A stretch of DNA of 62,263 nucleotides from Candidatus Enterousia sp. (GTDB lineage: Bacteria; Pseudomonadota; Alphaproteobacteria; Rs-D84): the NCBI GenBank assembly GCA_045649345.1, contig JAZRPS010000011.1:1-62263 (forward strand), given 5' to 3'. Numbering within the stretch: position 1 is the first letter of the stretch; every line of letters begins with the position of its first letter. The notes beneath the pieces are model-generated. The model had not been told where the DNA came from. It made no database searches and saw only the letters and a program-made list of their open reading frames with translations. Positions 1 through 62,263 of the stretch are shown one piece after another. The translations under genes were made by a program, and so were the position numbers.

Positions 1-21
1 CATCAGACCACAAAAGGGTTG

Positions 22-57
22 AAAACCACGTTCTCCACTCATGACGTGGTTTTTTTA
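22..57 (+). terminator. Intrinsic terminator-like hairpin for a gene that ends upstream of the window
   Basis: CCACGT (26-31) pairs with ACGTGG (44-49) and is followed directly by a T-run. Confidence 0.5.
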
Positions 58-201
58 TTTGTGTTTATCTCATTCAAACTATGCCATTGTTATATTTAAC
101 CGCGGGGATGGATAACAATTCACACGCTTTGATTTATTAAATGTTGTTGTGTCCAAGCCACTGTTTAACGGCATTCTTGACGGGCTGATGGATTTAGCGT
201 A

Positions 202-672
202 TTAATTTCCTTTTAAAATACGGGATTTATTTTTATTCCATTCGCGTTGTTTGATTGTTTCGCGTTTGTCGACCTTGTTTTTGCCATAACCAACACCCAA
301 CAAGACTTTTAATTTTCCGCGATTATTAAAGTATAATTTTAATGGCACAATCGTTGCGCCTTTTTCTTGCAGTTTTCCAATTAGACGATTGATTTGACTG
401 CGGTGCAATAGTAGTTGGCGACTGCGCCTTTCGTCAAAGTTCACAATGCGTGCCGCCGTTGGTAATTTTTGAATTTCAACACCAGCCAAAAACAAGTTAT
501 CACCACGACGTTGAACAAAGCCATCAACAATTGTCACCAGCCCATATCGAATTGATTTTATTTCTGCGCCGGTCAAAGAAATGCCAGCCTCTATCGTGTC
601 TTCGATAGAATAGTTAAACCGCGCCTTGCGATTTTCTGAAACCTGACCTGATTTAATTAATTGACGTGACAT
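202..672 (-). CDS. smpB: SsrA-binding protein SmpB
   Basis: 156-aa ORF. NRKARFNYSIEDTIEAGISLTGAEIKS and LLLHRSQINRL segments and a basic C-terminal tail are typical of SmpB. Confidence 0.9.
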   Translation of the reverse strand: MSRQLIKSGQVSENRKARFNYSIEDTIEAGISLTGAEIKSIRYGLVTIVDGFVQRRGDNLFLAGVEIQKLPTAARIVNFDERRSRQLLLHRSQINRLIGKLQEKGATIVPLKLYFNNRGKLKVLLGVGYGKNKVDKRETIKQREWNKNKSRILKGN

Positions 673-1418
673 TTCGGATATAATCTCTTTACATTTTCAG
701 TCAGTATAGATTCCAACTGACCCAGTTGCAAGTCTTTAATTTGTGCCAATACGCGTGCAGTTTCAATTATCATCGCAGGTTCGCATGTTTTTCCACGATA
801 TGGTACCGGCGCGCAGTATGGTGCATCTGTTTCTATGACAATTCTGTCGTTTGGAATTTTTGTAAATGTTTCACGAATTTCAGATGCGTTTTTAAATGTT
901 AAAATACCGCTGGCAGAAAAAAAGAATCCGCGATCTAACATTTTTTTTGCCAAATCCCATGAACTGGTATAACAGTGCATAACGCCACGTACATCGCCGG
1001 TCAATATGCTGGCGGTGTCTTCTTCGGCGTCGCGTGTATGAATCGCAACGGGCAGGGCGTATTTTTTTGCAATGTCTAATTGTTGTTCAAACAGTTCGAT
1101 TTGTTGTTTTTTATTGTCTGAATTATAATGATAATCCAATCCGATTTCACCAATGCCTACAACCTTTGGGTGTTTTAATACATTATCAATCAGATGTTCG
1201 TATGCGTTCATGGGTGCATATTCTGGGTGAATTCCAATTGTGCAATAAATATTATCGTGCCTGTCTGCCAATCTGATTGCTTTTGGAATATCATTTGAAT
1301 CTGCTGTTGGGCAAATCATAATACCAACACCTGCGTCAACTGCGCGTGTGATAACATCAATGCTGTCGCCGTCAGAACAATAATCGTCTGTTAAATGACA
1401 ATGTGTATCTATAAACAT
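657..1418 (-). CDS. TatD-family metal-dependent hydrolase
   Basis: MFIDTHCHL start, GEIGLDYHY and IETDAPY motifs characteristic of TatD/YcfH hydrolases. 16-bp overlap with smpB. Confidence 0.85.
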   Translation of the reverse strand: MFIDTHCHLTDDYCSDGDSIDVITRAVDAGVGIMICPTADSNDIPKAIRLADRHDNIYCTIGIHPEYAPMNAYEHLIDNVLKHPKVVGIGEIGLDYHYNSDNKKQQIELFEQQLDIAKKYALPVAIHTRDAEEDTASILTGDVRGVMHCYTSSWDLAKKMLDRGFFFSASGILTFKNASEIRETFTKIPNDRIVIETDAPYCAPVPYRGKTCEPAMIIETARVLAQIKDLQLGQLESILTENVKRLYPKCHVN

Positions 1419-2314
1419 TTCTTTATTTCCATAATTATCTTAAAAATACCAATTTCAGGTTCTAAATATATATTCTTTATATCTGCAATGGCGTGTGTTG
1501 CACGCGGATATAAATCAGCCAACCCGAAATGCGCAATCGCATCCAGTAATATTCCATGTAATTCTGGTGTTGGCGCAATCTTTTTTGCCAACGTCATAAC
1601 ATCGCCAGTATTTGAATGTTCGTTGTTTAACAAATCTAACAATTCTGCATAGATTGCATCACCACCGGATTTTTTTAGGTTCGCAATGCGTCCAAAACTG
1701 CCGTTTGATAATCTTAGTGTTTCTGTACTAATATCTTCGTCTGGAATAAATTTTACACACAATTCGCGCAGTTGTGATATTGTCAATGGGCGCATTTTTT
1801 CGACACGCGCGCGTGAACGTACCGTTGGCAATACGTTTGCCAATTGATGCACGACCAACAAGAATAATGTCTTGGCAGGCGGTTCTTCTAATAATTTCAA
1901 TATTGCATTTGATGCAGCGGTATTTAGTTGATCAACAGAATCAATCAATATTACACGCCATTCGCCAGACATTGATGACATCTGCATTTTATCAATCATT
2001 GCGCGTACGGTATAGACTGAAATAACCTTGCCGTCTGTTTTGGGTTTTCCGTGTTGGTCAATATTTCTGTCCATATCAACAATAAAGAAATCACCAACAT
2101 TGCCATAAACCATTTTTGCAATCTTATATGCCAATGTTGCCTTGCCGATACCCATTGGACCGGTCAGCATCCAGACCGGGTGAACGGGGTGTGTGTCACG
2201 ATTATTCCATGCATCCATAAAGTTTCGCAATGTATCACCATGCCCCACCAAATGTTCGTTATCCATCGGATGTGGAAAATTGTATTCAGAAGTTGCCTTT
2301 TTACGTGGTGCCAT
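1409..2314 (-). CDS. holB: DNA polymerase III subunit delta-prime
   Basis: AAA-like GPMGIGKATLA, LKLLEEPP and TVRSRA motifs. Length 301 aa. Confidence 0.8.
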   Translation of the reverse strand: MAPRKKATSEYNFPHPMDNEHLVGHGDTLRNFMDAWNNRDTHPVHPVWMLTGPMGIGKATLAYKIAKMVYGNVGDFFIVDMDRNIDQHGKPKTDGKVISVYTVRAMIDKMQMSSMSGEWRVILIDSVDQLNTAASNAILKLLEEPPAKTLFLLVVHQLANVLPTVRSRARVEKMRPLTISQLRELCVKFIPDEDISTETLRLSNGSFGRIANLKKSGGDAIYAELLDLLNNEHSNTGDVMTLAKKIAPTPELHGILLDAIAHFGLADLYPRATHAIADIKNIYLEPEIGIFKIIMEIKKCL

Positions 2315-2316
2315 TT

Positions 2317-3489
2317 TTAAAACCCAAACATAACCTTAATATTTTTAATGATACGTCCAACAAACAGGATTTTGCGAACTTTGTTCTTTGCAACCAGTGG
2401 TGTTTGTGCAACAATCCGACCGTTTTGTTCCGCAATCAGTTGTCCAACCACATCGCCTTGTTTAATTGGGGCGGTTAATGGTTCGTTGTATCGTGCCAAT
2501 ACACGTACGCCCTTTAACCCTGTTTCTTTGGGCAGTGTAATTGCAAAAGGTTCTTTGACCGTTGCGACAACCGTTGGATTTTTTCCGTACCACACTGGTA
2601 TTTCTGCAATCGTATCGCCTGGGCGATAGAAAACCTTGTTCATAGTGGTGTTGAATCCGTATTCTAATAGTTTTTTCATTTCTGCTGCCAGTGCATCATG
2701 TCCCTTGCCATTGAATCCATTGATAACCCCAATCAGGCGTCGTCCACCAATTTTGGCACTGGCCACCATGCCATAACCGCCGTCCGCGGTATGACCTGTT
2801 TTTAATCCATCCGCCCCACGCATGTTGAATAACAATTTGTTATAATTCAGTGTATGTGTACGCCCCCATTCGCGACACCAATCTGTCTTATGTTCTTTGA
2901 ATTCGAAACGCTTGGTTGCAAACATTGGATAAATGTCTGGATAATCAGAAATCAAATGTTCTGCTAATATTGCTAATTCACGACTGGTCATCAGATTGTT
3001 TGGGTTGGGCAGTCCACTGGCATTTCCAAATGTTGACTGCATCATACCGATACTGCGTGCTTTCTTTTCCATCATTGCGGTAAAGGCCGCCTCAGACCCG
3101 GCTAATTTTTCTGCCACAACAACAGATGCATCGCCACCCGACAAAACAATCAACCCCAAGATTAAGTCGCGTACAGAAATATCTTGTCCTTCGATCAGGC
3201 AAATTTTGCTGGCTGGATACCATTCTGGATTGTTATAGTCTGCATTTTTTCCGACGGGAAATCTGGTGTCCATTGTTATGTTCCCAGCAGTTATTTCATC
3301 AAATAATACTGCCAATGTCATCAGTTTTATCATCGATGATGGTGGCATTAAAATATCTGCATTTTTTGCAACAATTTCTGCCCTTGAATCATAGTCAATT
3401 AAAAAAGCAGATTTGGCACGTGTTGAAAAATCCGCATGCGCTGCACTGGTTAATAAGATTAAAAATAAGACAAATAATTTCTTTTTCAT
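2317..3489 (-). CDS. D-alanyl-D-alanine carboxypeptidase (PBP5/6, S11 family)
   Basis: Signal peptide MKKKLFVLFLILLTSAAHA, SxxK (SSMIK) and KTG (LKTGHT) motifs. Start moved to the internal Met that begins the signal peptide. Confidence 0.85.
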   Translation of the reverse strand: MKKKLFVLFLILLTSAAHADFSTRAKSAFLIDYDSRAEIVAKNADILMPPSSMIKLMTLAVLFDEITAGNITMDTRFPVGKNADYNNPEWYPASKICLIEGQDISVRDLILGLIVLSGGDASVVVAEKLAGSEAAFTAMMEKKARSIGMMQSTFGNASGLPNPNNLMTSRELAILAEHLISDYPDIYPMFATKRFEFKEHKTDWCREWGRTHTLNYNKLLFNMRGADGLKTGHTADGGYGMVASAKIGGRRLIGVINGFNGKGHDALAAEMKKLLEYGFNTTMNKVFYRPGDTIAEIPVWYGKNPTVVATVKEPFAITLPKETGLKGVRVLARYNEPLTAPIKQGDVVGQLIAEQNGRIVAQTPLVAKNKVRKILFVGRIIKNIKVMFGF

Positions 3490-3502
3490 GTATTCGATGC
3501 TA

Positions 3503-4765
3503 TCAGTTAAAAACCACTTTGCCAACAAAATAATCTTCTGCAATATCTGTCAATTTTATATTACAAATTGTTCGCGATGGAATGGTGTCGCCATCGATTT
3601 TTACAGCAATATCATGTGGACAACGTGCCATATTATTTTCTTCGACCAAGACCTGGACGGTTTTGCCAACTTGCGCGCGCATAAATTCTGTGCGGTTTGT
3701 GTTTGCCATGTCGTTTATAATACGTACGCGTTCTTTGGAAACAGCGCGATTGACTTGGTTTGGCATATCTGATGCGGGTGTTCCTGGGCGTGGCGAAAAA
3801 GGAAACGCATGAATTTTAATTGGTTTTGTTTCGCGCACTAAATCTAAGGTTTCTTGGAACAGTTCTTCTGTTTCGCCTGGAAATCCACATATTATATCCC
3901 AACTGAATGTTATTTCCCCGTTCCCACGTGCAATTAAATCGCGAACAATTTGGGCATTGTGACGACGTCCCATAGACTTTAATATTGTATCAGAACCAGA
4001 TTGCATGGAAAAGTGCATGTGTGGCATCATACGCGGTTCTGATTTTATCATATCTATAATTTTTGCAACGTCTGGTACCGCAGGATCAACAGAAGATAGG
4101 CGCAATCGCTTTATTTCCGGAACGTCGTTTAACAATTTGCGACATAAATCAGACAGCAATATGATTTTTTTGTCAGACTTTTTTACATATGATGCAATGT
4201 CGATGCCGGTAAAAACAATTTCGTTAAAACCGTTTGCGATACCGGTTTGAACGTCTGACAAAATATCTTTGTATTCAAATGATACAGATGGTCCCCGCAA
4301 TGCGCGCGTAATACAATATGCGCAATTGTGATTGCAGCCATTTTGAATTTGTACGAATTGTTTGGATAATTTTGTGTCTGCCTGATTAAAATTTTCAATT
4401 GTTGGTACGGTGTTATTGCATGTTGCCTGATTAAGTCCCACGGCGTATGCATCCAGGTTCAGTTTTTCACGGTTGTGTATGCATACAGTGTTGGGTATTT
4501 GACAGAATAAATCTGGATTTCGTGTCACGGCGCAGCCCGTCACAAATATTGGGGCATTTGGATTTTCGCGTGCGATACGTCTGACAGCCTGCCCGGATTG
4601 ACGTTCGGCCTCTGCGGTGACGGCACAGGTATTGACAACGATTGCGGCTGGTATATGGTTGGATAACATTTTTTGAATTTTTTCTGATTCCAGTGCATTC
4701 AGTCGACACCCAAAAGAAAGTGTTTTTATAGTGTTAGTGTTGTTTTTTTTATTTTCTGCTTGCAT
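3503..4765 (-). CDS. mtaB: Radical-SAM methylthiotransferase, MtaB-like (tRNA t6A37 methylthiolation)
   Basis: N-terminal MTTase domain (FGCRLNALESE), CxxxCxxC radical-SAM cluster (CNHNCAYC), C-terminal TRAM-like segment. Confidence 0.7.
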   Translation of the reverse strand: MQAENKKNNTNTIKTLSFGCRLNALESEKIQKMLSNHIPAAIVVNTCAVTAEAERQSGQAVRRIARENPNAPIFVTGCAVTRNPDLFCQIPNTVCIHNREKLNLDAYAVGLNQATCNNTVPTIENFNQADTKLSKQFVQIQNGCNHNCAYCITRALRGPSVSFEYKDILSDVQTGIANGFNEIVFTGIDIASYVKKSDKKIILLSDLCRKLLNDVPEIKRLRLSSVDPAVPDVAKIIDMIKSEPRMMPHMHFSMQSGSDTILKSMGRRHNAQIVRDLIARGNGEITFSWDIICGFPGETEELFQETLDLVRETKPIKIHAFPFSPRPGTPASDMPNQVNRAVSKERVRIINDMANTNRTEFMRAQVGKTVQVLVEENNMARCPHDIAVKIDGDTIPSRTICNIKLTDIAEDYFVGKVVFN

Positions 4766-4824
4766 TTTGACCGTCCATAAGTCATTATAACCTGACTAAA
4801 AACGATTTCAACAAAGGAATTAAA

Positions 4825-5208
4825 ATGGCACGCACAACAAATTCTGATACATTACCATACGTAGAAAGCCGTTATGAACTGGGCATGTTGGCATCACAAC
4901 GCGTTCGCGACTTAAACGGCGGTGCAGAACCTGTGGTTGACAAGGGCAATGATAAATTGACTGTCGTCGCACTGCGTGAAATTGCCAGTGGAAAACTGGA
5001 CGTTAATGCGGTTCGTCATGAATTTGTTCAGTCTTACAAGGAAAATCCAATTTCTCAATCTGGTGAAGAGTCACTGGAAATCGGCAGTGAAGATCCATTG
5101 TTGCGTGAAATTGATGCGGAATTAGAAGCAACCTTGGCAGATGATGAGCCTGGTACAATTACTGCCGAAGAAGCGGTTGAATCTGCGGAATCCGAAATTG
5201 CAGAATAA
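4825..5208 (+). CDS. rpoZ: DNA-directed RNA polymerase subunit omega
   Basis: MARTTNSD...SRYELGMLASQRVRDL...TVVALREIASGKL core typical of RpoZ, with an acidic C-terminal extension. Confidence 0.85.
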   Translation: MARTTNSDTLPYVESRYELGMLASQRVRDLNGGAEPVVDKGNDKLTVVALREIASGKLDVNAVRHEFVQSYKENPISQSGEESLEIGSEDPLLREIDAELEATLADDEPGTITAEEAVESAESEIAE

Positions 5209-5218
5209 TGTTTTTTTA

Positions 5219-5309
5219 GGAGTCGTCGCATAGTTGGTCTAGTGCGCCACATTGGAAATGTGGTATACTCGCAAGGGTATCAAGGGTTCGAATCCCTTCG
5301 ACTCCGCCA
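5219..5309 (+). tRNA. tRNA-Ser (anticodon GGA), CCA encoded
   Basis: Acceptor GGAGTCG/CGACTCC, anticodon stem CCACA/TGTGG with loop TTGGAAA, long variable arm, T-arm AGGGTTCGAATCCCT, 3' GCCA. Confidence 0.85.
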
Positions 5310-5313
5310 GGAA

Positions 5314-5343
5314 TAAAAAATGCCCCATATGGGGTATTTTTTA
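5314..5343 (+). terminator. Intrinsic terminator after tRNA-Ser
   Basis: CCCCATATGGGG palindrome flanked by an A-run and a T-run. Confidence 0.7.
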
Positions 5344-5563
5344 TTCCTATGTGTGTCGCAGTGTGGACGAAACGCGCGCCAATCAAAATAGAGCCAATTA
5401 AAAATTGTTTTAATTTGTCGTTTTGCACGTGTTTGTAGGTTGTTTATATTATTGCAGATAAATAAAGCAAAATATCAAGTTGTTAAGGTGGTTTTTTTTG
5501 TACTGTTGACTTTTTATTCAATATTCACAATAATGTAAAAAGTTATTAAAGAAGAGGAAAGGT

Positions 5564-6061
5564 ATGCGAAAGTTTTTAATGGCGTTGATTGCCATGTTGC
5601 CGGGTGTTGCAGTTGCGAATCCGGCGTGTCCAGTATGTACGATTGCAGTTGGGGCAGGTCTTGATATTGCGCGTCGTTTGGGTGTGCCAGACAGTATTGT
5701 TGGGCTGTGGGCTGGGGCATTGCTGACATTGTTGGGGTACTGGTTCTTGAAATTTATGGACAAGAAAAACTGGCATTTCCGTGGTCGTGATACGATTGTG
5801 ATTGTGTCATCTGTTGCCATGATTGGGTTTGTTTATTTGGGAACGGTTCAGTATAATCCGGTTGCAATTTGTGGCGCGTTTACAATGGATCCTGTTTTGT
5901 TTGGGACGATTTGCGGTGCGTTGATATTTATTCTGACATCTTGGTTGTATCAATGGATGAAAGAGAAAAATGGTGGACATGCACATTTCCCATTTGAAAA
6001 GGTTGTTTTACCGATTGTTGCATTGGCATTAGCCAGCTGGGCAATGATGATTTGTTTTTAG
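5564..6061 (+). CDS. Hypothetical polytopic membrane protein with a CPVC motif just after the signal sequence
   Basis: Signal-like N-terminus (MRKFLMALIAMLPGVAVA), NPACPVCTIAVGAG, about 4 hydrophobic spans. Possible TTGACT-17-AATAAT promoter at 5506-5534. Confidence 0.55.
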   Translation: MRKFLMALIAMLPGVAVANPACPVCTIAVGAGLDIARRLGVPDSIVGLWAGALLTLLGYWFLKFMDKKNWHFRGRDTIVIVSSVAMIGFVYLGTVQYNPVAICGAFTMDPVLFGTICGALIFILTSWLYQWMKEKNGGHAHFPFEKVVLPIVALALASWAMMICF

Positions 6062-6075
6062 TTAGGAGAAAAGTA

Positions 6076-6621
6076 ATGAAAAAAATTGAAAGTGTTCAGG
6101 AATTCGTTGAAAAATTAGATGCCGCAAAAAAGGTTAATCCAAAGGATTTATCAAGTGACCAAGATTTAACAATTGGTATTATGAATCTGATTTCAATCGA
6201 AGAACATTTGATGTTTTCGGGTGCCAAGACCGGTAAAACAGAATTTTATGACCTGATTAATGAAGTTCGTGAAATGCGTAAAAACGCGATGCTGAAAATC
6301 ATTCCATCATACGAAGGTGAAGTATGGTGTATTTCAAAGCACTTGTTGGCTGCATCAATGCGTGTGTTCGAAGTAGGTACCAAAGCATTGGCCGCCGGTG
6401 ATAAGCAGACTGCATATGATTTGTTTGACCAATCGTATGGACTGTATTCAATGTTCTGGGGGTTGAATATGGGGCTGTTGACGGGCGAAAAAAAAGAATC
6501 AAATTCATCAAAAAAATCGGTTTCCACAAAAACTAAAGACGCCCCAGTCGCCAAAGATTCTGGTAAAGTGTCTAAGTTAAAGAGTTGGGTAAAGAACGCC
6601 GTTAACTGTTGTATCGAATAA
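6076..6621 (+). CDS. Hypothetical protein (helical N-terminal part, Ser/Lys-rich tail)
   Basis: AGGAG RBS at 6064-6068 ahead of ATG 6076. Follows the membrane protein with a 14-bp gap. No family recognised. Confidence 0.5.
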   Translation: MKKIESVQEFVEKLDAAKKVNPKDLSSDQDLTIGIMNLISIEEHLMFSGAKTGKTEFYDLINEVREMRKNAMLKIIPSYEGEVWCISKHLLAASMRVFEVGTKALAAGDKQTAYDLFDQSYGLYSMFWGLNMGLLTGEKKESNSSKKSVSTKTKDAPVAKDSGKVSKLKSWVKNAVNCCIE

Positions 6622-6643
6622 AATTAAATATAATAATTTATCT

Positions 6644-6726
6644 GTGGGCGGTTCCGACAACTCATGTACGTTTTGTACACTATGTTGTCGGAACCCTTCC
6701 ACATCTAAATCATTCTATTTAATTTT
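6644..6726. repeat. Palindromic repeat element, copy A (hairpin plus conserved tail)
   Basis: GGTTCCGACAAC (6650-6661) pairs with GTTGTCGGAACC (6684-6695) around the loop CTCATGTACGTTTTGTACACTAT. Tail ATCTAAATCATTCTATTTAATTTT (6703-6726) is identical to 24116-24139. Confidence 0.8.
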
Positions 6727-6765
6727 AATAAAGAAAAGTCCCGGGGAATTGGGGCTTTGATTGTT

Positions 6766-7308
6766 TTAACTGTTTTGTTTTTGTTGCATGGCGATGTATT
6801 CAGCCAGGCGTTTTGGTTCGACGCCCAAAGATTCTAGTTGTTCTTTTGCTTTTTCATATTTAGATTTGTTGTCTTTGGGAATTATTTTTCCTTTTGCCGC
6901 TTCTTTCAAATCTTTGCTTGGTGCGTATTCAGAAATACGTTCCATATAATCAATTTTATCGCCCAGTTCATATTTGTTTTTTAGGGCGCCGAATACGGCT
7001 TTGAAATTTTTGTCGGTCAGGTTAAAGTTTGCCTCGCCCCCAGGGACGCGAACAACATAAGTGTTTTTTGTTGTATGTTTTATAGATATGTCTTTACCTA
7101 CCTTGAATGATTTGCCGTGCATGCGGTTCCCCAGTTTGTCGTTCATGCGTTGTGGGGCAGGCATATAGTCTTTGTTTTCGCCATAAGTGCTTGACCAACT
7201 GTGATTGCCGTTGTATTTGGAATCTACGCTTTCAATTGTGACCTGATTATTATTATCACGCAGTGCGTTTGTGACATATAATAAAATATCTTCTTTTGAC
7301 ATTGTCAT
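6766..7308 (-). CDS. Hypothetical protein, paralogue of 25454-26011
   Basis: 180-aa ORF. Shares N-terminal KED..L..V.NAL.D.N, central K.GK.SI+ ... R.P.G and C-terminal QL.SLG segments with the 185-aa ORF at 25454-26011. Confidence 0.6.
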   Translation of the reverse strand: MTMSKEDILLYVTNALRDNNNQVTIESVDSKYNGNHSWSSTYGENKDYMPAPQRMNDKLGNRMHGKSFKVGKDISIKHTTKNTYVVRVPGGEANFNLTDKNFKAVFGALKNKYELGDKIDYMERISEYAPSKDLKEAAKGKIIPKDNKSKYEKAKEQLESLGVEPKRLAEYIAMQQKQNS

Positions 7309-7379
7309 TTGTAATCCTTTTTAATTTTATGCTTAATTATATCATGTTTCTGTATTGTTTGAAAGGTTATACTTTATTC

Positions 7380-7407
7380 TTGATTTTTGTTTATGTTCAC
7401 GTATAAT
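7380..7407 (+). promoter_or_regulatory. Sigma70-like promoter for tRNA-Thr
   Basis: TTGATT (7380-7385), 16-nt spacer, TATAAT (7402-7407), 17 nt upstream of the tRNA. Same architecture as 24182-24209. Confidence 0.55.
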
Positions 7408-7424
7408 TGCGAAGAAGTTTCATA

Positions 7425-7498
7425 GCCCTAATAGTCTAGTGGTAAAACACGTCCTTGGTAAGGACGAGTCGCAAGTCCGATTCTTGCTTAGGGCACCA
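7425..7498 (+). tRNA. tRNA-Thr (anticodon GGU), CCA encoded, atypical T-loop
   Basis: Acceptor GCCCTAA/TTAGGGC, anticodon stem CGTCC/GGACG with loop TTGGTAA, T-arm GCAAG-TCCGATT-CTTGC (C where U55 is expected). Confidence 0.75.
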
Positions 7499-7688
7499 GA
7501 AATGCATCATCTGTTTTGCGTTGTGATGATATGACTGACAACCATGGAATAGCGCGGCAGAATATAAAAAGTTATAAATCAGGGTGGCACCGCGCAGCCA
7601 TTTGACTTGCGCCCCTGAAATTTAACATTAATGTGGGTGCCGAAAATCCAAATATTTTTCGTTGCCCGATATAAAAAAGGGACCAAAA

Positions 7689-9458
7689 ATGTTATCTTTG
7701 AAATCAAAGTATAGAACACATACATGTGGCGAATTAAATACATCAAATGTTGGTGCGGTTGTGACATTGTCAGGCTGGGTTCATCGTAAACGTGACCATG
7801 GGGCATTATTGTTCGTGGATTTGCGCGATAATTATGGAATCACCCAGGTTGTATTTGATGGTGGGAACGAGGCGTTGGAAAAAGTACGTCCGGAATCTGT
7901 GATTAAGGTGACTGGGACTGTTGTTGCACGTGATGCGGCGGCGGGTAATGATAAAATTCCAACCGGCGGAATTGAAATTCAGGCAGATAAATTTGAAGTG
8001 CTGACAAATTGTGAGGTTTTGCCATTCCAGGTGTTTGGTGATGATGATTCTGTTGCCGAAGATTTGCGTTTGAAACATCGTTATATTGATTTGCGTCGTG
8101 AATCGCTGCATAACAATATTTTAATGCGCAATCGCATTATTAAATTTATGCGTGATAAAATGTGGGATATGGGATTTTCGGAATTCCAAACGCCGGTCTT
8201 GACTGCGTCCAGTCCAGAAGGGGCGCGCGACTTTATCGTCCCCAGTCGTAATCATCATGGGATGTTCTATGCGTTGCCACAGGCACCACAGCAGTTTAAG
8301 CAGATTTTGCAAATTGCAGGTTTTGACCGCTATTTCCAAATTGCGCCATGTTTCCGTGACGAAGATTTACGCGCAGACAGATTATTGGAATTCTATCAAT
8401 TGGATATGGAAATGTCGTTTGTTGACCTGCCAGATATTCAGGCGGTGGGTGATGAATTAATGCCGGCGATGATACGTGAATTTGTTCCAGATGCAATTAT
8501 CGCAGATGAAATTCCACATATTCCATTTGATGAAGCAATGTTGAAATACGGTTCAGATAAACCAGATTTGCGTAATCCGATTATAATTCATGATGTGACG
8601 GAAATATTCCGTGGGTCTGATTTTGGAATCTTTGCAAATGCAATTGAAAACGGCAGTGTTGTTCGTGCAATCCCGGCCCCAAATTCATCGGATAAACCAC
8701 GTTCTTGGTTTGATAAACTGGGTGATTATGCGGTCAAAGAATTGGGACTGGGCGGATTGGGTTATATCGTCTTTGCTGATGAAGCCAAGGGTCCAGTTGC
8801 CAAGAAATTAGATGCAGAACGTATTGCAAAATTACGTGAAATTGCCGGTGATAATTCATCGTTGTTCTTTGTGTGTGATAATGCAGATGCAGCAGCGCGT
8901 GCGGCTGGTAAATTGCGCACAAAATTGGGTGAAGATTTGGGGCTGATTAATCCAAAAGAATTTCGTCTTTGCTGGATTGAATCGTTCCCATTCTTTGAAG
9001 CGGACGAAGAATCGCCAACAGGTATCGCGTTTACGCATAATCCATTCTCGTACCCGATGGCGACATTGGAAGAATTGTCAACGAAAAATCCATTGGAAAT
9101 CAAGGCTGCACAATTTGACATGGTGTTAAATGGTGCCGAAATTTGCAGTGGCGGTTTGCGTAATTATAACCCAGATGTGATGGTTAAATGCTTTGAAATC
9201 ACAGGGTATAGTGAAGATATCGTCAAAGAGAAATTTGGTGGTATGTATACCGCGTTCAAATATGGTGCGCCACCGCACGGTGGATGTGCGTTCGGTATTG
9301 ACCGACTGGTGCAAATAATGTTGGCAGAACCAAATTTGCGCGGGGTGGTTGCATTCCCAACAAATCAGCGTGGCCAGGATTTAATGCTGGGGGCGCCGAC
9401 GAATGTGACGGAACAGCAATTACGCGAAGTGCATATTCAGGTTCGCAAAAAGAACTAG
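7689..9458 (+). CDS. aspS: Aspartate--tRNA ligase
   Basis: Bacterial-type AspRS: OB-fold N-terminus (VTLSGWVHRKRDHGALLFVDLRD), class II motifs (FRDEDLRADR, GGLRNY, GGCAFGIDRL). Start set at Met 7689 after AAGGGA. Confidence 0.95.
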   Translation: MLSLKSKYRTHTCGELNTSNVGAVVTLSGWVHRKRDHGALLFVDLRDNYGITQVVFDGGNEALEKVRPESVIKVTGTVVARDAAAGNDKIPTGGIEIQADKFEVLTNCEVLPFQVFGDDDSVAEDLRLKHRYIDLRRESLHNNILMRNRIIKFMRDKMWDMGFSEFQTPVLTASSPEGARDFIVPSRNHHGMFYALPQAPQQFKQILQIAGFDRYFQIAPCFRDEDLRADRLLEFYQLDMEMSFVDLPDIQAVGDELMPAMIREFVPDAIIADEIPHIPFDEAMLKYGSDKPDLRNPIIIHDVTEIFRGSDFGIFANAIENGSVVRAIPAPNSSDKPRSWFDKLGDYAVKELGLGGLGYIVFADEAKGPVAKKLDAERIAKLREIAGDNSSLFFVCDNADAAARAAGKLRTKLGEDLGLINPKEFRLCWIESFPFFEADEESPTGIAFTHNPFSYPMATLEELSTKNPLEIKAAQFDMVLNGAEICSGGLRNYNPDVMVKCFEITGYSEDIVKEKFGGMYTAFKYGAPPHGGCAFGIDRLVQIMLAEPNLRGVVAFPTNQRGQDLMLGAPTNVTEQQLREVHIQVRKKN

Positions 9459-9462
9459 AAAT

Positions 9463-9491
9463 AAAATCCCCCAAAAGATGGGGGATTTTTT
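9463..9491 (+). terminator. Intrinsic terminator after aspS
   Basis: ATCCCCC / GGGGGAT stem followed by a T-run. Confidence 0.7.
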
Positions 9492-9567
9492 ATGCGTGTG
9501 ATTTCATACCTGTTGGCGTGGATTTTATTCTGTGTATAATTTTGTACAAAAATAGAGAGAGTTTATT

Positions 9568-9918
9568 ATGCACGAAAATATCGATGCCTTGGGGCAGTAT
9601 TTGAATCTAAGTCGTTATCAATCGAACAGATTAAAAATGAACAGTGAATTGTATAACTTTTCAGGTATGCAAAAACGCGGTGGTGTGTTGTATGCGCCAT
9701 ATGTATCACGGGGCTTTTGGGGACGTGTGGGACGCGTATTGTTTGGTGTGCGTGCAGATTTGATTGGACATGATAAAATATTATTGCGGGCGCAACGCAA
9801 GATTAAATTTTTTGCAAATGGTTATCACTGTGTGCGCGTTGGTAAATATACGTATTACGCCAATTCATTGGGGCAGGTTGTATCGCGCGATGAATTCATG
9901 CGCGATACAGGATGTTAA
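9568..9918 (+). CDS. Hypothetical protein (116 aa)
   Basis: Isolated ORF with its own upstream region. No recognisable motif. Ends convergently with a 4-bp overlap on the AsmA-like gene. Confidence 0.4.
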   Translation: MHENIDALGQYLNLSRYQSNRLKMNSELYNFSGMQKRGGVLYAPYVSRGFWGRVGRVLFGVRADLIGHDKILLRAQRKIKFFANGYHCVRVGKYTYYANSLGQVVSRDEFMRDTGC

Positions 9919-12389
9919 AATTTGTTGTGTGTCTTTACAAAGGCACGCATAAATCCAGGGTCGATATTCTGCATTATTTCAGACAGTGAATATTTTCTGT
10001 CGCCGTTTGGTAAAACACTTAGTGCGATTGTTGCAGGTTCTGGTGCCGTGCCACGCAGGGTCAGGTCAAATTCTGCGGTCATCATGCCGTCTGTGATTGC
10101 CAGACCACCAATGCCATCTGTGTGGCGCATTGATAATTCAATCGGTTCGGTGGTTATGAAATTGTCGCGGTCGTATGTTCCGACAATACGCATGTGTTTC
10201 AATCTTGTTTCGCCATTTGTTAATGCGTCAGCCAATGCATATTCTGCGTTCAAAGATGTTATGTTTTCCGCAGATGCATAGAATTTATCAAATGACATTC
10301 CAATGATATAGCCATCGTTGAATGTTAAGTCCAATATACCTGTCATGTTATAATAAATGTCGTGTGCAATTTGACCATATGTTGATAAGGCAATCTCAGC
10401 CGTTATCATCGTGTCGCGAATGTTTAATGGCATGTCAGATGATAACAGTTTCCCATTGATTACAAATTGGTTTAATTGAATGAATATGTCGTAATTGGTT
10501 TTGTCTTGTTCAATTGTTGCCAATAAATTTCCGCGTGCAGAATCTGTGATTGAAAATGTTTGTATGCCAGGTTTCAGTGAATATATAAAGTTCTGGTATT
10601 CGTTCCCGTTATAGATTAATGCATCGGCAGACAGTGATATATTAACAGGCAGACCAAATGGTATTAAAATTGGTACGTTTGTTAAAAATTCTAGTTCGGC
10701 AAAATTGTCCAAAAATGCCTGGTTCGTAAATGTGTCCAGTGATAATGTTTTTGTATGCAGTGTTATATTTTTTCCAGATACACTGCCGTTAAATTCGTGA
10801 CCTGATACAGAAATATTCAAGTTTGAAATTTTATTATCTTTGAAAAATCCAGATATGATATAACCGTCATCATTGATTGATTGTAAATCAATACCGGGGA
10901 ACCATGTCTTGAAACTGCGTCCAGTCAGGTAAAAATAATTATCGTATGTTGATAGTTGCCATTGCTTGTTGTGTGGTGTGAATGTCAACATGCCGTTGTT
11001 CCATGAAAAATTACCAACGTCAGACAGCATGAATTCTGGTAAAAAGGGCAGTGCGATGTTCAGCCATTTTAATGTCTTGTTTTGGGCAAAGTTATACGAT
11101 GGTGTTATGCTGTTCGGTGTGATGGTATATGTACCACCAATGTCAGAAAATTGAAACTTGATTATCCCACGCTTGCCAAAGCGCGATACGATATTCATTA
11201 ATTTTTCATTCGTTGGCATTGGGATGTCTGATTGAACAGTTATATCAAATTTATCGCCGTCAACAGATATGTTGCCGTTCAGATTACCATATGTAAATTT
11301 TGAACAAGACCATTTTTCAGGCGTTCCAGAAAACAGACACATTACATTTGTGCCGTCATATGGCATTGTAATCATTATGTCTTTTGCGCCGTTTTGGGTT
11401 ATCGTGCCGCCAGTGATTGCAATGTCATCTGCGATAATGTTTGTGATTTGAAATTTGTCAGATGTGCCGACAGCATCGATTTTTAGGTGTTTAAAATCAC
11501 GGTTCGCAAATGTTAGATTGCCGTATAAATCCAGATTGAATTTTGTTTTGTGCAATATTCTGTTGGGTTTTAGCAAAAATGAAAAATCAAACGTCATATC
11601 ATTGGAAACCAATTGAATATTTTTGTCGCCATTTGGCAATATTTCAATGTTTCCAGAAAAGTTGTCTGATTCAATATTTGTGAATTTGTAGCCGTTGCCA
11701 CCATCCCATTCAAAATTAGTCGTTAACTCTATCGGGCGTGTTATCTTTGGTTCCTTGAATCCAAACCATTCATTTATATTCTTGGTCGCCAATGTTATTG
11801 TGCCGCGGATTGAACCGTCAGAATAAAATTGTCCAGTAATGTCCAGATTATTATTTTTGTTTTTTATATAAAATGTGTCGCCAATAAATTCGACATCATA
11901 TTTGTGTTCGTCTGTGCGGATTGTGCCGTGGAATGCGCCATCGGTAAAGTCTGCACGTACAATGTGGAATTTGCGACCCTTGAATTTTATGTCACTGTTA
12001 TAGATTTCAATATTGTGGTTAAAGTTTGCAGGTTCCAGTTTGTCAACAGTTATGTCGGCATCGTATATAACAACAGGACCATTTAGTTTTGCGTTTTCGA
12101 TGTCAAAAAAACTGCGGAACGGGATGGAAAACATTACAGAACCGATTTTTGCCGTTGGAATAATCACATTGTGTGCGACAATTGTGGCACCGCCAACCAG
12201 ACTGAAATGCAGACTGCCATTTAATTTTACGGGGACATGCGTCTGTTCATAAATAGATTTTTCAATAACCGGTTTGAATCTATTTAATGTAATCATTGGC
12301 GGAATAATTATTGCCGCCAATACAAAGGCGCATATTGTGCATAAAACGGTTAAAAAAATTCTGCGTTTTGTTTTGGGTTTTAATGCCAT
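9915..12389 (-). CDS. AsmA-family outer-membrane assembly protein (824 aa)
   Basis: Basic N-terminus plus a single TM anchor ([29 protein letters not shown]), then a long beta-rich Asn/Thr/Gly-rich body as in AsmA/TamB-like proteins. Start moved to Met 12389. Confidence 0.6.
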
Positions 12390-12446
12390 TCTCTCTGTCC
12401 TTGTTTTTTTATTATAATGGATTATATTAAGGTTGCGAATAAAAAA

Positions 12447-14438
12447 ATGAAAAAAGCAGAATTTTATCTTGAAAGTGATTATAAGCCCATGGGTGACCAG
12501 CCAACCGCAATTGCAGAGTTGGTTGATGGGGTCAGTTCTGGTAAACAATCCCAGGTTTTGTTGGGGGTGACCGGGTCAGGCAAGACATTTACAATGGCAA
12601 ATGTGATTGCAGAATTAGGACGCCCGGCGCTGATTATGGCGCCAAATAAAATTCTGGCGGCACAATTATATACGGAAATGAAGTCGTTCTTTCCGCGTAA
12701 TCATGTTGAATATTTTGTGTCGTACTATGATTATTATCAGCCAGAGGCATATATGCCAACAACGGACACTTATATCGATAAAGATGCGTCGATTAATGAA
12801 CAACTGGACCGGATGCGGCACAGTGCAACGCGCGCAATGCTGGAAGAGCGTGATGTTGTTGTGGTGTCGTCTGTTTCGTCAATCTATGGTATGGGATCGC
12901 CTGAACAATATGCCGGGATGAAATTGGTATTAAATGCCGGTGATATGATTTCGATGCGTGATGTGATGCGGGCGCTGGTTGATATTCAATATAAACGAAA
13001 TGATACGGCGTTTGAACGCGGTGATTTCCGCGTGCGTGGTGATGTGCTGGATATATTTCCGTCCCATTCACAAGATAGGGGATGGAAACTGTCTTTTTGG
13101 GGGGACGAGATAGAAGAAATCTGGGAATTTGATATTTTAACAGGTGCAAAATTAAAAAAGATAGACAGGATTGCAATCTATCCAAATACACACTATGCAA
13201 CCCCAATGCCCAGTGTTTTACAGGCATTGACGCAAATTCGCGCGGATTTAAAAGAGCGTTTGGAATACTTTCATGAAAATATGAAATATATCGAAGAACA
13301 GCGTTTGCGTGAACGTGTGAACTTTGATATCGAAATGATGGAAAGTACGGGGACATGTCGTGGGGTGGAAAATTATTCGCGATATTTATCGGGACGATTA
13401 CCGGGGCAGCCACCACCAACACTGTTTGAATACTTGCCAAAAGATGCGGTCTTGTTTATTGATGAAAGTCATGTGACGGTTCCACAAATTGGTGCGATGA
13501 GTCGCGGTGATCGTGCGCGCAAGGAAACATTGTCCCAATATGGATTCAGATTGCCGGCATGTGTTGATAATCGACCATTAACGTTTGAAGAGTGGGATAG
13601 TCTGCGTCCGCAAACGATATTTGTTTCTGCAACGCCTGCGGAGTGGGAATTGGCGCAATCAGGTGGCGTTGTTTCAGAACAGGTTATTCGACCGACGGGA
13701 TTGTTAGACCCGGTGTGCGAGGTTCGCCCAATCGAACATCAGGTTGATGATTTGTTGGGTCAAGTAAAAAATACCCAGGGACGTGTGTTGGTGACAACGC
13801 TGACCAAGAAAATGGCGGAACAGTTGACGGACTATTTGAATGAAAATAACGTCAGGGCAAAGTATCTGCACAGTGATATTGAAACGCTGGAACGTATTGA
13901 ATTACTGCGTGAATTGCGTATGGGAAAGTTTGATGTTTTGGTAGGTATCAATTTATTGCGCGAAGGGTTGGATGTGCCAGAATGCGAACTGGTCGCGATT
14001 ATGGATGCGGATAAGGAAGGATTCTTGCGTTCAACGCGGTCGCTGATTCAGACAATTGGACGTGCGGCACGTAATGCAAGCGGACGTGTGATTTTGTATG
14101 CAGATAAAATCACAGATTCAATGCGGGCGGCGCTGGACGAAACGGCGCGTCGACGTGAAAAACAAATGGCGTACAATGCAGAACATGGAATTACACCAAA
14201 AACTGTCACCAAGGCAATCTTTGCTGAGGTTGGTGAAAAACAAGAAAAGACTGACAAAGCCCGCAGATTTGTGTATGATAAATCGGGTGGTGTGATGGAT
14301 GCTGATTCAATCCGCAAGGAAATAAAGCGTCTGATAAAGATTATGCACACGCATGCAGAAAATCTGGAATTTGAAGATGCCGCTGCGGTGCGTGACACAA
14401 TTCATAAACTGGAAGATGATTTGCTGTTGGTGGAGTAG
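12447..14438 (+). CDS. uvrB: Excinuclease ABC subunit B
   Basis: [10 protein letters not shown], Walker [10 protein letters not shown], helicase motifs, C-terminal UVR domain ([17 protein letters not shown]). Start 12447 chosen for N-terminal length; 12417 is possible. Confidence 0.95.
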
Positions 14439-14442
14439 GGAT

Positions 14443-14841
14443 ATGAAAGAATATACGTTAGAAAATGTCGAACAGATGCGTGCATGGGCGCGGGATTTTG
14501 CAAAGACACTGAATGCACCGTGTGTGGTGGCACTGCACGGTGATTTAGGTATGGGAAAATCCGAAATCGCGCGCAGTGTCATTCAAACCCTGCGTGGGGC
14601 AGATACTGTTGTCCCCAGTCCGACATTTACAATTGTGCAATCGTATGATGGGATTTCACACTTTGATTTATATCGTGTCGAAGATGCGTCTGAATTAACA
14701 GAAATTGGTTTGATGCATGCGATTGAAAATGATATTACATTAATTGAATGGCCAGAAATCGCCACAGATATGTTGCCAGAAAATACAATTCATGTTTATA
14801 TAACCCAGCATGGTGATGGGCGCAAGGTTATAATTAAATAG
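14443..14841 (+). CDS. tsaE: tRNA t6A37 biosynthesis ATPase TsaE
   Basis: P-loop GDLGMGKSEIAR, SPTFTIV, HFDLYR motifs. Start 5 bp after the uvrB stop. Confidence 0.85.
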   Translation: MKEYTLENVEQMRAWARDFAKTLNAPCVVALHGDLGMGKSEIARSVIQTLRGADTVVPSPTFTIVQSYDGISHFDLYRVEDASELTEIGLMHAIENDITLIEWPEIATDMLPENTIHVYITQHGDGRKVIIK

Positions 14842-14975
14842 TTTGGGAAAAAGTACCAATATGATTTTGGGGACGTGTTATGATATATTTATAAACGCGG
14901 ATATAATTCGCGATGCAGGCGTGCACGAAAAAGGCTTTATGGCCACGAACCCACATCCCTATATGCATGGTTTGC

Positions 14976-15006
14976 AAAAATACACCCCATATGGGGTGTG
15001 TTTTTA
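14976..15006. terminator. Bidirectional terminator hairpin between convergent tsaE and ftsA-rpe
   Basis: ACACCCCATATGGGGTGT palindrome flanked by an A-run and a T-run. Confidence 0.65.
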
Positions 15007-16788
15007 TGTGTTTTGAATATCTTTTTTTAGCAGGCTGTGTACTGCCAATGGAAAGTCTGGGGACTTTGCAAGGTATGAACCGCTGACCAACATGTCGGCA
15101 CCTGCGTCCCAGCATAATTTTGCAGTTCTGTCATTTATGCCACCGTCAACAGATATGACGAATTTTAATCCATATTTTTTGCGTGTTGCCACCAGAACAG
15201 ATATTTTATGCAGGGCGTCAGGTTCAAAACTTTGACCGGCAGCACCCGGTTCGACAGACATTATCATAACCTCATCAATATCGCGCAGGACAGGTTTTAA
15301 TATAGATACAGATGAGCCTGGGTTTATGGCGATTCCGACGCGACGACCAGCGTTCTTTACGATTTTTATTGCAGCACGCAAACCAGATGTATTGGTTGAC
15401 AGTATGACCGTGTCTGCGCCGGCAGCGACAGCGTCAGTTGCCCAAATGTTCGGACTTTCGGTCATTAAATGTACATGTAGATGTGCGTTTGTGTGTGTGC
15501 GGATTGTTTTTAATTCTTCGATACTGCCGGCGATTCTGTCGACATAAAAACCGTCCATAATATCGACGTGTATCATTGATATGCCACCAGATTTAAATAG
15601 GCTATATGTTTCTGGGCGTCGCATGTCAAAGCACAATGTGCTGGGTAATATTGGAATAAATCGGGTGTGATGTTTTGGTTTGCGCTTAAATAATTTATGA
15701 ACCCAGTTGGTGCGCTTTTGCCAACGGTTGTGGCGCGCAATAAATGATTCGCGTTTTGGTTGCAGACCGTGCCATATATAGTCAGACAGGGCGCGAACGG
15801 TTGCGTCGGTGGGTATTGCGTCGGTCAATACGGCAAATGCGTTTTCGATAAAGTCACGTAATCCTTCGATTTCAGCGCCACCGCCTGTTAAAATTATTTT
15901 TGTTGGGTGATATTTTGTAAATGGTTTCAGGCATTGGTCTTTGATTTGTCCAATAATATCAACCAAGATTGGTATAATAATATCGTTTACGTCGGCACGT
16001 GAAAAATCATAGGCGGTATCTGCCGGTGTAAAACGATCCATTTCTTTGGGAATCAGGGATGCGACCGCACGCTTTATTTGGTCGGCAGATTCAACAGATA
16101 TATTTAATTTTTCAGAAATTGCGTTCGTTATATCTGTGCCACCCAGTTTTATTTTTGTGTGAAAAACAGGACCGCGATCTGTCCAAATTGATGCGCTGGT
16201 AAACCCTGCGCCAAAATCGATAAATAGTGTTGGTTGCTTTTCTGTGCGATAAATTGCGTTTTGTATAAATTGTGGGTCATAAAAGGCGGTCGGTTGAATA
16301 AATGCGCCACGCATATGTTCATAAATTTTATCAATCCCACTGCGTGAATAAAATATTGCACCAAAAACAGATGCCAGTTGATGGTCAATGTGTCCAATTG
16401 GTGACAACATATTGCGCGCATGTGGCGTATCATATCGTAATGGAACAATGTGCATTGGGAAATAACCATCGGGTGGTGTTATGCGTGAAATTTGCGCACG
16501 TATGTCAGATGTGGTAATTTTATGTTCGCCAGACCATGTATCGTGTTGGATGGACATTTCAAATGCAGATGGACCAAAATTCCCGGTTATAAAGGCGTTA
16601 TCAAAGTGTGAACCAATTTGTTTTTCTAGTTCGTCAACAACAGATTTTATTGCAAATACGGTATCAAAGCTGTCCATGCTAAAAAAAGCAGAATGGTCAA
16701 TTTGGGCGTTGCGTATGCGATGCGCAATGCCACGTACACCATACGTGCCAATGTCAAGACACAAAAAAGATGAATCGTATAAGTTCAT
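15004..16788 (-). CDS. ftsA: FtsA cell-division protein fused in frame to a ribulose-phosphate 3-epimerase domain
   Basis: Residues 1-350 align by eye with FtsA (LDIGTYGV, IDFGAGFTSASIW, LGGTDIT, LTGGGAEIEGL). Residues 354-372 form a basic amphipathic stretch. Residues 377-594 carry Rpe motifs (IHVDIMDG, HVHLM, MSVEPGAAGQSF, VDGGI). Confidence 0.8.
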   Translation of the reverse strand: MNLYDSSFLCLDIGTYGVRGIAHRIRNAQIDHSAFFSMDSFDTVFAIKSVVDELEKQIGSHFDNAFITGNFGPSAFEMSIQHDTWSGEHKITTSDIRAQISRITPPDGYFPMHIVPLRYDTPHARNMLSPIGHIDHQLASVFGAIFYSRSGIDKIYEHMRGAFIQPTAFYDPQFIQNAIYRTEKQPTLFIDFGAGFTSASIWTDRGPVFHTKIKLGGTDITNAISEKLNISVESADQIKRAVASLIPKEMDRFTPADTAYDFSRADVNDIIIPILVDIIGQIKDQCLKPFTKYHPTKIILTGGGAEIEGLRDFIENAFAVLTDAIPTDATVRALSDYIWHGLQPKRESFIARHNRWQKRTNWVHKLFKRKPKHHTRFIPILPSTLCFDMRRPETYSLFKSGGISMIHVDIMDGFYVDRIAGSIEELKTIRTHTNAHLHVHLMTESPNIWATDAVAAGADTVILSTNTSGLRAAIKIVKNAGRRVGIAINPGSSVSILKPVLRDIDEVMIMSVEPGAAGQSFEPDALHKISVLVATRKKYGLKFVISVDGGINDRTAKLCWDAGADMLVSGSYLAKSPDFPLAVHSLLKKDIQNT

Positions 16789-16797
16789 TTGCGTTTA

Positions 16798-17478
16798 TTA
16801 TTTTACGTAAGTACGCGCACTGTCACGCATGTCTATGACGGTGATGTCTTTGTGTAAAATGTTATGATTTTTATTTAGGGTAATTAAACTGGTGATTGCA
16901 GATATTGGATCAGATTCTGGTAGCATAACGGTAATTCCGCCGGTTGTATGCAGGTTCCAACGGCGATTTTCAATCCATTCAAGATAGTCAATGTCGCCAA
17001 TCATATTGCGTGCAACACGTGTAATTTCGGTAATGTCGTCGGGCAATTTTCCACGAAATACAAGGTTGCCTGTGTCGCGCGCGTCTGTTGGTTTGTTTAC
17101 AATTGTGCCGTCGCCCGATAAAGGGAAATAATTTTCACCGTCTGTCCACAGGGCGACCGCCTGGTATAAAGATACCTCAACAGAAATATTTCCGTTTGGC
17201 ATGCGGCGAACCGCAGATTTGCGTACGCCTGGGACGGCGCCGACGCGTGCGTTCATCGCGTCCAGATCAACAGAATATGAATGTGTGCCGGGTGCAATTG
17301 AGATTGTAGTTGCAAGATCAGATAAATCTGCATCTTTGATATCGGCAGATATGGTTATGTTCCGTACCAGTGATGGTTTGCCGTGACCGGTACCTGTCAT
17401 AATAATGCGTACAGAAAAATATATTGCTAAGACAATAGCAATGATAAAACATAACCAAAACCAGATTGAACGCTTCAT
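16798..17478 (-). CDS. ftsQ: Cell division protein FtsQ
   Basis: N-terminal TM anchor followed by a POTRA/FtsQ-type domain. Lies directly upstream of ftsA (9-bp gap). Confidence 0.8.
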   Translation of the reverse strand: MKRSIWFWLCFIIAIVLAIYFSVRIIMTGTGHGKPSLVRNITISADIKDADLSDLATTISIAPGTHSYSVDLDAMNARVGAVPGVRKSAVRRMPNGNISVEVSLYQAVALWTDGENYFPLSGDGTIVNKPTDARDTGNLVFRGKLPDDITEITRVARNMIGDIDYLEWIENRRWNLHTTGGITVMLPESDPISAITSLITLNKNHNILHKDITVIDMRDSARTYVK

Positions 17479-17524
17479 GGGTTATATTATATCATAAAAA
17501 AGTACGTTTCGCAAAGATTGATTA

Positions 17525-17905
17525 TTACATTGCGCGTAATAAATAGCCGCGACGGAACATGCATTTGCGATATGAACCGACAGATTTTGATGTCGTGTTG
17601 CGCGGAACAGACATTAAACTGCGTTGTCCAACATCGCGATATTCATTTGATTGAAATGTCACCCACAGACCGTCCCAGTCAGGCATCTGACCGCTTTGAT
17701 TCGGGGCAAGAAATTTTGCAATGCGTGAACGTGGCTGGTGCGCAGGTCTTGTAATGCCCAGGCAAGCCTTGTGGTCACGAACGAATTGTTCGGTGGTGAC
17801 GGCTTCGTTCTCCCAATTCAAAATGGTGGCGTCATCAATACTGCCGCGATTGACAGACGCACATGATACCAGGACCAAAAATAATGGTAAAAATTTTATT
17901 CTCAT
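17525..17905 (-). CDS. Hypothetical lipoprotein (126 aa)
   Basis: Signal peptide with lipobox (LFLVLVSCAS). No family recognised. Confidence 0.55.
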   Translation of the reverse strand: MRIKFLPLFLVLVSCASVNRGSIDDATILNWENEAVTTEQFVRDHKACLGITRPAHQPRSRIAKFLAPNQSGQMPDWDGLWVTFQSNEYRDVGQRSLMSVPRNTTSKSVGSYRKCMFRRGYLLRAM

Positions 17906-17982
17906 GTTTTCTATTATAATTTATTTGCCTTTTGGTGGCAATAGTTTTTATAATGTATAAAAAAGAGAGAAAGGACAAAGGA

Positions 17983-18306
17983 ATGGCAATCACCGTTCAA
18001 CAATTTATTAAGTTGGCAAATTATTATAATCAAACTGCGATAATTATGTCCGCGATTTGTGTGCAAAAGGGCGGTATCGCAATGGAAAACTATGTTGGGC
18101 GTTTCTATGGCGCAGATCTACTAGAATTCGTTGTGGAATATGGACGTCGCTTGCAGGCACAAGATAAAAATTTGCAACCAGAAATAGTTGCGTTGATTAA
18201 TCGTTTTAGTGCACAATATGAACGGGTCAAGGATTTGGTGACGCCAACGCAAAAACCGTTCCATGAAATGACACTGGAAGAATTTGAAAAGGTTATGAAT
18301 ATTTAA
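17983..18306 (+). CDS. Hypothetical small cytoplasmic protein (107 aa), first gene of the co-directional array
   Basis: AAAGGA RBS ahead of ATG 17983. 19-bp gap to the next gene. No signal peptide. Confidence 0.45.
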   Translation: MAITVQQFIKLANYYNQTAIIMSAICVQKGGIAMENYVGRFYGADLLEFVVEYGRRLQAQDKNLQPEIVALINRFSAQYERVKDLVTPTQKPFHEMTLEEFEKVMNI

Positions 18307-18325
18307 TGGCTTAGGGAGAAGTTTT

Positions 18326-19666
18326 ATGAAATTTGTTCAAAAATATTTTTTGGGGGTTATGGTTTTTGGGGTGGCTTTGTTTTGTGTCGGTTGTGTGCAA
18401 AAAAAGCGACAACAGGTACCATTGTATGATAATATAACTGTTGTTGATGAATTGGTGATTGATTCTAATTCTGTGCCAATCTTTCCAAAAAAGGCAGCGC
18501 TGACAACAGATACGGCGCGCAGATTTTCGATTGAATTGCCAAAACGGTGTGAAGTAGACTGGGATAATCAGAATGTTGTTTCTGTTGTTCCATCTGAAAA
18601 AATAGAAATAATCCGTTTGGATACTGGTGATAAATTGCCTGAATTGCAGGTGTCTGATTATGAGTTTAAAGATTTAACTGTGAAACGTGCATTAGATAAA
18701 TTGCTGGACGGGACAGATGTTTCTGTGGTCGAAGATGAAAGTCTGTACGAGAAGATTTCAGGTACAATTTCATCGGGTGAATTATCGGATGCGGTTGAAC
18801 TGATGACGAAAATGGGACGCGTTTATTATTCGTATGATGAAGGTACGGGCGAATTGCATTTGGCACATCGTGGAAAATGGCTGATAAAAATGCCGCAAAA
18901 TGAAACGATTATTATGGCGCTGTTAGACGCGATGCATGGCGCAGATATGCGAAACCTGTTGGTCGATTGGGCGGATAAAACTGTTGTGTTCGAAGGTAAT
19001 TATCAGACAGAACGTGAAGTGGCAAAGATAATCGCTGATATTTCTGGTAAAAAATATATGTTGGCGTGGGATATTGATGTGTATCGTGTGTATCCGCGTA
19101 CAGATAATCCAATTGTTTGGATGAACCTGTTGCCGGCGTTTGGTGAAAAAAATATAAAAATGTCAATCCCTGGGGTTGTTGGGCGTGCGCTGGTTGTGGG
19201 TCCGGAAATTAATACAAAAACATTGCAGGAATTCTTGGGGCAACAGGCAAATGTTGTCTTGGTATCACAGGGTACGTTTGCAATCCCAAATGGGTGGCAA
19301 TCGCGATTTGATATTGGTCAGTGTGGTCGCGAAGAACGTCTGGAGACAGATTTAATTATTGGTGCAACGGGTAAATATGCGGACTTTGCGGGGCGTAAAA
19401 AGATTGATGCGAAAATTGTTTTGCGTACGTCAAATGGGGAATTGTCGTCCTTTAATATTCCGTCCACGGTTGGCGATAACTATGTAATTGTGGGTATTCC
19501 AACGCATTCGTTTGTGACGACGCCGGAAACATTGGTGTCGCCGTTTGCAGAATTGGTTGTATTTATGTCGCCGCGTATAATTTCAATTGTTGATGGACCG
19601 ACGGGTCATGATGATAGTATGACGGATTTGGTTGGTGATGCATTGCGTGATTTTTTAAGTGAATAA
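18326..19666 (+). CDS. Secretin-like outer-membrane lipoprotein (446 aa), tentative
   Basis: Lipobox (ALFCVGCVQ). N-domain-like segment (FKDLTVKRALDKLLDGTDVSVV). C-terminal region resembles a secretin domain (ANVVLVSQGTFAIPNGWQSRFDIGQ, VIVGIP, ELVVFMSPRII). Confidence 0.45.
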   Translation: MKFVQKYFLGVMVFGVALFCVGCVQKKRQQVPLYDNITVVDELVIDSNSVPIFPKKAALTTDTARRFSIELPKRCEVDWDNQNVVSVVPSEKIEIIRLDTGDKLPELQVSDYEFKDLTVKRALDKLLDGTDVSVVEDESLYEKISGTISSGELSDAVELMTKMGRVYYSYDEGTGELHLAHRGKWLIKMPQNETIIMALLDAMHGADMRNLLVDWADKTVVFEGNYQTEREVAKIIADISGKKYMLAWDIDVYRVYPRTDNPIVWMNLLPAFGEKNIKMSIPGVVGRALVVGPEINTKTLQEFLGQQANVVLVSQGTFAIPNGWQSRFDIGQCGREERLETDLIIGATGKYADFAGRKKIDAKIVLRTSNGELSSFNIPSTVGDNYVIVGIPTHSFVTTPETLVSPFAELVVFMSPRIISIVDGPTGHDDSMTDLVGDALRDFLSE

Positions 19667-19681
19667 TAGGGTGGGTTAATT

Positions 19682-20935
19682 ATGTTTTCAAAACTGGAAA
19701 GAAAGATTGCGTTTAGATATTTGGGGGCAAAAAAGCGTGGATTTGGTTCGGTGATTTCATGGGTGTCGCTGATTGGTATTATGCTGGGGGTGGCGACACT
19801 GATTGTGGTTATGTCGGTTATGGGTGGTTTTCATGATACGTTGTTGGGACGTATTGTTGGAATGAATGGACATGTGGTTGTTTATCACCAAGATGGTGCG
19901 ATTTCTGATTTTGATTTCTTGATTGATAAAATGAAGCAGAACAAGGTTGTCGCCCAACGTGCAACATCAATTGTGCCAATTGCCGAAGGGCAGGTTATGG
20001 CAACCGCCAATGGTAAAAATACAGGTGCAATGATACGTGGGATTCGAATGAACGATTTGGCGGCAAAAACGCAAACAGGAACACGTATATATGGCAAAAG
20101 TTTGTCTGAAATCAAAGATGGCGAATTGGTTGGTGGGTCGTCTTTGACACGTGCATTGAATGTGACAATGGGGGACAAGATTTCGTTGGTGTCTGCCAAT
20201 GGTGCAACGCCAACGCCATTTGGTTCAATGCCACGAATTATGTCGTATCCGGTGATGAGTTCGTTCTTTATGGGTATGTATGAATATGATTCTGGGTATA
20301 TCTTTATGCCGTTGGAAACCGCGCAAAAGTATTTAAATATTGGTAATGGTGTGACGCATATCGATTTGTTCTTGGACAATCCAGAAGATACAACAGCAGT
20401 GGTGGAAAGTTTGTCGCGACTGTTGCCAGAAGGTTTTGTTGTTCGTGATTGGCGTGATTTGAATCGTGGCTTTGTCGGGGCATTACAGGTTGAATCAAAT
20501 GTGATGTTTTTAATCTTGATGTTAATTGTTATTGTCGCGGCGTTTAACATTGTTTCCAGTCTGGTTATGTTGGTAAAGGATAAAAATAAAGACATCGCGG
20601 TTTTGCGTACGTTTGGTGTGTCGCGTAAATCAATGATGAAGATATTTATTTTGTCGGGGACATCAATCGGTGTGATTGGTGCGTTCTTTGGGACGATATT
20701 GGGCGTTCTGATTGCGATATATGTTGAACCGATTCGTCAGTTTTTCCAATGGTTGACCGGGCGTGATTTGTTTCCGTCAGAATTGTATTATTTGTCTGAA
20801 TTGCCATCAAAGTTGGTCATAGGCGAGGTTGTTGGTATTGCCCTGATTGCGATTTTATTGGCGTTCTTGGCAACATTGTATCCGGCATGGAAGGCGGCAA
20901 AAACCGACCCGGTAGAGGTGTTAAGGAATGAATAA
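19682..20935 (+). CDS. lolC: Lipoprotein-releasing ABC transporter permease (LolC/LolE family)
   Basis: FRYLGAKKRGFGSVISWVSLIGIMLGVATLIVVMSVMGGF N-terminus, large periplasmic loop, C-terminal FtsX-type TM bundle ending DPVEVLRNE. Confidence 0.85.
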   Translation: MFSKLERKIAFRYLGAKKRGFGSVISWVSLIGIMLGVATLIVVMSVMGGFHDTLLGRIVGMNGHVVVYHQDGAISDFDFLIDKMKQNKVVAQRATSIVPIAEGQVMATANGKNTGAMIRGIRMNDLAAKTQTGTRIYGKSLSEIKDGELVGGSSLTRALNVTMGDKISLVSANGATPTPFGSMPRIMSYPVMSSFFMGMYEYDSGYIFMPLETAQKYLNIGNGVTHIDLFLDNPEDTTAVVESLSRLLPEGFVVRDWRDLNRGFVGALQVESNVMFLILMLIVIVAAFNIVSSLVMLVKDKNKDIAVLRTFGVSRKSMMKIFILSGTSIGVIGAFFGTILGVLIAIYVEPIRQFFQWLTGRDLFPSELYYLSELPSKLVIGEVVGIALIAILLAFLATLYPAWKAAKTDPVEVLRNE

Positions 20936-20941
20936 AAGAGT

Positions 20942-21670
20942 GTGAGCAAAATGGCGAAGATTTTGGATTCTTTATCAAAGGTAAATCGTGGCGATGTGGT
21001 TATGTCGGTGCGTGATATAAAGCGGACGTTTGTCGAAGGGGGGCAGCCATTACATATTTTGCGTGGCGGTGGTTTTGATTTGCATCGTGGTGAAATTATT
21101 GCCTTGGTTGGTGCGTCTGGGTCTGGGAAATCAACACTGTTGCAGTGTGTTGGGCTGTTGGACAGACCCAGTGGGGGCAGTATTATGATTGGTGGTGCGC
21201 CGATACAGAAAATGGACGAAGATATGCGTACGCAAATTCGTCGTAAAAAAATAGGATTTGTTTATCAGCGTCATAATTTATTGTCTGATTTTACCGCAAT
21301 TGAAAATGTTATGTTGCCGATGTTGGCGAATGGCGTGGCCGAAGATGCAGCACGCGCGCGCGCAATCAAACTGTTGCGTGCGGCAAATGTTGCGCATCGT
21401 GCGTCGCACCTGCCGGGGGAAATGAGTGGCGGTGAACAACAGCGTACCGCTGTTGCGCGTGCGTTGGCTAATAATCCGGATATCTTGTTGGCGGACGAAC
21501 CAACGGGCAGTTTGGACCCAATGCATGCAGGGGCGGTGTTTGATTTGCTGATGGATTTGGTGCGTAAAAACAAAATGGCAATGCTGTTTGTGACGCATGA
21601 TATGAATTTGGCATCGCGTGCAGACCGCAGAATAACAATTAATAATGGTATTGTTGAATCAATGCACTGA
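20942..21670 (+). CDS. lolD: Lipoprotein-releasing ABC transporter ATP-binding protein
   Basis: Walker A GASGSGKST, signature MSGGEQQR, Walker B LLADEPTGSLD. GTG at 20942 or ATG at 20951. Confidence 0.85.
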   Translation: MSKMAKILDSLSKVNRGDVVMSVRDIKRTFVEGGQPLHILRGGGFDLHRGEIIALVGASGSGKSTLLQCVGLLDRPSGGSIMIGGAPIQKMDEDMRTQIRRKKIGFVYQRHNLLSDFTAIENVMLPMLANGVAEDAARARAIKLLRAANVAHRASHLPGEMSGGEQQRTAVARALANNPDILLADEPTGSLDPMHAGAVFDLLMDLVRKNKMAMLFVTHDMNLASRADRRITINNGIVESMH

Positions 21671-21722
21671 TTTATGATATAATGGTGTAGAAGCAACAGA
21701 TTTTTGTTTTTAATAAAAAGGG

Positions 21723-22265
21723 ATGAAAATGAAAAAGTCAGAGGGAAAATTTGTAAAAGTTTTATGTTATGTAGCAACGTTTGTTGTCGGGGCAGGTATT
21801 GGTTTCTTTGCGTCGGAAATAACGGCAAAAAAAGGTATGCAATTATCTGATGCACAGTGTGCGGTCGTTCAAGAAAAAATTATCGAAAATGCAAAGTGTT
21901 ATAGTGCGTTTTGTACAGAACACTTAAAGGAACTGTATGCGATTTACCGTAATGATTGTGCAGGTCGTATTATTCCAGAAGAAATATATGAAATGCGGTC
22001 TTGTGCACAGATGGAAAAAATTATAAAAAAGCGTTTCGATGCGTCCAAGGAAACAAGTTCGTCTTATCGTGATCATATCAGCCTGGCCAGCTATTTTGTA
22101 AAATTGGCGGTGCATGCATGTCCGGAACATGTTGAAATGTACAATAATCTGGCGTGGCGTGAAATTGAAATTGTGGGGGCGTTGACATCTGTGGAATATA
22201 TGGATATGGCAGATAAACAAGAATTAAACCGTGTGTTGAAAACACTGGGTGAAAATAAGAAATAA
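21723..22265 (+). CDS. Membrane-anchored hypothetical protein with a Cys-containing helical module (180 aa)
   Basis: N-terminal TM anchor. One copy of the ~60-aa module C-x2-ME-x2-I...ACPEH-x3-Y-x3-A-x-REIEIVGAL, shared with the next gene. Confidence 0.55.
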   Translation: MKMKKSEGKFVKVLCYVATFVVGAGIGFFASEITAKKGMQLSDAQCAVVQEKIIENAKCYSAFCTEHLKELYAIYRNDCAGRIIPEEIYEMRSCAQMEKIIKKRFDASKETSSSYRDHISLASYFVKLAVHACPEHVEMYNNLAWREIEIVGALTSVEYMDMADKQELNRVLKTLGENKK

Positions 22266-22289
22266 AAATATAAGAAAAGGAGAGAGACA

Positions 22290-23060
22290 ATGAAAAAAGC
22301 AGAAAAGCAATATAGGGTTGTGCATAGTCGTTCACAAAAAATCTGGGGGGCGTTGGCACTGGCGGGATTATTTGCATGTGGATTGTTGGTTGGTTGGGGT
22401 ATCAATGAAAAACGCAGTGCGCCACAACAACTGGAAATGGAACAGATTGCAAAGCCTGTCCCCCAGGTTGATGGTGATGTGAAACCGGTCACAGAACAAA
22501 ATTCTGAACCAAAAGAAACGTGCCAGATTATTGAAGACCTGTTATTGGAACGTCTGGCGCCAGTTGATAGTCAAGACGTTGAAGCGCATGAATTTAATAT
22601 TAATGTTTATGAAAAGTTGGTAATGAATGGCTGTTCAGAAAATCAAATGAAATATCACAAGGCGGCACAACGAGAACGTGAAATTGTAAACGCGTTGCAA
22701 CAGACAAACAGTTCACAACAAACATGTGAACAGATTGAAACATTGTTGACGCAACAATTGCCGTATGCAAATGAAGATTCGGAAGCGCGTATAGAACGTG
22801 CAAAAATCTATGCAAATTTATCTGAACGTGGTTGTCCAGAAAATAGTGCGAAATATGTTGAATTGGCAAAACAAGAACTGGAAATCGCACGTGCGTTAGA
22901 AGATGATGAATTTGATAATGATGAAACAATCGAAGTTGTTGAAACATACAAGCGTTTGAATATGCAGGCGGCAGCCGAAGAAATTTTTGAAACGGCGAAA
23001 AAACTGACTAACCCGGCGATTGATTTTATCTTGGAAGTTGAAAAAATAATTAATGAATAA
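22290..23060 (+). CDS. Membrane-anchored hypothetical protein with two copies of the same module (256 aa)
   Basis: TM anchor (IWGALALAGLFACGLLVGWGI). Modules TCQIIEDLL...GCSENQMKYHKAAQREREIVNAL and TCEQIETLL...GCPENSAKYVELAKQELEIARAL. Confidence 0.55.
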   Translation: MKKAEKQYRVVHSRSQKIWGALALAGLFACGLLVGWGINEKRSAPQQLEMEQIAKPVPQVDGDVKPVTEQNSEPKETCQIIEDLLLERLAPVDSQDVEAHEFNINVYEKLVMNGCSENQMKYHKAAQREREIVNALQQTNSSQQTCEQIETLLTQQLPYANEDSEARIERAKIYANLSERGCPENSAKYVELAKQELEIARALEDDEFDNDETIEVVETYKRLNMQAAAEEIFETAKKLTNPAIDFILEVEKIINE

Positions 23061-23077
23061 AAATTAAGGAACAAAGA

Positions 23078-23677
23078 ATGAAATTCTGGGTGATTTTATT
23101 CGGATTGGTTTTAACAACAGGTGCATTTGCCACAGATGACACAACCGAAGATGTTGTCGAAGAAGAGGTTGTTGAAGAAGAGGCAGAAGCGTCTGTTGTA
23201 GAGCGCATATCGTGTACAGATATTCAGGCGCAGATAACAGAATTGAGTGCCATAGAAGAACCGGATGAAGAAACGCAAGAAGAATTGGCAAATCTGAAAG
23301 CAACCCAACGTTCGAAATGTATGCGCAGTGCAGGAAAGCGACGTGCCGCCGTGGGACGCAAAGCGCTGATTGCAGCATCAGAAGCGTCGACGACCACAGA
23401 AGAAGTTTTGGTTGATGAGAGTGTAGAGAAAGAACAGCCAAAACAAGAGGCTGAGAAAGAAGAAGTCGTTAAGGAGGTTGTTGTTGAAGAACAAACCGTG
23501 TCCGAATTAACCCCGGAACAGGTTCAGGCAAATTTGGACGCAGGACTGTGTGCAGATGGTGCAAAACCGAATCGTTTTGGTTGTTGCGGCGATGAAATTT
23601 TTAAAGATATGGGGAATGCTGTTTTTGCATGTTGTCCAAAATCTGGGGGTGATTGTTTGCCACCAATAGGAAAATAG
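23078..23677 (+). CDS. Secreted acidic protein with a C-terminal cysteine-knot-like domain (199 aa)
   Basis: Signal peptide MKFWVILFGLVLTTGAFA, Glu/Val-rich low-complexity body, C-terminal CADGAKPNRFGCCGDEIFKDMGNAVFACCPKSGGDCLPP. Confidence 0.6.
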   Translation: MKFWVILFGLVLTTGAFATDDTTEDVVEEEVVEEEAEASVVERISCTDIQAQITELSAIEEPDEETQEELANLKATQRSKCMRSAGKRRAAVGRKALIAASEASTTTEEVLVDESVEKEQPKQEAEKEEVVKEVVVEEQTVSELTPEQVQANLDAGLCADGAKPNRFGCCGDEIFKDMGNAVFACCPKSGGDCLPPIGK

Positions 23678-23687
23678 GGTGTTAATA

Positions 23688-23933
23688 ATGAAAAAGTGTG
23701 TTAGTTCAACAACGGCGATAATTATATCTTTTTTTATAGGTTTTGGTTTGGGTATCTTGACCTGGGCGAATCGTGACGCAATGTCCGCGTCATCCGCCAC
23801 CTGTGCCGATGGTTCGCGACCAGACAAGCATGGTTGTTGTGCTGGTGAGGTTTACACAGATATGGGGGATTTAGGGTTTAATTGTTGTCCAGGGGATAGC
23901 GAGGATAGTGACTGTTTTCCACCCCTAAAATAA
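23688..23933 (+). CDS. Small exported protein carrying the same C-terminal cysteine domain (81 aa)
   Basis: TM/signal segment then CADGSRPDKHGCCAGEVYTDMGDLGFNCCPGDSEDSDCFPP. ATG 23688 preferred over GTG 23679. Confidence 0.55.
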   Translation: MKKCVSSTTAIIISFFIGFGLGILTWANRDAMSASSATCADGSRPDKHGCCAGEVYTDMGDLGFNCCPGDSEDSDCFPPLK

Positions 23934-24034
23934 AATCTAATGGTATATCTAAAGCGGGTTAGCAATGGCTCATGTACGTTTGTGTACACTACGCCATTTT
24001 TAACCCGTTTATCTATACCATTATCTTTTATTTT
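23927..24034. repeat. Palindromic ~108-bp MITE/REP-like element, copy B1
   Basis: Arms of ~43 bp (AAAATAAAATCTAATGGTATATCTAAAGCGGGTTAGCAATGGC and its imperfect reverse complement) around the loop TCATGTACGTTTGTGTACACTAC. Near-identical to 55163-55272. The stop codon of the upstream gene lies in the left arm. Confidence 0.85.
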
Positions 24035-24057
24035 TAAAAAATTATAATAATTCATCT

Positions 24058-24139
24058 AAAAACAAATCGGGCATCTCATGTAGCGTTTGTACACTACGAC
24101 GCCCGATTTGTTTTTATCTAAATCATTCTATTTAATTTT
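24058..24139. repeat. Palindromic repeat element, copy B2 (hairpin plus conserved tail)
   Basis: AAAAACAAATCGGGC / GCCCGATTTGTTTTT arms around ATCTCATGTAGCGTTTGTACACTACGAC. Tail ATCTAAATCATTCTATTTAATTTT is identical to copy A. Confidence 0.8.
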
Positions 24140-24181
24140 TCCCATGGCAAGGGGTGTGGGCAGGGCAGATTAATTATTCGC

Positions 24182-24209
24182 TTGATTTTGTTTTCATTTA
24201 GTATATAAT
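24182..24209 (+). promoter_or_regulatory. Sigma70-like promoter for tRNA-Gly / tRNA-Tyr
   Basis: TTGATT (24182-24187), 16-nt spacer, TATAAT (24204-24209), 20 nt upstream of tRNA-Gly. Confidence 0.55.
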
Positions 24210-24229
24210 CACAGGGCTTTGAATTTGTT

Positions 24230-24304
24230 GCGGGCATAGTACAAAGGCTAGTATGCAAGCCTTCCAAGCTTGAAATGAGGGTTCGATTCCCTCTGCCCGC
24301 ACCA
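24230..24304 (+). tRNA. tRNA-Gly (anticodon UCC), CCA encoded
   Basis: Acceptor GCGGGCA/TGCCCGC, anticodon stem CAAGC/GCTTG with loop CTTCCAA, T-arm GAGGGTTCGATTCCCTC. Confidence 0.9.
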
Positions 24305-24329
24305 AAAAATTGTGAAAAAAGGAATCTGC

Positions 24330-24383
24330 TTGATTTTGATTCCGGTCGTGTACGCTTTGTACACTCGCCTTTATCAAAATCGT
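24330..24383. repeat. Palindromic repeat element, copy B3 (short form, between two tRNAs)
   Basis: GATTTTGAT / ATCAAAATC arms around GTCGTGTACGCTTTGTACACTCG, which shares the conserved GTGTAC...GTACAC core. Confidence 0.6.
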
Positions 24384-24418
24384 CGCATATTCTCGTTTTT
24401 GACAATTTTTACAAGATC

Positions 24419-24505
24419 GGGCGTGCGCCGGAGTTGGAGAGCCGGGGCAGACTGTAAATCTGTTGGCTTAAGCCTGAGCTGGTTCGAATCCAGCCACTCC
24501 CACCA
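24419..24505 (+). tRNA. tRNA-Tyr (anticodon GUA), long variable arm, CCA encoded
   Basis: Anticodon stem CAGA/TCTG with loop CTGTAAA, variable arm GGCTTAAGCC, T-arm GCTGGTTCGAATCCAGC. Acceptor GGGCGTG/CACTCCC has one C-U mismatch. Confidence 0.8.
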
Positions 24506-24506
24506 G

Positions 24507-24542
24507 AAATAAAAACACCCCAAACGGGGTGTTTTTATTTCT
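24507..24542 (+). terminator. Intrinsic terminator after tRNA-Tyr
   Basis: ACACCCC AAAC GGGGTGT stem-loop flanked by an A-run and a T-run. Confidence 0.7.
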
Positions 24543-24599
24543 GTGGTTGTGGCTTATGGATTTGAGACATGCAATCGCAAGATTGCCGGTTCGACAATG

Positions 24600-24728
24600 A
24601 GTAAGCGAGAACAAGCATTGCGCAGTTCGAGTGATAACGAATGCCCCACAGTCCCGCAATGCGGGAGAGGGACCATAGTAAGCGAGAACAAGCATTGCGC
24701 AGTTCGAGTGATAACGAATGCCCCACAG
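24600..24728. repeat. Two exact 52-bp direct repeats with a 77-bp period, each followed by a tri-loop hairpin
   Basis: AGTAAGCGAGAACAAGCATTGCGCAGTTCGAGTGATAACGAATGCCCCACAG occurs at 24600-24651 and 24677-24728. Followed by TCCCGCAATGCGGGA and GGACGAAGTCC respectively. Confidence 0.85.
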
Positions 24729-24844
24729 GACGAAGTCCGAGGGAATCAGCCACTGCACATCATTAGAATAACCCACCTTGTGTGATTTTTTAAATGCTTT
24801 GAACATATATATTTTTTTGATAAAATTTCCTTAAAAAGGGGTTT

Positions 24845-25423
24845 GTGGTGTATCTTTTATTTTTGCTTGTTGTTTTTGTTTTGTCATTCTTGTTGCTGTA
24901 TATGTGGGGGCGGATTATAGAATATATTTATTGCGTTGTTTGGAAAAAACAAGCGCCGTTTGTTGCGTGTTGTTTTGTGCATAAACGCGCAATAGTTGCG
25001 CAAATAAAACAATTTTATCCAGATGCAAAAAGTGTGGTAGAGGTTGGTTCCGGTGATGGGGCGTTGGCACGATATGTTGCCCGTCGTACCAAGATGTCTG
25101 TGTATGCGTTGGAAAATATGCCGTTTTGTGTTTTCTTGTCCCGTATTGGTGATTTGTTTTGTTTCGCAAAGTCAAAAACGATTTGGTGTGATGCGTTTGA
25201 ATATCTGAAAAAAACAGATAAAAAATTTGATGTCGCAATCGCGTTTTTGGGACCAAAAATAACGCCGAAATTGAAAAAATATAATAAGCAAATAAAAGTT
25301 TTGATTTCGATGAATTTTGAAATCCCAGAATTAAAACCTGTGCGAACTGTTGATTTAAAACGGGGCGAAGTTACGTACGGCAACAAAAAATATCTAAATA
25401 AATTGTTTGTTTATGAATTATAA
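24845..25423 (+). CDS. Putative class I SAM-dependent methyltransferase with an N-terminal TM segment
   Basis: Motif I-like VVEVGSGDGALARYVA. GTG start. 192 aa. Confidence 0.45.
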   Translation: MVYLLFLLVVFVLSFLLLYMWGRIIEYIYCVVWKKQAPFVACCFVHKRAIVAQIKQFYPDAKSVVEVGSGDGALARYVARRTKMSVYALENMPFCVFLSRIGDLFCFAKSKTIWCDAFEYLKKTDKKFDVAIAFLGPKITPKLKKYNKQIKVLISMNFEIPELKPVRTVDLKRGEVTYGNKKYLNKLFVYEL

Positions 25424-25449
25424 AAAATGCCCCGTTTGGGGCGTTTTTT
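25424..25449. terminator. Bidirectional terminator hairpin
   Basis: GCCCC GTTT GGGGC with flanking A- and T-runs, between convergent genes. Confidence 0.65.
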
Positions 25450-25453
25450 ATAT

Positions 25454-26011
25454 TTATCTGTTGTTTGATTTGTCTTTTAGTTTTTTTATGTGTGTCATGT
25501 CTTGTTCTGATAGACCAAGAGATTTTAACTGATTGATTGCTTGATTGTATATAGGTGCTTTTGGATTGCTGTGTGTGGTAAGATTTTTATAACCAGCTTT
25601 ATCTAAAAAGAAAAACATTTTTTCTTTGTTTTTATCATATTTAGATAGTGCAGCAACCCATACACAATATGCCTTTGAATTATAATCGATTCTGCTTAGA
25701 TATTCTGATTCTTTGCCGTCAGGGGTTCTAATCCAAAAACCATTACCATTTGGGTATTTTCTTATGGAGATTTTTCCGATTTTTATGCTGCGTGCACGGT
25801 ACGCATTTGAAGAAAAAACGTTGCCCATATCACGTTTCCCATATTCTGTTGGAATTTGAGGGGTTGTGGTCAATTCTGTGGCATAGGGGACCCCATATGC
25901 GTCTTTCATATCTGTTCGATAAGTTGTTTCTATTAATACAGGTGTGTTTTCATCAAGTAATGCGTTTACAACTTCATCCAAGATATTTTTGTCTTCTTTT
26001 GGTGTTGTCAT
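25454..26011 (-). CDS. Hypothetical protein, paralogue of 6766-7308
   Basis: 185 aa. Shared N-terminal, central and C-terminal segments with the 180-aa ORF at 6766-7308. Confidence 0.6.
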   Translation of the reverse strand: MTTPKEDKNILDEVVNALLDENTPVLIETTYRTDMKDAYGVPYATELTTTPQIPTEYGKRDMGNVFSSNAYRARSIKIGKISIRKYPNGNGFWIRTPDGKESEYLSRIDYNSKAYCVWVAALSKYDKNKEKMFFFLDKAGYKNLTTHSNPKAPIYNQAINQLKSLGLSEQDMTHIKKLKDKSNNR

Positions 26012-26029
26012 TTATTTATTCCTTTTTTT

Positions 26030-27631
26030 TTATTCTTCTATTTCATACTCATCGATGTATGAACGGCTGACTGATTCGCGTTTGATTGGTTTATAGTTTT
26101 CAGATGTTATTGGGTCGCCAACATCTTCGGGTAAAATTGCGACCAGTGCGCTTTTTTCAATCGTTGTGGTTGGGGTTATATTTGTGCCGATTGTTTTACT
26201 GCGATACTTGTCACGCAGGCGTTCAGGCAGGCTGATATAATCGTCGGGGTCAATGCCTGGTGTTTGTAATTCCATCGCGTCTGCCGGTGTGACATAGTGT
26301 TCCGTAATCCGGTATAATGGTGTTATAAAACTGGTTGGTGCAGACTTGATTATTCGTGGGGTGCCAGAACCGTTTAGTTCAACAATATTCAAACCACGTT
26401 CTGATGTGCCATTTGGCATCAGACGAAATAGACCGTCGGTGCCGATATAACCACTGGGGTTCAACAAGTATGCACCGGCAGTTTGTCCAGAATAAATCAT
26501 ATCGATTGCGATGTTTGTGGCATCATATCCAAATGTTGCCATGCGGTTTGGTATTGTGCCAGATACCAGTTCGTAAACATTGGCAAAGTTTTGATTCATT
26601 TCTGGCAGTGTTGCAAACTTTGCGCCAGACATTGTAAAGTCTGATGCGATGTCAGATCCGTCCCACATGGTTGTGCCATAAAAACGTGCATCGCGTGCGC
26701 CAACGTTATAATAGCGTAAGAATGATGCCAATGATTTTGTATCGTTCCCGTTGCCCAGGAATAATATTGCATCATAGGGCAGGGGACCCAAAGCCTCGGT
26801 CCGGGATAGTTTGCCCAGTTGTGAATTTAGGTTTGATTTTTCAATCGCAGTCAGGCGTTCGTTGGTCAAGATGTCTGATAATACATGGCGCGCACGTGTG
26901 TGTGCCGTTGTGCGTGCGGTGTTCATTGATGCAGCAGCACTGGTTGCCTTTATAGAATCTGTGTCGCCTTCGTTATAAAAGAAAATGCCGTTTAATGTTA
27001 TATCGTATGCGTTTGATATATTCTGGGCAGTACCCGCCATCAGGTGGCCAGACTTGGTATCTGGGGCGATAATGATAAAGCGTTTTGTGCCATCAATTTT
27101 CATTTCGTTCATTATTGTTTCAATACCGTTTGATGGCATTAATGCCATTGTCATGACGCCGTCACCAATTGCAGTTGCATCAGATGTAAATGACAAGACG
27201 GGTAAATTTGATGGCTTTGATTCACGTACCAGGCGTGCATTATCTGCGAAAACAGGACCAATAATGATTTTTGGATTTGTCGCCAAAACAGTGTTTATTG
27301 TTTCGGATAAATTATTGTTTGTGTCATAAAAATGTACAGACAGTCCCGATGGCGCGCGTTGCAAAACAGCCGTTTCAACAGATGCGCGAATCGTTTTGCC
27401 GATTTGTGCGTTTTGCCCAGATAGTGGTAATAACACCGCCATGGTTTCTGCGCCGTCTGATGGTGTGCCATATCCGTCGGACAGGCGACCATATTGTAAT
27501 GTTGCAGGTGTCCCAGCGGTCATAGAATCGTAGTCGTCAAACCATCCGTCATCAGATGAAATGATTTGTTGTGTGCCGGCGCAACCACTTAAAAGAACTG
27601 TTGCGGTAAAGTATTTTAAAAATCTGTTCAT
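26030..27631 (-). CDS. Penicillin-binding protein activator (LpoA/LppC-like) lipoprotein
   Basis: Lipobox (VLLSGCAG), type-1 periplasmic-binding-protein-like body (AVLLPLSGQNAQIGKTIRASVE). Divergent from rsmI, as lpoA (yraM) is from rsmI (yraL) in E. coli. Confidence 0.55.
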   Translation of the reverse strand: MNRFLKYFTATVLLSGCAGTQQIISSDDGWFDDYDSMTAGTPATLQYGRLSDGYGTPSDGAETMAVLLPLSGQNAQIGKTIRASVETAVLQRAPSGLSVHFYDTNNNLSETINTVLATNPKIIIGPVFADNARLVRESKPSNLPVLSFTSDATAIGDGVMTMALMPSNGIETIMNEMKIDGTKRFIIIAPDTKSGHLMAGTAQNISNAYDITLNGIFFYNEGDTDSIKATSAAASMNTARTTAHTRARHVLSDILTNERLTAIEKSNLNSQLGKLSRTEALGPLPYDAILFLGNGNDTKSLASFLRYYNVGARDARFYGTTMWDGSDIASDFTMSGAKFATLPEMNQNFANVYELVSGTIPNRMATFGYDATNIAIDMIYSGQTAGAYLLNPSGYIGTDGLFRLMPNGTSERGLNIVELNGSGTPRIIKSAPTSFITPLYRITEHYVTPADAMELQTPGIDPDDYISLPERLRDKYRSKTIGTNITPTTTIEKSALVAILPEDVGDPITSENYKPIKRESVSRSYIDEYEIEE

Positions 27632-27685
27632 AAACATTGAAAAATCCATTTTATTCTGTATCATTTTACTATAAAAGGAATCTAA

Positions 27686-28486
27686 ATGCAATCAGGGCTT
27701 TATATTGTTGGTACGCCAATTGGTAATTTGTCTGATATGTCGCCACGTGCAATTGAAACATTGCAGAATGTAGACTTAATTGCCGCCGAAGATACGCGTG
27801 TGTTTGGCAAGTTGGCAAGTCATTTTGATATTAAAACAAAACGTGTATCATGTCATGAGCATAATGAACGCGATGTTGTGCCGGATTTAATCGAAAAAAT
27901 TCAAAGCGGTATGGCAATTGCAGTGGTTAGCGATGCAGGTATGCCCGGTATCAGCGACCCAGGTTTTCGTATCGTGCGTGCCGCCCGTGAAGCGGGGGTT
28001 GATGTGTTTGTTGTGCCGGGACCGGTCGCAGGTATAAGTGCCTTGGTTTTGTCTGGTTTCCCAACAGACAGATTCACGTTCTGTGGATTTATGGACGAAA
28101 AAAAATTGCGTGATGATAATAAAATACCACATACGATTATTTATTATGAAAGTCCGAATCGGGTTATGGCGACAATTGCAAAAATGGCCCAGATTATGCC
28201 AGAACGAAAAATTGCAATTGTGCGTGAAATTACAAAAATACATGAACAGGCAATTATTGGTTATCCGGCAGAATTGATGTCTATGACGCCACCACGTGGG
28301 GAAATTGTTATTGTTGTTGCGCCACGACCAGAACATAAAATGTCGGACAGTGAAATTTCAGAAATTGTTAATGATATTGCTGCGATATCTATGAAATCTG
28401 CCGCGGCAGATTTGGCAGCGCGCACAGGTATTTCAAAAAAAGAAGCGTATAAACGGCTGTTGGAAAAAGGGGGCAATGATGATTAA
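27686..28486 (+). CDS. rsmI: 16S rRNA (cytidine1402-2'-O)-methyltransferase
   Basis: LYIVGTPIGNLSDMSPRAIETLQNVDLIAAEDTR and ISDPG motifs of the tetrapyrrole-methylase-fold RsmI. Confidence 0.9.
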   Translation: MQSGLYIVGTPIGNLSDMSPRAIETLQNVDLIAAEDTRVFGKLASHFDIKTKRVSCHEHNERDVVPDLIEKIQSGMAIAVVSDAGMPGISDPGFRIVRAAREAGVDVFVVPGPVAGISALVLSGFPTDRFTFCGFMDEKKLRDDNKIPHTIIYYESPNRVMATIAKMAQIMPERKIAIVREITKIHEQAIIGYPAELMSMTPPRGEIVIVVAPRPEHKMSDSEISEIVNDIAAISMKSAAADLAARTGISKKEAYKRLLEKGGNDD

Positions 28487-29033
28487 ATTTGTGGGCAGTT
28501 TTGAAACCGTAAAATCGTTGCCTAATTCGCATTTTGCAGAATATGCGTTTATTGGGCGTAGTAATGTTGGAAAATCATCGTTAATTAATGCGGTTGTTGG
28601 TGCGCCAATTGCGCGTACTTCAAATACGCCAGGGCGTACACAAAGTTTAAATCTGTTTAATCTGGATGATCGGGTGATGATTGTCGATTTGCCGGGTTAT
28701 GGATATGCGCGTGTGTCAAAGGTTGATGCAATGCGTTGGTTAAAGCGATTGGAAGAATATTTGTTAACGCGTCGTCAATTAAAGCGTCTGTTTATCTTGA
28801 TTGATTCGCGAATTGGTGCGCGGGATTCTGACCTGGATTTGATGGATTTTTGTGATGCGAATGCAATTCAATATCAGATTGTTTATACAAAAAAAGATAA
28901 GCGTGTACGCGAAGAAAAACAACACGAAATAAAACATACAGACCATGGGGCAATGTTGCCAGAAATATTGCAAACATCTGCGGAAAAGAAAACAGGACTG
29001 GATTCGATAAGGGCGACACTTGGCATCAAATAA
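28476..29033 (+). CDS. engB: Ribosome biogenesis GTP-binding protein YihA/EngB
   Basis: G1 GRSNVGKSS, G3 DLPGYG, G4 TKKD. 11-bp overlap with rsmI. Confidence 0.9.
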   Translation: MMIKFVGSFETVKSLPNSHFAEYAFIGRSNVGKSSLINAVVGAPIARTSNTPGRTQSLNLFNLDDRVMIVDLPGYGYARVSKVDAMRWLKRLEEYLLTRRQLKRLFILIDSRIGARDSDLDLMDFCDANAIQYQIVYTKKDKRVREEKQHEIKHTDHGAMLPEILQTSAEKKTGLDSIRATLGIK

Positions 29034-31515
29034 AAATATTTTTTATGCAACAAATCCGGCAAAAATTACAGATGCATTGTGGCAGGTGATGTGTGATGCA
29101 GGTGTTGATGTCGCAGATATGTTGATTTTTTTGCCCAGTCGTCGTGCAGTCAGAACAGTTGAAAAAATGATTGCAGAAAAGTCTGGTGGTGTTGCGATAT
29201 TGCCAACGCTGGTTGCGCTGGGCGAAGGGGTCGATGACCCAGATACAGATGAAATCGTTGCAGATGATGTTATTTCAAATACAGAACGTGTCATTGTGTT
29301 GGCAAAGTTGTTAAGTGCAGATTCAAATGTCGGAAATTTATCAACTGCATTGCCTGTGGCGCGCGATTTAGTGCGTATGCAGGATTATCTGGAAAATGAG
29401 GGAATAGATGCGCGTGATATTTGCTGGTCTGAATTGATTGATGAAAAATATGCAACTCATTTCCAAAACAAGGCAAAAATATTAAATATATTGTCTGAAT
29501 TTATGCCGGCATATGCAAATGGGCGAATTACATCGACCCAGGCGCGAAATCGTGATATTCGTGAATGGATTAAGCATCTGGGTAAGTATCGTTTGGTGAT
29601 TGTTTGTTCGTCAACCGCTAGTGTGCCTGCGACCGCAGATTTAATGGCGGCGGTTGCAGAATGTGAAAATGGGCGAATAATATTGCCTGGTAAAATTTCT
29701 GGGCGGTTGGTTGATTTTGAATTAAGTACAAATCCGTATAATTCTGAATATAAATTTTTACAGCGTATTGGTGTGGCGCCAGATGAAGTTCATGAAATTG
29801 ATGTTGGTGTGTCTGCGATTGATTTTATGAATTATGCATTTAGTAATGATACGTCTGTTTTCAATGTAGAATGTGATTTGTCACACTGTCATTTAATCGA
29901 ATGTCCGCGTGAAGCGGTAGAGGCGGAAACCGTCGCAGAAATTGCAACGCGTGCAATTGCAGATAAAAAATCTGTCTTGGTGATAACACCGGATGCCGCC
30001 GGAAATCAGCGTATCGCAGTGTCGTTGGCGGCACGTGGAATTGATGCGGATTTTTCGGGTGGGCAATCTGGTGCAATGACAGATACAGGGCGCGCAATAC
30101 TAAATTTGCTTGATTCATGGATAGAAAACGAATCGAATTTATTTGATAAAATATATGCAGAATCAGGCTTTGATTTATTTAATACGATTTCAAAAATTGT
30201 TGAGATGTATAGTGAGAACTTTATGCCGTCCTTTATTGTTGATGATAATACGTCAATTGCGATTTGGGGGGCGATTAAAGAATATTCGGATGCGTTGGCG
30301 TGTGCGGATGTGCGCTTGAATTTGTTGGATGCGCGTGCGTTTGTCGCAGATGCAATTTCTGGGGTGTCGATACGTGGTGTGATGAATGATGGTGCGTCGG
30401 TTGTTGTGTTGGGGACAATCGAATCGCGTATGCAGACCGCAGATGTCGTGATTTTAACCGGATTAAATGAAGGAATGTTCCCGGCGCGTGGATATGAAAA
30501 TGCATGGTTGCCACGACATTTGTCTGAAAAGATTGGATTGCCGTCGCCAGATAGAAAGGTGTCTTTGCAGGCATTGGACTTTATGAATTTGTCATGTGGT
30601 GCAAATGTATTTTGGTTGCGCAGCATGGTTGCAGGTTCTGTTCAGACAACCGAATCACGGTTTTTATCACGCGTGATTGCGCGACGTGGGCATTTCAATA
30701 AAGATACAGAAATATTAAATTATGTATTGGCGCGTGATGATATGCCGTATGTGCCGTTGGATAATTCTGCGCCAAATCCGCCGTCTGATTGGTCTGATGT
30801 TTATGTGACGGCGTTGGAATTGTTGATTCATAATCCGTATGCGTTTTATGTGCGGCATATTTTGAGGTTAAAGGTTTTGGATGATTATTGGGTTGCGCCT
30901 GATGCACGAAAGTTTGGGGATTTGGTGCATTCTGTGATTGAAAACGGGCATGGTTTTTCACCAGATGTACTGGTGCATGAAATGGATAGGCGTGCATTTG
31001 AAGTATTGGGACAGGGTAGTGTTGCATTTCATTTTTGGCATAAAAGGTTTGTTGAAATTGCGCCAATTATTGCGCGTGAATTAAACGCAATGTCAGATAT
31101 GAAGTCGGAAATTGCAGGTGCTGTTAAAATCGCAGGTCGTACGGTTCGTGCGCGTGCCGATGGTGTTTGGAATTCTGGTGTTATGGATATCAAGACAGGT
31201 GCTGCGCCATCTAAGTCACAGTTAGAGCAAGGAAATATGCCGCAATTGCCGTTAGAGGCGTTTATGTTGCAATCTGGTGGGTTTGTAGGGGTGGCATCTG
31301 TCGCGCGTCCGATTATGCGTTTCTTGCAATTAAAAAATAATGATGTGCGTATCATTGAATATGATGCAGATACCACTGCACAAATGATGAATGCCGCAGT
31401 TGATAAGGTGACAGAATTATTTAATATTTATTCCGCAGGAAATGCACCATATGAATATCGTGAAACAAGTGAACAAAAATATAAAGCTTATGATGATTTA
31501 GCGCGGGTGTTTTGA
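29020..31515 (+). CDS. addB: Double-strand break repair protein AddB (alphaproteobacterial type)
   Basis: N-terminal LIFLPSRRAVRTVEKM, C-terminal PD-(D/E)xK-like RADGV...MDIKTG...PQLPLEAF. No in-frame ATG near the start (TTG at 29020, 14-bp overlap with engB). Confidence 0.65.
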   Translation: MASNKNIFYATNPAKITDALWQVMCDAGVDVADMLIFLPSRRAVRTVEKMIAEKSGGVAILPTLVALGEGVDDPDTDEIVADDVISNTERVIVLAKLLSADSNVGNLSTALPVARDLVRMQDYLENEGIDARDICWSELIDEKYATHFQNKAKILNILSEFMPAYANGRITSTQARNRDIREWIKHLGKYRLVIVCSSTASVPATADLMAAVAECENGRIILPGKISGRLVDFELSTNPYNSEYKFLQRIGVAPDEVHEIDVGVSAIDFMNYAFSNDTSVFNVECDLSHCHLIECPREAVEAETVAEIATRAIADKKSVLVITPDAAGNQRIAVSLAARGIDADFSGGQSGAMTDTGRAILNLLDSWIENESNLFDKIYAESGFDLFNTISKIVEMYSENFMPSFIVDDNTSIAIWGAIKEYSDALACADVRLNLLDARAFVADAISGVSIRGVMNDGASVVVLGTIESRMQTADVVILTGLNEGMFPARGYENAWLPRHLSEKIGLPSPDRKVSLQALDFMNLSCGANVFWLRSMVAGSVQTTESRFLSRVIARRGHFNKDTEILNYVLARDDMPYVPLDNSAPNPPSDWSDVYVTALELLIHNPYAFYVRHILRLKVLDDYWVAPDARKFGDLVHSVIENGHGFSPDVLVHEMDRRAFEVLGQGSVAFHFWHKRFVEIAPIIARELNAMSDMKSEIAGAVKIAGRTVRARADGVWNSGVMDIKTGAAPSKSQLEQGNMPQLPLEAFMLQSGGFVGVASVARPIMRFLQLKNNDVRIIEYDADTTAQMMNAAVDKVTELFNIYSAGNAPYEYRETSEQKYKAYDDLARVF

Positions 31516-31548
31516 TTTTAATAATTTTTGTGGTATAATACACCAGAT

Positions 31549-32736
31549 ATGGCGAGAGATAAATATATTTCAGTAGGAAAGAGAGTTAGTGGATTTTCGT
31601 TTGCAAATCTGGGGTTCTTTACGGGTTTTGCAGATGGTATATATAATGCCGTATATTCCCTGGTTATTTTAGAGATATTTAAATCTTCGGCGATTGTTGG
31701 TTTGTATGTGGGGTTGTATTCAATCTTTTGTTTTATTGTTGGATTGTTTGCAAATGAGATATTTCGCCAGTTTTCAAAAGTGCGTGTGTTTTACTTTGTA
31801 ATGCTGATGTTGGCGATTTGTTATGCGATGATGAGTTTTTCAATTCTGCCACGTACGTTTATTATATTGGATTATACAACAGGTATTGCAATTACGCTGG
31901 TTGCGGTATTGATTCCGTTGTTTATGTCAGACTTTTCAAAAAACATTGGTATGGCGCGGTTAAATTCGCGATATCATTTATGGATGAATATTGGGGCGGT
32001 CTTTGCGCCAACGGTTGCGGTGTTGATTGCAAATCATTTCGGAAATAGGGCAGCGTTCTTTGGGTCCGCATTGATTTATTTTGCAGGGTGGTTGTTGTTT
32101 AAATATTTTAGGGTTGTTCAGCAAGACAAACAAATAAAGCCAGTGAATCCACGTAAGACATTTATTGGTCTGTGGAAAAACACCAAGGACTTTTTTCGAC
32201 TGCCGGGTATGACACGTGCATACTTGGTAAATTTTGGTTATTATTCATTGCGTGCGATGCGTGTTTTATATGTGCCGATATTGGTGATTGAAAACGGTTT
32301 TAGTAAGGATACGTTGGGCTGGGTGTTGACGTTGGGAATTGTACCGTATTTAGTGCTTAGTGAATTTATAGGGCGCGCAGTTCGCAAATATGGTAAAACA
32401 ATCTGGTTGGTTTTGGGGTTTGGGTCTTTTGCGGTGTTGTCTGCGATTGCAACATTTGTGACGGGGGTGCCGTTGTTGGCAATATTTGTTGCATGGCAGG
32501 TTTCGGGGGCATTGATGGAATCTGTGCATGATTTGTTGTTCTTTGATGGTACGCAAAAGTCACAACAGACAAAATATTATGGGGTATTCAGAACCAGTTC
32601 TAACCTGCCAAATGTTGTTGCGCCAATTTTGGGTGCAGGTATTATCGCGTTCTTTGGTACAACATCGGCAGTGTGGACGGTGACGGCGTTGGTTGGTGCG
32701 TTTAGTATTTTGGTACTGGTGACCAAAAAGCGGTGA
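31549..32736 (+). CDS. MFS-type transporter
   Basis: About 12 hydrophobic spans in two halves separated by a basic loop ([18 protein letters not shown]). Start set at Met 31549. Confidence 0.65.
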
Positions 32737-32813
32737 AAAGCGGTTGCTTTATAACGCTTGCATTTTGTTGGGTTTATTTGTATGATTTTCCTGAGATTAA
32801 AGGGGAAATATAT

Positions 32814-33893
32814 ATGGCAAAGAAAGAAACGGTAAAGGATGCAGGGGCTGGGAAAAATCCGGCGTTGGAATCTGCGTTGGCACAAATTCAAAAACAATTC
32901 GGTAAAGAAGCCATCATGAAAATGGGCGATGGGTCGCAACAGAATATAGAGGCGATTTCTTCGGGTTCGCTGGGGTTGGATATCGCGCTGGGGATTGGGG
33001 GTTATCCAAAGGGACGTATTGTTGAAATTTATGGACCTGAAAGTTCTGGTAAAACAACGTTGGCATTGCATGCGGTTGCGGAATCACAGAAAAAGGGTGG
33101 TACGTGTGCGTATATCGATGCGGAAAATGCGCTGGACCCCAGTTATGCAAAAAAATTGGGTGTTGATGTTGCAAATTTAATTATTTCACAGCCTGATTCC
33201 GGTGAACAGGCGTTGGAAATTGCAGATACATTGATTAAATCAGGTGCGGTTGATGTTGTGGTCATCGATTCTGTTGCGGCATTGGTGCCAAAGGCAGAAT
33301 TAGAAGGCAATATCGGTGATTCTTTTGTTGGGACAACCGCGCGTTTGATGTCGCAATCGTTAAAAAAGTTGGCGGGTTCTGTGTCGCGCAGTAATACATT
33401 ACTTATCTTTATCAATCAGATTCGTATGAAGATTGGCGTTATGTTTGGTAATCCTGAAACGACATCCGGTGGTAATGCGTTGAAATTCTATGCGTCTGTG
33501 CGTCTTGATATTCGCCGTACAGGACAGATTAAAGATAAAGAAAATATTATCGGTAATGAAACGCGGGTCAAGGTTGTAAAAAATAAAGTTGCACCACCAT
33601 TCCGTACGGTCGATTTTAAGATTATGTATGGTGAAGGTATTTCAAGAATCAGTGAAATTCTGGATATGGGTGTGAAATATGACCTGATTGAAAAAGCCGG
33701 CAGTTTCTATTCTTATAATAGTGAACGTATGGGACAGGGCGAAGCGAATGCCCGTGCGTGGTTAAAAGACCATCCGGATGTTCAGCAGGCGTTGCTAGAT
33801 AAAATTATGGCACGGGCATCTGGTATCGCAGAGGAGATGACAACCGGACCGATTGATGACGATGATGATTCAATTGAAGTGACGGAGGAATAA
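32814..33893 (+). CDS. recA: Recombinase RecA
   Basis: [23 protein letters not shown], Walker [56 protein letters not shown]. Confidence 0.97.
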
Positions 33894-33991
33894 AATGACA
33901 GAAGTTGATGAATAACTTTTTATCGAAATCCGGGCGCAGGTGTTGCGTTCGGATTTGTTTCTTTTGTAAAACATAAAAAAGGGATGTGAGT

Positions 33992-34888
33992 ATGAATTTA
34001 GGACGAACATGGGCATTAACAAAAATTTTATTTCAATCGCATATATTTAACTGGCCGTGGCGGTCGCGCGAACACAGACGTGACGTCAGAACAGATGTAT
34101 TGTCACGTGTTGCGCCAGAATATTTTAAGCGGTATTTGCCGGCGGTAAAATCTGTTCAGGAAACAGAGGTTATAAAAGATGATAAAAATGAAAAGATTTT
34201 TACCATTTGGCAACAGGGTGAAGAAAATGCCCCAGAACTGGTGAAGTCTTGTTTCCGCAGTATTCGTAAGCATTGTAAGCAAGAACTGGTTGTGTTGGAC
34301 GACAAGACAATTTTTGATTATATAACGTTGCCTGATGTAATTGTTGAAAAGTACAAGGCAGGAAAAATTCGTCGTGCGCACTTTGCGGATATTTGTCGTG
34401 TTGAATTGTTGTATCAATATGGCGGTATTTGGTTGGATTCAACAGACTTTGTTGTGTCGCCAATCCCAAAATGGATAATTGATGAAGATTTCTTTATGTA
34501 TTTGGTTGGTGATAAGGTAGGGCAGAAATATATGTTCTGTCAGAATTGCTTTATTCGTGGACGTCGTGGGTCTTATTTGTTGGGGGCGTGGCGTGCAATG
34601 ATTTTGGAATACTGGAAAAATGAAAACAAAAGTTTTGATTACTTTATGCATCAGATGTTGTTCCAGACGTTGGTTCAGAATGATGAACGGGCAAAAAAGT
34701 ATTTTGCCAAAATGTCACATGTTGACCAATATCCAACACATACATTATGGCATGAATATAAATATCAACCATTTAATCAGAAAAAGTTTGATGAATTAAC
34801 AGCGGATGCTTTCTTTCAGAAAACAGCCTATGCGGATGCGCCAAAGCCTGGCACGTTTTCAGAGGCAATCTGTAATATGAACAAATAA
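33992..34888 (+). CDS. Capsular-polysaccharide-synthesis-type glycosyltransferase (Caps_synth / GT32-like)
   Basis: IFTIWQQGEENAPELVKSCFRSIRKHC...KAGKIRRAHFADICRVELLYQYGGIWLDST matches the Caps_synth family signature from memory. Confidence 0.7.
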   Translation: MNLGRTWALTKILFQSHIFNWPWRSREHRRDVRTDVLSRVAPEYFKRYLPAVKSVQETEVIKDDKNEKIFTIWQQGEENAPELVKSCFRSIRKHCKQELVVLDDKTIFDYITLPDVIVEKYKAGKIRRAHFADICRVELLYQYGGIWLDSTDFVVSPIPKWIIDEDFFMYLVGDKVGQKYMFCQNCFIRGRRGSYLLGAWRAMILEYWKNENKSFDYFMHQMLFQTLVQNDERAKKYFAKMSHVDQYPTHTLWHEYKYQPFNQKKFDELTADAFFQKTAYADAPKPGTFSEAICNMNK

Positions 34889-34909
34889 AAAAATAAAAAG
34901 GGGTACGTG

Positions 34910-35938
34910 ATGCCTGCGATTTCGATAATTATTCCGGTTTATAACGTTGAAAAATATTTACGTAGATGTCTGGATAGTGTGTTAAATCAGACTTTTGCCA
35001 ATTGGGAGGCGATTTGTGTCAACGACGGCAGTCCAGATGATAGTTATAAAATCTTGGACGAATATGCTGCGCGTGATAAGCGCTTTAAAATCGTAAACAA
35101 AGAAAATGGTGGTTTGTCTGATGCGCGTAATGCAGGTATGGCGGTCGCAACAGGTGATTATATTCTGTATTTAGATAGTGATGATTTTATTCATCCGCAA
35201 ACAATGGAAATTGCATATTTCTTGGCGCGGCGTGATGGTTCTGATATTGTGTCGTTTACATATGACAGAATTTATCGTCCACAATTGATGGTGCGTCATG
35301 TTTTGGGGCGCGATACAGATAATGTTATCCCAGGGCGTATTCATAAAAAATATAATCCAGGTCGTATCAAGACATTGGTGACAGATGATATTTATGAATA
35401 TGCAACAGAACGCACGCATAATGCCCCGGGGCGCAAAAAAAAGTGGCTGGTAAAACATTGCCAGGTTTGGAAAAATATGTATAAACGTGAACTGATTTCA
35501 GATATTCCTTTTATAAAGGGAATTTTGTTTGAAGATTTCCCATGGTGGAGTCAGGTTATGTTGCGTAATCCCCGTACGACGATTGCACCATTACCATTGT
35601 ATTTCTATATACCAAATTTTGGTGGAATTGTGTTAAGTGCAAAGCAGTTGCGTATCATGCAAAGTTTATGCGTTGGGATAAAGACGGCTTATACAGTTTA
35701 TATGGAACGTGCGACAAAATATCAGATGCAAAAATGGTCTGAAAATTTCCAATGGTATTTTATCAAGTGGGCGTTTCGTAAAATAAAGTACATCGATTCA
35801 GATGGTGATATGGATGCGGCGCGTGAATGTTTTCGTGAATTGGAACGTATTGGTGCGTTGGACAGACCGCCATACAGATGGGCAAAAAAACTGCGTATGG
35901 AAATATGTAAGTTTATAAAGTCGTGTAAGTATGAATAA
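34910..35938 (+). CDS. Family 2 glycosyltransferase
   Basis: ISIIIPVYNVEKYLRRCLDSVLNQT...ICVNDGSPDDS...GGLSDARNAG...LDSDD. Confidence 0.9.
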   Translation: MPAISIIIPVYNVEKYLRRCLDSVLNQTFANWEAICVNDGSPDDSYKILDEYAARDKRFKIVNKENGGLSDARNAGMAVATGDYILYLDSDDFIHPQTMEIAYFLARRDGSDIVSFTYDRIYRPQLMVRHVLGRDTDNVIPGRIHKKYNPGRIKTLVTDDIYEYATERTHNAPGRKKKWLVKHCQVWKNMYKRELISDIPFIKGILFEDFPWWSQVMLRNPRTTIAPLPLYFYIPNFGGIVLSAKQLRIMQSLCVGIKTAYTVYMERATKYQMQKWSENFQWYFIKWAFRKIKYIDSDGDMDAARECFRELERIGALDRPPYRWAKKLRMEICKFIKSCKYE

Positions 35939-35968
35939 AAAAAATCCCGCAATCGCGGGATTTTTTTA
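35937..35968. terminator. Bidirectional terminator hairpin between convergent glycosyltransferase genes
   Basis: ATCCCGC AAT GCGGGAT with flanking A- and T-runs. Confidence 0.65.
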
Positions 35969-36979
35969 TTTTTCGAATTGGGATTTTTCTGGGAATCTTT
36001 CCGCCATAAATTTTGCGTTATCGCGCAGGATGGTTTCGTCTGTGTCGCGCGAATCGTTTATGCAAAATGTTGGGGCGCGCAATAGGGCGCTGCGTGCAGT
36101 TGATGTGTCTGTGCAACAAACAGGGGATTTTTTTATCCATGGCATAAATATTGCGTTATAAATAAAATCTGTGATTTTATGTCGTGTATGTTTGCGTGCG
36201 CGACTGTGTATAAATACAGCCCGGTCATTAATCAGGTCATATAGATTGAATAGCCAACGTTGAACCTCGTTATTAGTTCTGAATTTGTTTCTGATTTGTT
36301 GGTCGATTTGACCAGTTATCATTGGGTGGTTGCGACATGCAATCCATGTTGATTTTATGTATGGGTCAATACCATGCGATGGGCGATACTTATAAACCTT
36401 TTTACCAAATATGCGTTCGATAAATTGTGCAGATAGTATCAATGTCTGGGTGTATTCGTCAACGCGTTCTAACCAGGTGCCGATGTTTTTACTGCGGTTG
36501 GAATGATTGCTGTATAATACACGTGCGCGACCGTATTTGTCATAAAAGAAATCAGGTGTCAGCGGACGGTTAAAGAACATGTCGTCATTCATTAATAAAA
36601 AGTGTTCTGATAGCCCCGGTATGTTTGGTATACACATTTCAATTGCGGTTGCGTTAAATGTTGGTATTGCGTCGGCTGGCATAATTTGTTCGTGTGGGAC
36701 AATTGTGATTTTCGGATGTTTTGTATTCAGCCAACGTGGCACCTGGTTAAAACCAGTGATGATATAGATATGATTTACCCATGGGGCAAATTTATCAACA
36801 CTGCGCAATGAATACAGAAATTCGCCATTGTCGCGCCAGCGTGCCTCTATCGCGGCGTCTTTATAGACGGGACGTTTGCCTTTGATAATTTTTAGCCATT
36901 TATCTTTTTCGGCGCGCCATTTTTTGTCTGTATCATCAACCCATAAATAAACAATATCTATTTTCATGTCTGGTATCAT
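35966..36979 (-). CDS. Stealth-family (CR1-CR4) sugar-1-phosphate transferase
   Basis: CR1-like DIVYLWVDDTDKKW, CR2-like NGEFLYSLRSVDKFAPWVNHIYIITGFNQVPRWL, later LLMNDDMFF. Start at Met 36979, abutting the upstream gene's stop. Confidence 0.75.
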   Translation of the reverse strand: MIPDMKIDIVYLWVDDTDKKWRAEKDKWLKIIKGKRPVYKDAAIEARWRDNGEFLYSLRSVDKFAPWVNHIYIITGFNQVPRWLNTKHPKITIVPHEQIMPADAIPTFNATAIEMCIPNIPGLSEHFLLMNDDMFFNRPLTPDFFYDKYGRARVLYSNHSNRSKNIGTWLERVDEYTQTLILSAQFIERIFGKKVYKYRPSHGIDPYIKSTWIACRNHPMITGQIDQQIRNKFRTNNEVQRWLFNLYDLINDRAVFIHSRARKHTRHKITDFIYNAIFMPWIKKSPVCCTDTSTARSALLRAPTFCINDSRDTDETILRDNAKFMAERFPEKSQFEK

Positions 36980-36981
36980 GT

Positions 36982-37836
36982 TTAAACCCCCGACTTTTTG
37001 AATCTGGTTGGAATTTTTACAATACGTTTTACGCCCAGCATGCCGGGTTTGTCCCATGCGTAAATTGGGCGAAATATGCGCTGCATAACGCGTGCAATGG
37101 TCAGCCATCTTTCGCCGTATGCACGACGGTTTGTCACGTCGTTAATTGTACCGTTGCCACGACGTTTTAGGTGGTTTACCCAATCAGGACCGCGTGATGC
37201 GGCTTTTGTCACCAGCATGTTCATGTCAACCGCGCCAAAATGTAATAGATACAGGTTTTTATCAATATGAAAATTGTGGCCGCGGATACTGTGAAACCCA
37301 GAACCCCAGCGTACAGGACGGTTTATAACAACGGGCTTGGTGTATCTGGTTGATAGTAATGCGTATGAACGTTGGGTTAAAAATGGTTCGGACTGATTTA
37401 GTGTTTTTTCGTATTTTAAATGTTGACCAACGTCCAGCCCCAGACCAGATACAGTTGTATTTATTTTTGTTTCAGATAAATATTGGGACAATGTTTTATT
37501 TAGGGCGGGGTCGATAATTAAAAATTCATCACAATCACAACCGATAACAATGTCGTATTCGTTTAGCAGTTTATTCGCCAAATCGGACATTAATTCAATG
37601 CGATATTTGTCGCCGGCACTGCGTGACATGTCGGTGTGTGGCAATTTTGTGACGTGTGCAGAACCAACGTTCTTTGGCGTCTTTTGGTCCGTGCCGTCCA
37701 GATAAATATACAGGTTTTCTGTACCAAACTGGTTGCCGTAATAGCGTATCCAACGGGACAGAAAGAATTCATCGTTTCGTGCCATGGTTATGGCGCAAAT
37801 GCGTTTGTGAAGATTCTTTTTATTTTTGGTTGTCAT
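36982..37836 (-). CDS. Glycosyltransferase (GT2-like, Glyco_tranf_2_4 type)
   Basis: ICAITMARNDEFFLSRWIRYYGNQFGTENLYIYLDGTDQ and GCDCDEF (DxD-like). Confidence 0.55.
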   Translation of the reverse strand: MTTKNKKNLHKRICAITMARNDEFFLSRWIRYYGNQFGTENLYIYLDGTDQKTPKNVGSAHVTKLPHTDMSRSAGDKYRIELMSDLANKLLNEYDIVIGCDCDEFLIIDPALNKTLSQYLSETKINTTVSGLGLDVGQHLKYEKTLNQSEPFLTQRSYALLSTRYTKPVVINRPVRWGSGFHSIRGHNFHIDKNLYLLHFGAVDMNMLVTKAASRGPDWVNHLKRRGNGTINDVTNRRAYGERWLTIARVMQRIFRPIYAWDKPGMLGVKRIVKIPTRFKKSGV

Positions 37837-38696
37837 ATTCCCTCTATAAATAATTTATGAAATGCGTGGTTAATGTTTCTGAATATAATTTTTATCGGGT
37901 TGCGTGTTATCAGCCATTTAATATGATTTTCACCATATGATGCGCGTGCAGACGATAATATTGCGTCGCGTGTATCAGAATCAATATTTCGTAATATATA
38001 TGAAATTTGGCGACCCAGTGCGCCATGATTGCGTGTAAATGCAACGCGTTTTATAAATGGCATGCCGATTTTATAAAACTTCTTTACATTGTTGTATACG
38101 CTGCGTCCTGGGGCGTTGAACAGACAGCACCACGATAAATTATTTTCGGTGATCTGTTTTGAAAAGCCCTGCTCATATTGACGCGTGATTTCACCCTTGT
38201 GCGGTAATTTTGTAATTTTGCGCATAAATTGGTCATACCATGTGGATAAAAACACTGTTGGCGTCATGCCGATAAACCATGATTGAATATGTGGGTGATG
38301 GCGGTGTGGATTCGCAACCAGACCAAATGCATCGCATGGCAGTGATTCCATGCGTTTAAAATAAGAATCCAGTGGATACAGTGGACCATAAACAGAATCG
38401 TTTACCATATAGACGTAGTCGTATTCAGACAGGTCTAAATTTTGAACCGCCCATATATATGCACGTTTATATGAACCAAAATCATATTCGCCGTGGCGCG
38501 TGCCAGTGGCGTATAGAGTGATGTTTTTTAATTTTGATAGTTCTGTTTTTGTGCAATCAGAATCCATAACTAAAATAATATCGCCAAATTGGGATAGTTT
38601 TTTTGTATAATTTAATAATGCATTGTCGATTTTGCCCGCTTTGTCATAGCCGGCGAATAAGAACAGGCGTTTTATCCTAGAATTCTTTGCTTTCAT
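37833..38696 (-). CDS. Rhamnan-synthesis-F (RgpF)-like glycosyltransferase
   Basis: LFLFAGYDKAGKIDNALLNYTKKL...ILVMDSD pattern resembles RgpF-family proteins. 4-bp overlap with the downstream gene. Confidence 0.45.
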   Translation of the reverse strand: MKAKNSRIKRLFLFAGYDKAGKIDNALLNYTKKLSQFGDIILVMDSDCTKTELSKLKNITLYATGTRHGEYDFGSYKRAYIWAVQNLDLSEYDYVYMVNDSVYGPLYPLDSYFKRMESLPCDAFGLVANPHRHHPHIQSWFIGMTPTVFLSTWYDQFMRKITKLPHKGEITRQYEQGFSKQITENNLSWCCLFNAPGRSVYNNVKKFYKIGMPFIKRVAFTRNHGALGRQISYILRNIDSDTRDAILSSARASYGENHIKWLITRNPIKIIFRNINHAFHKLFIEGI

Positions 38697-38748
38697 ATTA
38701 TATAATTTACATAAAATATAATCATTTTGCAACCAAGGACTTTATTTT

Positions 38749-39945
38749 ATGTCAGTTAAGATTTATGCGTCAGATTCTTATAAGAAATATTTCGATAAAA
38801 AAACCGCGGGTCAGTCTGTTGTGTCGGGGCTGGATATAACGGTTGTGGATAATGGGGCGATTGTTATTGATCCGCGTGACCATGGATTTGGTGTGTTTGA
38901 TGAACAGGGGCAATTTGTTAAGGCGTCGCTGCAAATGCGTAAAAATAATGGGCAATTTATTCCAAAGGTTCCAGAAAATATGCCGTATGTTGATGATGAT
39001 GTTTTATATTTTGGGAATGTGTATCCGGCATTTGGACATTTCTTGTTGGAACATATGAATCGCGGTTGGGGATGGTTGCGTGATGAATATCGGCATTGCA
39101 AGGTTGTGCTGGTTAATAATAAGTTAATAAAAGATATTCCGGGGTATATGTTCGATTTGATTGAGATATTGGGTGTAAAACGTGAAAATATAATTGTGTT
39201 AAATGAAAGTACAAAGTTTCGTCGTGTTGTTATTCCACAACAGGCGTTTAATATTCCAATTATGTCGTCAATTGAATTTGGTGAAACGTTTTCCGCAATG
39301 GCAGATAATGCGCATGGTACGTCCTATGACAAGGTATATTTGTCCCGTGACAAATTAAATATGCGACGCACATTGGGCGAGGCGCAAATTCAGAAAATCT
39401 TTGAAAAAAATGGTTTTAAGATAATTTACCCAGAAACATTGCCGCTGGAACAGCAGATTGCGGCGGTGAAAAACTGTCGCGTGTTGGCGGGGTGCGCAGG
39501 AACCGCAATGCATTTGGCGCTGTTTATGCCGCGTGGTGGAACTGTGATTCAATTAAAGCGAAATTCAAAAGATGATTGCAGTGCGCCAACACAATATATG
39601 ATTAATAACACATTGGATTTAAAATCTGTCTTTATTTCGCCGTCGGTCGAAGAAACGCCAACAGGACATTTTACAAATGCGCCACAAATTATCGCGGTAA
39701 ATAAGTATATGAAGCAGTTCTTGGATGATTTTGGATTTAAATATACAGATGAAGATATTGCAGAAAACAGGGAAGTGTTGGCTGAATATCGTGCGCAAAT
39801 GGTGGAATATAAAAAGACACAGGGCAGTGTGCGTGCAAATAAAATAAAGCATGCGTTGATTAAATATTCTGCATGTCTGATACCGGGGCGTGAAAGACGT
39901 GGGCGTTATCGTGCGTATTTAAAGTCGCGTTTTGTTGCGAAATAA
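38749..39945 (+). CDS. GT61/DUF563-family glycosyltransferase
   Basis: FGNVYPAFGHFLLEHMNRGW and CRVLAGCAGTAMHLALFMPRGGTVIQL segments typical of DUF563. Confidence 0.6.
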   Translation: MSVKIYASDSYKKYFDKKTAGQSVVSGLDITVVDNGAIVIDPRDHGFGVFDEQGQFVKASLQMRKNNGQFIPKVPENMPYVDDDVLYFGNVYPAFGHFLLEHMNRGWGWLRDEYRHCKVVLVNNKLIKDIPGYMFDLIEILGVKRENIIVLNESTKFRRVVIPQQAFNIPIMSSIEFGETFSAMADNAHGTSYDKVYLSRDKLNMRRTLGEAQIQKIFEKNGFKIIYPETLPLEQQIAAVKNCRVLAGCAGTAMHLALFMPRGGTVIQLKRNSKDDCSAPTQYMINNTLDLKSVFISPSVEETPTGHFTNAPQIIAVNKYMKQFLDDFGFKYTDEDIAENREVLAEYRAQMVEYKKTQGSVRANKIKHALIKYSACLIPGRERRGRYRAYLKSRFVAK

Positions 39946-39972
39946 AAGAACCGCCATTTGGCGGTTCTTTTT
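39946..39972. terminator. Bidirectional terminator hairpin (GT61 gene / secB)
   Basis: GAACCGCC ATTT GGCGGTTC with A- and T-runs. The core AACCGCCATTTGGCGGTT recurs at 52853-52870. Confidence 0.7.
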
Positions 39973-39981
39973 TGTTTTTTA

Positions 39982-40413
39982 TTATTTTGATTGTGCCTGC
40001 TTTTGTTCATACAGTTGTGCAAAATCAACAGGCTGCATTGTGAATGCAGGGAATCCTGATTCAGATGTCAAACGTGTAATCAAACTGCGAACCGCAGGGA
40101 ACAACAATGTTGGGACATCAATCAACAGTGTGCGTTTTTTTGCTTCTTCGTCTTTTTCTTCTTCCATTTGAACCAAGCCAGAATATGTTGATTCAATCAA
40201 GAAAATAGATTTTTCGTCTTTTTCTAATTTAGAATGTGTTTTGACAATTAAATCAACCATGAACAGGTTATTTTCTGCACCCTTAATCTGAATGTCGATG
40301 TTGATTTCCAATTTTGCCTGGCCATTGTCTTGTTTAAAGAACAATTCTGGTACATTTGGGCTTTCAAAAGAAATGTCTTTTAAGAATTGAGAGATGATAT
40401 TAAATTTTGCCAT
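39982..40413 (-). CDS. secB: Protein-export chaperone SecB
   Basis: 143 aa. FLKDISFESPNVPE, LLFPAVRSLITRLTSESGFPAFTMQPVDF. Confidence 0.85.
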   Translation of the reverse strand: MAKFNIISQFLKDISFESPNVPELFFKQDNGQAKLEINIDIQIKGAENNLFMVDLIVKTHSKLEKDEKSIFLIESTYSGLVQMEEEKDEEAKKRTLLIDVPTLLFPAVRSLITRLTSESGFPAFTMQPVDFAQLYEQKQAQSK

Positions 40414-40528
40414 TCTTTTTTTCTCCTTCGGTCATATTATTGGCGAATGTAAGGTCTGGACTTGTGTCCTGGTTTTATGTTAATATAGCATTATAAAAAG
40501 GTTTTACAAGTGGGGGGATTGATAAAAA

Positions 40529-41629
40529 ATGCGAATTTTTGAAAAAAACTTTGTTATGCGTGGTTTTTTAATGCTGGTTGGGGCGTTCGTGTTGACGTCA
40601 TGCGACCTGTCCAGCCCCAGTGTGGTTGGTGATAATTCTGTGATTCCATCGAATTTTAAGCGCGTATCATATGCACAATTGCCAGGCTGGCGCGATGATG
40701 ATGTGCGATATGCATTACAGGCATTTCGTAATTCGTGCAAGGCAAAAATTCAATATACGGGGCGTTTAATCCCAGACAGGGCGTTGTTCGAAGAAAAATG
40801 TAATCGTTTGCCATCGGCGTCTGCAGATGTGGCGACGGTTCGTGCGTGGTTCGAATCTAATTTCCAGCCATATCAGATTTATAATGATGTTGGTGGTGAT
40901 AGTGGTACGTATACTGGGTATTATTCCCCAATCATTCCGGCGTGTCGTACCAAGACCGCACAGTGTAATGAACCATTGATGGCGGTGCCACGCGATGGAC
41001 GTAATTACAAAGGGGTTCCAAAAAAAGATATTGTTGAAAAGCAGATTGGTCGCGTGTTGTACTGGGCAAATATTGTCGATGTGCAAAACTTGCAAATTCA
41101 GGGGTCTGGAAATTTAAGACTGGAAGATGGGACAGATGTAAAACTGAATTTTGGTGCGGTTAATGATATGCCGTTCAAATCAATTGGTGAAGAATTGCGT
41201 AAACGCGGAATTCGTCCTGCCGGTGGCTATTCGTCAGAGGCAGTATGGCAACACTTAAAAGCAAATCCGACGTTGGCAAAAGATGTGATTTATAAAAATC
41301 CACGTTATGTTTATTTCTATGAATCGACACCACCGGATGTAATTGGAAAATTGGGTACGCCGTTGTCAAAAATACGCAGTATTGCGATGGACGATGACCT
41401 GTATACGTTGGGATTGCCTGTGTACGTCAGTACGAATTTGTCAGACGGTCGTCCGTTTCGACGCCTGATGATTGCCCAAGATACAGGCAGTGCAATTCGT
41501 GGCTGGATTCGTGCCGATATTTTCTTTGGCAGGGGGGACGAGGCATACAAGTTTGCCCAGGGACAACATGCACAGGGTCAGATGTTCATCTTGATGCCCA
41601 AAGAATATAGTTATGTCAAACCACGATAA
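40529..41629 (+). CDS. mltA: Membrane-bound lytic murein transglycosylase A
   Basis: Lipobox (FVLTSCD), MltA domain (YYSPIIPA...), C-terminal 3D domain (AQDTGSAIRGWIRADIFFG). Confidence 0.8.
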   Translation: MRIFEKNFVMRGFLMLVGAFVLTSCDLSSPSVVGDNSVIPSNFKRVSYAQLPGWRDDDVRYALQAFRNSCKAKIQYTGRLIPDRALFEEKCNRLPSASADVATVRAWFESNFQPYQIYNDVGGDSGTYTGYYSPIIPACRTKTAQCNEPLMAVPRDGRNYKGVPKKDIVEKQIGRVLYWANIVDVQNLQIQGSGNLRLEDGTDVKLNFGAVNDMPFKSIGEELRKRGIRPAGGYSSEAVWQHLKANPTLAKDVIYKNPRYVYFYESTPPDVIGKLGTPLSKIRSIAMDDDLYTLGLPVYVSTNLSDGRPFRRLMIAQDTGSAIRGWIRADIFFGRGDEAYKFAQGQHAQGQMFILMPKEYSYVKPR

Positions 41630-41942
41630 AGATTTTTCAAAACGTATTGCACGCCCCCAAACGTTGGGCGGGGCGTTGGGTGGATTGATTAAAATATTTG
41701 GTGTTCGTGCATCTGATGCAGATTTGGCGACGCGTTGGGCAGAAATTATGGGTGCAGATATCGCAATGATTGCGACACTTGCCGCGATAAAGAAAAATCG
41801 TGACGGGACATTTAATGTTGTAATTCGACCAACAAATCCGGCGTATACGTTGCAATTGTCGTATCAAAAAGATGAAATAATATCGCGTATCAATAAATAT
41901 TTTGGTTATGACGCGGTTGGTAAAATAAGTTTTAGAAAATAA
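41613..41942 (+). CDS. DUF721 (DciA-like) domain protein
   Basis: 109 aa. LGGALGGLIK...LATRWAEIMGADIA...FNVVIRPTNPAYTLQLSYQKDEIISRIN pattern of DUF721 proteins. 17-bp overlap with mltA. Confidence 0.6.
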   Translation: MSNHDKDFSKRIARPQTLGGALGGLIKIFGVRASDADLATRWAEIMGADIAMIATLAAIKKNRDGTFNVVIRPTNPAYTLQLSYQKDEIISRINKYFGYDAVGKISFRK

Positions 41943-41952
41943 GGAGAATAGC

Positions 41953-42378
41953 ATGAGATGGGTTTTATATTTTCTTTTTTGGTTTTTTGTGATTTGGGAA
42001 ATTGATGTTTTGTTAGGGGTGTTGGGGGTGTCGTCTGCTTTGGAATGGTTGTTTTATTTGTTGATAATTGTTGCGGTTTATATTTGGTTTGCTGTATTTA
42101 CCAAACGAACGGAAATTATTACAGTTGCAAGTAAGGCAATATTAGTAAAAAAAATTGGTAAATTGAAATTGATAAAATCGTCTAATGGTCGCGTTTTTAT
42201 TAATAACAATGATTGGTTAGTGAAGTGGAATTCAAAAGATTTGGATAGAAAGTTAAAGGAAGGTCATAAATATAAAATTATATCGTATTGTTCTGGTTTC
42301 GGTGATGAAAGAATAATTTTATATGCGCATGAAATAAAAACGTCTGTACGCAAGAAAACCGGGAAAAAATCGAAATGA
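41953..42378 (+). CDS. Hypothetical membrane protein (141 aa)
   Basis: Two N-terminal hydrophobic spans, basic C-terminus. ATGA overlap with ruvC. Confidence 0.45.
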   Translation: MRWVLYFLFWFFVIWEIDVLLGVLGVSSALEWLFYLLIIVAVYIWFAVFTKRTEIITVASKAILVKKIGKLKLIKSSNGRVFINNNDWLVKWNSKDLDRKLKEGHKYKIISYCSGFGDERIILYAHEIKTSVRKKTGKKSK

Positions 42379-42857
42379 CAACACGTGTTTTGGGGATTGA
42401 TCCGGGGTTGCTGCATACAGGTTGGGCGGTTGTTGAATCGCATGGACAATCGCGTAAATATATTGCCAGTGGTGTAATCTTGCCAAATCCGAAATTAGAA
42501 ATGTCTGTGCGTTTGGCAACAATTTTTCAGGAACTGACCAAAATATGTGATACGTTTGAGCCCGATGAATGCAGTATTGAAATTATATTTGTAAATAAAA
42601 ATCCAAAGACGACATTGTTGTTGGGGCAGGCACGTGCCGCCGCCATTGTTGCGGTTGCGAATGGGGGGGTGCCTGTGTTTGAATATGAACCAAATGTTAT
42701 AAAAAAAGCCCTGACCGGGGCGGGGCATGCAGATAAAACAGCGGTTGATAAAATGGTGCGGATGTTATTGCCAAATGCGCGTCCAAAAACACCGGACGAG
42801 GCAGACGCAATTGCAATTGCGTTGGCACATACAAATATGCTTAAAATATTAAAATAA
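42375..42857 (+). CDS. ruvC: Crossover junction endodeoxyribonuclease RuvC
   Basis: VLGIDPGLLHTGWAVV, LLLGQARAAAI, DEADAIAIALAH. Confidence 0.9.
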   Translation: MTTRVLGIDPGLLHTGWAVVESHGQSRKYIASGVILPNPKLEMSVRLATIFQELTKICDTFEPDECSIEIIFVNKNPKTTLLLGQARAAAIVAVANGGVPVFEYEPNVIKKALTGAGHADKTAVDKMVRMLLPNARPKTPDEADAIAIALAHTNMLKILK

Positions 42858-42866
42858 CGTGTTGTG

Positions 42867-43370
42867 TTATTTTTTGCCAAAGTGTTTCTTTAATATTTCG
42901 TATGCAGTGGAAATGCGCGCAAATTCTGTGGTGGCGTTTTTCTTATCTATTGCAGTGTCGGGGTGGTATTTTTTTGCCAGTGTGCGGTATTTGACACCAA
43001 CTTCGCGCCAGGTGGCAGATATTCCCAAATCGAATACCTTTAATGCCGAAACAACATTTGTTGGCAGTTTTGATTTTGCAGGGATTCTGTCAAATTTGCT
43101 GCGACCGGTAATAAAATCATTTATAAATTTTGCGTAATCTGTTGCGTCGTTGTTTGCAGATTCTTTATCTTTTAATGGTTCACCAAATGTTTGACGTTCC
43201 CAGTCTGCTTCGATTTCATCTGGGGTCATGTCGGCATAATAATTCCAGTTTTTATTATATTCGGCGGCGTGTTCTTGGCAAAAAAACCAATAATCTTTCA
43301 GGTCGCGTGATTTTGGTGCGCGACATGTTCCTGCCTTGCCGCATCCTGGCTTGTCACATTTTTTTATCAT
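42867..43370 (-). CDS. J-domain protein with an N-terminal Cys-rich segment
   Basis: C-terminal J domain with HPD (YRTLAKKYHPD). N-terminal CDKPGCGKAGTCRAP...FCQEH. Confidence 0.7.
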   Translation of the reverse strand: MIKKCDKPGCGKAGTCRAPKSRDLKDYWFFCQEHAAEYNKNWNYYADMTPDEIEADWERQTFGEPLKDKESANNDATDYAKFINDFITGRSKFDRIPAKSKLPTNVVSALKVFDLGISATWREVGVKYRTLAKKYHPDTAIDKKNATTEFARISTAYEILKKHFGKK

Positions 43371-43375
43371 TTTTA

Positions 43376-44233
43376 TTATACCTTTTGTTTTGCCAAGGGG
43401 TGATGATTTTCAATTGTTTGCTTTAAGTGTTCTGGTAATACGTGCGTATATATTTGTGTTGTTGAAATGTCTTCGTGTCCCAGCATTGTTTGTATTGCGC
43501 GCAGGTTTGCGCCACCAGCCAACAGATGTGATGCAAATGAATGGCGCAGTACATGTGGCGTGACGCGGTTTGGTGCAATTCCTGATAAAATTGCACATTT
43601 TTTTAGAATCTTGAAAAAACCGTCGCGTGTGATATGACCCGATTTTGAATTTGTTGGAAATACATATTTTGAATCATTGTCGCCGCGAAGCTTTAACCAC
43701 TTGTTCAATGCGGTTATCGCACCGTCATGCATTGGTACCAGGCGTTCCTTGGCGCCCTTGCCATGAATTAGCAATTTATCACCCAGGATTGCCGTCATTG
43801 GTAATTCGCATAATTCTGATACGCGCAGACCAGATGCGTATAGCAATTCAATCATTGCGCGCAGGCGTGTCGAATTTTTTGTGTCGCCGGCAGATGATAT
43901 TAATAAATCTATTTCTTCAACAGATAAAAATTTTGGCAGAATGCGTTCGTGCTTTGGTAATTCAATATTTTTTGTCGGATTGGTTTTTATGATTTTTTCC
44001 AACATTAAAAATTTATAAAAACCACGTAGGGCAGATGCCTTGCGCGCAATGGATGATGCCTTGTCCGGCAGATTGGATAAATAGGATTGAATTGCCGTTT
44101 CGTCTGCATTCATTAATCCGCCGTCAATCGCGTTGTTTGCCAGGCGTAAGTCCGACTCATAACTAGAAAGCGTCTTGTTGCTGCAGCCTTTCTCGGCGGA
44201 AAGGGCTTCTAAAAATATTTCTATATAGTTCAT
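43376..44233 (-). CDS. xerD: Site-specific tyrosine recombinase XerD
   Basis: RLRAMIELLYASGLRVSE, LRHSFASHLL, LGHEDISTTQIYTHV...HHPLA (XerD-like C-terminus). Start at Met 44233. Confidence 0.85.
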   Translation of the reverse strand: MNYIEIFLEALSAEKGCSNKTLSSYESDLRLANNAIDGGLMNADETAIQSYLSNLPDKASSIARKASALRGFYKFLMLEKIIKTNPTKNIELPKHERILPKFLSVEEIDLLISSAGDTKNSTRLRAMIELLYASGLRVSELCELPMTAILGDKLLIHGKGAKERLVPMHDGAITALNKWLKLRGDNDSKYVFPTNSKSGHITRDGFFKILKKCAILSGIAPNRVTPHVLRHSFASHLLAGGANLRAIQTMLGHEDISTTQIYTHVLPEHLKQTIENHHPLAKQKV

Positions 44234-44378
44234 GGATACACCACGATTTCTGTCATATGTTGGGTTGCAGGAAATGAAATTATCATCAGTATCAATATGA
44301 TGATAAGCAGTGTCCAAATTAAAACTTTGCGAAAATTGTTATTTTTCTTGCGCTTTAATGGCATAAGGAATTTCCTTT

Positions 44379-45437
44379 TTATATTGTGTCAAAACTGGTG
44401 ATAAATATGCCCGCACCGGCGATTATAATCAGCGGTGGCGCGATTATAGATAGCATTGGTGGCAAGGTGCCAGTCGCCCCCAATGCATTAAACATGTTTA
44501 TTAGAAAATAAACAGCAAAACATGTGACGATGCCCAGGCTGAATTTTACGCCAAAACTGTAATTGCGACGTTGTTTTGTTTGGGAAAATGCAATTCCTAA
44601 CATTGCCATTGATATCATTGTTAAGGGCAAGAATAAAAGTGTCCATAGTTGTACCATGTGACCACGAACAGGGGCGCCAATTGTTTCCATGCGTTTTATA
44701 AATTCAGGTAATTCCCAGAAAGATATTTGGTCTGGTTGCAGATATCTGTCCAATACCGTTTGCGGGTTCAGTAATGTTTTTGCAGACCAATCTTTGATAC
44801 GTAATATGCCATTCGCATCCCAGGTTTGTGCATTGTGTGCAGACAGACCCATGTCAGATAGGGTGACGGTGTCAGCCTGAACGCGTTCGGTTAATTTAAA
44901 TTTTTTGTCCTGGGTGTATATTGTTGCATCTTCGAATATTAGGACATCACCAGATTTATGCACGTTTTGGGCGTTCATTGTAATGGTGCCGTGGTCTGAT
45001 TCTTCGCGCAGCCATATTGCTTCATCAACAGATTGTAATTTTTCAATTGTTATGTTTTCTGTGCTGACACTGACAGAATATGGATTTATTACAGTTGTTG
45101 CAAACACGCCAATTAAAAATGCGCCAACCAAAAATGGACGTGCAGATTGAAACGGTGAAAGCCCCGCGCTGGATACAATAATGCTTTCGCTGGATTTGGT
45201 TAAATTATATGATGTTAGCAATGTACCCATAAACACAGCCAATGGTAAGAACATAGGGACGTATTCAAGCAAGCGTATCCATGAATCGTATAGTGCGCTG
45301 ATTGCATCTGGATTTGATGGCAGGCGTTCAACAAATGTGACCGCCAAGATTATGCCACATACAACCAGCATAACAAGACCAACGCCGGAAAAAAATCGGC
45401 GCATTAAAAAGCGTGTTAAGATATTTAGCCTAAACAT
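44379..45437 (-). CDS. LPS export ABC transporter permease (LptF/LptG family)
   Basis: N-terminal ILTRFLMRRFF... TM bundle, central periplasmic beta-jellyroll-sized region, three C-terminal TM spans. Start at Met 45437. Confidence 0.7.
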   Translation of the reverse strand: MFRLNILTRFLMRRFFSGVGLVMLVVCGIILAVTFVERLPSNPDAISALYDSWIRLLEYVPMFLPLAVFMGTLLTSYNLTKSSESIIVSSAGLSPFQSARPFLVGAFLIGVFATTVINPYSVSVSTENITIEKLQSVDEAIWLREESDHGTITMNAQNVHKSGDVLIFEDATIYTQDKKFKLTERVQADTVTLSDMGLSAHNAQTWDANGILRIKDWSAKTLLNPQTVLDRYLQPDQISFWELPEFIKRMETIGAPVRGHMVQLWTLLFLPLTMISMAMLGIAFSQTKQRRNYSFGVKFSLGIVTCFAVYFLINMFNALGATGTLPPMLSIIAPPLIIIAGAGIFITSFDTI

Positions 45438-45525
45438 ATCAATGAAACTATACCCTGTAAATTTGATAATTGCAAAATTAAAATGTATGCGTATAATCTG
45501 AGAAATAAAGGAATAGGGTAAAGTT

Positions 45526-45996
45526 ATGGAAAAAAAACCAATTTCGCGTGCAGGATTTGACACGCTGTTAAAAGAATTAAAGGATTTAAAGGAAGTTCAA
45601 CGTCCAGAAATACTGAAAACTGTTCAATGGGCGCGTTCTCTGGGCGATTTGTCTGAAAATGCAGATTATAGCGCGGCGCGTGAAAAACAGCGTCAGATTG
45701 ATAATCGTATTCGGTTTATCGAAGGCGTGATTGAAAATGCCGCGGTTATTGATATAGATTCACTGTCTGGGAATCGTGTCGTTTTTGGGGCGCGTGTTAT
45801 CGCAGAAGATGAAGATGGAAATAAAATGCAATGTCGTATTTTGTCTGATATCGAATCGGATGGACGTACGGTTATTTCGTGTACGTCACCGGTTGGACGG
45901 GCGATGATTGGGCGGTGTGTGGGCGATACGTGTGTCGTAAAATTGCCCAGTGGTGAAAAAGAATATGAAATTTTGGAAGTGACGTTCAAAGAATAA
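45526..45996 (+). CDS. greA: Transcription elongation factor GreA
   Basis: 156 aa. SENADYSAAREKQ coiled-coil tip and C-terminal SPVGRAMIG. Confidence 0.9.
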   Translation: MEKKPISRAGFDTLLKELKDLKEVQRPEILKTVQWARSLGDLSENADYSAAREKQRQIDNRIRFIEGVIENAAVIDIDSLSGNRVVFGARVIAEDEDGNKMQCRILSDIESDGRTVISCTSPVGRAMIGRCVGDTCVVKLPSGEKEYEILEVTFKE

Positions 45997-46008
45997 GGTG
46001 TTTTTGTC

Positions 46009-47751
46009 GTGGCTGTTCGTGTATTGCCGGATTATCTGATTAATCAAATCGCCGCAGGCGAGGTGGTAGAACGTCCAGCCAGTGTTGTTAAAGAACTGGT
46101 GGAAAATGCGCTGGATGCGGGTGCAGACCAGATTGTTATCGATGTTGTTGATGGTGGGCGTACGTCGATTAGTATTATTGATAATGGGTGTGGGATGTCG
46201 CGTGATGATTTGGCGCGTGCAATTACACGACATGCGACATCAAAATTGCCCACAGATGATTTGTTGAATATTAATTTTATGGGGTTCCGTGGCGAGGCGT
46301 TGCCGTCAATCGCGTCTGTATCTGATATGACAATTGATACGTGTAATGGCATGGACGCAAATGGTTGGCAAATTGATTGTACGACGCACGAAATCAAGCC
46401 GTCTGATTGGGAAAGTGGGACCAGAATACGTGTTCAAAATTTATTCGCAAAAACGCCGGCGCGATTAAAGTTCTTGCGTGGTGACAGGGCGGAAATGATG
46501 TCGGTCTTGGACGTTGTAAAGCGTTTGGCAATGGCGCGACCTGATGTTGGCTTTATATTGAATAATAAATGGCGTTTCCCGAAAAACGAAGATATGTTGA
46601 CGCGTATCGAAAGCGTTATGGGTGATGATGTTCGTGGACGTATGCTGGATGTGGATGCAACGTCACGGTCTGTGGCTGATATGAAATTGTCGGGGTTTAT
46701 TTCGGAACCAACGTTGCGACGTGCGTCATCAATTGACCAATTTTTATTTGTAAATGGTCGACCGGTAAAGGATAAGGTCTTGGTCGGGGCATTGCGTGCG
46801 GCATATATGGACGTTATGCATTCGCGTGAATTTCCGTTGTGTGCATTGTATCTGACGGTGCCAACAGGGGCGGTTGATGTTAATGTGTCGCCTGCAAAAA
46901 CAGAAGTACACTTTCTGGAACCGACACATGTGCGTTCTTTTATAATAAAGACGTTGCGTGACAGGTTGTCACAAACGATGACGCCAGTGGCGTCTGTGCA
47001 ACAGGATACGCATATATCGCCAATGTCGACAAAATTGGACTTTGGGATTAAACGTGATGTGTTTCGGGTTTGTGATAGTGTTGCGCCAATTATGCCAAAT
47101 ATGTTTGCAAGTTCGTTTGCCAAGCCTGTGGTACGCGATATGGGTGGGCAAAATGTTGCGGTGCCAGATGATACGATTGTTGTCGATATGCCGTTGGGGC
47201 GTGTGGTGGGTCAGGTTGGAAATAAATATATAATTGCCCAGAAAGATGACAATATGGTTATTGTTGATCAACATGCAGGGCATGAGCGTATAACATATGA
47301 AAAATTGCGTGCGTATAAAATGAAATCGCAACCATTGTTGACACCAATTATTGTAAAATTGCGCGAAGAAGATGTTGTGGCGGTTTTGTCGATTGCAGAT
47401 GAATTAAGGAAATCAGGATTGCATGTCGATGCGTTTGGTGATGATGCGATTGCGATTTTTGAAAAGCCAGCAGATTGGGATATGAACTGGGGCGATGTGT
47501 TGCATTCTGTCGCGGACGAGGTGCGTGAAAACGGACATTCGTCACAATTGAATGAAAAGCTGCATTTAAAGCTGGCAAATTATGCGTGTCATCATTCTGT
47601 ACGGGCAGGGCAAAAGTTGGACTATGCCCAGATGGATGCATTGTTGCGTGATATTGAAAAGACAGAACGTGCCGGGCAATGCAATCATGGGCGACCTGTG
47701 TATAAATTTATTCCAATGACAGAAATTGATGCTTGGTTCGAACGGTTGTGA
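46009..47751 (+). CDS. mutL: DNA mismatch repair protein MutL
   Basis: INQIAAGEVVERPASVVKELVENALDAGA, GFRGEAL, C-terminal dimerisation domain with CNHGRP. GTG start. Confidence 0.92.
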   Translation: MAVRVLPDYLINQIAAGEVVERPASVVKELVENALDAGADQIVIDVVDGGRTSISIIDNGCGMSRDDLARAITRHATSKLPTDDLLNINFMGFRGEALPSIASVSDMTIDTCNGMDANGWQIDCTTHEIKPSDWESGTRIRVQNLFAKTPARLKFLRGDRAEMMSVLDVVKRLAMARPDVGFILNNKWRFPKNEDMLTRIESVMGDDVRGRMLDVDATSRSVADMKLSGFISEPTLRRASSIDQFLFVNGRPVKDKVLVGALRAAYMDVMHSREFPLCALYLTVPTGAVDVNVSPAKTEVHFLEPTHVRSFIIKTLRDRLSQTMTPVASVQQDTHISPMSTKLDFGIKRDVFRVCDSVAPIMPNMFASSFAKPVVRDMGGQNVAVPDDTIVVDMPLGRVVGQVGNKYIIAQKDDNMVIVDQHAGHERITYEKLRAYKMKSQPLLTPIIVKLREEDVVAVLSIADELRKSGLHVDAFGDDAIAIFEKPADWDMNWGDVLHSVADEVRENGHSSQLNEKLHLKLANYACHHSVRAGQKLDYAQMDALLRDIEKTERAGQCNHGRPVYKFIPMTEIDAWFERL

Positions 47752-47822
47752 ATTTTCTGTATTTTTTCTTTACTTTTTGGGTCTTATTTACTATCGTGGA
47801 CGTATTAAATAAGGAGAAATAT

Positions 47823-48140
47823 ATGGAAGAAGCAGCAGTTGTTGTCGAAAATGTTGCGCAGAATGCGTCTGCGAATGCACCACAGGGCAGTATGTGGGGT
47901 ATGGTTTTGTACTGTATCGTTGTCTTTGCGATTATCTATTTCTTGATGGTTCGTCCAAACAAAAAACGTATGGCAGAATATCAAAAAATGCTGGATTCAT
48001 TGCAGGTTGGTAATCGTGTGATGGCGGCTGGTATTTATGGCGTAATCAAAAAAATCAATGAAAAAACAATTGAATTAGAAGTTGCCAAGGGCGTTGTTAT
48101 TGAGGTTAATAAAAACGCAGTGGCAGGGGTCGAAGAATAA
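47823..48140 (+). CDS. yajC: Preprotein translocase subunit YajC
   Basis: Single TM, then RPNKKRMAEYQKMLDSLQVGNRVMAAGIYGVI. GGAGAAA RBS ahead of ATG 47823. Confidence 0.8.
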   Translation: MEEAAVVVENVAQNASANAPQGSMWGMVLYCIVVFAIIYFLMVRPNKKRMAEYQKMLDSLQVGNRVMAAGIYGVIKKINEKTIELEVAKGVVIEVNKNAVAGVEE

Positions 48141-48155
48141 TAAAAGGGTTGTGGT

Positions 48156-49718
48156 ATGTTTAAAAAGTTGGCGATTGTATTTGTCGCGGTGTTTTGTGTA
48201 TTGTTGGCGGTGCCAACAATGTCGCCAAAGTTGGCGCCTTATTTCCCATCTTGGATTCAGCCGGTTCCATTGGGATTGGATTTAAAGGGCGGGGCGCAAT
48301 TGTTGTTAGAGGTTGATACAACAACAATGTTCCAAGAAAAGTCAGAACAATTATATGAAGAAACACGTTCTGCGTTGATTGATAGAAACAAGGGCGTTAT
48401 TCGTTTTTCTAATTTGCGTAATGACGATGGTGTTGTGTCTTTGGTTGTTCGTAATGATGATGAAGTTTCAGATGCCAAGGGACGTTTAAAGAGTGTTTTT
48501 GGAAATACGGTTGATATTGCATCTGATGGGAAAAAGATAACGTTGTCTTATTCTGATGTGCAAAAAGAAGAAATGGTAAAGGATGCGTTGGCGCGCAGTA
48601 TTGAAATCGTTCGTCGTCGTATTGATGCGCTGGGGACCAAGGAACCGTCAATTCAAAGCCAGGGTGGAAAATATATTTTGGTTCAGTTGCCGGGGGTTGA
48701 TAATCCAGAACGTATCAAGGAGTTGATTGGTCAGACCGCAAAAATGACATTCCATTTGGTTAATGAAAATGTTAGCCAGGAACAGGTTGCGTCTGGTCGT
48801 GCGCCCAGTGGTACGGAATTTTTGCCGTATATTGATTCGCCGGGTTCTGTGGTGCCGGTGTATTCGCGCGTAGAAGTGTCGGGTGAATCATTGAAAGATT
48901 CCCAGGCGGAATTTGATCAGAATAATATGCCGGTTGTGTCTACTGTGTTTGATGCATCGGGTGCGCGTCGCTTTGCAAAGTTGACAACAGAACATGTTAA
49001 TGAACGCTTTGCAATTGTTTTAGACGGCAAGGTTTTGTCCGCGCCGGTAATTCGTGAACCAATCCCTGGTGGGCGTGGTCAGATTTCTGGTGGCTTTACA
49101 TTACAGGGCGCAAAAGATTTGGCGGTGTTGTTGCGTTCAGGCGCATTGCCGGCCCCATTACAGGTTATCGAAGAACGTGTTGTTGGTGCGGGATTGGGTG
49201 CCGATACAATTGCCGGTGGTAAAATTGGGGCAATCGCTGGTGTTTGTTTAATCTTTATTTTCTTGCTGTTGGTGTATCGTGGGTTCGGTGTAATTGCGAT
49301 GATATCACTGATGGTGAACTTGGGCATGATTGTTGGATTGACCGCGTTGTTCGGCGCAACATTAACATTGCCTGGTATTGCGGGTATTGTGTTGACGTTG
49401 GGTATGGCGGTGGACGCAAACGTGTTGCCGTTTGAACGTATACGTGATGAAGTAAAATCTGGAACGCCGACGTTGCGTGCAACAAATCTGGGGTTTGATC
49501 GTGCGATGAAGGCGGTGTTGGACGGAAACTTAACAACATTGATTTGTGGTTTGGTGTTGTTCCAGTTTGGTGCGGGTCCAATCCGTGGGTTCGCGGTGAC
49601 ATTGTCAATCGGTATTCTGACAACCTTGTTCACGTGTGTATGCTTGACCAAGGTATTGGTGGATTGGTACATGAATGGCAAAAATAAAAAGATTGGTTTT
49701 GTCGGTGGTGGTAAATAA
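48156..49718 (+). CDS. secD: Protein translocase subunit SecD
   Basis: LGLDLKGG, large periplasmic domain, C-terminal six-TM bundle with GIAGIVLTLGMAVDANVL. Confidence 0.92.
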   Translation: MFKKLAIVFVAVFCVLLAVPTMSPKLAPYFPSWIQPVPLGLDLKGGAQLLLEVDTTTMFQEKSEQLYEETRSALIDRNKGVIRFSNLRNDDGVVSLVVRNDDEVSDAKGRLKSVFGNTVDIASDGKKITLSYSDVQKEEMVKDALARSIEIVRRRIDALGTKEPSIQSQGGKYILVQLPGVDNPERIKELIGQTAKMTFHLVNENVSQEQVASGRAPSGTEFLPYIDSPGSVVPVYSRVEVSGESLKDSQAEFDQNNMPVVSTVFDASGARRFAKLTTEHVNERFAIVLDGKVLSAPVIREPIPGGRGQISGGFTLQGAKDLAVLLRSGALPAPLQVIEERVVGAGLGADTIAGGKIGAIAGVCLIFIFLLLVYRGFGVIAMISLMVNLGMIVGLTALFGATLTLPGIAGIVLTLGMAVDANVLPFERIRDEVKSGTPTLRATNLGFDRAMKAVLDGNLTTLICGLVLFQFGAGPIRGFAVTLSIGILTTLFTCVCLTKVLVDWYMNGKNKKIGFVGGGK

Positions 49719-49739
49719 AGAATGCAAAGGGGAAGTATT

Positions 49740-50603
49740 ATGAAATTGCAGGTTATGAAATATCGTAAGGTATCGTACATTGTTTCAGGGTTGTTTATTC
49801 TGTTGTCGATATTTTCATTGTTGGTGCGTGGGTTGAATTATGGTATTGACTTTTCAGGCGGTATCGCGATGGAGGTTAAACCAATTGTTCAGAACTATGG
49901 CATTGAACAAATGCGTTCTGCATTGGACGAATTTAATCCAGAATTACAGACCGTTGATGGTGATGCAATTCTTATACGTGTTGGATTACCAAAGGGGTCG
50001 ACAGACGCACAGCAGAATGAACGTGTGACAGAAATTAAGAATATTCTGGGTGAAAATGTTCAGTATGAACAGGTGCAAATTGTTGGACCAAAAATTGGCG
50101 GCGAATTGGTACGTGGTGGTATCTTGGCAATATTGTTTGCGTTCGTTATGATGGCAATCTATGTATGGATTCGATACAAGGGCGGATATGCAGTTGGTGC
50201 GTTTGTATCGTTGTTCTTGGATTTTGTGTTGATGTTTGGATTCTTTTCAATTACAGGTTTGGAATTTAACCAGACGGCGATTGCGGTTATCTTGACGGGT
50301 ATTGGTTATTCAATTAATGACAAGATTGTTAACTATGACCGAATTGATGAGAATGTAAAGAAATATCACAAAATGCCAATGGGCGACTTGATTGATTTGT
50401 CGGTTAATGAAATGTTGCGTCGTACAATGTTGACCAGTGTTTCAACATTGCTGGCGATGATTGGTTTGTCGATATTCGGTGGTCAATTGTTGCGTGAATT
50501 TGCATATGCAATGGGATTCAGTGTAATTATGGGTACGTTTACCAGTATTTATATTTCAAATATTATGCTGTATCACTTTAATTTGCGCGATACAGATAAA
50601 TAA
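49740..50603 (+). CDS. secF: Protein translocase subunit SecF
   Basis: GLNYGIDFSGG, GYSINDKIVNYDRI. AAGGGGA RBS ahead of ATG 49740. Confidence 0.9.
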   Translation: MKLQVMKYRKVSYIVSGLFILLSIFSLLVRGLNYGIDFSGGIAMEVKPIVQNYGIEQMRSALDEFNPELQTVDGDAILIRVGLPKGSTDAQQNERVTEIKNILGENVQYEQVQIVGPKIGGELVRGGILAILFAFVMMAIYVWIRYKGGYAVGAFVSLFLDFVLMFGFFSITGLEFNQTAIAVILTGIGYSINDKIVNYDRIDENVKKYHKMPMGDLIDLSVNEMLRRTMLTSVSTLLAMIGLSIFGGQLLREFAYAMGFSVIMGTFTSIYISNIMLYHFNLRDTDK

Positions 50604-50638
50604 AAATACCGCACCGCAACCAGGGGGAGGAAACGCGT

Positions 50639-52147
50639 ATGAGAATGAAAAATTTCTTGGTATGGATGTCAATTGTTCTGGGGGTGGTGCCGTATTCGTA
50701 TGCGGACAGTTTGTTCTTTGAGGATGAGCCGGTGCAAGATGGGTTGCATGTGTTTGATGTTTCAAAAACATTTGCGGAAATTTATGAAAAATTAGATGGT
50801 ATTAATTGGGCGGGCAAAAGCCTGAATGTTGCGATTGAAAGTTTGGAGAATTTAAATCCAAATGCGCATATTGCCGCGACAGATGAACGTGTCGTTTTGG
50901 TTTGGGGTGATAATATAATTGCAAATTATCCACGACCTGAAAATAAAGATTGGAATGGTTTCGGCGAAATTACAACTGCATTGATATTAAAGATGCGTGC
51001 AAATGATATGGGATTGCACAGATTATCAGAAAGTGAAATGTATCAGGTTGTGGTTGATAGTCTGATGCGTGGTGTTGATGAAAATGGTCGCTATATATTC
51101 TCAAAAAAAGCGGAAATTGCCGAAGATGGCAGAATTTTAACCAGTGTCGGATTGGAAGGGGCGCGCGATAACCGTGGAAACTTTCGTGTGACAGGTGTTT
51201 ACAAAGGTGCGCCTGCGGATACTGCTGGAATTCGCGCGGGTGATTTGATTGCGCAAATAAATGGGCGTGCGGTTCCAGAAATGTCAGATGCAGAAATGGC
51301 ACGTGTTTTAAGTGGGTTTAATTCTGGAACATCAAAAATAAAATTATTAACACCATCAGGGAATAAAGATGTTGTTTTACGTCGTGCGACAATTGTGTTG
51401 GCAGATGCAGACGTTGTTCATCGCAGTGACCCAAATACAGGTGGTTTGTTGGAAATTGTTGTACATGAAATAACACCGGGCGCGGTTGATATTGTAAACG
51501 AGGCGTTGGCACGTTTCCCCGATATATCTGGGATTGTATTGGATTTGCGTGCGACAACCGGCGATGATGAACGGGCAGCGGCAAAATTTGGTGGTTTGTT
51601 TATTGGTAAAACACCGGTTATGCGTATCGTTGAAACAGCCCGTGATGAAGTAGAGGTTGTCCCAGGTGGCGATGCGGTCACAGATGTTCCTGTGGTTGTT
51701 TTGATGTCTGATATGACGCGTGGCACGGCAGAGGCATTAGTCGCCGCTTTCTATGAAAATCAGCGTGGTGTTTTGGTTGGTACACCAACCGCAGGCAACG
51801 CCCGTATCGCATCGCGTATTGACCTGGATAATGGTGGGGCGTTGGAATTGTTGAATAAATCAATTAAGACAGGGCAGGGACGTGTTATTGATGGACGTGG
51901 CGTTTTCCCGATTGTATGTCTGTCAAATATTAGAACCAGTCAACAACAAAATGCATTTTTCTTAAATGTTATTAATAATGACTTTAATGCCCAAGATTTA
52001 AATAAAAGAAATGATTTAAAGCCAGCAGACATTCGTCGTGGTTGTCCAGTTATTACCAATGGTGCCGATGAAGATGCAGTCGCAACCGCGGTTTCGGTTA
52101 AAATTTTAACGGATAAAAAAGTTTATAATAAACTAATCGCAGAATGA
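50639..52147 (+). CDS. S41 (C-terminal processing) peptidase homologue with a PDZ domain, catalytic dyad apparently absent
   Basis: Signal peptide, PDZ (VTGVYKGAPADTAGIRAGDLIAQINGRAV), S41 fold segments (GIVLDLRATTGD, VVVLMSDMTRGTAEAL, GTPTAGNARI). Confidence 0.6.
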   Translation: MRMKNFLVWMSIVLGVVPYSYADSLFFEDEPVQDGLHVFDVSKTFAEIYEKLDGINWAGKSLNVAIESLENLNPNAHIAATDERVVLVWGDNIIANYPRPENKDWNGFGEITTALILKMRANDMGLHRLSESEMYQVVVDSLMRGVDENGRYIFSKKAEIAEDGRILTSVGLEGARDNRGNFRVTGVYKGAPADTAGIRAGDLIAQINGRAVPEMSDAEMARVLSGFNSGTSKIKLLTPSGNKDVVLRRATIVLADADVVHRSDPNTGGLLEIVVHEITPGAVDIVNEALARFPDISGIVLDLRATTGDDERAAAKFGGLFIGKTPVMRIVETARDEVEVVPGGDAVTDVPVVVLMSDMTRGTAEALVAAFYENQRGVLVGTPTAGNARIASRIDLDNGGALELLNKSIKTGQGRVIDGRGVFPIVCLSNIRTSQQQNAFFLNVINNDFNAQDLNKRNDLKPADIRRGCPVITNGADEDAVATAVSVKILTDKKVYNKLIAE

Positions 52148-52168
52148 TTATAAAAAAGGGGTGTGGGT

Positions 52169-52849
52169 ATGTTTTTAACAACAAATAATAAAATATTATG
52201 GGGGCGTATGGCGTTGGGCGCGTTGGTGACGGCGGTCTTGGTTGCGTCTGGGGTTTTGTGGTTTGATAAACCGGTGTTTTTGTTCTTGCGTCAGTTTGAT
52301 TGTGCAGCATGGTCAATTTTGGGCAAGATTACAGATGGCAAGGTTTGGATTATTGCGTCATTTATTGCTGTGTTGGTATTTTGTGCCAGAAAGTGTGTAA
52401 AGACAGATTGTGAATTTTTAGTTAATAAAAAGCACAGGGGAATTTGGGCATATTTGCGCAATTTATTTGCAAATATGCGTACAAATAATGCGTTCTTGAT
52501 TTTTTGCAGTGTTTTGTCTGCGGGTATTATTGTCAAGGTATTAAAGTATTGTATTGGTCGCGCGCGCCCTGTATTTTTCGAAGCGTTGGATATGACTGGA
52601 TTCTTTCCGCCGTCATTAGAGTGGGCGTTTAATTCCATGCCGTCTGGGCATGCAACTGTCAGTTTCGCAGGCTTGGTTATGATTGGTATGTTGGCACCAA
52701 AATATAAGCCGTTAACGTGGACATTTGCGATTGTTATTGGTTTGTCGCGTGTTGCAATGGGGGTGCATTGGCCGTCGGATGTTATATTGGGTGCCTTTAT
52801 TGGTATGGTTGTTGCAGATATTGTAAAGGGAATGTTGTTAAAGAAATAA
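52169..52849 (+). CDS. PAP2-family lipid phosphatase (PgpB/LpxE/LpxF-like)
   Basis: Three PAP2 motifs: KYCIGRARP, PSGH, SRVAMGVHWPSD. Polytopic membrane protein. Confidence 0.8.
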   Translation: MFLTTNNKILWGRMALGALVTAVLVASGVLWFDKPVFLFLRQFDCAAWSILGKITDGKVWIIASFIAVLVFCARKCVKTDCEFLVNKKHRGIWAYLRNLFANMRTNNAFLIFCSVLSAGIIVKVLKYCIGRARPVFFEALDMTGFFPPSLEWAFNSMPSGHATVSFAGLVMIGMLAPKYKPLTWTFAIVIGLSRVAMGVHWPSDVILGAFIGMVVADIVKGMLLKK

Positions 52850-52879
52850 AAAAAACCGCCATTTGGCGGTTTTTTTTTG
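52849..52879 (+). terminator. Intrinsic terminator after the PAP2 gene
   Basis: AACCGCC ATTT GGCGGTT with an A-run and a long T-run. Confidence 0.7.
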
Positions 52880-52907
52880 TCCTTTTTTGTGATAAAATAC
52901 ATACGTT

Positions 52908-55166
52908 ATGGCAAAAGAATCTAAATTTTTACCCCAGCGCGTATCTGATGCGTTAAAGAGTTTGCTGGCCCGTGTATTCGGGGTGGTTGTTTGTGTTTTT
53001 GGAATTTGGGCAACGTTTGCGTTGTTGTTTTATAATCCGTACTTAGACGGTTTTGGTGTCGCCAGTTCTTTTGGTGACCAATCGTTGATGGGGTATATCG
53101 TGGGCGTGGTACGATATGCGGTTGGTGTAATTCCTGGGTTGTTTGTGTTTTTGTGTGTTGCGCGTTGGGGGGCGGCAACCGTTATTGGGTTGGATAGTGG
53201 TGATGCCCCAGAATATAATTTCTTGCGTGGGTTTATTGCAGTATGCATGGGGGCGGCCGGTTTTGGATTGTTGGTGCCGTCTGCGTCATTTGGTGGTATG
53301 TTTGGCGCGATTGTGGCCAGTGATGTTAGTGCGCTGATTGGTTCATGGGCGGTGATTCCTGGGATTTTCTGTGTGTTGGGATTTTTGGTAATGGGGGGTA
53401 TGCTGTTGCATGTAAAATGGGCGCATGTTCGTGGTGCGTTGCGTATGTTCGTGCGTTGGTTGCGTTGGGTTGCGTCTGCGTTCCATTTAACACATGGGCA
53501 ATATGTTGAACATACAGATGATGCATCAGAAGACGAAACAGATGAAGAATATGACGAAGAAGAAGCCGAAGAAGAGGTGGAAGAAGAAAAGCCAAAGCGT
53601 GGTTTGTTGCGTAAAAAAGTTGCAAAGCCTGTCAAGGCAGCTGCACCTGTGGCGGCGGCAAAGATACGTAATGCAGGTGCGTATGAATTGCCAGACCCAA
53701 AATTCTTGGAACGTTCCAGTTTCAGTAAGTGTTCTGTCACGAATGATTTAAAACAAAACGCCAAGAATATGGAGGTGCATTTCGCACAATATGGTGTCTA
53801 TGGCAAGGTGGTTGGTATTAAGCCGGGACCGGTGGTGACACTGTATGAATTTATGCCAGACGATGGTACGCGTATGACGGACGTTAACAAGACTGTGACA
53901 GATATGGTGCGTGCAATGGCCACAGAAAATATCCGTATTGCACATATTCCGCGTACACAGTTGATTGGTGTTGAAATGGTAAATCTGAACCGTCAGACGG
54001 TGCGTTATCGTGGGCTGGTTGAAAATCCGTTGTTTACAGAATCAAAGTACAAGATTCCATTGGCGCTGGGTGTGGATATTGGTGGAAATCCAATGTATTT
54101 TGATTTGGCAAAAATGCCACATATGCTGATTGCAGGGCGTACCGGCTCGGGTAAGTCTGTGTTTGTTCAATCATTGATTACATCAATTGTTTATCACTTT
54201 ACACCTGATAAGTGCAAGTTGATGATTATCGACCCAAAGGGTGTTGATTTCGGGTTCTGGGATGATATTCCACACTTGATTACGCCGATTGTAAAGTTAG
54301 ACCCAGGGGCGGCGGTGAATGCGCTGAAATGGGCAGTACGGGAAATGGAAGAACGTTATAAACAACTGCAATTATTAAATGCACGAAATATCGAAAGCTA
54401 TAATGAAATGGCGGCGGAAAAACGCGCGTCTGGTGAAAAACTGACTAAACAGGTCGCCGTTGGTACAGACGATGAAACTGGTGAATTGCTATTCGAAACC
54501 CAAGAAGTCGATTTGTCTGATATGTCATATATCGTAATTATTATTGACGAGGTGGCAGACCTGATGAGTTTGGCGCGTAAAGAGGTAGAAGCCTGTGTTC
54601 AACGTATCGCGCAAAAGGCGCGTGCTGCCGGTATTCACCTGATTATGGCGACGCAAAGACCCGACGCGACAACAATTACCGGTGTTATCAAGGCGAATTT
54701 CCCAACACGTGTTTCGTTCCAGGCGCGCAGTCGTATCGACAGTACAACATGTCTGGGCGAAGGTGGCGCAGAAAATCTGTTGGCAATGGGTGATATGCTG
54801 TTTAGCGAGGCAGGTCGCATCCCTGTTCGTATACATGGCGCCTTTATTGATGACAGTGAATTAACACGTATTGGTAATTTCTTGCGCGCCCAGGGCGAAC
54901 CAGAATATGCATCTGGCGTCACAGATGGCGAAGAGAATACGGATGCTGCACCGGTACCGTCTGCATCAGAAGTTAGGGCAGAAAAAAATGCCGATATGTA
55001 TGAACAGGCCAAAGAAATCGTCATTCGTGATAAAAAGCCGACAATTTCATATATTCAGCGCAGACTGGGCATCGGTTATAACAAGGCGGCCGGGTTTATA
55101 GAACGCATGGAACAAGAAGGTGTTGTGTCTGCGCCTGACGCGAACAACAAACGCCACATTCTCTAA
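52908..55166 (+). CDS. ftsK: DNA translocase FtsK
   Basis: N-terminal 4-TM domain, acidic/Ala-rich linker, motor with Walker A GRTGSGKS and IIIDEVADL, C-terminal gamma winged helix (ISYIQRRLGIGYNKAAGFIERMEQEGVV). Confidence 0.95.
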   Translation: MAKESKFLPQRVSDALKSLLARVFGVVVCVFGIWATFALLFYNPYLDGFGVASSFGDQSLMGYIVGVVRYAVGVIPGLFVFLCVARWGAATVIGLDSGDAPEYNFLRGFIAVCMGAAGFGLLVPSASFGGMFGAIVASDVSALIGSWAVIPGIFCVLGFLVMGGMLLHVKWAHVRGALRMFVRWLRWVASAFHLTHGQYVEHTDDASEDETDEEYDEEEAEEEVEEEKPKRGLLRKKVAKPVKAAAPVAAAKIRNAGAYELPDPKFLERSSFSKCSVTNDLKQNAKNMEVHFAQYGVYGKVVGIKPGPVVTLYEFMPDDGTRMTDVNKTVTDMVRAMATENIRIAHIPRTQLIGVEMVNLNRQTVRYRGLVENPLFTESKYKIPLALGVDIGGNPMYFDLAKMPHMLIAGRTGSGKSVFVQSLITSIVYHFTPDKCKLMIIDPKGVDFGFWDDIPHLITPIVKLDPGAAVNALKWAVREMEERYKQLQLLNARNIESYNEMAAEKRASGEKLTKQVAVGTDDETGELLFETQEVDLSDMSYIVIIIDEVADLMSLARKEVEACVQRIAQKARAAGIHLIMATQRPDATTITGVIKANFPTRVSFQARSRIDSTTCLGEGGAENLLAMGDMLFSEAGRIPVRIHGAFIDDSELTRIGNFLRAQGEPEYASGVTDGEENTDAAPVPSASEVRAEKNADMYEQAKEIVIRDKKPTISYIQRRLGIGYNKAAGFIERMEQEGVVSAPDANNKRHIL

Positions 55167-55272
55167 AATAAAATCTAATGGCATATCTAAAGTGGGTTGG
55201 CAATGGCTCATGTACGTTTGTGTACACTACGCCATTTCCACCCCGTTTATCTATACCATTATCTTTTATTTT
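55163..55272. repeat. Palindromic ~108-bp MITE/REP-like element, copy C
   Basis: Aligns base for base with 23926-24034 apart from about 8 substitutions by eye. Same loop TCATGTACGTTTGTGTACACTAC. The ftsK stop codon lies at its left edge. Confidence 0.85.
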
Positions 55273-55284
55273 ATCCCACTGCAA

Positions 55285-55294
55285 GGGGGGGGGG
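55285..55294 (+). repeat. Homopolymeric G10 tract upstream of the first cysteine-rich protein gene
   Basis: Ten consecutive G in an otherwise AT-rich intergenic region, 66 nt before ATG 55361. Confidence 0.9.
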
Positions 55295-55360
55295 CGATTA
55301 TTTTTATTTTTGTCTTTTATTCTTTTTGTTTTTATGTTAAAATTAACGGTAAGAGAGAAA

Positions 55361-57784
55361 ATGAAGCGCTTTATTCATGTTTTTTTATTAATGTTTTGTG
55401 TAATGCCAGGGTTGGCATTGGCACAGGTTGCAACCACCGTAGGCAGTAATTTGACCGCCTGGAATGGTAATATGGGGGCAACAAATAATAATGAATGGAA
55501 TCAAATGATGAATCCGCGTGGTGGCGGGGGGGCTGGTGCAAATGTGCCTGCGGCGGATTTTGGTAATTGTAATGCATTGATATTGCGCTGTGCGCAACCA
55601 AAATGTTCGGGGTGTACAACAATGGATGTGGCGCGCCCGATTGTTGCAGGTTGTGTGAACAGTAATGCGACATGTAAAAAACATGGTGATGCATTGATTG
55701 ATTATATAACGGCACAAATGGTGTCAACCGCAAATTCCAGGGCGCAAGAGGCGCAAATACAGGCCCAGGCGGCAGCTGCCCAGGCAGCGGCAGCGGAAAG
55801 CAATGCACAAATGCAACAAATGCAAATGCAGATGCAACAGATGCAGGCGCAAATGGCGGAACAAAATCAACAGCAAATGCAACAAATGCAGGCGGCGCTG
55901 GAACAACAAAAAGCAATGACAGAGGCAGCACTGGCAGAAGCCGCCGCCGCAAAGCAAGATAATGCCACTTCATCAAGTGTGTCTGCTGGTGGGGCTGATA
56001 CCGCGGTTTCTGGTGATGGGTCTGTGCGTGGTGGACTAACCGCGGCGCAACAACAGGCCGCCGCCGCCGGGGTTGAGGCAGATATTTTAGTGCGTGAACA
56101 GATTTCTGGTCAAATTTTAACCAAGATAGAAGCGGCAGAAATCGCGTTAAAAAAACTGAATACGCAAATGCAAGAGACGTTTAGATATGCCGGTTGTGAT
56201 GTGTTTGGTAATAACTGTGCCGGACCAAAGCGTGTAAAAAAATTCAAGGAAATGGCATTGGATTATTTCCGACCATATGATGAAGTGGTTGAAAATGCGT
56301 ATGAAGCATTGGAAATGGCATTGGCGGTTGGTGTTGATGTGTCTGACGTTATTATGATGTTAAGTGGTGCATGCAATCGTTGGGGTAAGTTTTTGTGTAA
56401 TATGCCAAAGACCAAAGATAATAAGAGTGTACCGTATCCCAGATATAATTCTGAGAATTGTCGTGGTGAAAAGTCTGTAAAGGGTGCGTTGGCGAGTGCG
56501 AAATCTGGGCATGAAACATTTGAAACAACATTGCGTGGTGGGTTTGAATGTTCGCCTGGTATGGTGGTGCCACCCCAGGACGATGTTCAGTGTACATTGG
56601 TTTCGTTCGTTGGTGGCGAAGGCGAAGGTGATGAAGTCTTGCGTGAATGGTTGCTGGAAGGGGAAGAGGGTGATGGTATGACCCGTGTTGGTTGTGCGAC
56701 ATCTGCGTTGGATACATTGCCGATGTTTGGACGTCGCAGCAGTCGTCGTGATTCCAATTCAACATTGGATTTGGATACACTGGAACGTATCTTGGTTCAG
56801 GACGCGCCAGAGGTGGTTGGTCAAAACAGGTTTATGCGTTCGAATTCAGAATCCGCAGAAGTATCACGTTTAAAATACTGTGCAATGACCCCACGTGGTT
56901 ATGAAACATTGCGTGGCGTGTTAAGCAGCAAGAAATTACCGAAACAGATTTGTGTGCCGTATGATACGTTGGCACGTAATTATCAAACCCAGGGTTCATT
57001 GTCATCTGATTACACTGGCACCAGTGGGCTGATGGCCAGTGGTGTTATGCCGGCGGATGTGAATAAGTATACTTGTGATACTTATTTTACAAGTGGGAAA
57101 AGTGGGGTGCCACCGGCGTGTAATGGTCGATGGGTTGGTTCTGAAACAGAGGGGTCATGTCAATATAACGCAACAAATTGTGTGCTTGAATACGATTCTT
57201 TTAGTAAAATAAAAGCGTTGCGTGAATTGTCGTTGGACGAAAAAAAGCAACGGGGTTGTCAGTCAAGCGAAAGTGGTGGCACATGGAATGCGTCTGCAAA
57301 AAAATGTGATTGTCCATCGGGTAAAACAGTACGTGAAAATACTTCGTACCAGTGTGTCAGTGCAGAAGCTATTACGGACGCTGATTGTAAAAATTTTGCC
57401 AAAGAAATGGGGGCTGATGATAATAATGCCAGGGTTAATGGTGATGGTACATGTGTTGCGAAAAATTACAATTTGATTAATTACAGTTATTGTGATGTGC
57501 GTAAATGCAATGGTGACGGCGTCACAAAACGCAAAATATCTGAAGGTGGTTCTTATAATTATAATGTCTGCTGTTGGTGTAGCAAAGGTGGTGGTTATGC
57601 ATTTAATCCAGACAGCGGTTCATGTAAGGATTCCGGGGGGGGTAGTGTGTCTTCGGCTATGTTTACGAATGCTATTGGATCAAATCCTTTTAATTTGCCA
57701 TTATTAAATAATGGTACAGGTTCGAATGCTGGGGGGCTGAGCAATTTAAAATTGGGCGTTGATTTTATGGGGAAAACATATTAA
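55361..57784 (+). CDS. Large secreted cysteine-rich protein, unknown family (807 aa)
   Basis: Signal peptide MKRFIHVFLLMFCVMPGLALA, FGNCNALILRCAQPKC module, Gln/Ala/Met-rich helical stretch, many Cys through to the C-terminus. GAGAGAAA RBS. Confidence 0.7.
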   Translation: MKRFIHVFLLMFCVMPGLALAQVATTVGSNLTAWNGNMGATNNNEWNQMMNPRGGGGAGANVPAADFGNCNALILRCAQPKCSGCTTMDVARPIVAGCVNSNATCKKHGDALIDYITAQMVSTANSRAQEAQIQAQAAAAQAAAAESNAQMQQMQMQMQQMQAQMAEQNQQQMQQMQAALEQQKAMTEAALAEAAAAKQDNATSSSVSAGGADTAVSGDGSVRGGLTAAQQQAAAAGVEADILVREQISGQILTKIEAAEIALKKLNTQMQETFRYAGCDVFGNNCAGPKRVKKFKEMALDYFRPYDEVVENAYEALEMALAVGVDVSDVIMMLSGACNRWGKFLCNMPKTKDNKSVPYPRYNSENCRGEKSVKGALASAKSGHETFETTLRGGFECSPGMVVPPQDDVQCTLVSFVGGEGEGDEVLREWLLEGEEGDGMTRVGCATSALDTLPMFGRRSSRRDSNSTLDLDTLERILVQDAPEVVGQNRFMRSNSESAEVSRLKYCAMTPRGYETLRGVLSSKKLPKQICVPYDTLARNYQTQGSLSSDYTGTSGLMASGVMPADVNKYTCDTYFTSGKSGVPPACNGRWVGSETEGSCQYNATNCVLEYDSFSKIKALRELSLDEKKQRGCQSSESGGTWNASAKKCDCPSGKTVRENTSYQCVSAEAITDADCKNFAKEMGADDNNARVNGDGTCVAKNYNLINYSYCDVRKCNGDGVTKRKISEGGSYNYNVCCWCSKGGGYAFNPDSGSCKDSGGGSVSSAMFTNAIGSNPFNLPLLNNGTGSNAGGLSNLKLGVDFMGKTY

Positions 57785-57788
57785 AAGA

Positions 57789-58562
57789 ATGAAAAATTTG
57801 AAAAATATTTTTATTGGATTTTTTGTGGTGTGTGCTGTGACACTGGCGCCGGTGTTTGCCGCAGATAATGGTTGTGATGACCCGGACAATGATGCAATTG
57901 TGGCGGAATTGGCACTGTGTTCAACGCATGCGTATAATATTGGCGCAACAAAAAATCCAACCGGCGCGGATCGGGAACTAATGCGCGAAGTTGTCGCAAT
58001 GAAAACAACTCTGATTACACAACAAATGTACAAGCAATATCAACAGATGGAATCGATGTTGCGTCGATTGAAAACGCAGTTGCAAAAGGCGGTATTGAAT
58101 ACTAAATTACAGGTCGCCGGTGCAGACAGCAGTTCGGGCGGTTCCGGTAGTTCTGGTGGACGGTTTGAATCAGACGACCGTAATTTGCATATTGCCGGTG
58201 CAAGCAACTGTATGAATCTGTATGAAGATGAGAAGATATTGGAGTGTTTCCAAACAAATTTAACAACGATTATTAATTCGTCTGGTCAGGGCAGTAATCC
58301 AACCCCAGAAATTAAAAAGCAATTGGCGTATGATTTTAAAAATTTATCTGTAATGACGTTTGATGGTGTAAAAAGTTCTTGTGATGACTTGTCAGGTAAG
58401 GAAGCAACCAGTGATAAAACAAAGAAAATAGGGGTTTTGTGTTCGGATCCAAAAATGAAAAACAAAGCCTTTAAAGATGATTGTTTGGGTGCAATGCGTT
58501 CGTGTCTGCAAAATCAAACGCGTGCATATAGAAATAATCAGGCAAAGTTAAGCAAAGATTAA
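57789..58562 (+). CDS. Secreted cysteine-containing protein, unknown family (257 aa)
   Basis: Signal peptide MKNLKNIFIGFFVVCAVTLAPVFA, helical Gln-rich segment, Ser/Gly linker, 10 Cys. 4-bp gap from the preceding gene. Confidence 0.6.
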   Translation: MKNLKNIFIGFFVVCAVTLAPVFAADNGCDDPDNDAIVAELALCSTHAYNIGATKNPTGADRELMREVVAMKTTLITQQMYKQYQQMESMLRRLKTQLQKAVLNTKLQVAGADSSSGGSGSSGGRFESDDRNLHIAGASNCMNLYEDEKILECFQTNLTTIINSSGQGSNPTPEIKKQLAYDFKNLSVMTFDGVKSSCDDLSGKEATSDKTKKIGVLCSDPKMKNKAFKDDCLGAMRSCLQNQTRAYRNNQAKLSKD

Positions 58563-58670
58563 AAAATCCCCCAACTGGTATTCACTGTTGTATATCTTTG
58601 TCACCCCTGCGCAGGGGTGGCAAAACTTTTCAAGTTTTGTTCTGGTTATGGCGCTTTATCCCCCGGGAAC

Positions 58671-59219
58671 TTAAAAACTGTATCGAAATCCAGTGCCAAT
58701 AAAGTTAAAACCGTGATTTGTTTCTGTGAAATCGCCGTTTGAAAAGTGCAGGGTGAATATTTCTGCATTAATTCGGTTGTTAAATCGATAACCAATAAAT
58801 ACGCGTTCGCCAAAGACCAGACGACTGGTGACATAGTCGTCGCCACTGTCGCGCATGTATGGCCCCAGACCTGCGCCCAGGTAAAAATCGCACCATGATA
58901 AAAATGCAATGTCCCATGATATACCAATCGCGCCAAATGAACGACCGTCGGCACTGTGATAGGCAAAGTTTTGCAGTGCGTGTATGTTTATGCGCCCCGG
59001 CAGGCGCAATAGATTAATCGGCTGGCTGTATTCCAGCATTATTGTGGTCATTGGTTCAATTCGCCAATCGGCCGGCATTACCAAGTGCCCCAGGTCGCCG
59101 TGACCGGTGCTTTGCGCGATATGTATACCAATGGAATTTTGTTTGTCGTCGCCAAACATCGGGTTGGCAAATGTGTAAAATGGAAAAAGCGTCATGAAAA
59201 TGTATGTAAATTTTTTCAT
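58671..59219 (-). CDS. pagL: Lipid A 3-O-deacylase (PagL)-like outer-membrane protein
   Basis: Signal peptide, beta-barrel-like alternating pattern, C-terminal HFSNG...NHGFN...GFRYSF resembling the PagL His-x-Ser active site and a terminal aromatic residue. Start at Met 59219. Confidence 0.65.
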   Translation of the reverse strand: MKKFTYIFMTLFPFYTFANPMFGDDKQNSIGIHIAQSTGHGDLGHLVMPADWRIEPMTTIMLEYSQPINLLRLPGRINIHALQNFAYHSADGRSFGAIGISWDIAFLSWCDFYLGAGLGPYMRDSGDDYVTSRLVFGERVFIGYRFNNRINAEIFTLHFSNGDFTETNHGFNFIGTGFRYSF

Positions 59220-59420
59220 AATAAGAATTATATATTTTTGTGTGACTGTTTTGCAATTTGACAAAAAGCCTATGAAAAACAATTGTGCCGTATAAATAAA
59301 CGTGTTTACATGACGCAAAAAAATTGATATAATTAAGTAAATAGAAGGTGTATTTTGCATGGGGCAAATATGCCGAAAGGTTGGGTTTCTGGGCGTTTCC
59401 CAGAACACAGGGAGAGTTTT

Positions 59421-62237
59421 ATGAGAAGTCAAAAAATCGCAAATTCTATCAAGAATGCAATGGGGACGGTTTTCCTGTTGGCGGGGGCGTTTTTTGTTTG
59501 TTCAACTTTATTGTCAATGCGTGCGGTCTTGGCGGATCCAATCGCGCCGGTGTATGACACGGTTATGGCACCCCAGGCAACGGTTGCCGGTGCAACATCA
59601 CGTGCAACAAATGGGCGTGCAACAACATCGCGTGCCAATCCGCGTGGTAATGGCGCAACATCGCGTGCAACGGTTGCGCGGACTGCAACAAATGTAAGTA
59701 ATTCACGTGCAACAACGACGCGTAATGTATCGAATGCCCGTGCAACAACAAATAGTCGTGCGGTTGCGTCGCGATCAGCGGCAACGCGGAATGTTTCAAA
59801 TGCCCGTGCAACGACAAATGCACGTGCGGTTGCGTCACGAAATGTTGCAACGCGTGGTGTCACAACGCGCGCAGGTGCGACAAATACACGTTCTGTGCGT
59901 GCGCGTACGGCAACAACAGATGCGGCATCAAATGCGCGCGTGTCTTTACAGGGCAGTGCAATCCGTGGCAGTAAATCAACCCCAACAACATCGTATTCAT
60001 ATTTGTCTAGCAAATTGTATACCGGTAATTATTCAAATATTATTGATTCAACCACAGGTCTGATTTCGAACGAGGCATTTACAAACTGTATGGAATCATA
60101 TTATACATGTATGGACGAAATTTGTACGGCGCGTAATTCTGCCCAGCGTCGCTGTGCGTGCGCCGGTCGTGTCAAAGCATTTGCAGAGGCGGAAACAGCC
60201 CTGGAATCTGCAAATGAAGAATTGATAAAGGTGTCTGGTGAATTGGCGCTGTTGATTGCAAACAAGGGTAAAGATGTGTCAGAAGCCTTTCAGTTAACAG
60301 AGGCAGAACAAGTTATGAACTGTGTTTCGTGGCAGGATGTCACAAATCAATATGGTGCAAATTCGGAAGAGGCGATTGAATGGTGCTATGCCCACGGGAT
60401 TTATGGTTCAAATGGTGCAAGCCTAAGCACATGTTCAAAGCCGTCTTATTGTACGTCATCTGGTAATAGTTTTGGGTTCGATGTTTCAAACCTGGACGGT
60501 AGTGGTTCTGATATTATGGCGTCTTTGCAATCATGGGCAGATGCCAAGGAAAAAACACTGACAATCATGACAGATGATACAGATTCTTTGACCAGTGCGT
60601 TTGATAATTTGTCATCTGTGGTCAGTGGGATGGCTGGGATTGATGGTGCGTTAACAAATGCCGAAGATTTAAAGGATTCCTTGGCAGAAACGTGGGGCTA
60701 TGAATTATTTGAATATGCGCACAACAATGTTTGTGGTCGTGTGTTGGATTCTTGTTTTAATGGAATATATGAGGCATGTGGTACGCCGCCATCTGGTGGA
60801 CGCAAATGTTCAAATGGTGCATCACAATGTCCATATAATTATAACAGTACAATTACGGTGAATAATACAGGTACGTATGAATTGAACTTTGTGACCGCCA
60901 GCAGTGGTTATACATCGTCAAATTCTGCAACGTGTTTTGGGTATGCGTCAACGTCTGGAGACCCGTATTCAAACCTGCGTGGACCGGTTGCAGATGCACG
61001 TCGCAGCATTATGCAAAAGTATGCGTTGGACGCAAATGCAGACTGTGATGCGTATGGTGAACAGTTGCGTACAACCGCGCAAAATATCGGTTATCAAAAG
61101 GTTGCCGCACAACAGGCATTGCAACAGAAACGTCTGGAATTTGCCCAGGAAGAAGAAGAAACAACATTGACCGCCGCGATAGAGGCAGGTACAAACTTTA
61201 ACGAATGTCTAAGCGAGATTTATGATTGTTATGAAACGCAGTCTTCGTCAAATCCAAACTGGCCAGATGCGCGTATCAAGACATATTGCGCCCAGATTGC
61301 AAATGTTCCACATTGTTATGAAGAAATGATTTGTAATCCATCAACCGCACAATTCAAGGCAGTTATCGATGATGCAGACAGTGAACAGTGTAATAATACC
61401 CAAGATTACACAACAAATACATGTCGTAATATCGTGACATTAAATGAAATCTTGAATGGGACGGGTGTAAAGCCGGATGCTGGATTTAACTCTCGTACCA
61501 GTACGGTTTCTGCGGCGATACGTGAACAGTGCTTGTTAGATGCAGGTGTTGATGATATCCGCAGATGGTCAACGGATACGGCGGCGTCTGTTCGTTGTTC
61601 GGTTTCAGAAACGCGTGATGTGGATGCAAATGCGGCGATTGCGTATCGTGATGCCAAGGGTGGTTCATGTTATATCACAGAGTGTAATCCGGGTTATACA
61701 CTGGAAAATAACAAGTGTGTATCAAATGCGATTGATTGTAAGTCTGAAATTAAGCATGCGGTCAAGGCCACACGTACGGTATCTGATGGTAAAATGAATA
61801 CATGTTATGTATCAGAATGTGAAGAAAATTGGGCGCCAAGTTCAAATAAGACCGCATGTGTTGGTGTGACGCGTGCGTGTTCGTCGGCAGAATTAAATGC
61901 AGTTGGTGCCGGGGCAGGTATAGTACAATGGACAGATGATCCAACGGTATGTGGCGATAAAGCCGGATGTTGGGGGGCGTGTAAAGCTTCTTCTTGTGCA
62001 TCTGGTCTATATTTAAATAGTTCTGGTGACTGTGTTGGTGTTAGTGAACTGACCAGAGAAGATTGTGAAGCAAACAACCTTGTCTATTATGGTGGCGTCT
62101 GTCAAACCCCTGTCGCTTGTCCTGCTGGAACATATTGGGCTTTTGAAAATGTGCAATGCGAATCAGCCGACAATTTAAGCGAACTCTCTTGCAAGGCACA
62201 TAATTTGAATTGGTCTAATAATTATTGTACTGAATAA
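59421..62237 (+). CDS. Large secreted cysteine-rich protein with a basic N-terminal repeat region and C-terminal EGF-like Cys repeats (938 aa)
   Basis: AGGGAGAG RBS ahead of ATG 59421. Signal/anchor GTVFLLAGAFFVCSTLLSMRAVLA, (S/A)RAT(T/N) repeats, FTNCMESYYTCMDEIC module, more than 50 Cys. Confidence 0.7.
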   Translation: MRSQKIANSIKNAMGTVFLLAGAFFVCSTLLSMRAVLADPIAPVYDTVMAPQATVAGATSRATNGRATTSRANPRGNGATSRATVARTATNVSNSRATTTRNVSNARATTNSRAVASRSAATRNVSNARATTNARAVASRNVATRGVTTRAGATNTRSVRARTATTDAASNARVSLQGSAIRGSKSTPTTSYSYLSSKLYTGNYSNIIDSTTGLISNEAFTNCMESYYTCMDEICTARNSAQRRCACAGRVKAFAEAETALESANEELIKVSGELALLIANKGKDVSEAFQLTEAEQVMNCVSWQDVTNQYGANSEEAIEWCYAHGIYGSNGASLSTCSKPSYCTSSGNSFGFDVSNLDGSGSDIMASLQSWADAKEKTLTIMTDDTDSLTSAFDNLSSVVSGMAGIDGALTNAEDLKDSLAETWGYELFEYAHNNVCGRVLDSCFNGIYEACGTPPSGGRKCSNGASQCPYNYNSTITVNNTGTYELNFVTASSGYTSSNSATCFGYASTSGDPYSNLRGPVADARRSIMQKYALDANADCDAYGEQLRTTAQNIGYQKVAAQQALQQKRLEFAQEEEETTLTAAIEAGTNFNECLSEIYDCYETQSSSNPNWPDARIKTYCAQIANVPHCYEEMICNPSTAQFKAVIDDADSEQCNNTQDYTTNTCRNIVTLNEILNGTGVKPDAGFNSRTSTVSAAIREQCLLDAGVDDIRRWSTDTAASVRCSVSETRDVDANAAIAYRDAKGGSCYITECNPGYTLENNKCVSNAIDCKSEIKHAVKATRTVSDGKMNTCYVSECEENWAPSSNKTACVGVTRACSSAELNAVGAGAGIVQWTDDPTVCGDKAGCWGACKASSCASGLYLNSSGDCVGVSELTREDCEANNLVYYGGVCQTPVACPAGTYWAFENVQCESADNLSELSCKAHNLNWSNNYCTE
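59590..59940 (+). repeat. Degenerate tandem repeats (CGTGCAACAAC-type units) encoding an Arg/Ala/Thr/Asn/Ser-rich region
   Basis: Repeated peptide units SRATNG, RATTSR, SRATVAR, SRATTTRNVSNARATTNSRAVASR, TRNVSNARATTNARAVASR visible in frame. Confidence 0.8.
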
Positions 62238-62239
62238 AA

Positions 62240-62263
62240 ATTCCCACCGCACGGTGGGAATTT
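62240..62263 (+). terminator. Terminator-like hairpin after the last cysteine-rich gene (truncated by the window end)
   Basis: TTCCCACCG CAC GGTGGGAA stem-loop preceded by an A-run. Confidence 0.55.

Follow-up and report, generated by a model that had tools for sequence, protein, structure and literature searches.

An ancient in-frame fusion of an FtsA-like protein to ribulose-phosphate 3-epimerase in Candidatus Enterousia (order Rs-D84)

Several metabolic enzymes moonlight as regulators of bacterial cell division, namely UgtP in B. subtilis, OpgH in E. coli, and GdhZ and KidO in Caulobacter. All of them act non-covalently on FtsZ, and their regulatory role has been shown experimentally. The gene described here, in which FtsA is fused to ribulose-phosphate 3-epimerase (Rpe), resembles them in placing an enzyme of central metabolism at the Z-ring machinery, and two of them, GdhZ and KidO, are likewise alphaproteobacterial. 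It differs from them in that the link is covalent and made to FtsA, and in that a regulatory role would be hypothetical. We do not file the fusion as a member of this group of regulators; the analogy is a functional one only. The closest relatives of its two halves are canonical FtsA (E. coli, T. maritima 1E4G/4A2A, S. aureus 3WQT, V. maritimus 7Q6F), in which binding to the membrane requires an amphipathic helix at the C-terminus, the membrane-targeting sequence (PMC8897712), and stand-alone Rpe (S. pyogenes 2FLI, human 3OVP, potato 1RPX). The sequence-only reading that drew attention to the gene remarked that no such protein was known to be described, and this agrees with our literature searches, which returned no paper describing an FtsA-Rpe fusion.

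The window, that is, the whole stretch of 62,263 nucleotides of Candidatus Enterousia DNA that was analysed, carries the ftsA::rpe gene at 15004..16788 on the minus strand, to which the coordinates given below also refer. It was recognised from the ORF list, the sequence itself, and Pfam and NCBIfam matches to both families. As first read, it is a single uninterrupted ORF of 594 aa, from an ATG start to a TAA stop at 15004-15006, and its full-length product would have a mass of about 67 kDa. It begins 9 bp after ftsQ (226 aa, 16798..17478; PF03799, E=1.9e-9), and this gap becomes a 4-nt overlap in distant relatives; ftsQ holds the same position beside the fusion in loci L081-L087. The putative operon opens with a conserved 126-aa ORF (17525..17905) that has a lipoprotein-like signal (..LVLVSC..) and matched no family in a Pfam search, and distant relatives have an ORF of 126-127 aa at the equivalent position. 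Promoter-like sites were found by consensus scan upstream of this ORF (TTGCCA-17-TATAAT, 11/12 matches, 17913..17941) and upstream of ftsQ (17486-17514); they are consensus matches and not evidence of function.

At the other end of the gene, the terminator that had been noticed directly after it was recovered by a terminator scan as an intrinsic-terminator-like hairpin, ACACCCCATATGGGGTGT, followed by a T-run (14982..14999). Its stem of 7 bp, with 5 GC pairs, begins 4 nt past the fusion stop codon and ends the putative operon. It reads as bidirectional, common to the fusion operon and the convergent tsaE. The absence of a downstream ftsZ, a difference from canonical FtsA loci that had also been pointed out, was confirmed and extends to the whole 62 kb window. 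No copy of GGGTG[STA]G, the tubulin signature of FtsZ, was found in 1.68 Mb made up of the window and 88 loci, all of the same syntenic region.

Residues 1-350 had been read as FtsA-like, and an FtsA fold was indeed found for residues 1-341 (15766..16788), an actin-like core modelled by AF2 with pLDDT mostly 88-96 and supported by Foldseek, TIGR01174 and a motif table. Searched against the PDB with Foldseek, this half gave 19 best matches that were all FtsA (TM-target 0.67-0.77 over ~350-387 columns), and PilM scored lower (TM 0.53-0.56). PF14450 (FtsA) matches residues 189-318 (E=3.2e-11, 44.1 bits for a cut-off of 31.8). The canonical ATP motifs DxGT, DxGxGxT and GGGA are represented by D12-I-G-T (phosphate 1), D191-F-G-A-G-F-T (phosphate 2) and G302-G-G-A (adenosine). 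Like canonical FtsA, the fusion has the FtsA-type 1C subdomain, is encoded directly 3′ of ftsQ, and carries a basic amphipathic helix after the core. It departs from canonical FtsA in its shorter core (~341 residues), in its identity of only 15-18% to solved FtsA structures, and in the helix being internal and followed by a 215-residue enzyme domain; in addition, some of its sub-groups lack the ATP-site Asp residues.

Such divergence raises the question of whether this half could be another actin-fold protein, either PilM-like or an ASKHA sugar kinase working with Rpe in pentose metabolism. The best PDB sequence match of the N-terminal half is in fact PilM (2YCH, E=5.3e-7), by a narrow margin over FtsA. 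TIGR01174, the equivalog model for FtsA, aligned over residues 43-320, scores 57.5 bits, far under its cut-off of 175.85, and the ATP motifs, including the phosphate-1 and phosphate-2 Asp, are lost in two sub-groups (P0140/P0146/P0148 and P0134/P0286). Against this, the fold matches place FtsA well ahead of PilM, and the FtsA-specific 1C domain SHS2_FTSA, for which the window protein gave no Pfam match, exceeds the Pfam cut-off in three relatives (P0135, 44.4 bits; P0142, 33.2; P0140, 26.1). The gene is moreover invariably found right after ftsQ, with translational overlap in relatives, and no pilNOPQ genes adjoin it. A xylulokinase-type sugar kinase would have made pathway sense together with Rpe, but it was rejected on the FtsA fold matches, the SHS2 hits and the ftsQ linkage, and no sugar kinase appeared among the 50 best fold matches of this half. 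We conclude that the N-terminal half is very probably the FtsA orthologue, if a highly divergent one, and that an origin in another actin-fold family is highly improbable.

The C-terminal half is a ribulose-phosphate 3-epimerase (beta/alpha)8 barrel (residues 380-594, 15007..15651). The claim of a full barrel reached without an intervening stop was borne out by the ORF, Pfam, NCBIfam, the 2FLI alignment and the fold. PF00834 (Ribul_P_3_epim) covers residues 393-573 with E=3.5e-42, and NF004076, a model for the rpe subfamily, reaches 179.3 bits for a cut-off of 165. The Rpe equivalog TIGR01163 remains below its cut-off (152.9 bits, 212.6 required), as does the AlsE model NF007266 (134 bits, 271 required). 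When this part was aligned to S. pyogenes Rpe (2FLI, E=2.8e-39), residues 6-214 of the latter were covered, which means that strand beta-1 is included and the domain is complete. The AF2 model superposes on 2FLI in Foldseek with a TM-target of 0.93 and an rmsd of 1.3-1.4 A.

The same alignment places the metal and catalytic tetrad at H407 (15568-15570), D409 (15562-15564), H440 (15469-15471) and D548 (15145-15147), equivalent to His34, Asp36, His67 and Asp176 of 2FLI. These residues are carried by the motifs listed at the outset (IHVDIMDG, HVHLM, MSVEPGAAGQSF and VDGGI), which are all present, and the metal/catalytic site is intact. Of 22 diverse family members, 19 keep the tetrad, the exceptions being P0134, P0286 and P0139. 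The His-Asp-His-Asp metal and acid/base site of stand-alone Rpe is thus accompanied by its three-Met cushion (M411, M442 and M510, invariant or nearly so) and its phosphate loops (P514-G515-A-A-G518-Q519, G549-G550, G570-S571), and the Rpe part as a whole has 71 of 218 positions invariant across 80 loci. We consider it likely that the Rpe domain is catalytically active in the organism of the window.

Besides the attached N-terminal FtsA, several traits set the fused barrels apart from stand-alone Rpe. The replacement of the usual VPN after MDG (here FYVDR) proved to be family-wide in the motif table: FVPN becomes F/Y-V/T-D/E/N-x throughout the fused family, and Val-Pro is kept by P0288 only. 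The loop PGFGGQ becomes PGAAGQ or similar, Phe-Gly being replaced by Ala-Ala. Fused halves form a clade of their own, at ~31-40% identity to stand-alone Rpe and below the TIGR01163 equivalog cut-off, and two fused sub-lineages (P0134/P0286 and P0139) have a degenerate catalytic site. Among named stand-alone Rpe proteins, the nearest belong to Lactobacillales (37-40% identity), too distant to be called the donor of the Rpe half.

Between the two domains, DSSP on the AF2 model delimits a long helix at residues 343-367 (15688..15762). The segment 354-372 had been likened to the membrane-targeting helix of FtsA, and physicochemically the resemblance holds: the distal part of the predicted helix is amphipathic and strongly basic (W356, W362, V363, L366 and F367 with many Arg/Lys), with a hydrophobic moment of 0.69 for a protein mean of 0.28 and a family median of 0.65. 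In 81 orthologues the hydrophobic positions are kept, W356, W362 and F367 among them, with a net charge of +7 to +13. We therefore lean towards the view that this putative membrane-targeting sequence binds the membrane. The helix is not universal in the fusion family, since P0141, P0142, P0143 and P0145 have a short Pro/Gly/Arg-rich linker and no amphipathic helix.

The helix is followed by a disordered basic linker, KRKPKHHTRFIP (residues 368-379, 15652..15687; pLDDT <50 for residues 368-375). Conservation is lowest across the junction, where none of the 26 positions from residue 351 to 376 is invariant in 80 loci. The model of the window protein has a pTM of 0.59 despite high pLDDT, which points to two domains that fold independently and share no confident interface. 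A separate Rpe made from an internal start was considered and rejected, as no Met or start codon is conserved ahead of strand beta-1; M388, the first Met in frame, varies across the family, and its use would lose beta-1.

The linker offers a place for post-translational cleavage, which would release a normal FtsA and a free Rpe and make the fusion a device for co-expression. The segment is disordered, Lys/Arg-rich and exposed, and a cut there would recreate the canonical FtsA C-terminus. However, no protease site or conserved cleavage motif was found in it, its sequence varies freely, and cleavage leaves unexplained the retention of a catalytically dead barrel in some lineages (see below). We regard this possibility as very slight.

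The fusion is widespread. There are 303 matching stretches in GTDB contigs (one genome per species), i.e. in ~300 species-level genomes, and one of these matches lies on a closed chromosome of 958,618 bp, OZ007020.1, at 234,706-256,475. Carriers are Candidatus Enterousia, order Rs-D84, with genomes of ~1 Mb. NCBI, ENA, JGI and Logan assemblies together yielded more than 120 clusters (90% identity) of full-length fusion proteins of 584-598 aa, and full-length relatives were found down to 31-36% identity. The upstream order lolD-lolC <- .. -> 126-aa ORF -> ftsQ -> fusion is kept at ~31-34% identity. Relative to 45 stand-alone Rpe representatives, the fused Rpe halves are monophyletic (NJ bootstrap 99/100), and the pairwise identities of the FtsA and Rpe halves correlate (r=0.64). 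Values of dN/dS are 0.02-0.06 (~0.05 in the FtsA half, ~0.02 in the Rpe half), indicating strong purifying selection on both.

A true fusion, a recent loss of a stop codon and an assembly artefact had all been left open by the sequence-only reading, and the comparative data bear out the first. All 80 of the loci examined among the 303 stretches have one uninterrupted ORF started by ATG. The only hint in the other direction is a cluster with split ORFs on Logan contigs (392+212, 333+281 and 343+220 aa). These pairs do not represent unfused genes: each breaks at its own place within the FtsA half, with frameshifted tails in two cases, which points to assembly or sequencing errors, and the downstream pieces all cross the junction into Rpe. 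No stop or frameshift at the domain junction was found in the 80 loci, nor in the split ORFs of this cluster. Two Rpe-only entries (P0136 and P0342) were also rejected as stand-alone Rpe; both start within the fused sequence (for P0136, at an internal Met that belongs to the conserved IPIMPST motif), and they are most likely contig-edge fragments of fused proteins. Given the uninterrupted loci, hundreds of independent assemblies, relatives at ~31% identity with ftsQ synteny, and dN/dS far below 1 in both halves, we are confident that the in-frame joining of FtsA to a complete Rpe is real, ancient and of single origin. An artefact, a sequencing error or a very recent stop-codon loss confined to this contig has a vanishingly small probability.

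The three members with a replaced tetrad bear on what the barrel is for. In a sister lineage of 25% GC (P0134 and P0286), three of the four catalytic residues are changed (H407 to Y, D409 to T, D548 to C) and the phosphate loops are altered; P0139 is a second degenerate case. Sequences of the 25%-GC lineage are ENA ERZ27279278 k119_45647 and JGI Ga0119809_1000035. The gene neighbourhood of P0134 and P0286 is the same as in the window. Their Rpe halves still match PF00834 at 85-89 bits, and that of P0134 is modelled as a full barrel with a pLDDT of 85.5, from an alignment dominated by catalytically intact relatives. Between the two, identity is 80% in the Rpe half and 73% in the FtsA half, with dN/dS of 0.20 and 0.37 respectively. 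A barrel kept under constraint with three of four catalytic residues replaced is new here. Divergent-member homologue searches gave a narrow rather than a broad view of the divergent sub-clades (3 proteins with P0134 as query, 5 with a nine-member profile). The retention of the domain (dN/dS 0.20) after the loss of these residues suggests a non-catalytic, structural role, and we tentatively propose that this role is exerted in FtsA function. The pattern in this lineage could be due in part to a general relaxation of selection, as erosion extends to the ATP motifs of its FtsA half and dN/dS is raised throughout.

Rpe occurs in other fusion proteins too, with RuvX (P0173), RNase III (P0179) and 6-phosphogluconolactonase (P0247), each known here from one cluster representative. 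In these proteins, as in FtsA-Rpe, it forms the C-terminal module, which shows that Rpe tolerates N-terminal fusions. The partners and lineages are different, none of the partners belongs to the divisome, and only the 6-phosphogluconolactonase fusion makes pathway sense. The existence of fusions to unrelated genes means that fusion need not imply functional coupling.

One account of why FtsA-Rpe persists is a neutral one: the ftsA stop codon would have been lost in a compacting genome, joining two neighbours that go on doing separate jobs, with no coupling, and re-splitting would be improbable. Rs-D84 genomes are indeed reduced and compact, under ~1 Mb, and of the non-oxidative pentose-phosphate steps they lack only transaldolase (PMC12306168). 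The other Rpe fusions, the disordered and poorly conserved linker, and the pTM that suggests no fixed interdomain interface all fit such a neutral frozen accident. What speaks against it is that no split at the junction was seen across divergence down to ~31% identity, and that P0134/P0286 and P0139 keep the barrel without its catalytic residues, the Rpe half being even more conserved than the FtsA half in P0134/P0286. A useless passenger would be expected to be deleted from a shrinking genome of 25% GC. We consider a purely accidental fusion unlikely, while granting it some weight.

We slightly favour, as a whole, the explanation that FtsA-Rpe is a bifunctional gene of single origin, encoding a membrane-held epimerase whose barrel has been co-opted as a scaffold for FtsA. 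According to this proposal, ftsA, the gene after ftsQ, would have been fused to rpe once, in the ancestor of the gut alphaproteobacterial order Rs-D84. The FtsA half would anchor FtsZ to the membrane, with the now-internal amphipathic helix as membrane-targeting sequence, and the Rpe barrel would thereby be held at the membrane surface. There it would still interconvert ribulose-5-P and xylulose-5-P as the epimerase of the cell. Rpe crystal entries have 6 or 12 chains, consistent with hexamers, and since Rpe proteins self-associate as dimers or hexamers, the barrel of the fusion would have come to serve FtsA as a clustering or scaffold module. Such a role would explain the constraint on the barrel in the 25%-GC lineage, where three of the four catalytic residues are replaced.

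It is possible, although rather doubtful, that the interface by which Rpe forms dimers or hexamers gathers FtsA, with its membrane helices, into a multivalent anchor for FtsZ, and that this has become essential, so that the barrel persists as a pseudo-enzyme where the epimerase activity is no longer needed or present; in lineages with an intact site, pentose-phosphate chemistry (for KDO/LPS precursors) would then take place at the membrane beside the divisome. The poor conservation of the junction and the lack of a confidently predicted domain interface count against the scaffold explanation.

Ribulose-5-P feeds KDO and LPS synthesis in an organism that imports most of its building blocks. The fusion could act as a metabolic checkpoint, the occupancy of Rpe by ribulose-5-P or xylulose-5-P altering FtsA assembly or membrane binding and so linking division to the supply of carbon or envelope precursors, by analogy with UgtP, OpgH, GdhZ and KidO. 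In most lineages the residues that bind the ligand are strictly conserved, the barrel lies within ~12 residues of the putative membrane helix, and LPS genes are present (lptF/G and pagL in the window, lpxC and lpxK in relatives). The low pTM, with no confident interdomain interface predicted, argues against such a signal, and as lineages with a destroyed binding site keep the domain, ligand sensing cannot be its universal role. We judge a checkpoint improbable.

The databases name the protein only "ribulose-phosphate 3-epimerase", and with this label in ~300 species-level genomes, FtsA is invisible by name in their annotations. The amphipathic helix of FtsA has been regarded as both the end of the protein and its anchor; here, across a whole order, it is followed by a folded and presumably oligomerising enzyme. 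The fusion may still prove functionally neutral. It is nonetheless a natural test of how the membrane attachment and the oligomeric state of FtsA can be organised, and the degenerate sister lineage is a candidate for a transition from enzyme to cytoskeletal accessory, with both stages caught.

The fusion is encoded by one ORF at 15004-16788 (- strand), with 594 codons from an ATG start to a TAA stop. The ftsQ gene (16798-17478, - strand; PF03799, E=1.9e-9) ends 9 bp before it. The uninterrupted 594-aa ORF described in the sequence-only reading stands, and the arithmetic of all sub-coordinates given there checks out. The terminator noted directly after the gene corresponds to a hairpin, ACACCCCATATGGGGTGT, with a T-run (14999-14982, - strand), 4 nt past the fusion stop and opposite the convergent tsaE. 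With Pfam, Ribul_P_3_epim matched residues 393-573 (E=3.5e-42) and FtsA PF14450 residues 189-318 (E=3.2e-11). With NCBIfam, the rpe subfamily model NF004076 gave 179 bits (cut-off 165), and the FtsA equivalog TIGR01174 covered residues 43-320 with 57.5 bits (cut-off 175.85).

An AlphaFold2 model made from a 20-sequence alignment (mean pLDDT 87.1, pTM 0.59) divides the protein into four: the N-terminal half (residues 1-341) is actin-like, 343-367 make up one long helix, a disordered stretch follows (pLDDT <50 at 368-375), and 380-590 fold into a (beta/alpha)8 barrel. In a fold search against the PDB, ranks 1-19 were all FtsA (S. aureus, T. maritima, V. maritimus, E. coli and X. poinarii; TM-target 0.67-0.77), PilM reached 0.53-0.56 at most, and no sugar kinase was present among the 50 best matches. 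The PF14450 match and these 19 top ranks agree with the earlier description of the N-terminal half as FtsA-like. Three members of the family, P0135, P0142 and P0140, exceed the Pfam cut-off for the FtsA-specific SHS2 (1C) domain, and the family alignment placed the FtsA ATP motifs of the window protein at D12-IGT, D191-FGAGFT and G302-GGA. An identity other than FtsA is essentially excluded for this half.

Canonical FtsA carries a C-terminal amphipathic helix, the membrane-targeting sequence, which is required for membrane binding (PMC8897712). In the fused family, the junction is residue-wise the least conserved region (0 of 26 positions invariant in 80 loci). Its physicochemical pattern is retained in 81 of 81 Enterousia-type sequences, with hydrophobic residues W356, W362, I/V363, I/L366 and F367 at helical spacing, a net charge of +7 to +13 and a median hydrophobic moment of 0.65. 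What we take to be the E. coli FtsA membrane-targeting peptide has a moment of 0.62. In the P0141-P0145 sub-group, which keeps the ATP motifs, the linker is short, rich in Pro, Gly and Arg, and lacks the amphipathic helix. The FtsA half would act as an FtsZ membrane anchor, via the internalised helix.

The Rpe half could be aligned with S. pyogenes Rpe (2FLI) from strand beta-1 on, and Rpe structures superpose on the barrel with a TM-target of up to 0.93 and an rmsd of 1.3-1.4 A. In the alignment, the metal/catalytic tetrad H407, D409, H440 and D548 corresponds to H34, D36, H67 and D176 of 2FLI; the Met cushion (M411, M442 and M510) and the phosphate loops are present as well. The proposal of a full Rpe barrel with its metal and catalytic positions was correct. 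The replacement of VPN after MDG, noticed in the window protein, holds for the whole fused family, where FVPN is substituted throughout. The Rpe half is probably an active epimerase, and would sit at the membrane surface.

Enterousia is placed in the GTDB order Rs-D84, whose members have genomes of ~1 Mb or less. The non-oxidative pentose-phosphate steps, transaldolase excepted, are retained in the order and encoded by most of its genomes (PMC12306168), which is compatible with the fusion having been counted there as the epimerase. Neither ftsZ, a second rpe, tkt nor rpi was found within the 62-kb window (~7% of a genome of this size), in line with the earlier remark that no ftsZ follows the fusion.

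How widespread is the fusion? In a large protein database, full-length relatives (584-598 aa; 73-100% identity) formed more than 120 clusters, built at 90% identity from NCBI, ENA, JGI and Logan assemblies and all with both Pfam domains. When GTDB was scanned with one genome for each species, 303 matching stretches came up. The best 80 (62-95% identity) came from 'Candidatus Enterousia' or gut Alphaproteobacteria MAGs of ruminants, humans, chickens and other hosts, one closed 958,618-bp chromosome included, and in 80 of 80 the gene started with ATG and ran without interruption for 588-598 aa. Shorter ORF pairs occurred in one cluster; a domain split was rejected there, as the three break sites all differ and fall within the FtsA half, two of them followed by frameshifted tails, and the downstream pieces always read across the junction, which indicates sequence errors.

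When 1.84 billion cluster representatives were searched exhaustively with HMMER, fused full-length proteins were recovered at identities as low as 31-36%, the closest stand-alone Rpe proteins were only ~40% identical, and the 150 best matches contained no non-fragmentary unfused FtsA relative. Divergent members, where named, were from Alphaproteobacteria or 'Rickettsiales bacterium' MAGs. At ~31-34% identity the upstream synteny was conserved (lolD-lolC and two unknown ORFs, divergent from a 126-aa ORF, sometimes a glycosyltransferase, ftsQ and the fusion), with a 4-nt ftsQ/fusion overlap; downstream genes varied, and ftsZ was never among them in the divergent loci examined. Of the options first considered, the 80 intact loci and relatives down to 31-36% identity leave a real fusion. 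The multi-assembly clusters, the intact loci and the conserved synteny show that it is not a recent accident, and an assembly artefact is essentially excluded. In a neighbour-joining tree with 45 representatives of stand-alone Rpe, the Rpe parts of 22 diverse fusions grouped in a single clade (bootstrap 99/100), and pairwise identities of the FtsA and Rpe halves correlated (r=0.64). Together, monophyly and correlation point to a single ancient fusion event.

Compared with its close relatives L001 and L002, the window gene has a dN/dS of ~0.05 in the FtsA half, 0.05 in the linker and 0.02 in the Rpe half, which marks both halves as functional genes. Of 22 diverse members, 19 have an intact tetrad. 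P0134 and P0286 carry Y, T, H, C in its place, with altered PG..GQ and GS phosphate loops, and P0139 carries N, D, N, Y, with the PG..GQ loop deleted. P0134 recurred across 14 assemblies (longest contig 198 kb). Its genome has 25% GC and shows exactly the window's neighbourhood (lolCD, 126-aa ORF, ftsQ, fusion, tsaE, uvrB, asmA, aspS). Between P0134 and P0286 the degenerate barrel is 80% identical and the FtsA half 73%, with dN/dS of 0.20 and 0.37 respectively. This barrel still scores 85-89 bits to PF00834 and was modelled as complete (pLDDT 85.5), from an alignment that leans on catalytically intact relatives. It is kept under constraint despite the replaced tetrad residues. Erosion in this lineage extends to the FtsA ATP motifs. 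In P0140, P0146 and P0148 the phosphate-1 and phosphate-2 Asp are replaced and the Rpe site is intact, as in P0288 and P0290, the substitutions in all five being Tyr for the first and Asn/His for the second. The apparently intact half thus differs by sub-group. Sister-lineage loci (ENA ERZ27279278 k119_45647 and JGI Ga0119809_1000035, or L081/L082, and L087), at ~25% GC versus 42% in the window, have identical local gene order, are far more AT-biased and fast-evolving, and are degenerate in both FtsA ATP motifs and Rpe catalytic residues. The fusion is real, of single origin and order-wide, with both halves constrained.

Hexamers and dimers are established for Rpe proteins, and their PDB entries have 6 or 12 chains. 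Because Rpe proteins self-associate, the barrel could plausibly be a clustering module for FtsA, which would account for a pseudo-enzyme being kept. A neutral passenger fusion is the chief rival reading: rpe is also fused behind other genes elsewhere, and the model has no confident interdomain interface. These other fusions, in unrelated organisms (P0173, P0179 and P0247), are RuvX-Rpe, RNase III-dsRBD-Rpe and 6-phosphogluconolactonase-Rpe, with Rpe always C-terminal. We consider a ligand-sensing checkpoint in the Rpe half, or post-translational cleavage of the fusion, less likely than a passenger.

The 126-aa ORF upstream of ftsQ (17525-17905, - strand) has a lipoprotein-like signal (MRIKFLPLFLVLVSC..) and no Pfam match. 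Counterparts of 126-127 aa occupy the same position and orientation in all sub-groups examined, orthologues at ~31-34% identity included (L081 8942-9322, L083 7960-8343, L085 7982-8362); the product is perhaps a division or envelope lipoprotein that has so far gone unrecognised, co-transcribed with ftsQ-ftsA::rpe. Upstream of lolC (19682-20935) and lolD (20942-21670) lie ORFs of 124 aa (17932-18306, + strand) and 446 aa (18326-19666, + strand) without Pfam family. Positional counterparts of ~101-107 and 433-444 aa stand beside lolCD order-wide (L081, L083, L085), and the two are possibly lineage-specific Lol or outer-membrane partners.

Elsewhere in the window, a XerC/D-type tyrosine recombinase (43376-44317, - strand) and ftsK (52908-55166, + strand) indicate that other late-division and chromosome-resolution genes are retained. 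A surface-polysaccharide cluster (33986-39945: Caps_synth, GT2, Stealth CR1/CR2/CR4, a second GT2, RgpF-like and GT61) is notable for a ~1 Mb genome. No significant Pfam family was found for + strand ORFs of 868, 267 and 960 aa (55178-57784, 57759-58562 and 59355-62237), nor for a run of 180-256-aa ORFs (21723-23677 and 24845-26011). The + strand carries most genes, GC skew is positive in nearly all 2-kb bins past ~4 kb and cumulative skew climbs steadily over 1-62263; the window probably lies within one replichore.

Full-text literature searches yielded no mention of an FtsA-epimerase fusion, in agreement with the view that none is known to be described, and division genes are not discussed in the Rs-D84/Enterousia literature. 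The sequences are already public, annotated as Rpe only: where relatives are named, the name is always 'ribulose-phosphate 3-epimerase [Alphaproteobacteria bacterium]'. These entries represent an FtsA that carries an enzyme or pseudo-enzyme module at its C-terminus.

Follow-up and report, generated by a model that had tools for sequence, protein, structure and literature searches.

The window, i.e. the whole stretch of 62,263 nucleotides of contig JAZRPS010000011.1 (Candidatus Enterousia sp.), contains eight open reading frames on the + strand, here called g1 to g8, between positions 17983 and 23933. All eight were found where an earlier note on this DNA had placed them, with the gaps that it had given from g1 to g8 (19, 15, 6, 52, 24, 17 and 1 bp). 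The features of the array and its flanks are as follows:

17525-17905, - strand: gene of a 126-aa lipoprotein (signal ...LVLVSC), divergent from g1
17906-17982, no strand assigned: divergent intergenic region with promoter-like hexamers on both strands (+ strand 17925-17954, - strand 17941-17913)
17983-18306, + strand: g1, first ORF of the eight, 107 aa
18326-19666, + strand: g2, 446-aa lipoprotein of the secretin superfamily
19682-20935, + strand: g3 (lolF; LolC/E family), type VII ABC permease
20942-21670, + strand: g4 (lolD), LolD-type ABC ATPase, GTG start with an ATG 9 nt downstream
21723-22265, + strand: g5, 180 aa, N-terminal membrane anchor, 7 Cys
22290-23060, + strand: g6, 256 aa, N-terminal hydrophobic anchor, two tandem repeats
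23078-23677, + strand: g7, 199 aa, Sec signal peptide, 6-Cys domain
23679-23933, + strand: g8, 84 aa, signal anchor, 6-Cys domain
23930-24032, + strand: hairpin 1, -40.2 kcal/mol (z -8.5), inverted repeat with TGTACACTACG in the loop
24036-24140, + strand: hairpin 2, -28.4 kcal/mol (z -7.2), inverted repeat with TGTACACTACG in the loop, followed by a T-run

An alternative start of g8 (ATG at 23688) gives a protein of 81 aa and a g7–g8 gap of 10 bp. The tight packing of the genes, on which the earlier note had laid weight, is real but not special to the array: other co-directional runs of seven genes with similar gaps are found in the window (e.g. 27686-35938 and 48156-58562), and Enterousia genomes are about 90% coding (PMC12306168). 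It is conservation across species, not the packing, that goes beyond chance expectation. No terminator-like intergenic site is found on the + strand within the array; the first terminator hairpins appear only after it, as had been claimed, and both lie 3' of g8 and are strong. The TGTACACTACG motif of their loops has four copies in the window, against 0.48 expected. In a consensus scan the hexamers of the divergent region (17906-17982) gave 10/12 and 11/12 matches; the scan overall was not enriched over shuffles, and as promoters these hexamers are only suggestive. The scan also gave a promoter-like site at 21654-21683, in the 52-bp gap between lolD and g5, which counts against a single operon. 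The array is probably one operon composed of three layers of different age, and its genes are presumably co-transcribed.

Concerning the 5' side, the divergent gene of the 126-aa lipoprotein (17525-17905), which has no Pfam family, is a clade-specific neighbour of g1: it adjoins g1 in 78/80 species loci, with a median identity of 84%, even where ftsQ/ftsA have moved. g1 itself is present in 80/80 species and contains neither a signal peptide nor a TM segment. With tblastn, the Y proteins of loci L081, L084 and L085 match positions 17995-18162 within g1, and the Y protein of L171 matches g1 too; judging from these matches, g1 is a reduced version of the domain at the C-terminus of Y, the protein encoded 5' of the secretin-like gene. 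A g1-like domain holds this position family-wide, including in a sister clade without adjacent lolCD, and in L084 and L086 there is a 4-nt overlap between the Y gene and the secretin-like gene.

The g2 protein is a secretin-like lipoprotein, as had been proposed. Its family aligns with secretins over residues 81-427 (hhalign probability 100, E 5e-39), and the lipobox G22-C23 is conserved. The AF2 model has a pLDDT of 83, and the top 30 Foldseek matches are all secretins, including BfpB (the best), InvG, PilQ, GspD and pIV. Also, tblastn matched an annotated plasmid secretin (E 9e-8), and the weakest matches of the family search are true PF00263 secretins. None of the Pfam or NCBIfam secretin models reached threshold with g2, which has no direct match to the Pfam Secretin domain. 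The protein consists of N0/STN-like and KH-like ring domains, followed by a secretin domain that is shortened (about residues 308-427) and, at the C-terminus, a helix specific to the clade; two cysteines, C75 and C333, are invariant in the family. The pore domain, of about 115-120 residues, is approximately one third shorter than in canonical secretins; the alignment of the secretin domain shows three gaps, each some 20 columns wide, and one of them corresponds to the stretch before the last strand, bearing a conserved G-x-P... loop motif in the canonical proteins. Because the segment expected to bear the membrane-inserting loop is missing, g2 may fail to span the outer membrane. The family is rare (128 representatives among 1.84 billion proteins). 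The nearest canonical relatives lie in clusters of a secretin with an ATPase (T2SSE) and a platform protein (T2SSF), and the nearest in sequence score on the MshL and PilN models. Homologues of T2SSE or T2SSF were found neither in the window nor in 168 related loci (2.4 Mb in total), and no pilus, pilin or type II secretion partner genes lie near g2.

The identification of the next two genes as a LolC/E-type permease and a LolD-type ATPase is well backed. g3 scores 420.6 bits on the LolC/E equivalog TIGR02212 (cut-off 362.45) and matches MacB_PCD and FtsX in Pfam. Its features are four TM helices, a periplasmic domain of the MacB kind and, around residues 171-184 (ANGATPTPFGSMP), a hook for docking LolA. 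This hook matches the one through which A. baylyi LolF contacts LolA (PEATPSPAGVVP), and the hook region is retained in a distant clade. Of the solved relatives, LolF ranks first (9w37, E 2e-67, full length), ahead of E. coli LolC and LolE. g4, which matches ABC_tran in Pfam and is present in 78/78 species loci with sequence, has the LolD model TIGR02211 as its best NCBIfam match (242 bits, below the cut-off of 307.75). Within the window there is no second permease gene or paralogue of g3, and no LolA-like gene after ftsK. A second Lol system is unlikely, because the genomes of Enterousia, which are gut Alphaproteobacteria, are only 0.75-1.0 Mb in size. On sequence grounds, g3 and g4 look like a normal homodimeric LolDF lipoprotein-release transporter.

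The four small genes form two paralogous pairs, as had been noted (BLASTP E 1e-7 for g5/g6 and 2e-14 for g7/g8). g5 contains one copy of the repeat that is present twice in g6, and is detectable in 30/80 species only. The anchor of g6 holds an invariant Cys (LF[VAIT]CG) and is followed by two tandem C...GC(P/S)EN repeats; a standard lipobox fits 19/77 of its orthologues, and no conserved lipobox is found in g5, g7 or g8. g7 begins with a Sec signal peptide that can be cleaved (..GAFA/TD), continues with an acidic linker and ends in a 6-Cys domain, whose motif is the same in g8 (C-x9-CC-x13-CC-x7-C); g8 matches only 17 protein clusters in 5.8 billion, all of 76-102 aa. Homologues of g6, g7 and g8 follow lolD in 73-77/80 Enterousia-type species. 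Divergent members of the same clade (L117, L166, L143 and L121), and L081, L082 and L086 of the deeper clade, lack the four small genes after lolD or have others in their place, and the number of small genes varies between species. The median identities are 56% for g6, 54% for g8 and 42% for g7, the fastest-evolving gene of the array; the rate of evolution of the small genes is three to five times that of the core. By this distribution, g5–g8 appear as recent, variable additions limited to a sub-clade.

The core behaves differently. g2 is followed by lolC in 80/80 GTDB species loci and in 63/63 further loci (g2 homologue with at least 34% identity, downstream sequence present), and the three genes g2–lolF–lolD are unsplit in 143/143 informative loci with g2 identities of 34-95%. 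The g2–lolC gap has a median of about 15 nt, and the genes overlap by 4-8 nt in L082 and L086. The flanks of this core are wholly changed or unrelated between loci: ftsQ/ftsA have moved in several species, and the downstream neighbours differ among L081, L082, L086 and Enterousia. LolC identity between sub-clades is 45-47%. Across the 80 species the median identities are 90% for lolC, 85% for lolD, 82% for g2 and 78% for g1, compared with 68% for ftsA and 64% for ftsQ. Some species have inserted genes, including between lolC and lolD. In the g2 tree the homologues linked to lolCD lie on one side, and the sister clade has its secretin-like gene in the same context on the upstream side (HTH-X-Y), without lolCD; therefore, the secretin-like protein does not strictly need an adjacent LolCD. 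The link between g2 and LolDF is real, old and uncharacterised, and no description of it was found in a full-text literature search. The comparison of neighbourhoods in relatives thus divides both readings of the earlier note: the transporter looks like the canonical Lol type, but g2 is a fixed partner and not a chance neighbour; likewise, the secretin-like gene travels with lolCD but the four small Cys genes do not.

The explanation that we prefer, with somewhat better than an even chance of being right, is that a housekeeping operon for LolDF also expresses a self-piloting mini-secretin, itself a Lol client. The genes g1–g2–lolF–lolD would be an old, strongly conserved core, with lolF–lolD as the ordinary homodimeric LolDF of the cell. 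g2 would descend from the secretins of type IVb-pilus-like (thin-pilus) machines, having lost its pilus ATPase and platform partners and about one third of the pore domain, including the segment of the membrane-inserting loop. It would be exported by Sec, lipidated, released by LolDF and delivered to the outer membrane, as in self-piloting liposecretins, and would assemble there into a lipid-anchored ring. Its position directly 5' of lolFD would tie its synthesis to Lol capacity, which matters because mislocalised secretin multimers are toxic; this is the reason that we infer for the linkage. g5–g8 would be a young, variable layer gained at the 3' end in the Enterousia sub-clade. Their products, rich in Cys and putatively exported by Sec to be membrane-anchored or secreted, most likely act at the surface or in host interaction, and their genes would share the expression of a constitutive envelope operon. 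Against this explanation, the Lol dependence of a liposecretin alone leaves the adjacency through deep divergence unexplained, and other lipoprotein genes are not welded to lolCD. The LolD score below the cut-off and the missing loop segment of g2 weigh against it too. It also does not account for g1 and the Y proteins, which look cytoplasmic, or for the 4-nt overlap with the secretin-like gene.

An unlikely alternative, which would mean a new use of a secretin, is that g2 is a working partner of LolDF: a lipid-anchored, secretin-derived outer-membrane ring taking lipoproteins from LolDF/LolA, either as a lineage-specific acceptor or insertase in LolB-less bacteria or as an exit ring exposing lipoproteins on the cell surface. 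Alphaproteobacteria lack LolB (PMC9963962), which counts for this idea, as do the unbroken adjacency despite reshuffled flanks, the overlaps in L082 and L086, and the nearly LolD-level conservation of g2 in a genome of <1 Mb that has shed most non-essential genes. With no pilus or type II secretion partners found, a secretin-like ring would also need another job, and the order secretin–ATPase–polytopic platform protein of the canonical relatives resembles the secretin-like gene followed by a polytopic permease and an ATPase here. However, LolF has kept its hook for LolA, and in Caulobacter LolB activity already comes from LolA; the rarity of the g2 family means that LolDF generally does not need g2; the sister clade carries the secretin-like gene without adjacent lolCD; and insertions are tolerated at both junctions, g2–lolC and lolC–lolD.

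It is also quite improbable that the linkage is functionally meaningless, g2 (together with g1) having landed beside lolFD once, in the ancestor of the clade, and stayed because small, gene-dense genomes seldom rearrange within operons. The one-sided position of the lolCD-linked homologues in the tree fits such a single origin, tight packing in one direction is frequent among unrelated housekeeping genes of the window, and the sister clade functions unlinked; but the three-gene core has stayed intact in 143 loci in which the flanks on both sides were repeatedly replaced, and the LolC identities between sub-clades indicate long divergence. Very doubtful, and largely refuted by the comparative data, is the earlier proposal of g2 and the type VII ABC machine as a dedicated exporter of the four small Cys proteins (like MacAB-TolC or the dispersin exporter Aat): the co-directional, tightly packed genes, the hairpins only 3' of g8 and the presence of g6–g8 in most Enterousia-type species agree with it, but the small genes are missing in divergent members and the deeper clade, evolve fast and vary in number, the signal peptide of g7 is of the ordinary Sec kind and g5 and g8 carry signal anchors, no membrane-fusion adaptor or TolC-like gene was found, and the permease scores as LolC/E/F and not as MacB.

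Among the known systems, MacAB-TolC and Aat resemble the array in that small exported proteins and an outer-membrane channel-type protein are encoded together with an ATPase and a permease of the MacB fold; the array differs in having no membrane-fusion adaptor, TolC-family duct or acyltransferase gene, in its permease of the LolC/E/F type with a LolA hook, and in small proteins that are not conserved partners. The liposecretins of type IVb pili (BfpB of EPEC, PilN of plasmid R64, TcpC) and the MshL-type secretins share with g2 the lipobox, the N0/STN-like and KH-like rings and the C-terminal secretin domain, but they are 460-750 aa long, compared with 400-450 aa in the g2 family, which has two invariant cysteines of its own and no ATPase, platform or pilin genes nearby. 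In HxcQ of P. aeruginosa and in PulS-PulD, the secretin reaches the outer membrane as, or bound to, a lipoprotein and so depends on LolCDE and LolA; these secretins have full-length pore domains and their genes lie within T2SS operons, not beside lolCD, whereas the g2 gene adjoins lolCD and its pore domain is shortened. The LolDF systems of Acinetobacter baylyi/baumannii, Caulobacter and Helicobacter are alike in the single permease gene with lolD and in the conserved hook; here, g4 scores below the curated LolD cut-off, and the pair is fixed behind a secretin-like gene in a probable operon.

The array comprises eight ORFs, all on the + strand and exactly as the earlier note had listed them, with gaps of 19, 15, 6, 52, 24, 17 and 1 bp:

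17983-18306, +, g1, first ORF of the array
18326-19666, +, g2, 446-aa secretin-like lipoprotein
19682-20935, +, g3, lolC/lolF permease gene
20942-21670, +, g4, lolD ATPase gene (g3 and g4 together: LolDF)
21723-22265, +, g5, small Cys protein
22290-23060, +, g6, small Cys protein
23078-23677, +, g7, small Cys protein
23679-23933, +, g8, small Cys protein (g5-g8 together: the tail)
23930-24032, hairpin 1 after g8, -40.2 kcal/mol, z -8.5
24036-24140, hairpin 2 after g8, -28.4 kcal/mol, z -7.2, followed by a T-run

The + strand intergenic gaps of the array contain no terminator-like site, as had been noted, and hairpins are found only directly after g8. The base composition of the array is uniform with its surroundings. 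Promoter-like hexamers are present on both strands in the 77-bp region between g1 and the divergent lipoprotein gene (17525-17905, - strand), and the 52-bp lolD-g5 gap holds a further promoter-like match; the promoter scan overall is without enrichment relative to shuffles. Other co-directional runs of seven genes with similar gaps occur elsewhere in the window, so tight packing is normal here, and Enterousia genomes are ~90% coding and <1 Mb in size (PMC12306168). Packing alone therefore says little, and the argument is carried by the comparative data.

The 11-mer TGTACACTACG is located in the loops of both hairpins (23983-23993 and 24088-24098) and recurs at 55221-55231 and, with one mismatch, at 6674-6684; these four matches in the window compare with 0.48 expected, and the 11-mer may be a small repeated palindromic element. 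The product of the divergent gene, a 126-aa lipoprotein, has no family match and a median identity of 84% in 78 species; its gene always adjoins g1, but is absent from the deeper clades.

Across 80 GTDB species genomes (L001-L080; g2 77-95% identical), the gene order is 126-aa lipoprotein (- strand), g1, g2, lolC, lolD. This order is kept in every GTDB locus with sequence, even where ftsQ/ftsA have moved away. Close copies of the locus come from MAGs of animal and human guts labelled Candidatus Enterousia or 'Alphaproteobacteria bacterium'.

Median identity of the GTDB species loci to the window proteins
lolC: 90%
lolD: 85%
126-aa lipoprotein: 84%
g2: 82%
g1: 78%
ftsA: 68%
ftsQ: 64%
g6: 56%
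g8: 54%
g7: 42%
g5: 31% (found in only 30 loci)

A further 88 loci were obtained from look-ups of distant homologues and a metagenome scan with a 10-sequence query subset. Among those with downstream sequence and a g2 homologue of 34-85% identity, all (63/63) have lolC and lolD directly after this homologue. The earlier note had left it to the neighbourhoods of relatives to decide whether the secretin-like gene travels with lolCD, and it does so both here and in all GTDB loci with sequence. Gaps are typically ~15 nt; L082 and L086, two members of a deeper sub-clade, show gene overlaps of 4-8 nt. LolC of this sub-clade is only 45-47% identical to the window protein, and its downstream neighbours are unrelated: DUF5131 and LspA (L081), DUF488 (L082) and RuvX-NUDIX (L086). 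No lolCD is found in a sister clade of ~20 loci, whose g2 homologue is 30-33% identical; there, a protein of 165-296 aa ('dn') is encoded after the secretin-like gene, with a predicted membrane segment in L088, the sole one checked. A simple midpoint-rooted NJ tree places the lolCD-linked and the unlinked g2 homologues on opposite sides; L087 and L163 are lolCD-linked according to the neighbourhood table.

Extra DNA is present between g2 and lolC in L039, L078 and, in the metagenome set, L163, and 12 of 78 species have an extra gene of ~650 bp between lolC and lolD (L002, L004, L014, L017, L020, L030, L036, L041, L051, L059, L060 and L073). The insert of L002 (12600-13214) is a 204-aa ORF with no signal peptide, which overlaps the lolC stop and abuts the lolD start.

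Outside Enterousia, a conserved set of genes upstream of the secretin-like gene encodes a 330-aa double Xre-type HTH protein, an acidic protein X (217-1160 aa) and a protein Y (147-498 aa):

L086, 5245-8004, upstream set
L081, 4678-7760, upstream set
L088, 4214-7707, upstream set
L091, 2296-7914, upstream set

The HTH protein, X and Y contain no signal peptide or TM segment, and all three look cytoplasmic; besides HTH, no Pfam family is found in them. The C-terminus of X and the N-terminus of Y have a common domain (G..W ... YLP.FG..G..LL), and g1 corresponds to the Y C-terminal domain in reduced form. In both L084 and L086, Y and the secretin-like gene overlap by 4 nt. Y/g1 and the secretin-like gene are therefore the oldest pair; lolFD became linked to them later, and the small genes were added last. 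Some sister-clade loci have TrbL/VirB6-like genes further upstream, which match weakly (18-26 bits) and lie outside the conserved block.

Concerning the transporter, g3 contains the domains MacB_PCD (PF12704) and FtsX (PF02687), with four TM helices and a MacB-like periplasmic domain, as in a LolC/E permease, and scores 420.6 bits on the LolC/E equivalog model TIGR02212 (cut-off 362.45). Its best solved relatives are the LolF chains of homodimeric LolDF (E 2e-67, full length), ahead of E. coli LolC (6e-51) and LolE (3e-47). In LolF of A. baylyi, a beta-hairpin hook, P170-P181 (PEATPSPAGVVP), inserts into LolA, which it contacts through T173, P174, S175, P176, A177 and P181 (PMC13575116). The g3 segment ANGATPTPFGSMP aligns with this hook (PEATPSPAGVVP) and is predicted to be a LolA hook; a hook region with T.FG..PR is also present in the distant relatives L081, L082 and L086. 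The top-scoring model for g4 is that of LolD (TIGR02211, 242 bits), yet the score is below the cut-off of 307.75, and the YbbA and MacB ATPase models score just slightly lower. Judged by these sequence features, g3 and g4 look like a housekeeping LolDF.

There is one permease gene, and no second copy of g3 or g4 elsewhere in the 62-kb window; a second Lol transporter is unlikely given a genome of <1 Mb. According to PMC9963962, all proteobacteria examined in that study have LolCE or LolF together with LolD and LolA, and Alphaproteobacteria are without LolB. An exact look-up found no record of the window LolC protein. The lolA gene sits after ftsK in many proteobacteria; no LolA-like match is found in the two window ORFs after ftsK. 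The region after ftsK encodes an 868-aa product (55178-57784), a 267-aa exported Cys-containing one (57759-58562) and a 960-aa one (59355-62237), with no Pfam match.

In g2, the lipobox is conserved among 29 orthologues (C23 invariant, G22 nearly invariant). No Pfam/NCBIfam family is found in g2 above threshold, with a weak STN hint only, and neither g2 nor 28 family members have a Pfam/NCBIfam secretin match. HMM searches of solved structures with two g2 alignments (A1 and A2) likewise matched no secretin, so homology is shown instead by profile-profile comparison and fold search, and on these grounds the earlier description of g2 as 'secretin-like' was right. The family is small: a search of 1.84 billion cluster representatives yields 128 members at E <= 1e-3; the entries looked up are all unnamed or hypothetical and come from metagenomes or alphaproteobacterial MAGs. 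Its weakest matches are genuine secretins: PF00263 is present in 10/10 tested, 20/20 score on the MshL and GspD models, and 18/20 on the R64 PilN model. Direct phmmer/tblastn searches from g2 reach true secretins at E 1e-6 to 9e-8. The profile-profile comparison of the g2 family (28 sequences) with 20 PF00263-positive secretins gives a probability of 100 and E 5e-39, and aligns g2 residues 81-427 with the N-domains and the entire secretin domain.

Relative to canonical secretins, the g2 secretin domain has three gaps of about 18-22 columns. One of them deletes the segment that links the 'GG(L/I)' strand to the last strand, '(S/T)EL..P'; in canonical secretins this segment carries a conserved G-x-P loop motif, and we take it to be the amphipathic loop entering the outer membrane. 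The other two presumably fall at the expected positions of the gate hairpins. We infer this assignment to gate and membrane-inserting loop from known secretin structures. At ~115-120 aa, compared with 169 Pfam positions, the secretin domain is short of a full double-walled barrel.

AF2 gave pLDDT 30 on the 29 near-identical orthologues, and pLDDT 83 and pTM 0.73 on the divergent alignment (A2). The model contains repeated beta-alpha-beta-beta-alpha units (residues 85-307), and weak STN matches are found in g2 and three family members, in line with an N0/STN domain followed by KH-like ring domains. Secretins account for all of the 30 best Foldseek matches in the PDB, namely the type IVb pilus protein BfpB (E 5e-10), InvG, PilQ, GspD and phage pIV, and also the N0-N1-N2 crystal structures of XcpQ and GspD. 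TM-scores are low (0.13-0.25), and a monomer model cannot take the extended conformation of a chain in a 15-mer. Two cysteines, C75 and C333, are invariant across the entire family, which suggests a periplasmic disulfide. Taken together, g2 is a reduced form, with a pore domain of ~115-120 residues, and may not make a gated transmembrane barrel.

The nearest canonical relatives of g2 belong to pilus-type clusters, in which the secretin gene is followed by genes for a small protein, a T2SSE ATPase, a T2SSF platform and, further along, a peptidyl-prolyl isomerase. Of these relatives, two come from metagenomic contigs and one from a conjugative Rhodoferax plasmid. By tblastn with the T2SSE and T2SSF proteins of L169 and L170, no match is found in the window, and the sole match over 168 related loci (2.4 Mb) is weak and partial, in L106. 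Among window ORFs of at least 150 aa, Pfam scans detect nothing but housekeeping genes, with no T2SS/pilus ATPase or platform. The ATPase and platform encoded with the secretin of a T2SS or type IV pilus are thus missing at the loci searched. Because g2 has neither a full barrel nor these partner genes and passes no curated secretin threshold, we place it as a divergent and reduced branch of the secretin superfamily, outside every named secretin family.

A phage or plasmid origin of g2 was rejected: the plasmid matches are distant canonical secretins, and the sole phage match is an unverified human-faecal contig with the gene set of the sister clade (Group B). This record (L171, GenBank MT835708.1, filed as 'UNVERIFIED: Bacteriophage sp.') falls in the sister clade and contains the HTH-X-Y-secretin-like-dn set. 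It is probably a bacterial contig and not phage, as the sister-clade metagenome loci have the same gene set.

Looking at the tail, the two pairs of paralogues proposed previously are borne out: g5 and g6 have a common C...GC(P/S)EN repeat (E 1e-7), and g7 and g8 a common 6-Cys domain (48% over 42 aa, E 2e-14). Among 5.8 billion proteins, only 17 clusters make up the g8 family. The signal peptide of g7 is a classical one, cleavable and of the signal-peptidase-I type, and g5 and g8 have signal anchors; none of these three shows a conserved lipobox. In g6 and its L001-L080 orthologues, an invariant Cys lies within the N-terminal hydrophobic segment (LF[VAIT]CG), after a basic region; a standard lipobox fits only 19/77 orthologues, and the segment may represent either an atypical lipobox or a TM helix that bears a conserved Cys-Gly. 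Nothing comparable to g5-g8 is found after lolD in the divergent clade members L117, L166, L143 and L121; L149 has an unrelated 129-aa Cys-rich lipoprotein there, and L002 has an additional g5/g6-like gene. Since divergent members have nothing comparable and insertions are tolerated, the tail is a variable cassette of fast-evolving exported proteins and not a fixed cargo set.

Enterousia is part of the uncultured order Rs-D84; its members have reduced genomes, lack flagella and a respiratory chain, and probably have a partner-dependent lifestyle (PMC12306168). Other features of the window include a 594-aa ORF (15004-16788, - strand), in which an FtsA-like actin-fold N-part (PF14450) is joined to a complete ribulose-phosphate 3-epimerase domain (PF00834, residues 393-573). 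By tblastn, 53 related species have the fusion at full length, with a median coverage of 0.99; it therefore seems to be conserved and not an assembly error. An 877-aa ORF (9915-12548, - strand), whose sole match is a weak N-terminal AsmA one (24.9 bits, below cut-off), may be a divergent AsmA-like lipid-transport protein. Six glycosyltransferase/capsule-type genes cluster on both strands at 33986-39945 (Caps_synth, GT2, Stealth, RgpF, GT61), which suggests that this very small genome has a locus for a surface polysaccharide.

The explanation that we favour, with moderate confidence, is that LolDF would be the housekeeping transporter and g2 a self-piloting mini-secretin, which would reach the outer membrane via LolDF and LolA; the operon would couple the two, and the tail genes would ride along. 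It fits a LolA hook that is intact, a g2 family that is rare, a sister clade that lacks the lolCD linkage and an operon that tolerates insertions. This explanation does not fully account for an adjacency that is never lost or for the role of a ring without a pilus or secretion machine, and it leaves the constant coupling of a cytoplasmic-looking protein unexplained.

The main rival, which is rather improbable, has g2 working with LolDF/LolA where lipoprotein trafficking ends, at the outer membrane. Because its gene has stayed directly upstream of the essential LolDF through deep divergence, g2 is a candidate accessory factor in this trafficking, and the last lipoprotein step without LolB in Alphaproteobacteria is only partly understood; the sister clade keeps the secretin-like gene without lolCD. 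A bolder form, which we consider improbable, concerns Rs-D84-type Alphaproteobacteria and has g2 working directly with LolDF/LolA: a secretin-derived lipid-anchored ring would have been recruited to Lol, either as an acceptor/insertase replacing LolB or as an exit ring putting lipoproteins on the cell surface, with the cytoplasmic domain g1/Y as its dedicated partner. A full-text literature search found no description of a secretin-LolCDE linkage in Alphaproteobacteria, and the words 'secretin' and 'lipoprotein' are both absent from the Enterousia genome paper (PMC12306168). A linkage that is neutral inherited synteny is likewise improbable. The earlier note had offered a canonical Lol system that happens to sit among lineage-specific envelope genes; the canonical transporter stands, but the secretin-like gene and g1 are welded to lolFD and are not incidental. 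Its stronger reading, a module dedicated to exporting g5-g8, falls with the comparison of relatives, in which the tail is absent or variable, and is very improbable.

Returning to the housekeeping LolDF with a self-piloting mini-secretin, this conservative explanation takes the small Cys proteins out of the proposed module and delimits an uncharacterised family, whose 128 representative clusters all come from uncultured Alphaproteobacteria. Known secretins serve as outer-membrane pores in type II/III secretion, in type IV pili and in filamentous phage. That strong selection maintains a shortened member without partners in genomes of <1 Mb suggests a function beyond these machines. Among known systems, MacAB-TolC and Aat have an HlyD-family adaptor and a TolC-family duct, and Aat also has the AatD acyltransferase; none of the three is matched among the eight products or their neighbours, and a MacB-type tripartite pump is rejected because an adaptor or duct gene is absent. 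Closest to g2 in both fold and sequence are the liposecretins of the type IVb pilus, BfpB and PilN.

What the first reader, a model, noticed from the sequence alone, without database searches (positions are those of the whole stretch)
23546..23930. Shared ~43-aa seven-cysteine C-terminal domain in two consecutive small secreted proteins
The last ~43 residues of both proteins align without gaps until the final loop:
- 199-aa protein: CADGAKPNRFGCCGDEIFKDMGNAVFACCPKSGGDCLPP
- 81-aa protein: CADGSRPDKHGCCAGEVYTDMGDLGFNCCPGDSEDSDCFPP

The consensus is C-A-D-G-x-[KR]-P-x3-G-C-C-x2-E-x3-D-M-G-x3-F-x-C-C-P-x(4,6)-D-C-x-P-P. It contains two CC doublets, a pattern more typical of small toxins or knottin-like peptides than of bacterial housekeeping proteins.

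One copy sits on a long acidic Glu/Val-rich stalk. The other sits directly on a membrane or signal segment. The genes are 1 bp apart by the ORF track.
Basis: seen in the sequence. Interest (0 to 1): 0.65.

Follow-up and report, generated by a model that had tools for sequence, protein, structure and literature searches.

The report
New six-cysteine envelope domain family
Two neighbouring small genes of a tiny-genome gut bacterium (Candidatus Enterousia lineage) end in the same 40-residue, six-cysteine domain, an undescribed module that this lineage also attaches to a type IV secretion protein and other envelope proteins, so it looks like a cell-envelope building block rather than a toxin.

Summary
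ORF 23078-23677 (199 aa, cleavable signal peptide) and ORF 23688-23933 (81 aa, N-terminal membrane helix) share a C-terminal ~42-aa domain (BLASTP E=2e-14). It has six cysteines, not seven: C-x10-CC-x14-CC-x6/8-C-x-P-P.

The refutation condition fails.
- The domain occurs in 268 protein clusters (50% identity), and 136 species-level genomes encode a relative of the long protein.
- All are gut Alphaproteobacteria of order Rs-D84 / Ca. Enterousia, with genomes under 1 Mb.
- Both genes are under purifying selection.

There are two subtypes.
- Type A sits on the secreted long protein.
- Type B sits on the short anchored protein.
- Of 80 species, 53 have adjacent A and B genes (median gap 10 nt), 11 have B and A fused in one protein, and 16 have A only.
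- The pair always closes a fixed cluster: p107, secretin-like lipoprotein, lolCE, lolD, p256, long, short.

Type B also ends VirB10-like type IV secretion proteins, 700-810-aa single-pass membrane proteins and a lipoprotein.

There are no Pfam, NCBIfam or PDB relatives. Granulin and knottin similarity is not significant.

My best reading is a disulfide-stabilised, acidic periplasmic docking module. Function is inferred, not shown. The toxin reading is not supported.

The parts
23078..23677 (+). Long protein (199 aa). It has a Sec signal peptide, an acidic disordered segment, a Cys-stapled helical hairpin, an acidic linker and the type A six-Cys domain.
   Evidence: ORF. 167 homologous clusters with E<=1e-3. 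AF2 model. dN/dS 0.17-0.47 against close relatives, median 0.33.
23078..23131 (+). Signal peptide of the long protein (MKFWVILFGLVLTTGAFA | TDD).
   Evidence: The uncharged run has a median of 16 residues and ends A-[FY]-A across 44 homologues. The cleavage site is inferred from the A-x-A rule, not measured.
23201..23344 (+). N-terminal helical hairpin module of the long protein, with invariant Cys46 and Cys81.
   Evidence: Invariant columns R43, C46, L73, R78, C81 and R88. AF2 helices 46-57 and 64-101, pLDDT about 80.
23549..23674 (+). Type A six-cysteine domain (CADGAKPNRFGCCGDEIFKDMGNAVFACCPKSGGDCLPPIGK).
   Evidence: AF2 beta-hairpin 173-177/183-187, pLDDT 78-86.
23688..23933 (+). Short protein (81 aa from the ATG; 84 aa from the GTG at 23679). 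It has an N-terminal membrane helix and the type B six-Cys domain.
   Evidence: 56 homologous clusters, nearly all 72-83 aa. dN/dS 0.016-0.028 against close relatives, median 0.29. AF2 mean pLDDT 82.
23697..23768 (+). Hydrophobic helix of the short protein. It is a signal-anchor or an unusually long signal peptide ending T-W-A | NRD.
   Evidence: AF2 helix 4-27, pLDDT up to 97. The uncharged run has a median of 24 residues in 51 homologues and ends [HYW]-A-[NS]-R-D.
23802..23930 (+). Type B six-cysteine domain (CADGSRPDKHGCCAGEVYTDMGDLGFNCCPGDSEDSDCFPPLK).
   Evidence: AF2 beta-hairpin 54-58/64-68. Its closest relatives are the C-termini of VirB10-like and bitopic proteins, 64-69% identity.
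22290..23060 (+). p256: a membrane-anchored periplasmic helical protein with Cys-pair modules. It lies directly upstream and is present in all 80 species loci.
   Evidence: No Pfam, NCBIfam or PDB relatives.
21723..22265 (+). p180: an extra paralogue of p256.
   Evidence: BLASTP E=1e-7 to p256. Present in only some loci.
19682..21670 (+). lolCE-type permease (19682-20935) and lolD-type ATPase (20942-21670) of the same conserved cluster.
   Evidence: TIGR02212 lolCE scores 420.6 bits against a cutoff of 362. LolD is the best hit at 242 bits, below its cutoff of 308. Pfam gives FtsX, MacB_PCD and ABC_tran.
18326..19666 (+). lipo446: a secretin-related lipoprotein and the most conserved gene of the cluster.
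   Evidence: Lipobox ...FCVGC. 74-95% identity to the window protein in 28 other species loci. tblastn E=9e-8 to a plasmid secretin inside a type IV pilus-like gene set. Sub-threshold STN hits in 22 of 29 members.
17983..18306 (+). p107: a small cytoplasmic protein and the first gene of the conserved cluster.
   Evidence: No family hit.

Best explanation
WHAT IT IS (well supported). The two genes encode members of an undescribed extracytoplasmic domain family. The family has been found only in reduced-genome gut Alphaproteobacteria of order Rs-D84 (Candidatus Enterousia and relatives). The domain is about 40 residues, nearly always at the extreme C-terminus, with six invariant cysteines (C-x10-CC-x14-CC-x6-C-[FLY]-P-P) around a beta-hairpin.

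It comes in two old paralogous subtypes.
- Type A (...PN[KR][FY]GCCGDEIFKD[LM]GN.VFACCPK...) ends a Sec-secreted periplasmic protein. That protein also carries a disulfide-stapled helical hairpin and a disordered acidic linker.
- Type B (...PDK.GCC.GEVYTDMGDLGFNCCPE...) has net charge about -7. It ends a small protein held by one N-terminal membrane helix.

The two genes are co-oriented and almost contiguous (10 nt apart). They form the last two genes of a fixed cluster: p107, secretin-like lipoprotein, lolCE, lolD, p256, long, short.

HOW IT MOST LIKELY WORKS (inferred, not shown). After export the six cysteines form three disulfides, giving a rigid, strongly acidic knob on a flexible stalk. 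This knob is a protein-protein docking module of the cell envelope.
- Type B knobs sit at the periplasmic end of inner-membrane-anchored proteins: the short protein, a 700-810-aa bitopic protein with a ~200-residue linker, and the VirB10-like subunit of a type IV secretion system.
- They bind a common periplasmic or outer-membrane partner. The best candidate is the lysine-bearing type A knob of the long protein, since A and B are adjacent genes or fused in one chain. Another candidate is the secretin-like lipoprotein of the same cluster.
- The result would tie inner-membrane components to the outer-membrane layer.
For: Reality and conservation:
- Pairwise E=2e-14.
- 56 short-form and 167 long-form clusters.
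- 268 clusters at 50% identity in an exhaustive HMM scan.
- 136 GTDB species genomes encode a relative of the long protein.
- dN/dS is well below 1 for both genes.
- A contig from a run labelled metagenomic RNA-Seq bridges the long/short junction (weak evidence).

Extracytoplasmic location and disulfides:
- Wherever the N-terminus of a carrier protein was inspected, the domain lies downstream of a signal peptide, a TM helix or a lipobox.
- All six Cys are invariant.
- Every exported protein checked in the window has an even cysteine count: 2, 6, 4, 8, 6, 44, 0.
- AF2 gives a confident compact hairpin domain, pLDDT about 80-87.

A and B work together:
- 53 of 80 species have A and B in adjacent genes, median gap 10 nt.
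- 11 of 80 have B and A fused in one ORF.
- One protein has B-B-A.

Docking-module reading:
- The same B domain ends VirB10/TrbI proteins inside virB8-virB9-virB10 operons.
- It also ends bitopic proteins with long Pro/Glu linkers and a lipoprotein.
- B has net charge -6.7. A has -2.3 and carries conserved Lys/Arg where B has Thr/Glu/Gly.

Importance:
- The cluster order is invariant in 80 of 80 species loci.
- These genomes are under 1 Mb (PMC12306168).
Against: - No experiment or structure shows binding, disulfides or localisation.
- AF2 output gave no coordinates, so disulfide connectivity and any A-B interface are unknown.
- 16 of 80 species loci have A only, and at least 9 of these are not explained by contig ends. 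B at this locus is therefore dispensable or supplied by other B-bearing proteins.
- The synteny with lolCE/lolD and the secretin-like gene may reflect shared ancestry within one order rather than shared function.
- These bacteria are reported to lack respiratory chains. How periplasmic disulfides would be oxidised is open, and no Dsb gene was looked for.
- A strongly acidic, Cys-rich domain is equally compatible with metal or Ca2+ binding.
Confidence: 0.4

Rival explanations
1. Metal- or calcium-binding module. The six cysteines and/or the many conserved Asp/Glu coordinate a metal (Zn, Cu, Fe, Ca2+). The proteins would then act in periplasmic metal buffering or delivery, or use Ca2+ to hold their fold as LDL-receptor class A modules do.
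For: Six invariant Cys plus conserved D/E at seven or more positions. Type B has net charge -6.7 in about 39 residues. The hosts are reported as anaerobic fermenters without respiratory chains, so oxidative folding is not guaranteed.
Against: - There are no CxxC or CxC motifs typical of metal sites; vicinal CC pairs are more typical of disulfide ladders.
- Cysteine counts are even in all exported proteins checked.
- There are no Pfam hits to metallothionein, Ldl_recept_a or any other family.
- Attachment to VirB10 and to long-stalked membrane proteins is hard to explain by metal handling.
Confidence: 0.2
2. C-terminal sorting or secretion tag. The domain would be recognised in the periplasm by an export or attachment machine, for example the secretin-like lipoprotein with the LolCE/LolD-type ABC transporter encoded upstream. 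Cargo would then be delivered to the outer membrane or cell surface, as T9SS C-terminal domains do.
For: - The last copy ends a median of 0 residues (maximum 23) from the C-terminus in 150 representative proteins of unrelated architectures.
- Conservation runs to the last residues (-C-F-P-P-[ILM]-[KR]).
- The gene pair is fixed next to a secretin-related lipoprotein and an ABC transporter.
Against: - Internal B copies exist in the fused B-A and B-B-A proteins.
- Carriers include inner-membrane-anchored proteins and a structural T4SS subunit that should not be released.
- The short protein would consist of little besides the tag.
- LolCE passes the equivalog cutoff for the ordinary lipoprotein-release permease.
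Confidence: 0.12
3. Secreted toxin, bacteriocin or host-directed effector peptide. The mature knottin-like or granulin-like peptides would be released and act on other cells.
For: The peptide is small, disulfide-rich and has CC doublets. The top Foldseek hits, though insignificant, are spider knottin toxins, granulins and defensins. The hosts are presumed obligate symbionts or parasites. An ABC transporter gene is nearby.
Against: - Foldseek E>=2.8 with probability <=0.13.
- hhalign against granulin A gives probability 2.7%.
- There is no immunity gene, no modification gene and no double-glycine leader.
- The short form appears membrane-anchored, with a 24-residue uncharged helix.
- The domain is also part of VirB10-like and other membrane proteins.
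- It sits at a single, syntenic core-genome locus in 80 of 80 species with strong purifying selection, whereas toxin loci are usually variable.
Confidence: 0.08
4. Intermolecular disulfide cross-linking module. The CC pairs would form disulfides between envelope proteins, building a covalently linked outer-envelope lattice. This is how the chlamydial cysteine-rich proteins OmcA and OmcB work, and they too are encoded by adjacent small and large genes.
For: A small and a larger Cys-rich exported protein lie in tandem. Many other Cys-rich exported proteins exist in the same genome, for example ORF 59355-62237 with 44 Cys. The genomes are reduced and host-dependent.
Against: The even, invariant six-Cys pattern and a confident monomeric AF2 fold fit intradomain disulfides. 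Rs-D84 genomes keep rod-shape and peptidoglycan transpeptidase genes. There is no similarity to OmcA or OmcB.
Confidence: 0.1

Closest known systems
Granulin / epithelin module (Pfam PF00396)
   Same: It is a small, extracytoplasmic, disulfide-rich module built on beta-hairpins with vicinal CC doublets. Local motifs look alike: C-x-D-G...CC...G-aromatic-x-CCP...C, compared with granulin A CPDGYTCC...GAWGCCP. Granulin A and zebrafish granulin AaE appear among the Foldseek hits.
   Different: Granulin has 12 Cys with four CC doublets and different loop lengths (CC-x8-CC against CC-x14-CC here). There is no Pfam hit. hhalign probability is 2.7% and Foldseek E is about 5-6. The resemblance is one of style, not demonstrable homology.
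Inhibitor cystine-knot (knottin) toxins, e.g. psalmotoxin-1 and mu-agatoxin
   Same: They have about 35-40 residues, six Cys and a beta-hairpin core. They are the top Foldseek hits.
   Different: Hits are insignificant (E 2.8-8, probability <=0.13, rmsd 5-6 A). Knottins have one central CC doublet (C..C..CC..C..C), not two. The proteins here are anchored or are parts of envelope proteins, not free venom-type peptides.
LDL-receptor class A (complement-type) modules
   Same: They have about 40 residues, six Cys forming three disulfides and a cluster of conserved acidic residues. They act as ligand-docking knobs on stalks. This is a 'works like' analogy from general knowledge.
   Different: The Cys spacing differs, with no CC doublets and no D-x-S-D-E calcium cage motif. 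There is no Pfam Ldl_recept_a hit. The analogy is untested.
VirB10 / TrbI (PF03743) with lineage-specific decorations, e.g. Helicobacter CagY
   Same: In Rs-D84 the type B domain is the C-terminal end of VirB10-like proteins inside virB8-virB9-virB10 operons. VirB10 homologues carrying extra Cys-containing modules have a precedent in CagY (general knowledge).
   Different: The window proteins have no TrbI domain and are not next to T4SS genes. They share only the terminal module.
Chlamydial cysteine-rich envelope proteins OmcA/OmcB
   Same: They are tandem genes for a small and a larger Cys-rich exported envelope protein in an obligately host-associated bacterium with a reduced genome (general knowledge).
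   Different: There is no sequence similarity. OmcA/OmcB have many more Cys and form intermolecular cross-links. Here six invariant Cys sit in a compact domain.
T9SS C-terminal domain and other C-terminal sorting domains
   Same: It is a folded domain at the extreme C-terminus shared by unrelated exported proteins of one lineage.
   Different: It is half the size, Cys-rich, and also occurs internally in fused proteins. No cognate sortase-like gene was identified and no cleavage is known.

Membership tests
Granulin (PF00396) | Significant match to the granulin profile or sequence | tested here: not met
   No Pfam hit at E<=0.1. hhalign of domain alignment A4 against human granulin A gives probability 2.7% over 9 columns. 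The granulin A sequence was verified as PDB 2jye.
Granulin (PF00396) | 12-Cys pattern C-x5-6-C-x5-CC-x8-CC-x6-CC-x5-CC-x4-C-x5-6-C | tested here: not met
   The pattern here is C-x10-CC-x14-CC-x6, with six Cys, in 92 of 129 domains. Variants differ only in the first or last loop.
Inhibitor cystine knot (knottin) | Structural similarity to solved knottins | tested here: not met
   The best Foldseek PDB hit is psalmotoxin, with E=2.8, probability 0.13, TM 0.24/0.48 and rmsd 6.3 A.
Inhibitor cystine knot (knottin) | Knotted I-IV, II-V, III-VI disulfide connectivity | not testable with these tools
All Cys are invariant, so covariation gives no information.
LDL-receptor class A module (PF00057) | Profile match and the D-x-S-D-E calcium cage | tested here: not met
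   There is no Pfam hit and the motif is absent from alignments A2, A3 and A4.
Sec-exported protein (long form) | N-terminal n-h-c signal peptide with an A-x-A cleavage motif | tested here: met
   The sequence is MKFWVILFGLVLTTGAFA|TDD. The uncharged run has a median of 16 residues and ends A-[FY]-A in 44 homologues. No SignalP-type predictor was available, and cleavage itself was not measured.
Signal-anchored (type II) membrane protein (short form) | A single N-terminal TM helix of about 20 residues or more that is not removed | tested here: inconclusive
   AF2 gives helix 4-27 and the uncharged run has a median of 24 residues. However, most members end it with [ATVL]-x-A followed by [NS]-R-D, a possible signal-peptidase site.
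VirB10/TrbI (PF03743) | TrbI domain present in the window proteins | tested here: not met
   Pfam finds none in the 199-aa or 84-aa proteins. tblastn of VirB8, VirB9 and VirB10 against the window hits only the 40-residue terminal domain.
LolCE lipoprotein-release permease (TIGR02212), neighbour gene 19682-20935 | Score above the equivalog cutoff | tested here: met
   420.6 bits against a cutoff of 362.45.
LolD (TIGR02211), neighbour gene 20942-21670 | Score above the equivalog cutoff | tested here: inconclusive
   It is the best hit but scores 242.3 bits, below the cutoff of 307.75.
Secretin family, neighbour gene 18326-19666 | N0/STN domain and C-terminal secretin core (PF00263) | tested here: inconclusive
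   tblastn gives E=9e-8 to the N-terminal half of an annotated plasmid secretin. STN hits fall below threshold in 22 of 29 orthologues, best E 7.6e-4. There is no PF00263 hit and no PDB sequence hit.

The most novel reading that the evidence does not exclude
The seven-gene cluster (p107, secretin-like lipoprotein, LolCE/LolD-type ABC transporter, p256, long, short) may encode a previously unknown trans-envelope machine of Rs-D84 bacteria. In this reading the six-Cys domain is the common plug. Through it, inner-membrane-anchored proteins, including the VirB10 subunit of the type IV secretion system, would be coupled to one outer-membrane hub. Alternatively, cargo would be handed to a secretin energised by a MacB-type transporter. 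Either case would be a new way of wiring envelope complexes in bacteria that live off partner cells.
Probability: 0.12. Interest if true: 0.8.

Novelty: new variant of a known kind. Interest (0 to 1): 0.5.

Why it matters
Rs-D84 / Candidatus Enterousia bacteria are widespread in ruminant, bird and human guts. Their genomes are below 1 Mb and they are thought to depend on partner cells, yet nothing is known about their envelope or how they make contact (PMC12306168).

A domain that this lineage keeps in nearly every species is a concrete handle on that biology. It is reused on its type IV secretion VirB10, on long-stalked membrane proteins, and in a fixed operon with a secretin-like lipoprotein and LolCD.

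For protein science it adds an unannotated ~40-residue six-Cys fold with two CC doublets. It has no Pfam, NCBIfam or PDB relative and is suitable for definition as a new domain family.

It also argues that these anaerobes run an active periplasmic disulfide system.

Tried and rejected
1. Pfam and NCBIfam scans of both proteins and of p180, p256 and p107 gave no family.
2. PDB sequence searches with profiles of the short form, lipo446 and p256 gave no hits.
3. Foldseek against the PDB with both AF2 models gave nothing with E<2.
4. The granulin lead, prompted by the motif resemblance CxDG..CC..GxxCCP, was tested by hhalign and rejected as homology.
5. I tested whether the N-terminal hairpin of the long protein is homologous to the p256 modules. 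hhalign aligns the Cys pair, but probability is 2% and E=0.024, so homology is not established.
6. A search for T4SS genes or further domain copies in the window found none.
7. Expression evidence is thin. Only one run labelled RNA held a 196-nt contig over the long/short junction, and DNA carry-over cannot be excluded.
8. A literature search for Rs-D84 plus type IV secretion found no paper.
9. The RiPP or bacteriocin-precursor idea was rejected. There is no leader motif, no modification or immunity gene, and the domain is part of large structural proteins.
Full report
**1. The observation**

The + strand carries two ORFs. One is 23078-23677 (199 aa). The other is 23679-23933 (84 aa from a GTG start), or 81 aa from the ATG at 23688. 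All homologues begin MKK, so the ATG is the likely start.

Their last 42 residues align at 48% identity with one 2-residue gap, BLASTP E=2e-14. A tblastn of either domain against all six frames of the window finds only these two copies.

The domain contains six cysteines (C, CC, CC, C), not seven. The gap between the genes is 1 nt for the GTG start and 10 nt for the ATG start.

**2. Is it conserved, and are the genes real?**

- A profile of the two domains retrieved 56 protein clusters, nearly all 72-83 aa. They share one design: MKK, about 24 uncharged residues, [HYW]-A-[NS]-R-D, a ~10-residue spacer, then C.DG..PDK.GCC.GEVYTDMGDLGFNCCPE.GGDCFPP[ILM][KR] ending the protein.
- The 199-aa protein retrieved 167 clusters of 174-265 aa. 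They have a signal peptide ending A-[FY]-A and a variable acidic stretch. A conserved module follows (VVER.SC.DI.A.I.ELSA...L..LK..YR..C.RSA..RR) with two invariant Cys, then a variable linker, then ...NLDAGLCADG.KPNKFGCCGDEIFKDLGN.VFACCPKSGGDCFPPIK.
- An exhaustive HMM scan of 1.84 billion representative proteins with the domain alone found 268 clusters at E<=1e-3.
- A scan of one genome per GTDB species found 136 genomes encoding a relative of the long protein. The 80 loci kept are all MAGs labelled Candidatus Enterousia, Alphaproteobacteria, proteobacterium or Rickettsiales bacterium, from animal and human guts.
- Pairwise dN/dS for the short gene is 0.016 and 0.028 against the two closest relatives, with a median of 0.29 over 367 pairs. 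For the long gene it is 0.47 and 0.17, with a median of 0.33 over 504 pairs.
- A 196-nt contig from a bovine-gut run labelled metagenomic RNA-Seq spans the long/short junction. This is weak evidence.

Neither is met.

**3. The host**

Candidatus Enterousia and the order Rs-D84 are uncultured gut Alphaproteobacteria with genomes of about 0.75-1.0 Mb. They lack respiratory chains and most biosynthesis, and are proposed to be obligate symbionts or parasites of other cells (PMC12306168).

The window (41.7% GC) is ordinary chromosome. It carries ftsQ, ftsA, uvrB, mutL, secD, ftsK and tRNA genes.

**4. Two subtypes and their linkage**

The long proteins carry type A and the short proteins type B. 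The subtypes differ at fixed positions: FKD[LM]G..VFACCPK against YTDMGD.GFNCCPE.

In the 80 species loci:
- 53 have A and B in adjacent co-oriented genes. Over 54 loci (the 53 plus the window) the median gap is 10 nt, and 44 have a gap of 25 nt or less.
- 11 have B and A fused in one ORF, always in the order B then A.
- 16 have A only, and at least 9 of these are not explained by a contig end.
- One representative protein has B-B-A.

Adjacent genes in most species and fusion in others is the classic sign that two modules act together.

**5. Genomic context**

In all 80 species loci the gene order is the same:
1. p107
2. A 446-aa lipoprotein (lipo446)
3. lolCE
4. lolD
5. p256, in one or two copies
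6. The long gene
7. The short gene, where present

What lies downstream varies: ftsQ/ftsA, secB or tRNAs.

- LolCE passes the NCBIfam equivalog cutoff (420.6 against 362). LolD is the best hit but scores below its cutoff.
- The 446-aa lipoprotein is 74-95% identical to the window protein in 28 other species loci. It has sub-threshold STN hits in 22 of 29 orthologues. It also has a tblastn match (E=9e-8) to the N-terminal half of an annotated secretin in a plasmid type IV pilus-like gene set. I call it secretin-related with moderate confidence.
- p256 and its window-specific paralogue p180 are membrane-anchored helical proteins with Cys pairs spaced about 35 residues apart. A relation to the hairpin of the long protein is suggested but not significant.

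**6. Other carriers of the domain**

Among the 150 best representative clusters, the last domain copy ends a median of 0 residues (maximum 23) from the C-terminus. Besides about 60 long-type and about 30 short-type clusters there are:

- (a) About 20 VirB10/TrbI-like proteins or fragments of 630-852 aa (PF03743, E about 1e-16 to 1e-18). These sit in chromosomal virB8-virB9-virB10 operons, one of them next to secE-nusG-rplK.
- (b) About 17 bitopic proteins of 700-810 aa. They have a cytoplasmic coiled-coil region, one TM helix, a ~200-residue Pro/Glu-rich linker and then the domain. In one contig the gene lies beside gcrA and a prepilin-peptidase gene.
- (c) A lipoprotein-type carrier, and small secreted proteins with one Cys-stapled hairpin plus B.

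All of these carry type B. None of them is in the window.

**7. Structure**

- AF2 on the short form (56-sequence alignment) gives mean pLDDT 82, a TM helix at 4-27 and a beta-hairpin at 54-58/64-68 flanked by the two CC doublets.
- The long form gives a signal helix, disordered acidic segments (pLDDT<50), a helical hairpin at 46-57/64-101 carrying Cys46 and Cys81, a short helix at 146-154 and the same hairpin domain at pLDDT 78-86.
- Foldseek against the PDB gives no hit below E=2. The top names are knottin toxins, granulins and a defensin.
- hhalign against human granulin A gives probability 2.7%.

**8. Chemistry**

- The dominant Cys spacing is C-x10-CC-x14-CC-x6 (92 of 129 domains).
- Type B has a mean net charge of -6.7 (range -9 to -5). 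Type A has -2.3, with conserved Lys/Arg after PN, in FKD and after CCP.
- Every exported protein I checked in the window has an even number of Cys: 2, 6, 4, 8, 6, 44, 0. By the parity argument for disulfide-forming bacteria (general knowledge) this points to disulfides rather than free thiols.

**9. Interpretation**

Shown:
- The domain family is real and found only in this lineage.
- It is extracytoplasmic and mostly C-terminal.
- It has two subtypes that are genetically coupled.
- It is reused on a T4SS VirB10, on long-stalked inner-membrane proteins and on a lipoprotein.
- It lies in a cluster whose gene order is fixed in all 80 loci of very small genomes.

Inferred:
- Three intradomain disulfides make a rigid acidic knob.
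- The knob is a docking module that links inner-membrane-anchored components to a periplasmic or outer-membrane partner. Candidates are the type A knob and the secretin-like lipoprotein.

Rivals, in decreasing order of my confidence: metal or Ca2+ binding, a C-terminal sorting tag for a secretin/ABC machine, intermolecular disulfide cross-linking, and a released toxin or effector.

The toxin reading is the least compatible. It is contradicted by membrane anchoring, by presence on structural proteins, and by the single syntenic core locus under purifying selection.

**10. Novelty and score**

No Pfam, NCBIfam or PDB relative exists, and no paper in the library connects Rs-D84 with type IV secretion. 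It is a new domain family of a known general kind, the small disulfide-rich extracytoplasmic module.

Interest is moderate. It is a solid, definable new family with an intriguing link to T4SS and to a secretin/LolCD cluster in an unstudied symbiont lineage, but it has no demonstrated function.

Noticed in passing
window 23938-24023 and 24057-24116 (also 6663-6680 and 24347-24364): Two long hairpins lie directly downstream of the short gene (dG -38.2 and -28.3 kcal/mol, z -9.3 and -7.9). Their stems differ but they share an apical motif, CATGTA..GTTTGT(G)TACAC. The motif recurs at two other intergenic sites (3 matches against 0.19 expected). In one metagenome the region has about 20-fold higher contig depth and several alternative joints. 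It looks like a small repeated, variable palindromic element, possibly a terminator.
   Followed up: partly
window 18326-19666: A 446-aa lipoprotein is 74-95% identical to the window protein in 28 other Rs-D84 species loci, far more conserved than its neighbours. It has a weak STN signal and a tblastn match to a plasmid secretin. It may be a compact lipidated secretin encoded directly upstream of lolCE/lolD.
   Followed up: partly
window 15004-16788 (- strand): A single 594-aa ORF combines an FtsA-like N-terminal part (residues about 42-319) with a ribulose-phosphate 3-epimerase domain (about 380-585). The same fusion is called in related contigs (592 aa, FtsA plus Ribul_P_3_epim). It is an unusual cell-division/pentose-phosphate fusion.
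   Followed up: no
window 59355-62237: A roughly 940-960-aa exported protein has no Pfam hit. It has an N-terminal hydrophobic segment, a long SRATT/NARATT-type repeat region and a large region with 44 cysteines. It is another disulfide-rich envelope or surface protein, unrelated to the six-Cys domain.
   Followed up: partly
window 21723-22265 and 22290-23060: p180 and p256 are paralogues (E=1e-7). They are membrane-anchored helical proteins built from modules with Cys pairs about 35 residues apart, and p256 has an extremely conserved C-terminal tail (...TIEVVETYKRLNMQAAAEEIFETAKKLTNPAIDFILEVEKIINE). No family is known.
   Followed up: partly
L087 2683-5235; L092 7717-12436: Rs-D84 genomes carry a chromosomal virB8-virB9(CagX)-virB10 operon, in one contig next to secE-nusG-rplKAJL-rpoB. 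Its VirB10-like protein has a ~200-residue Cys-containing C-terminal extension ending in the type B domain.
   Followed up: partly
L088 10001-12397: A 798-aa bitopic protein ends in the type B domain. It has a cytoplasmic coiled coil, one TM helix and a ~200-aa Pro/Glu linker. It is encoded next to gcrA and a prepilin peptidase (Peptidase_A24) gene, followed by several unannotated genes.
   Followed up: no
protein P0316 (109 aa): A divergent relative carries two copies of only the second half of the domain (..GGF[GA]CCP.G..VCYP[PT]I). This suggests the CCP...C-x-P-P half can exist as its own unit.
   Followed up: no
window 55178-57784: An 868-aa ORF directly after ftsK has no significant family hit.
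   Followed up: no
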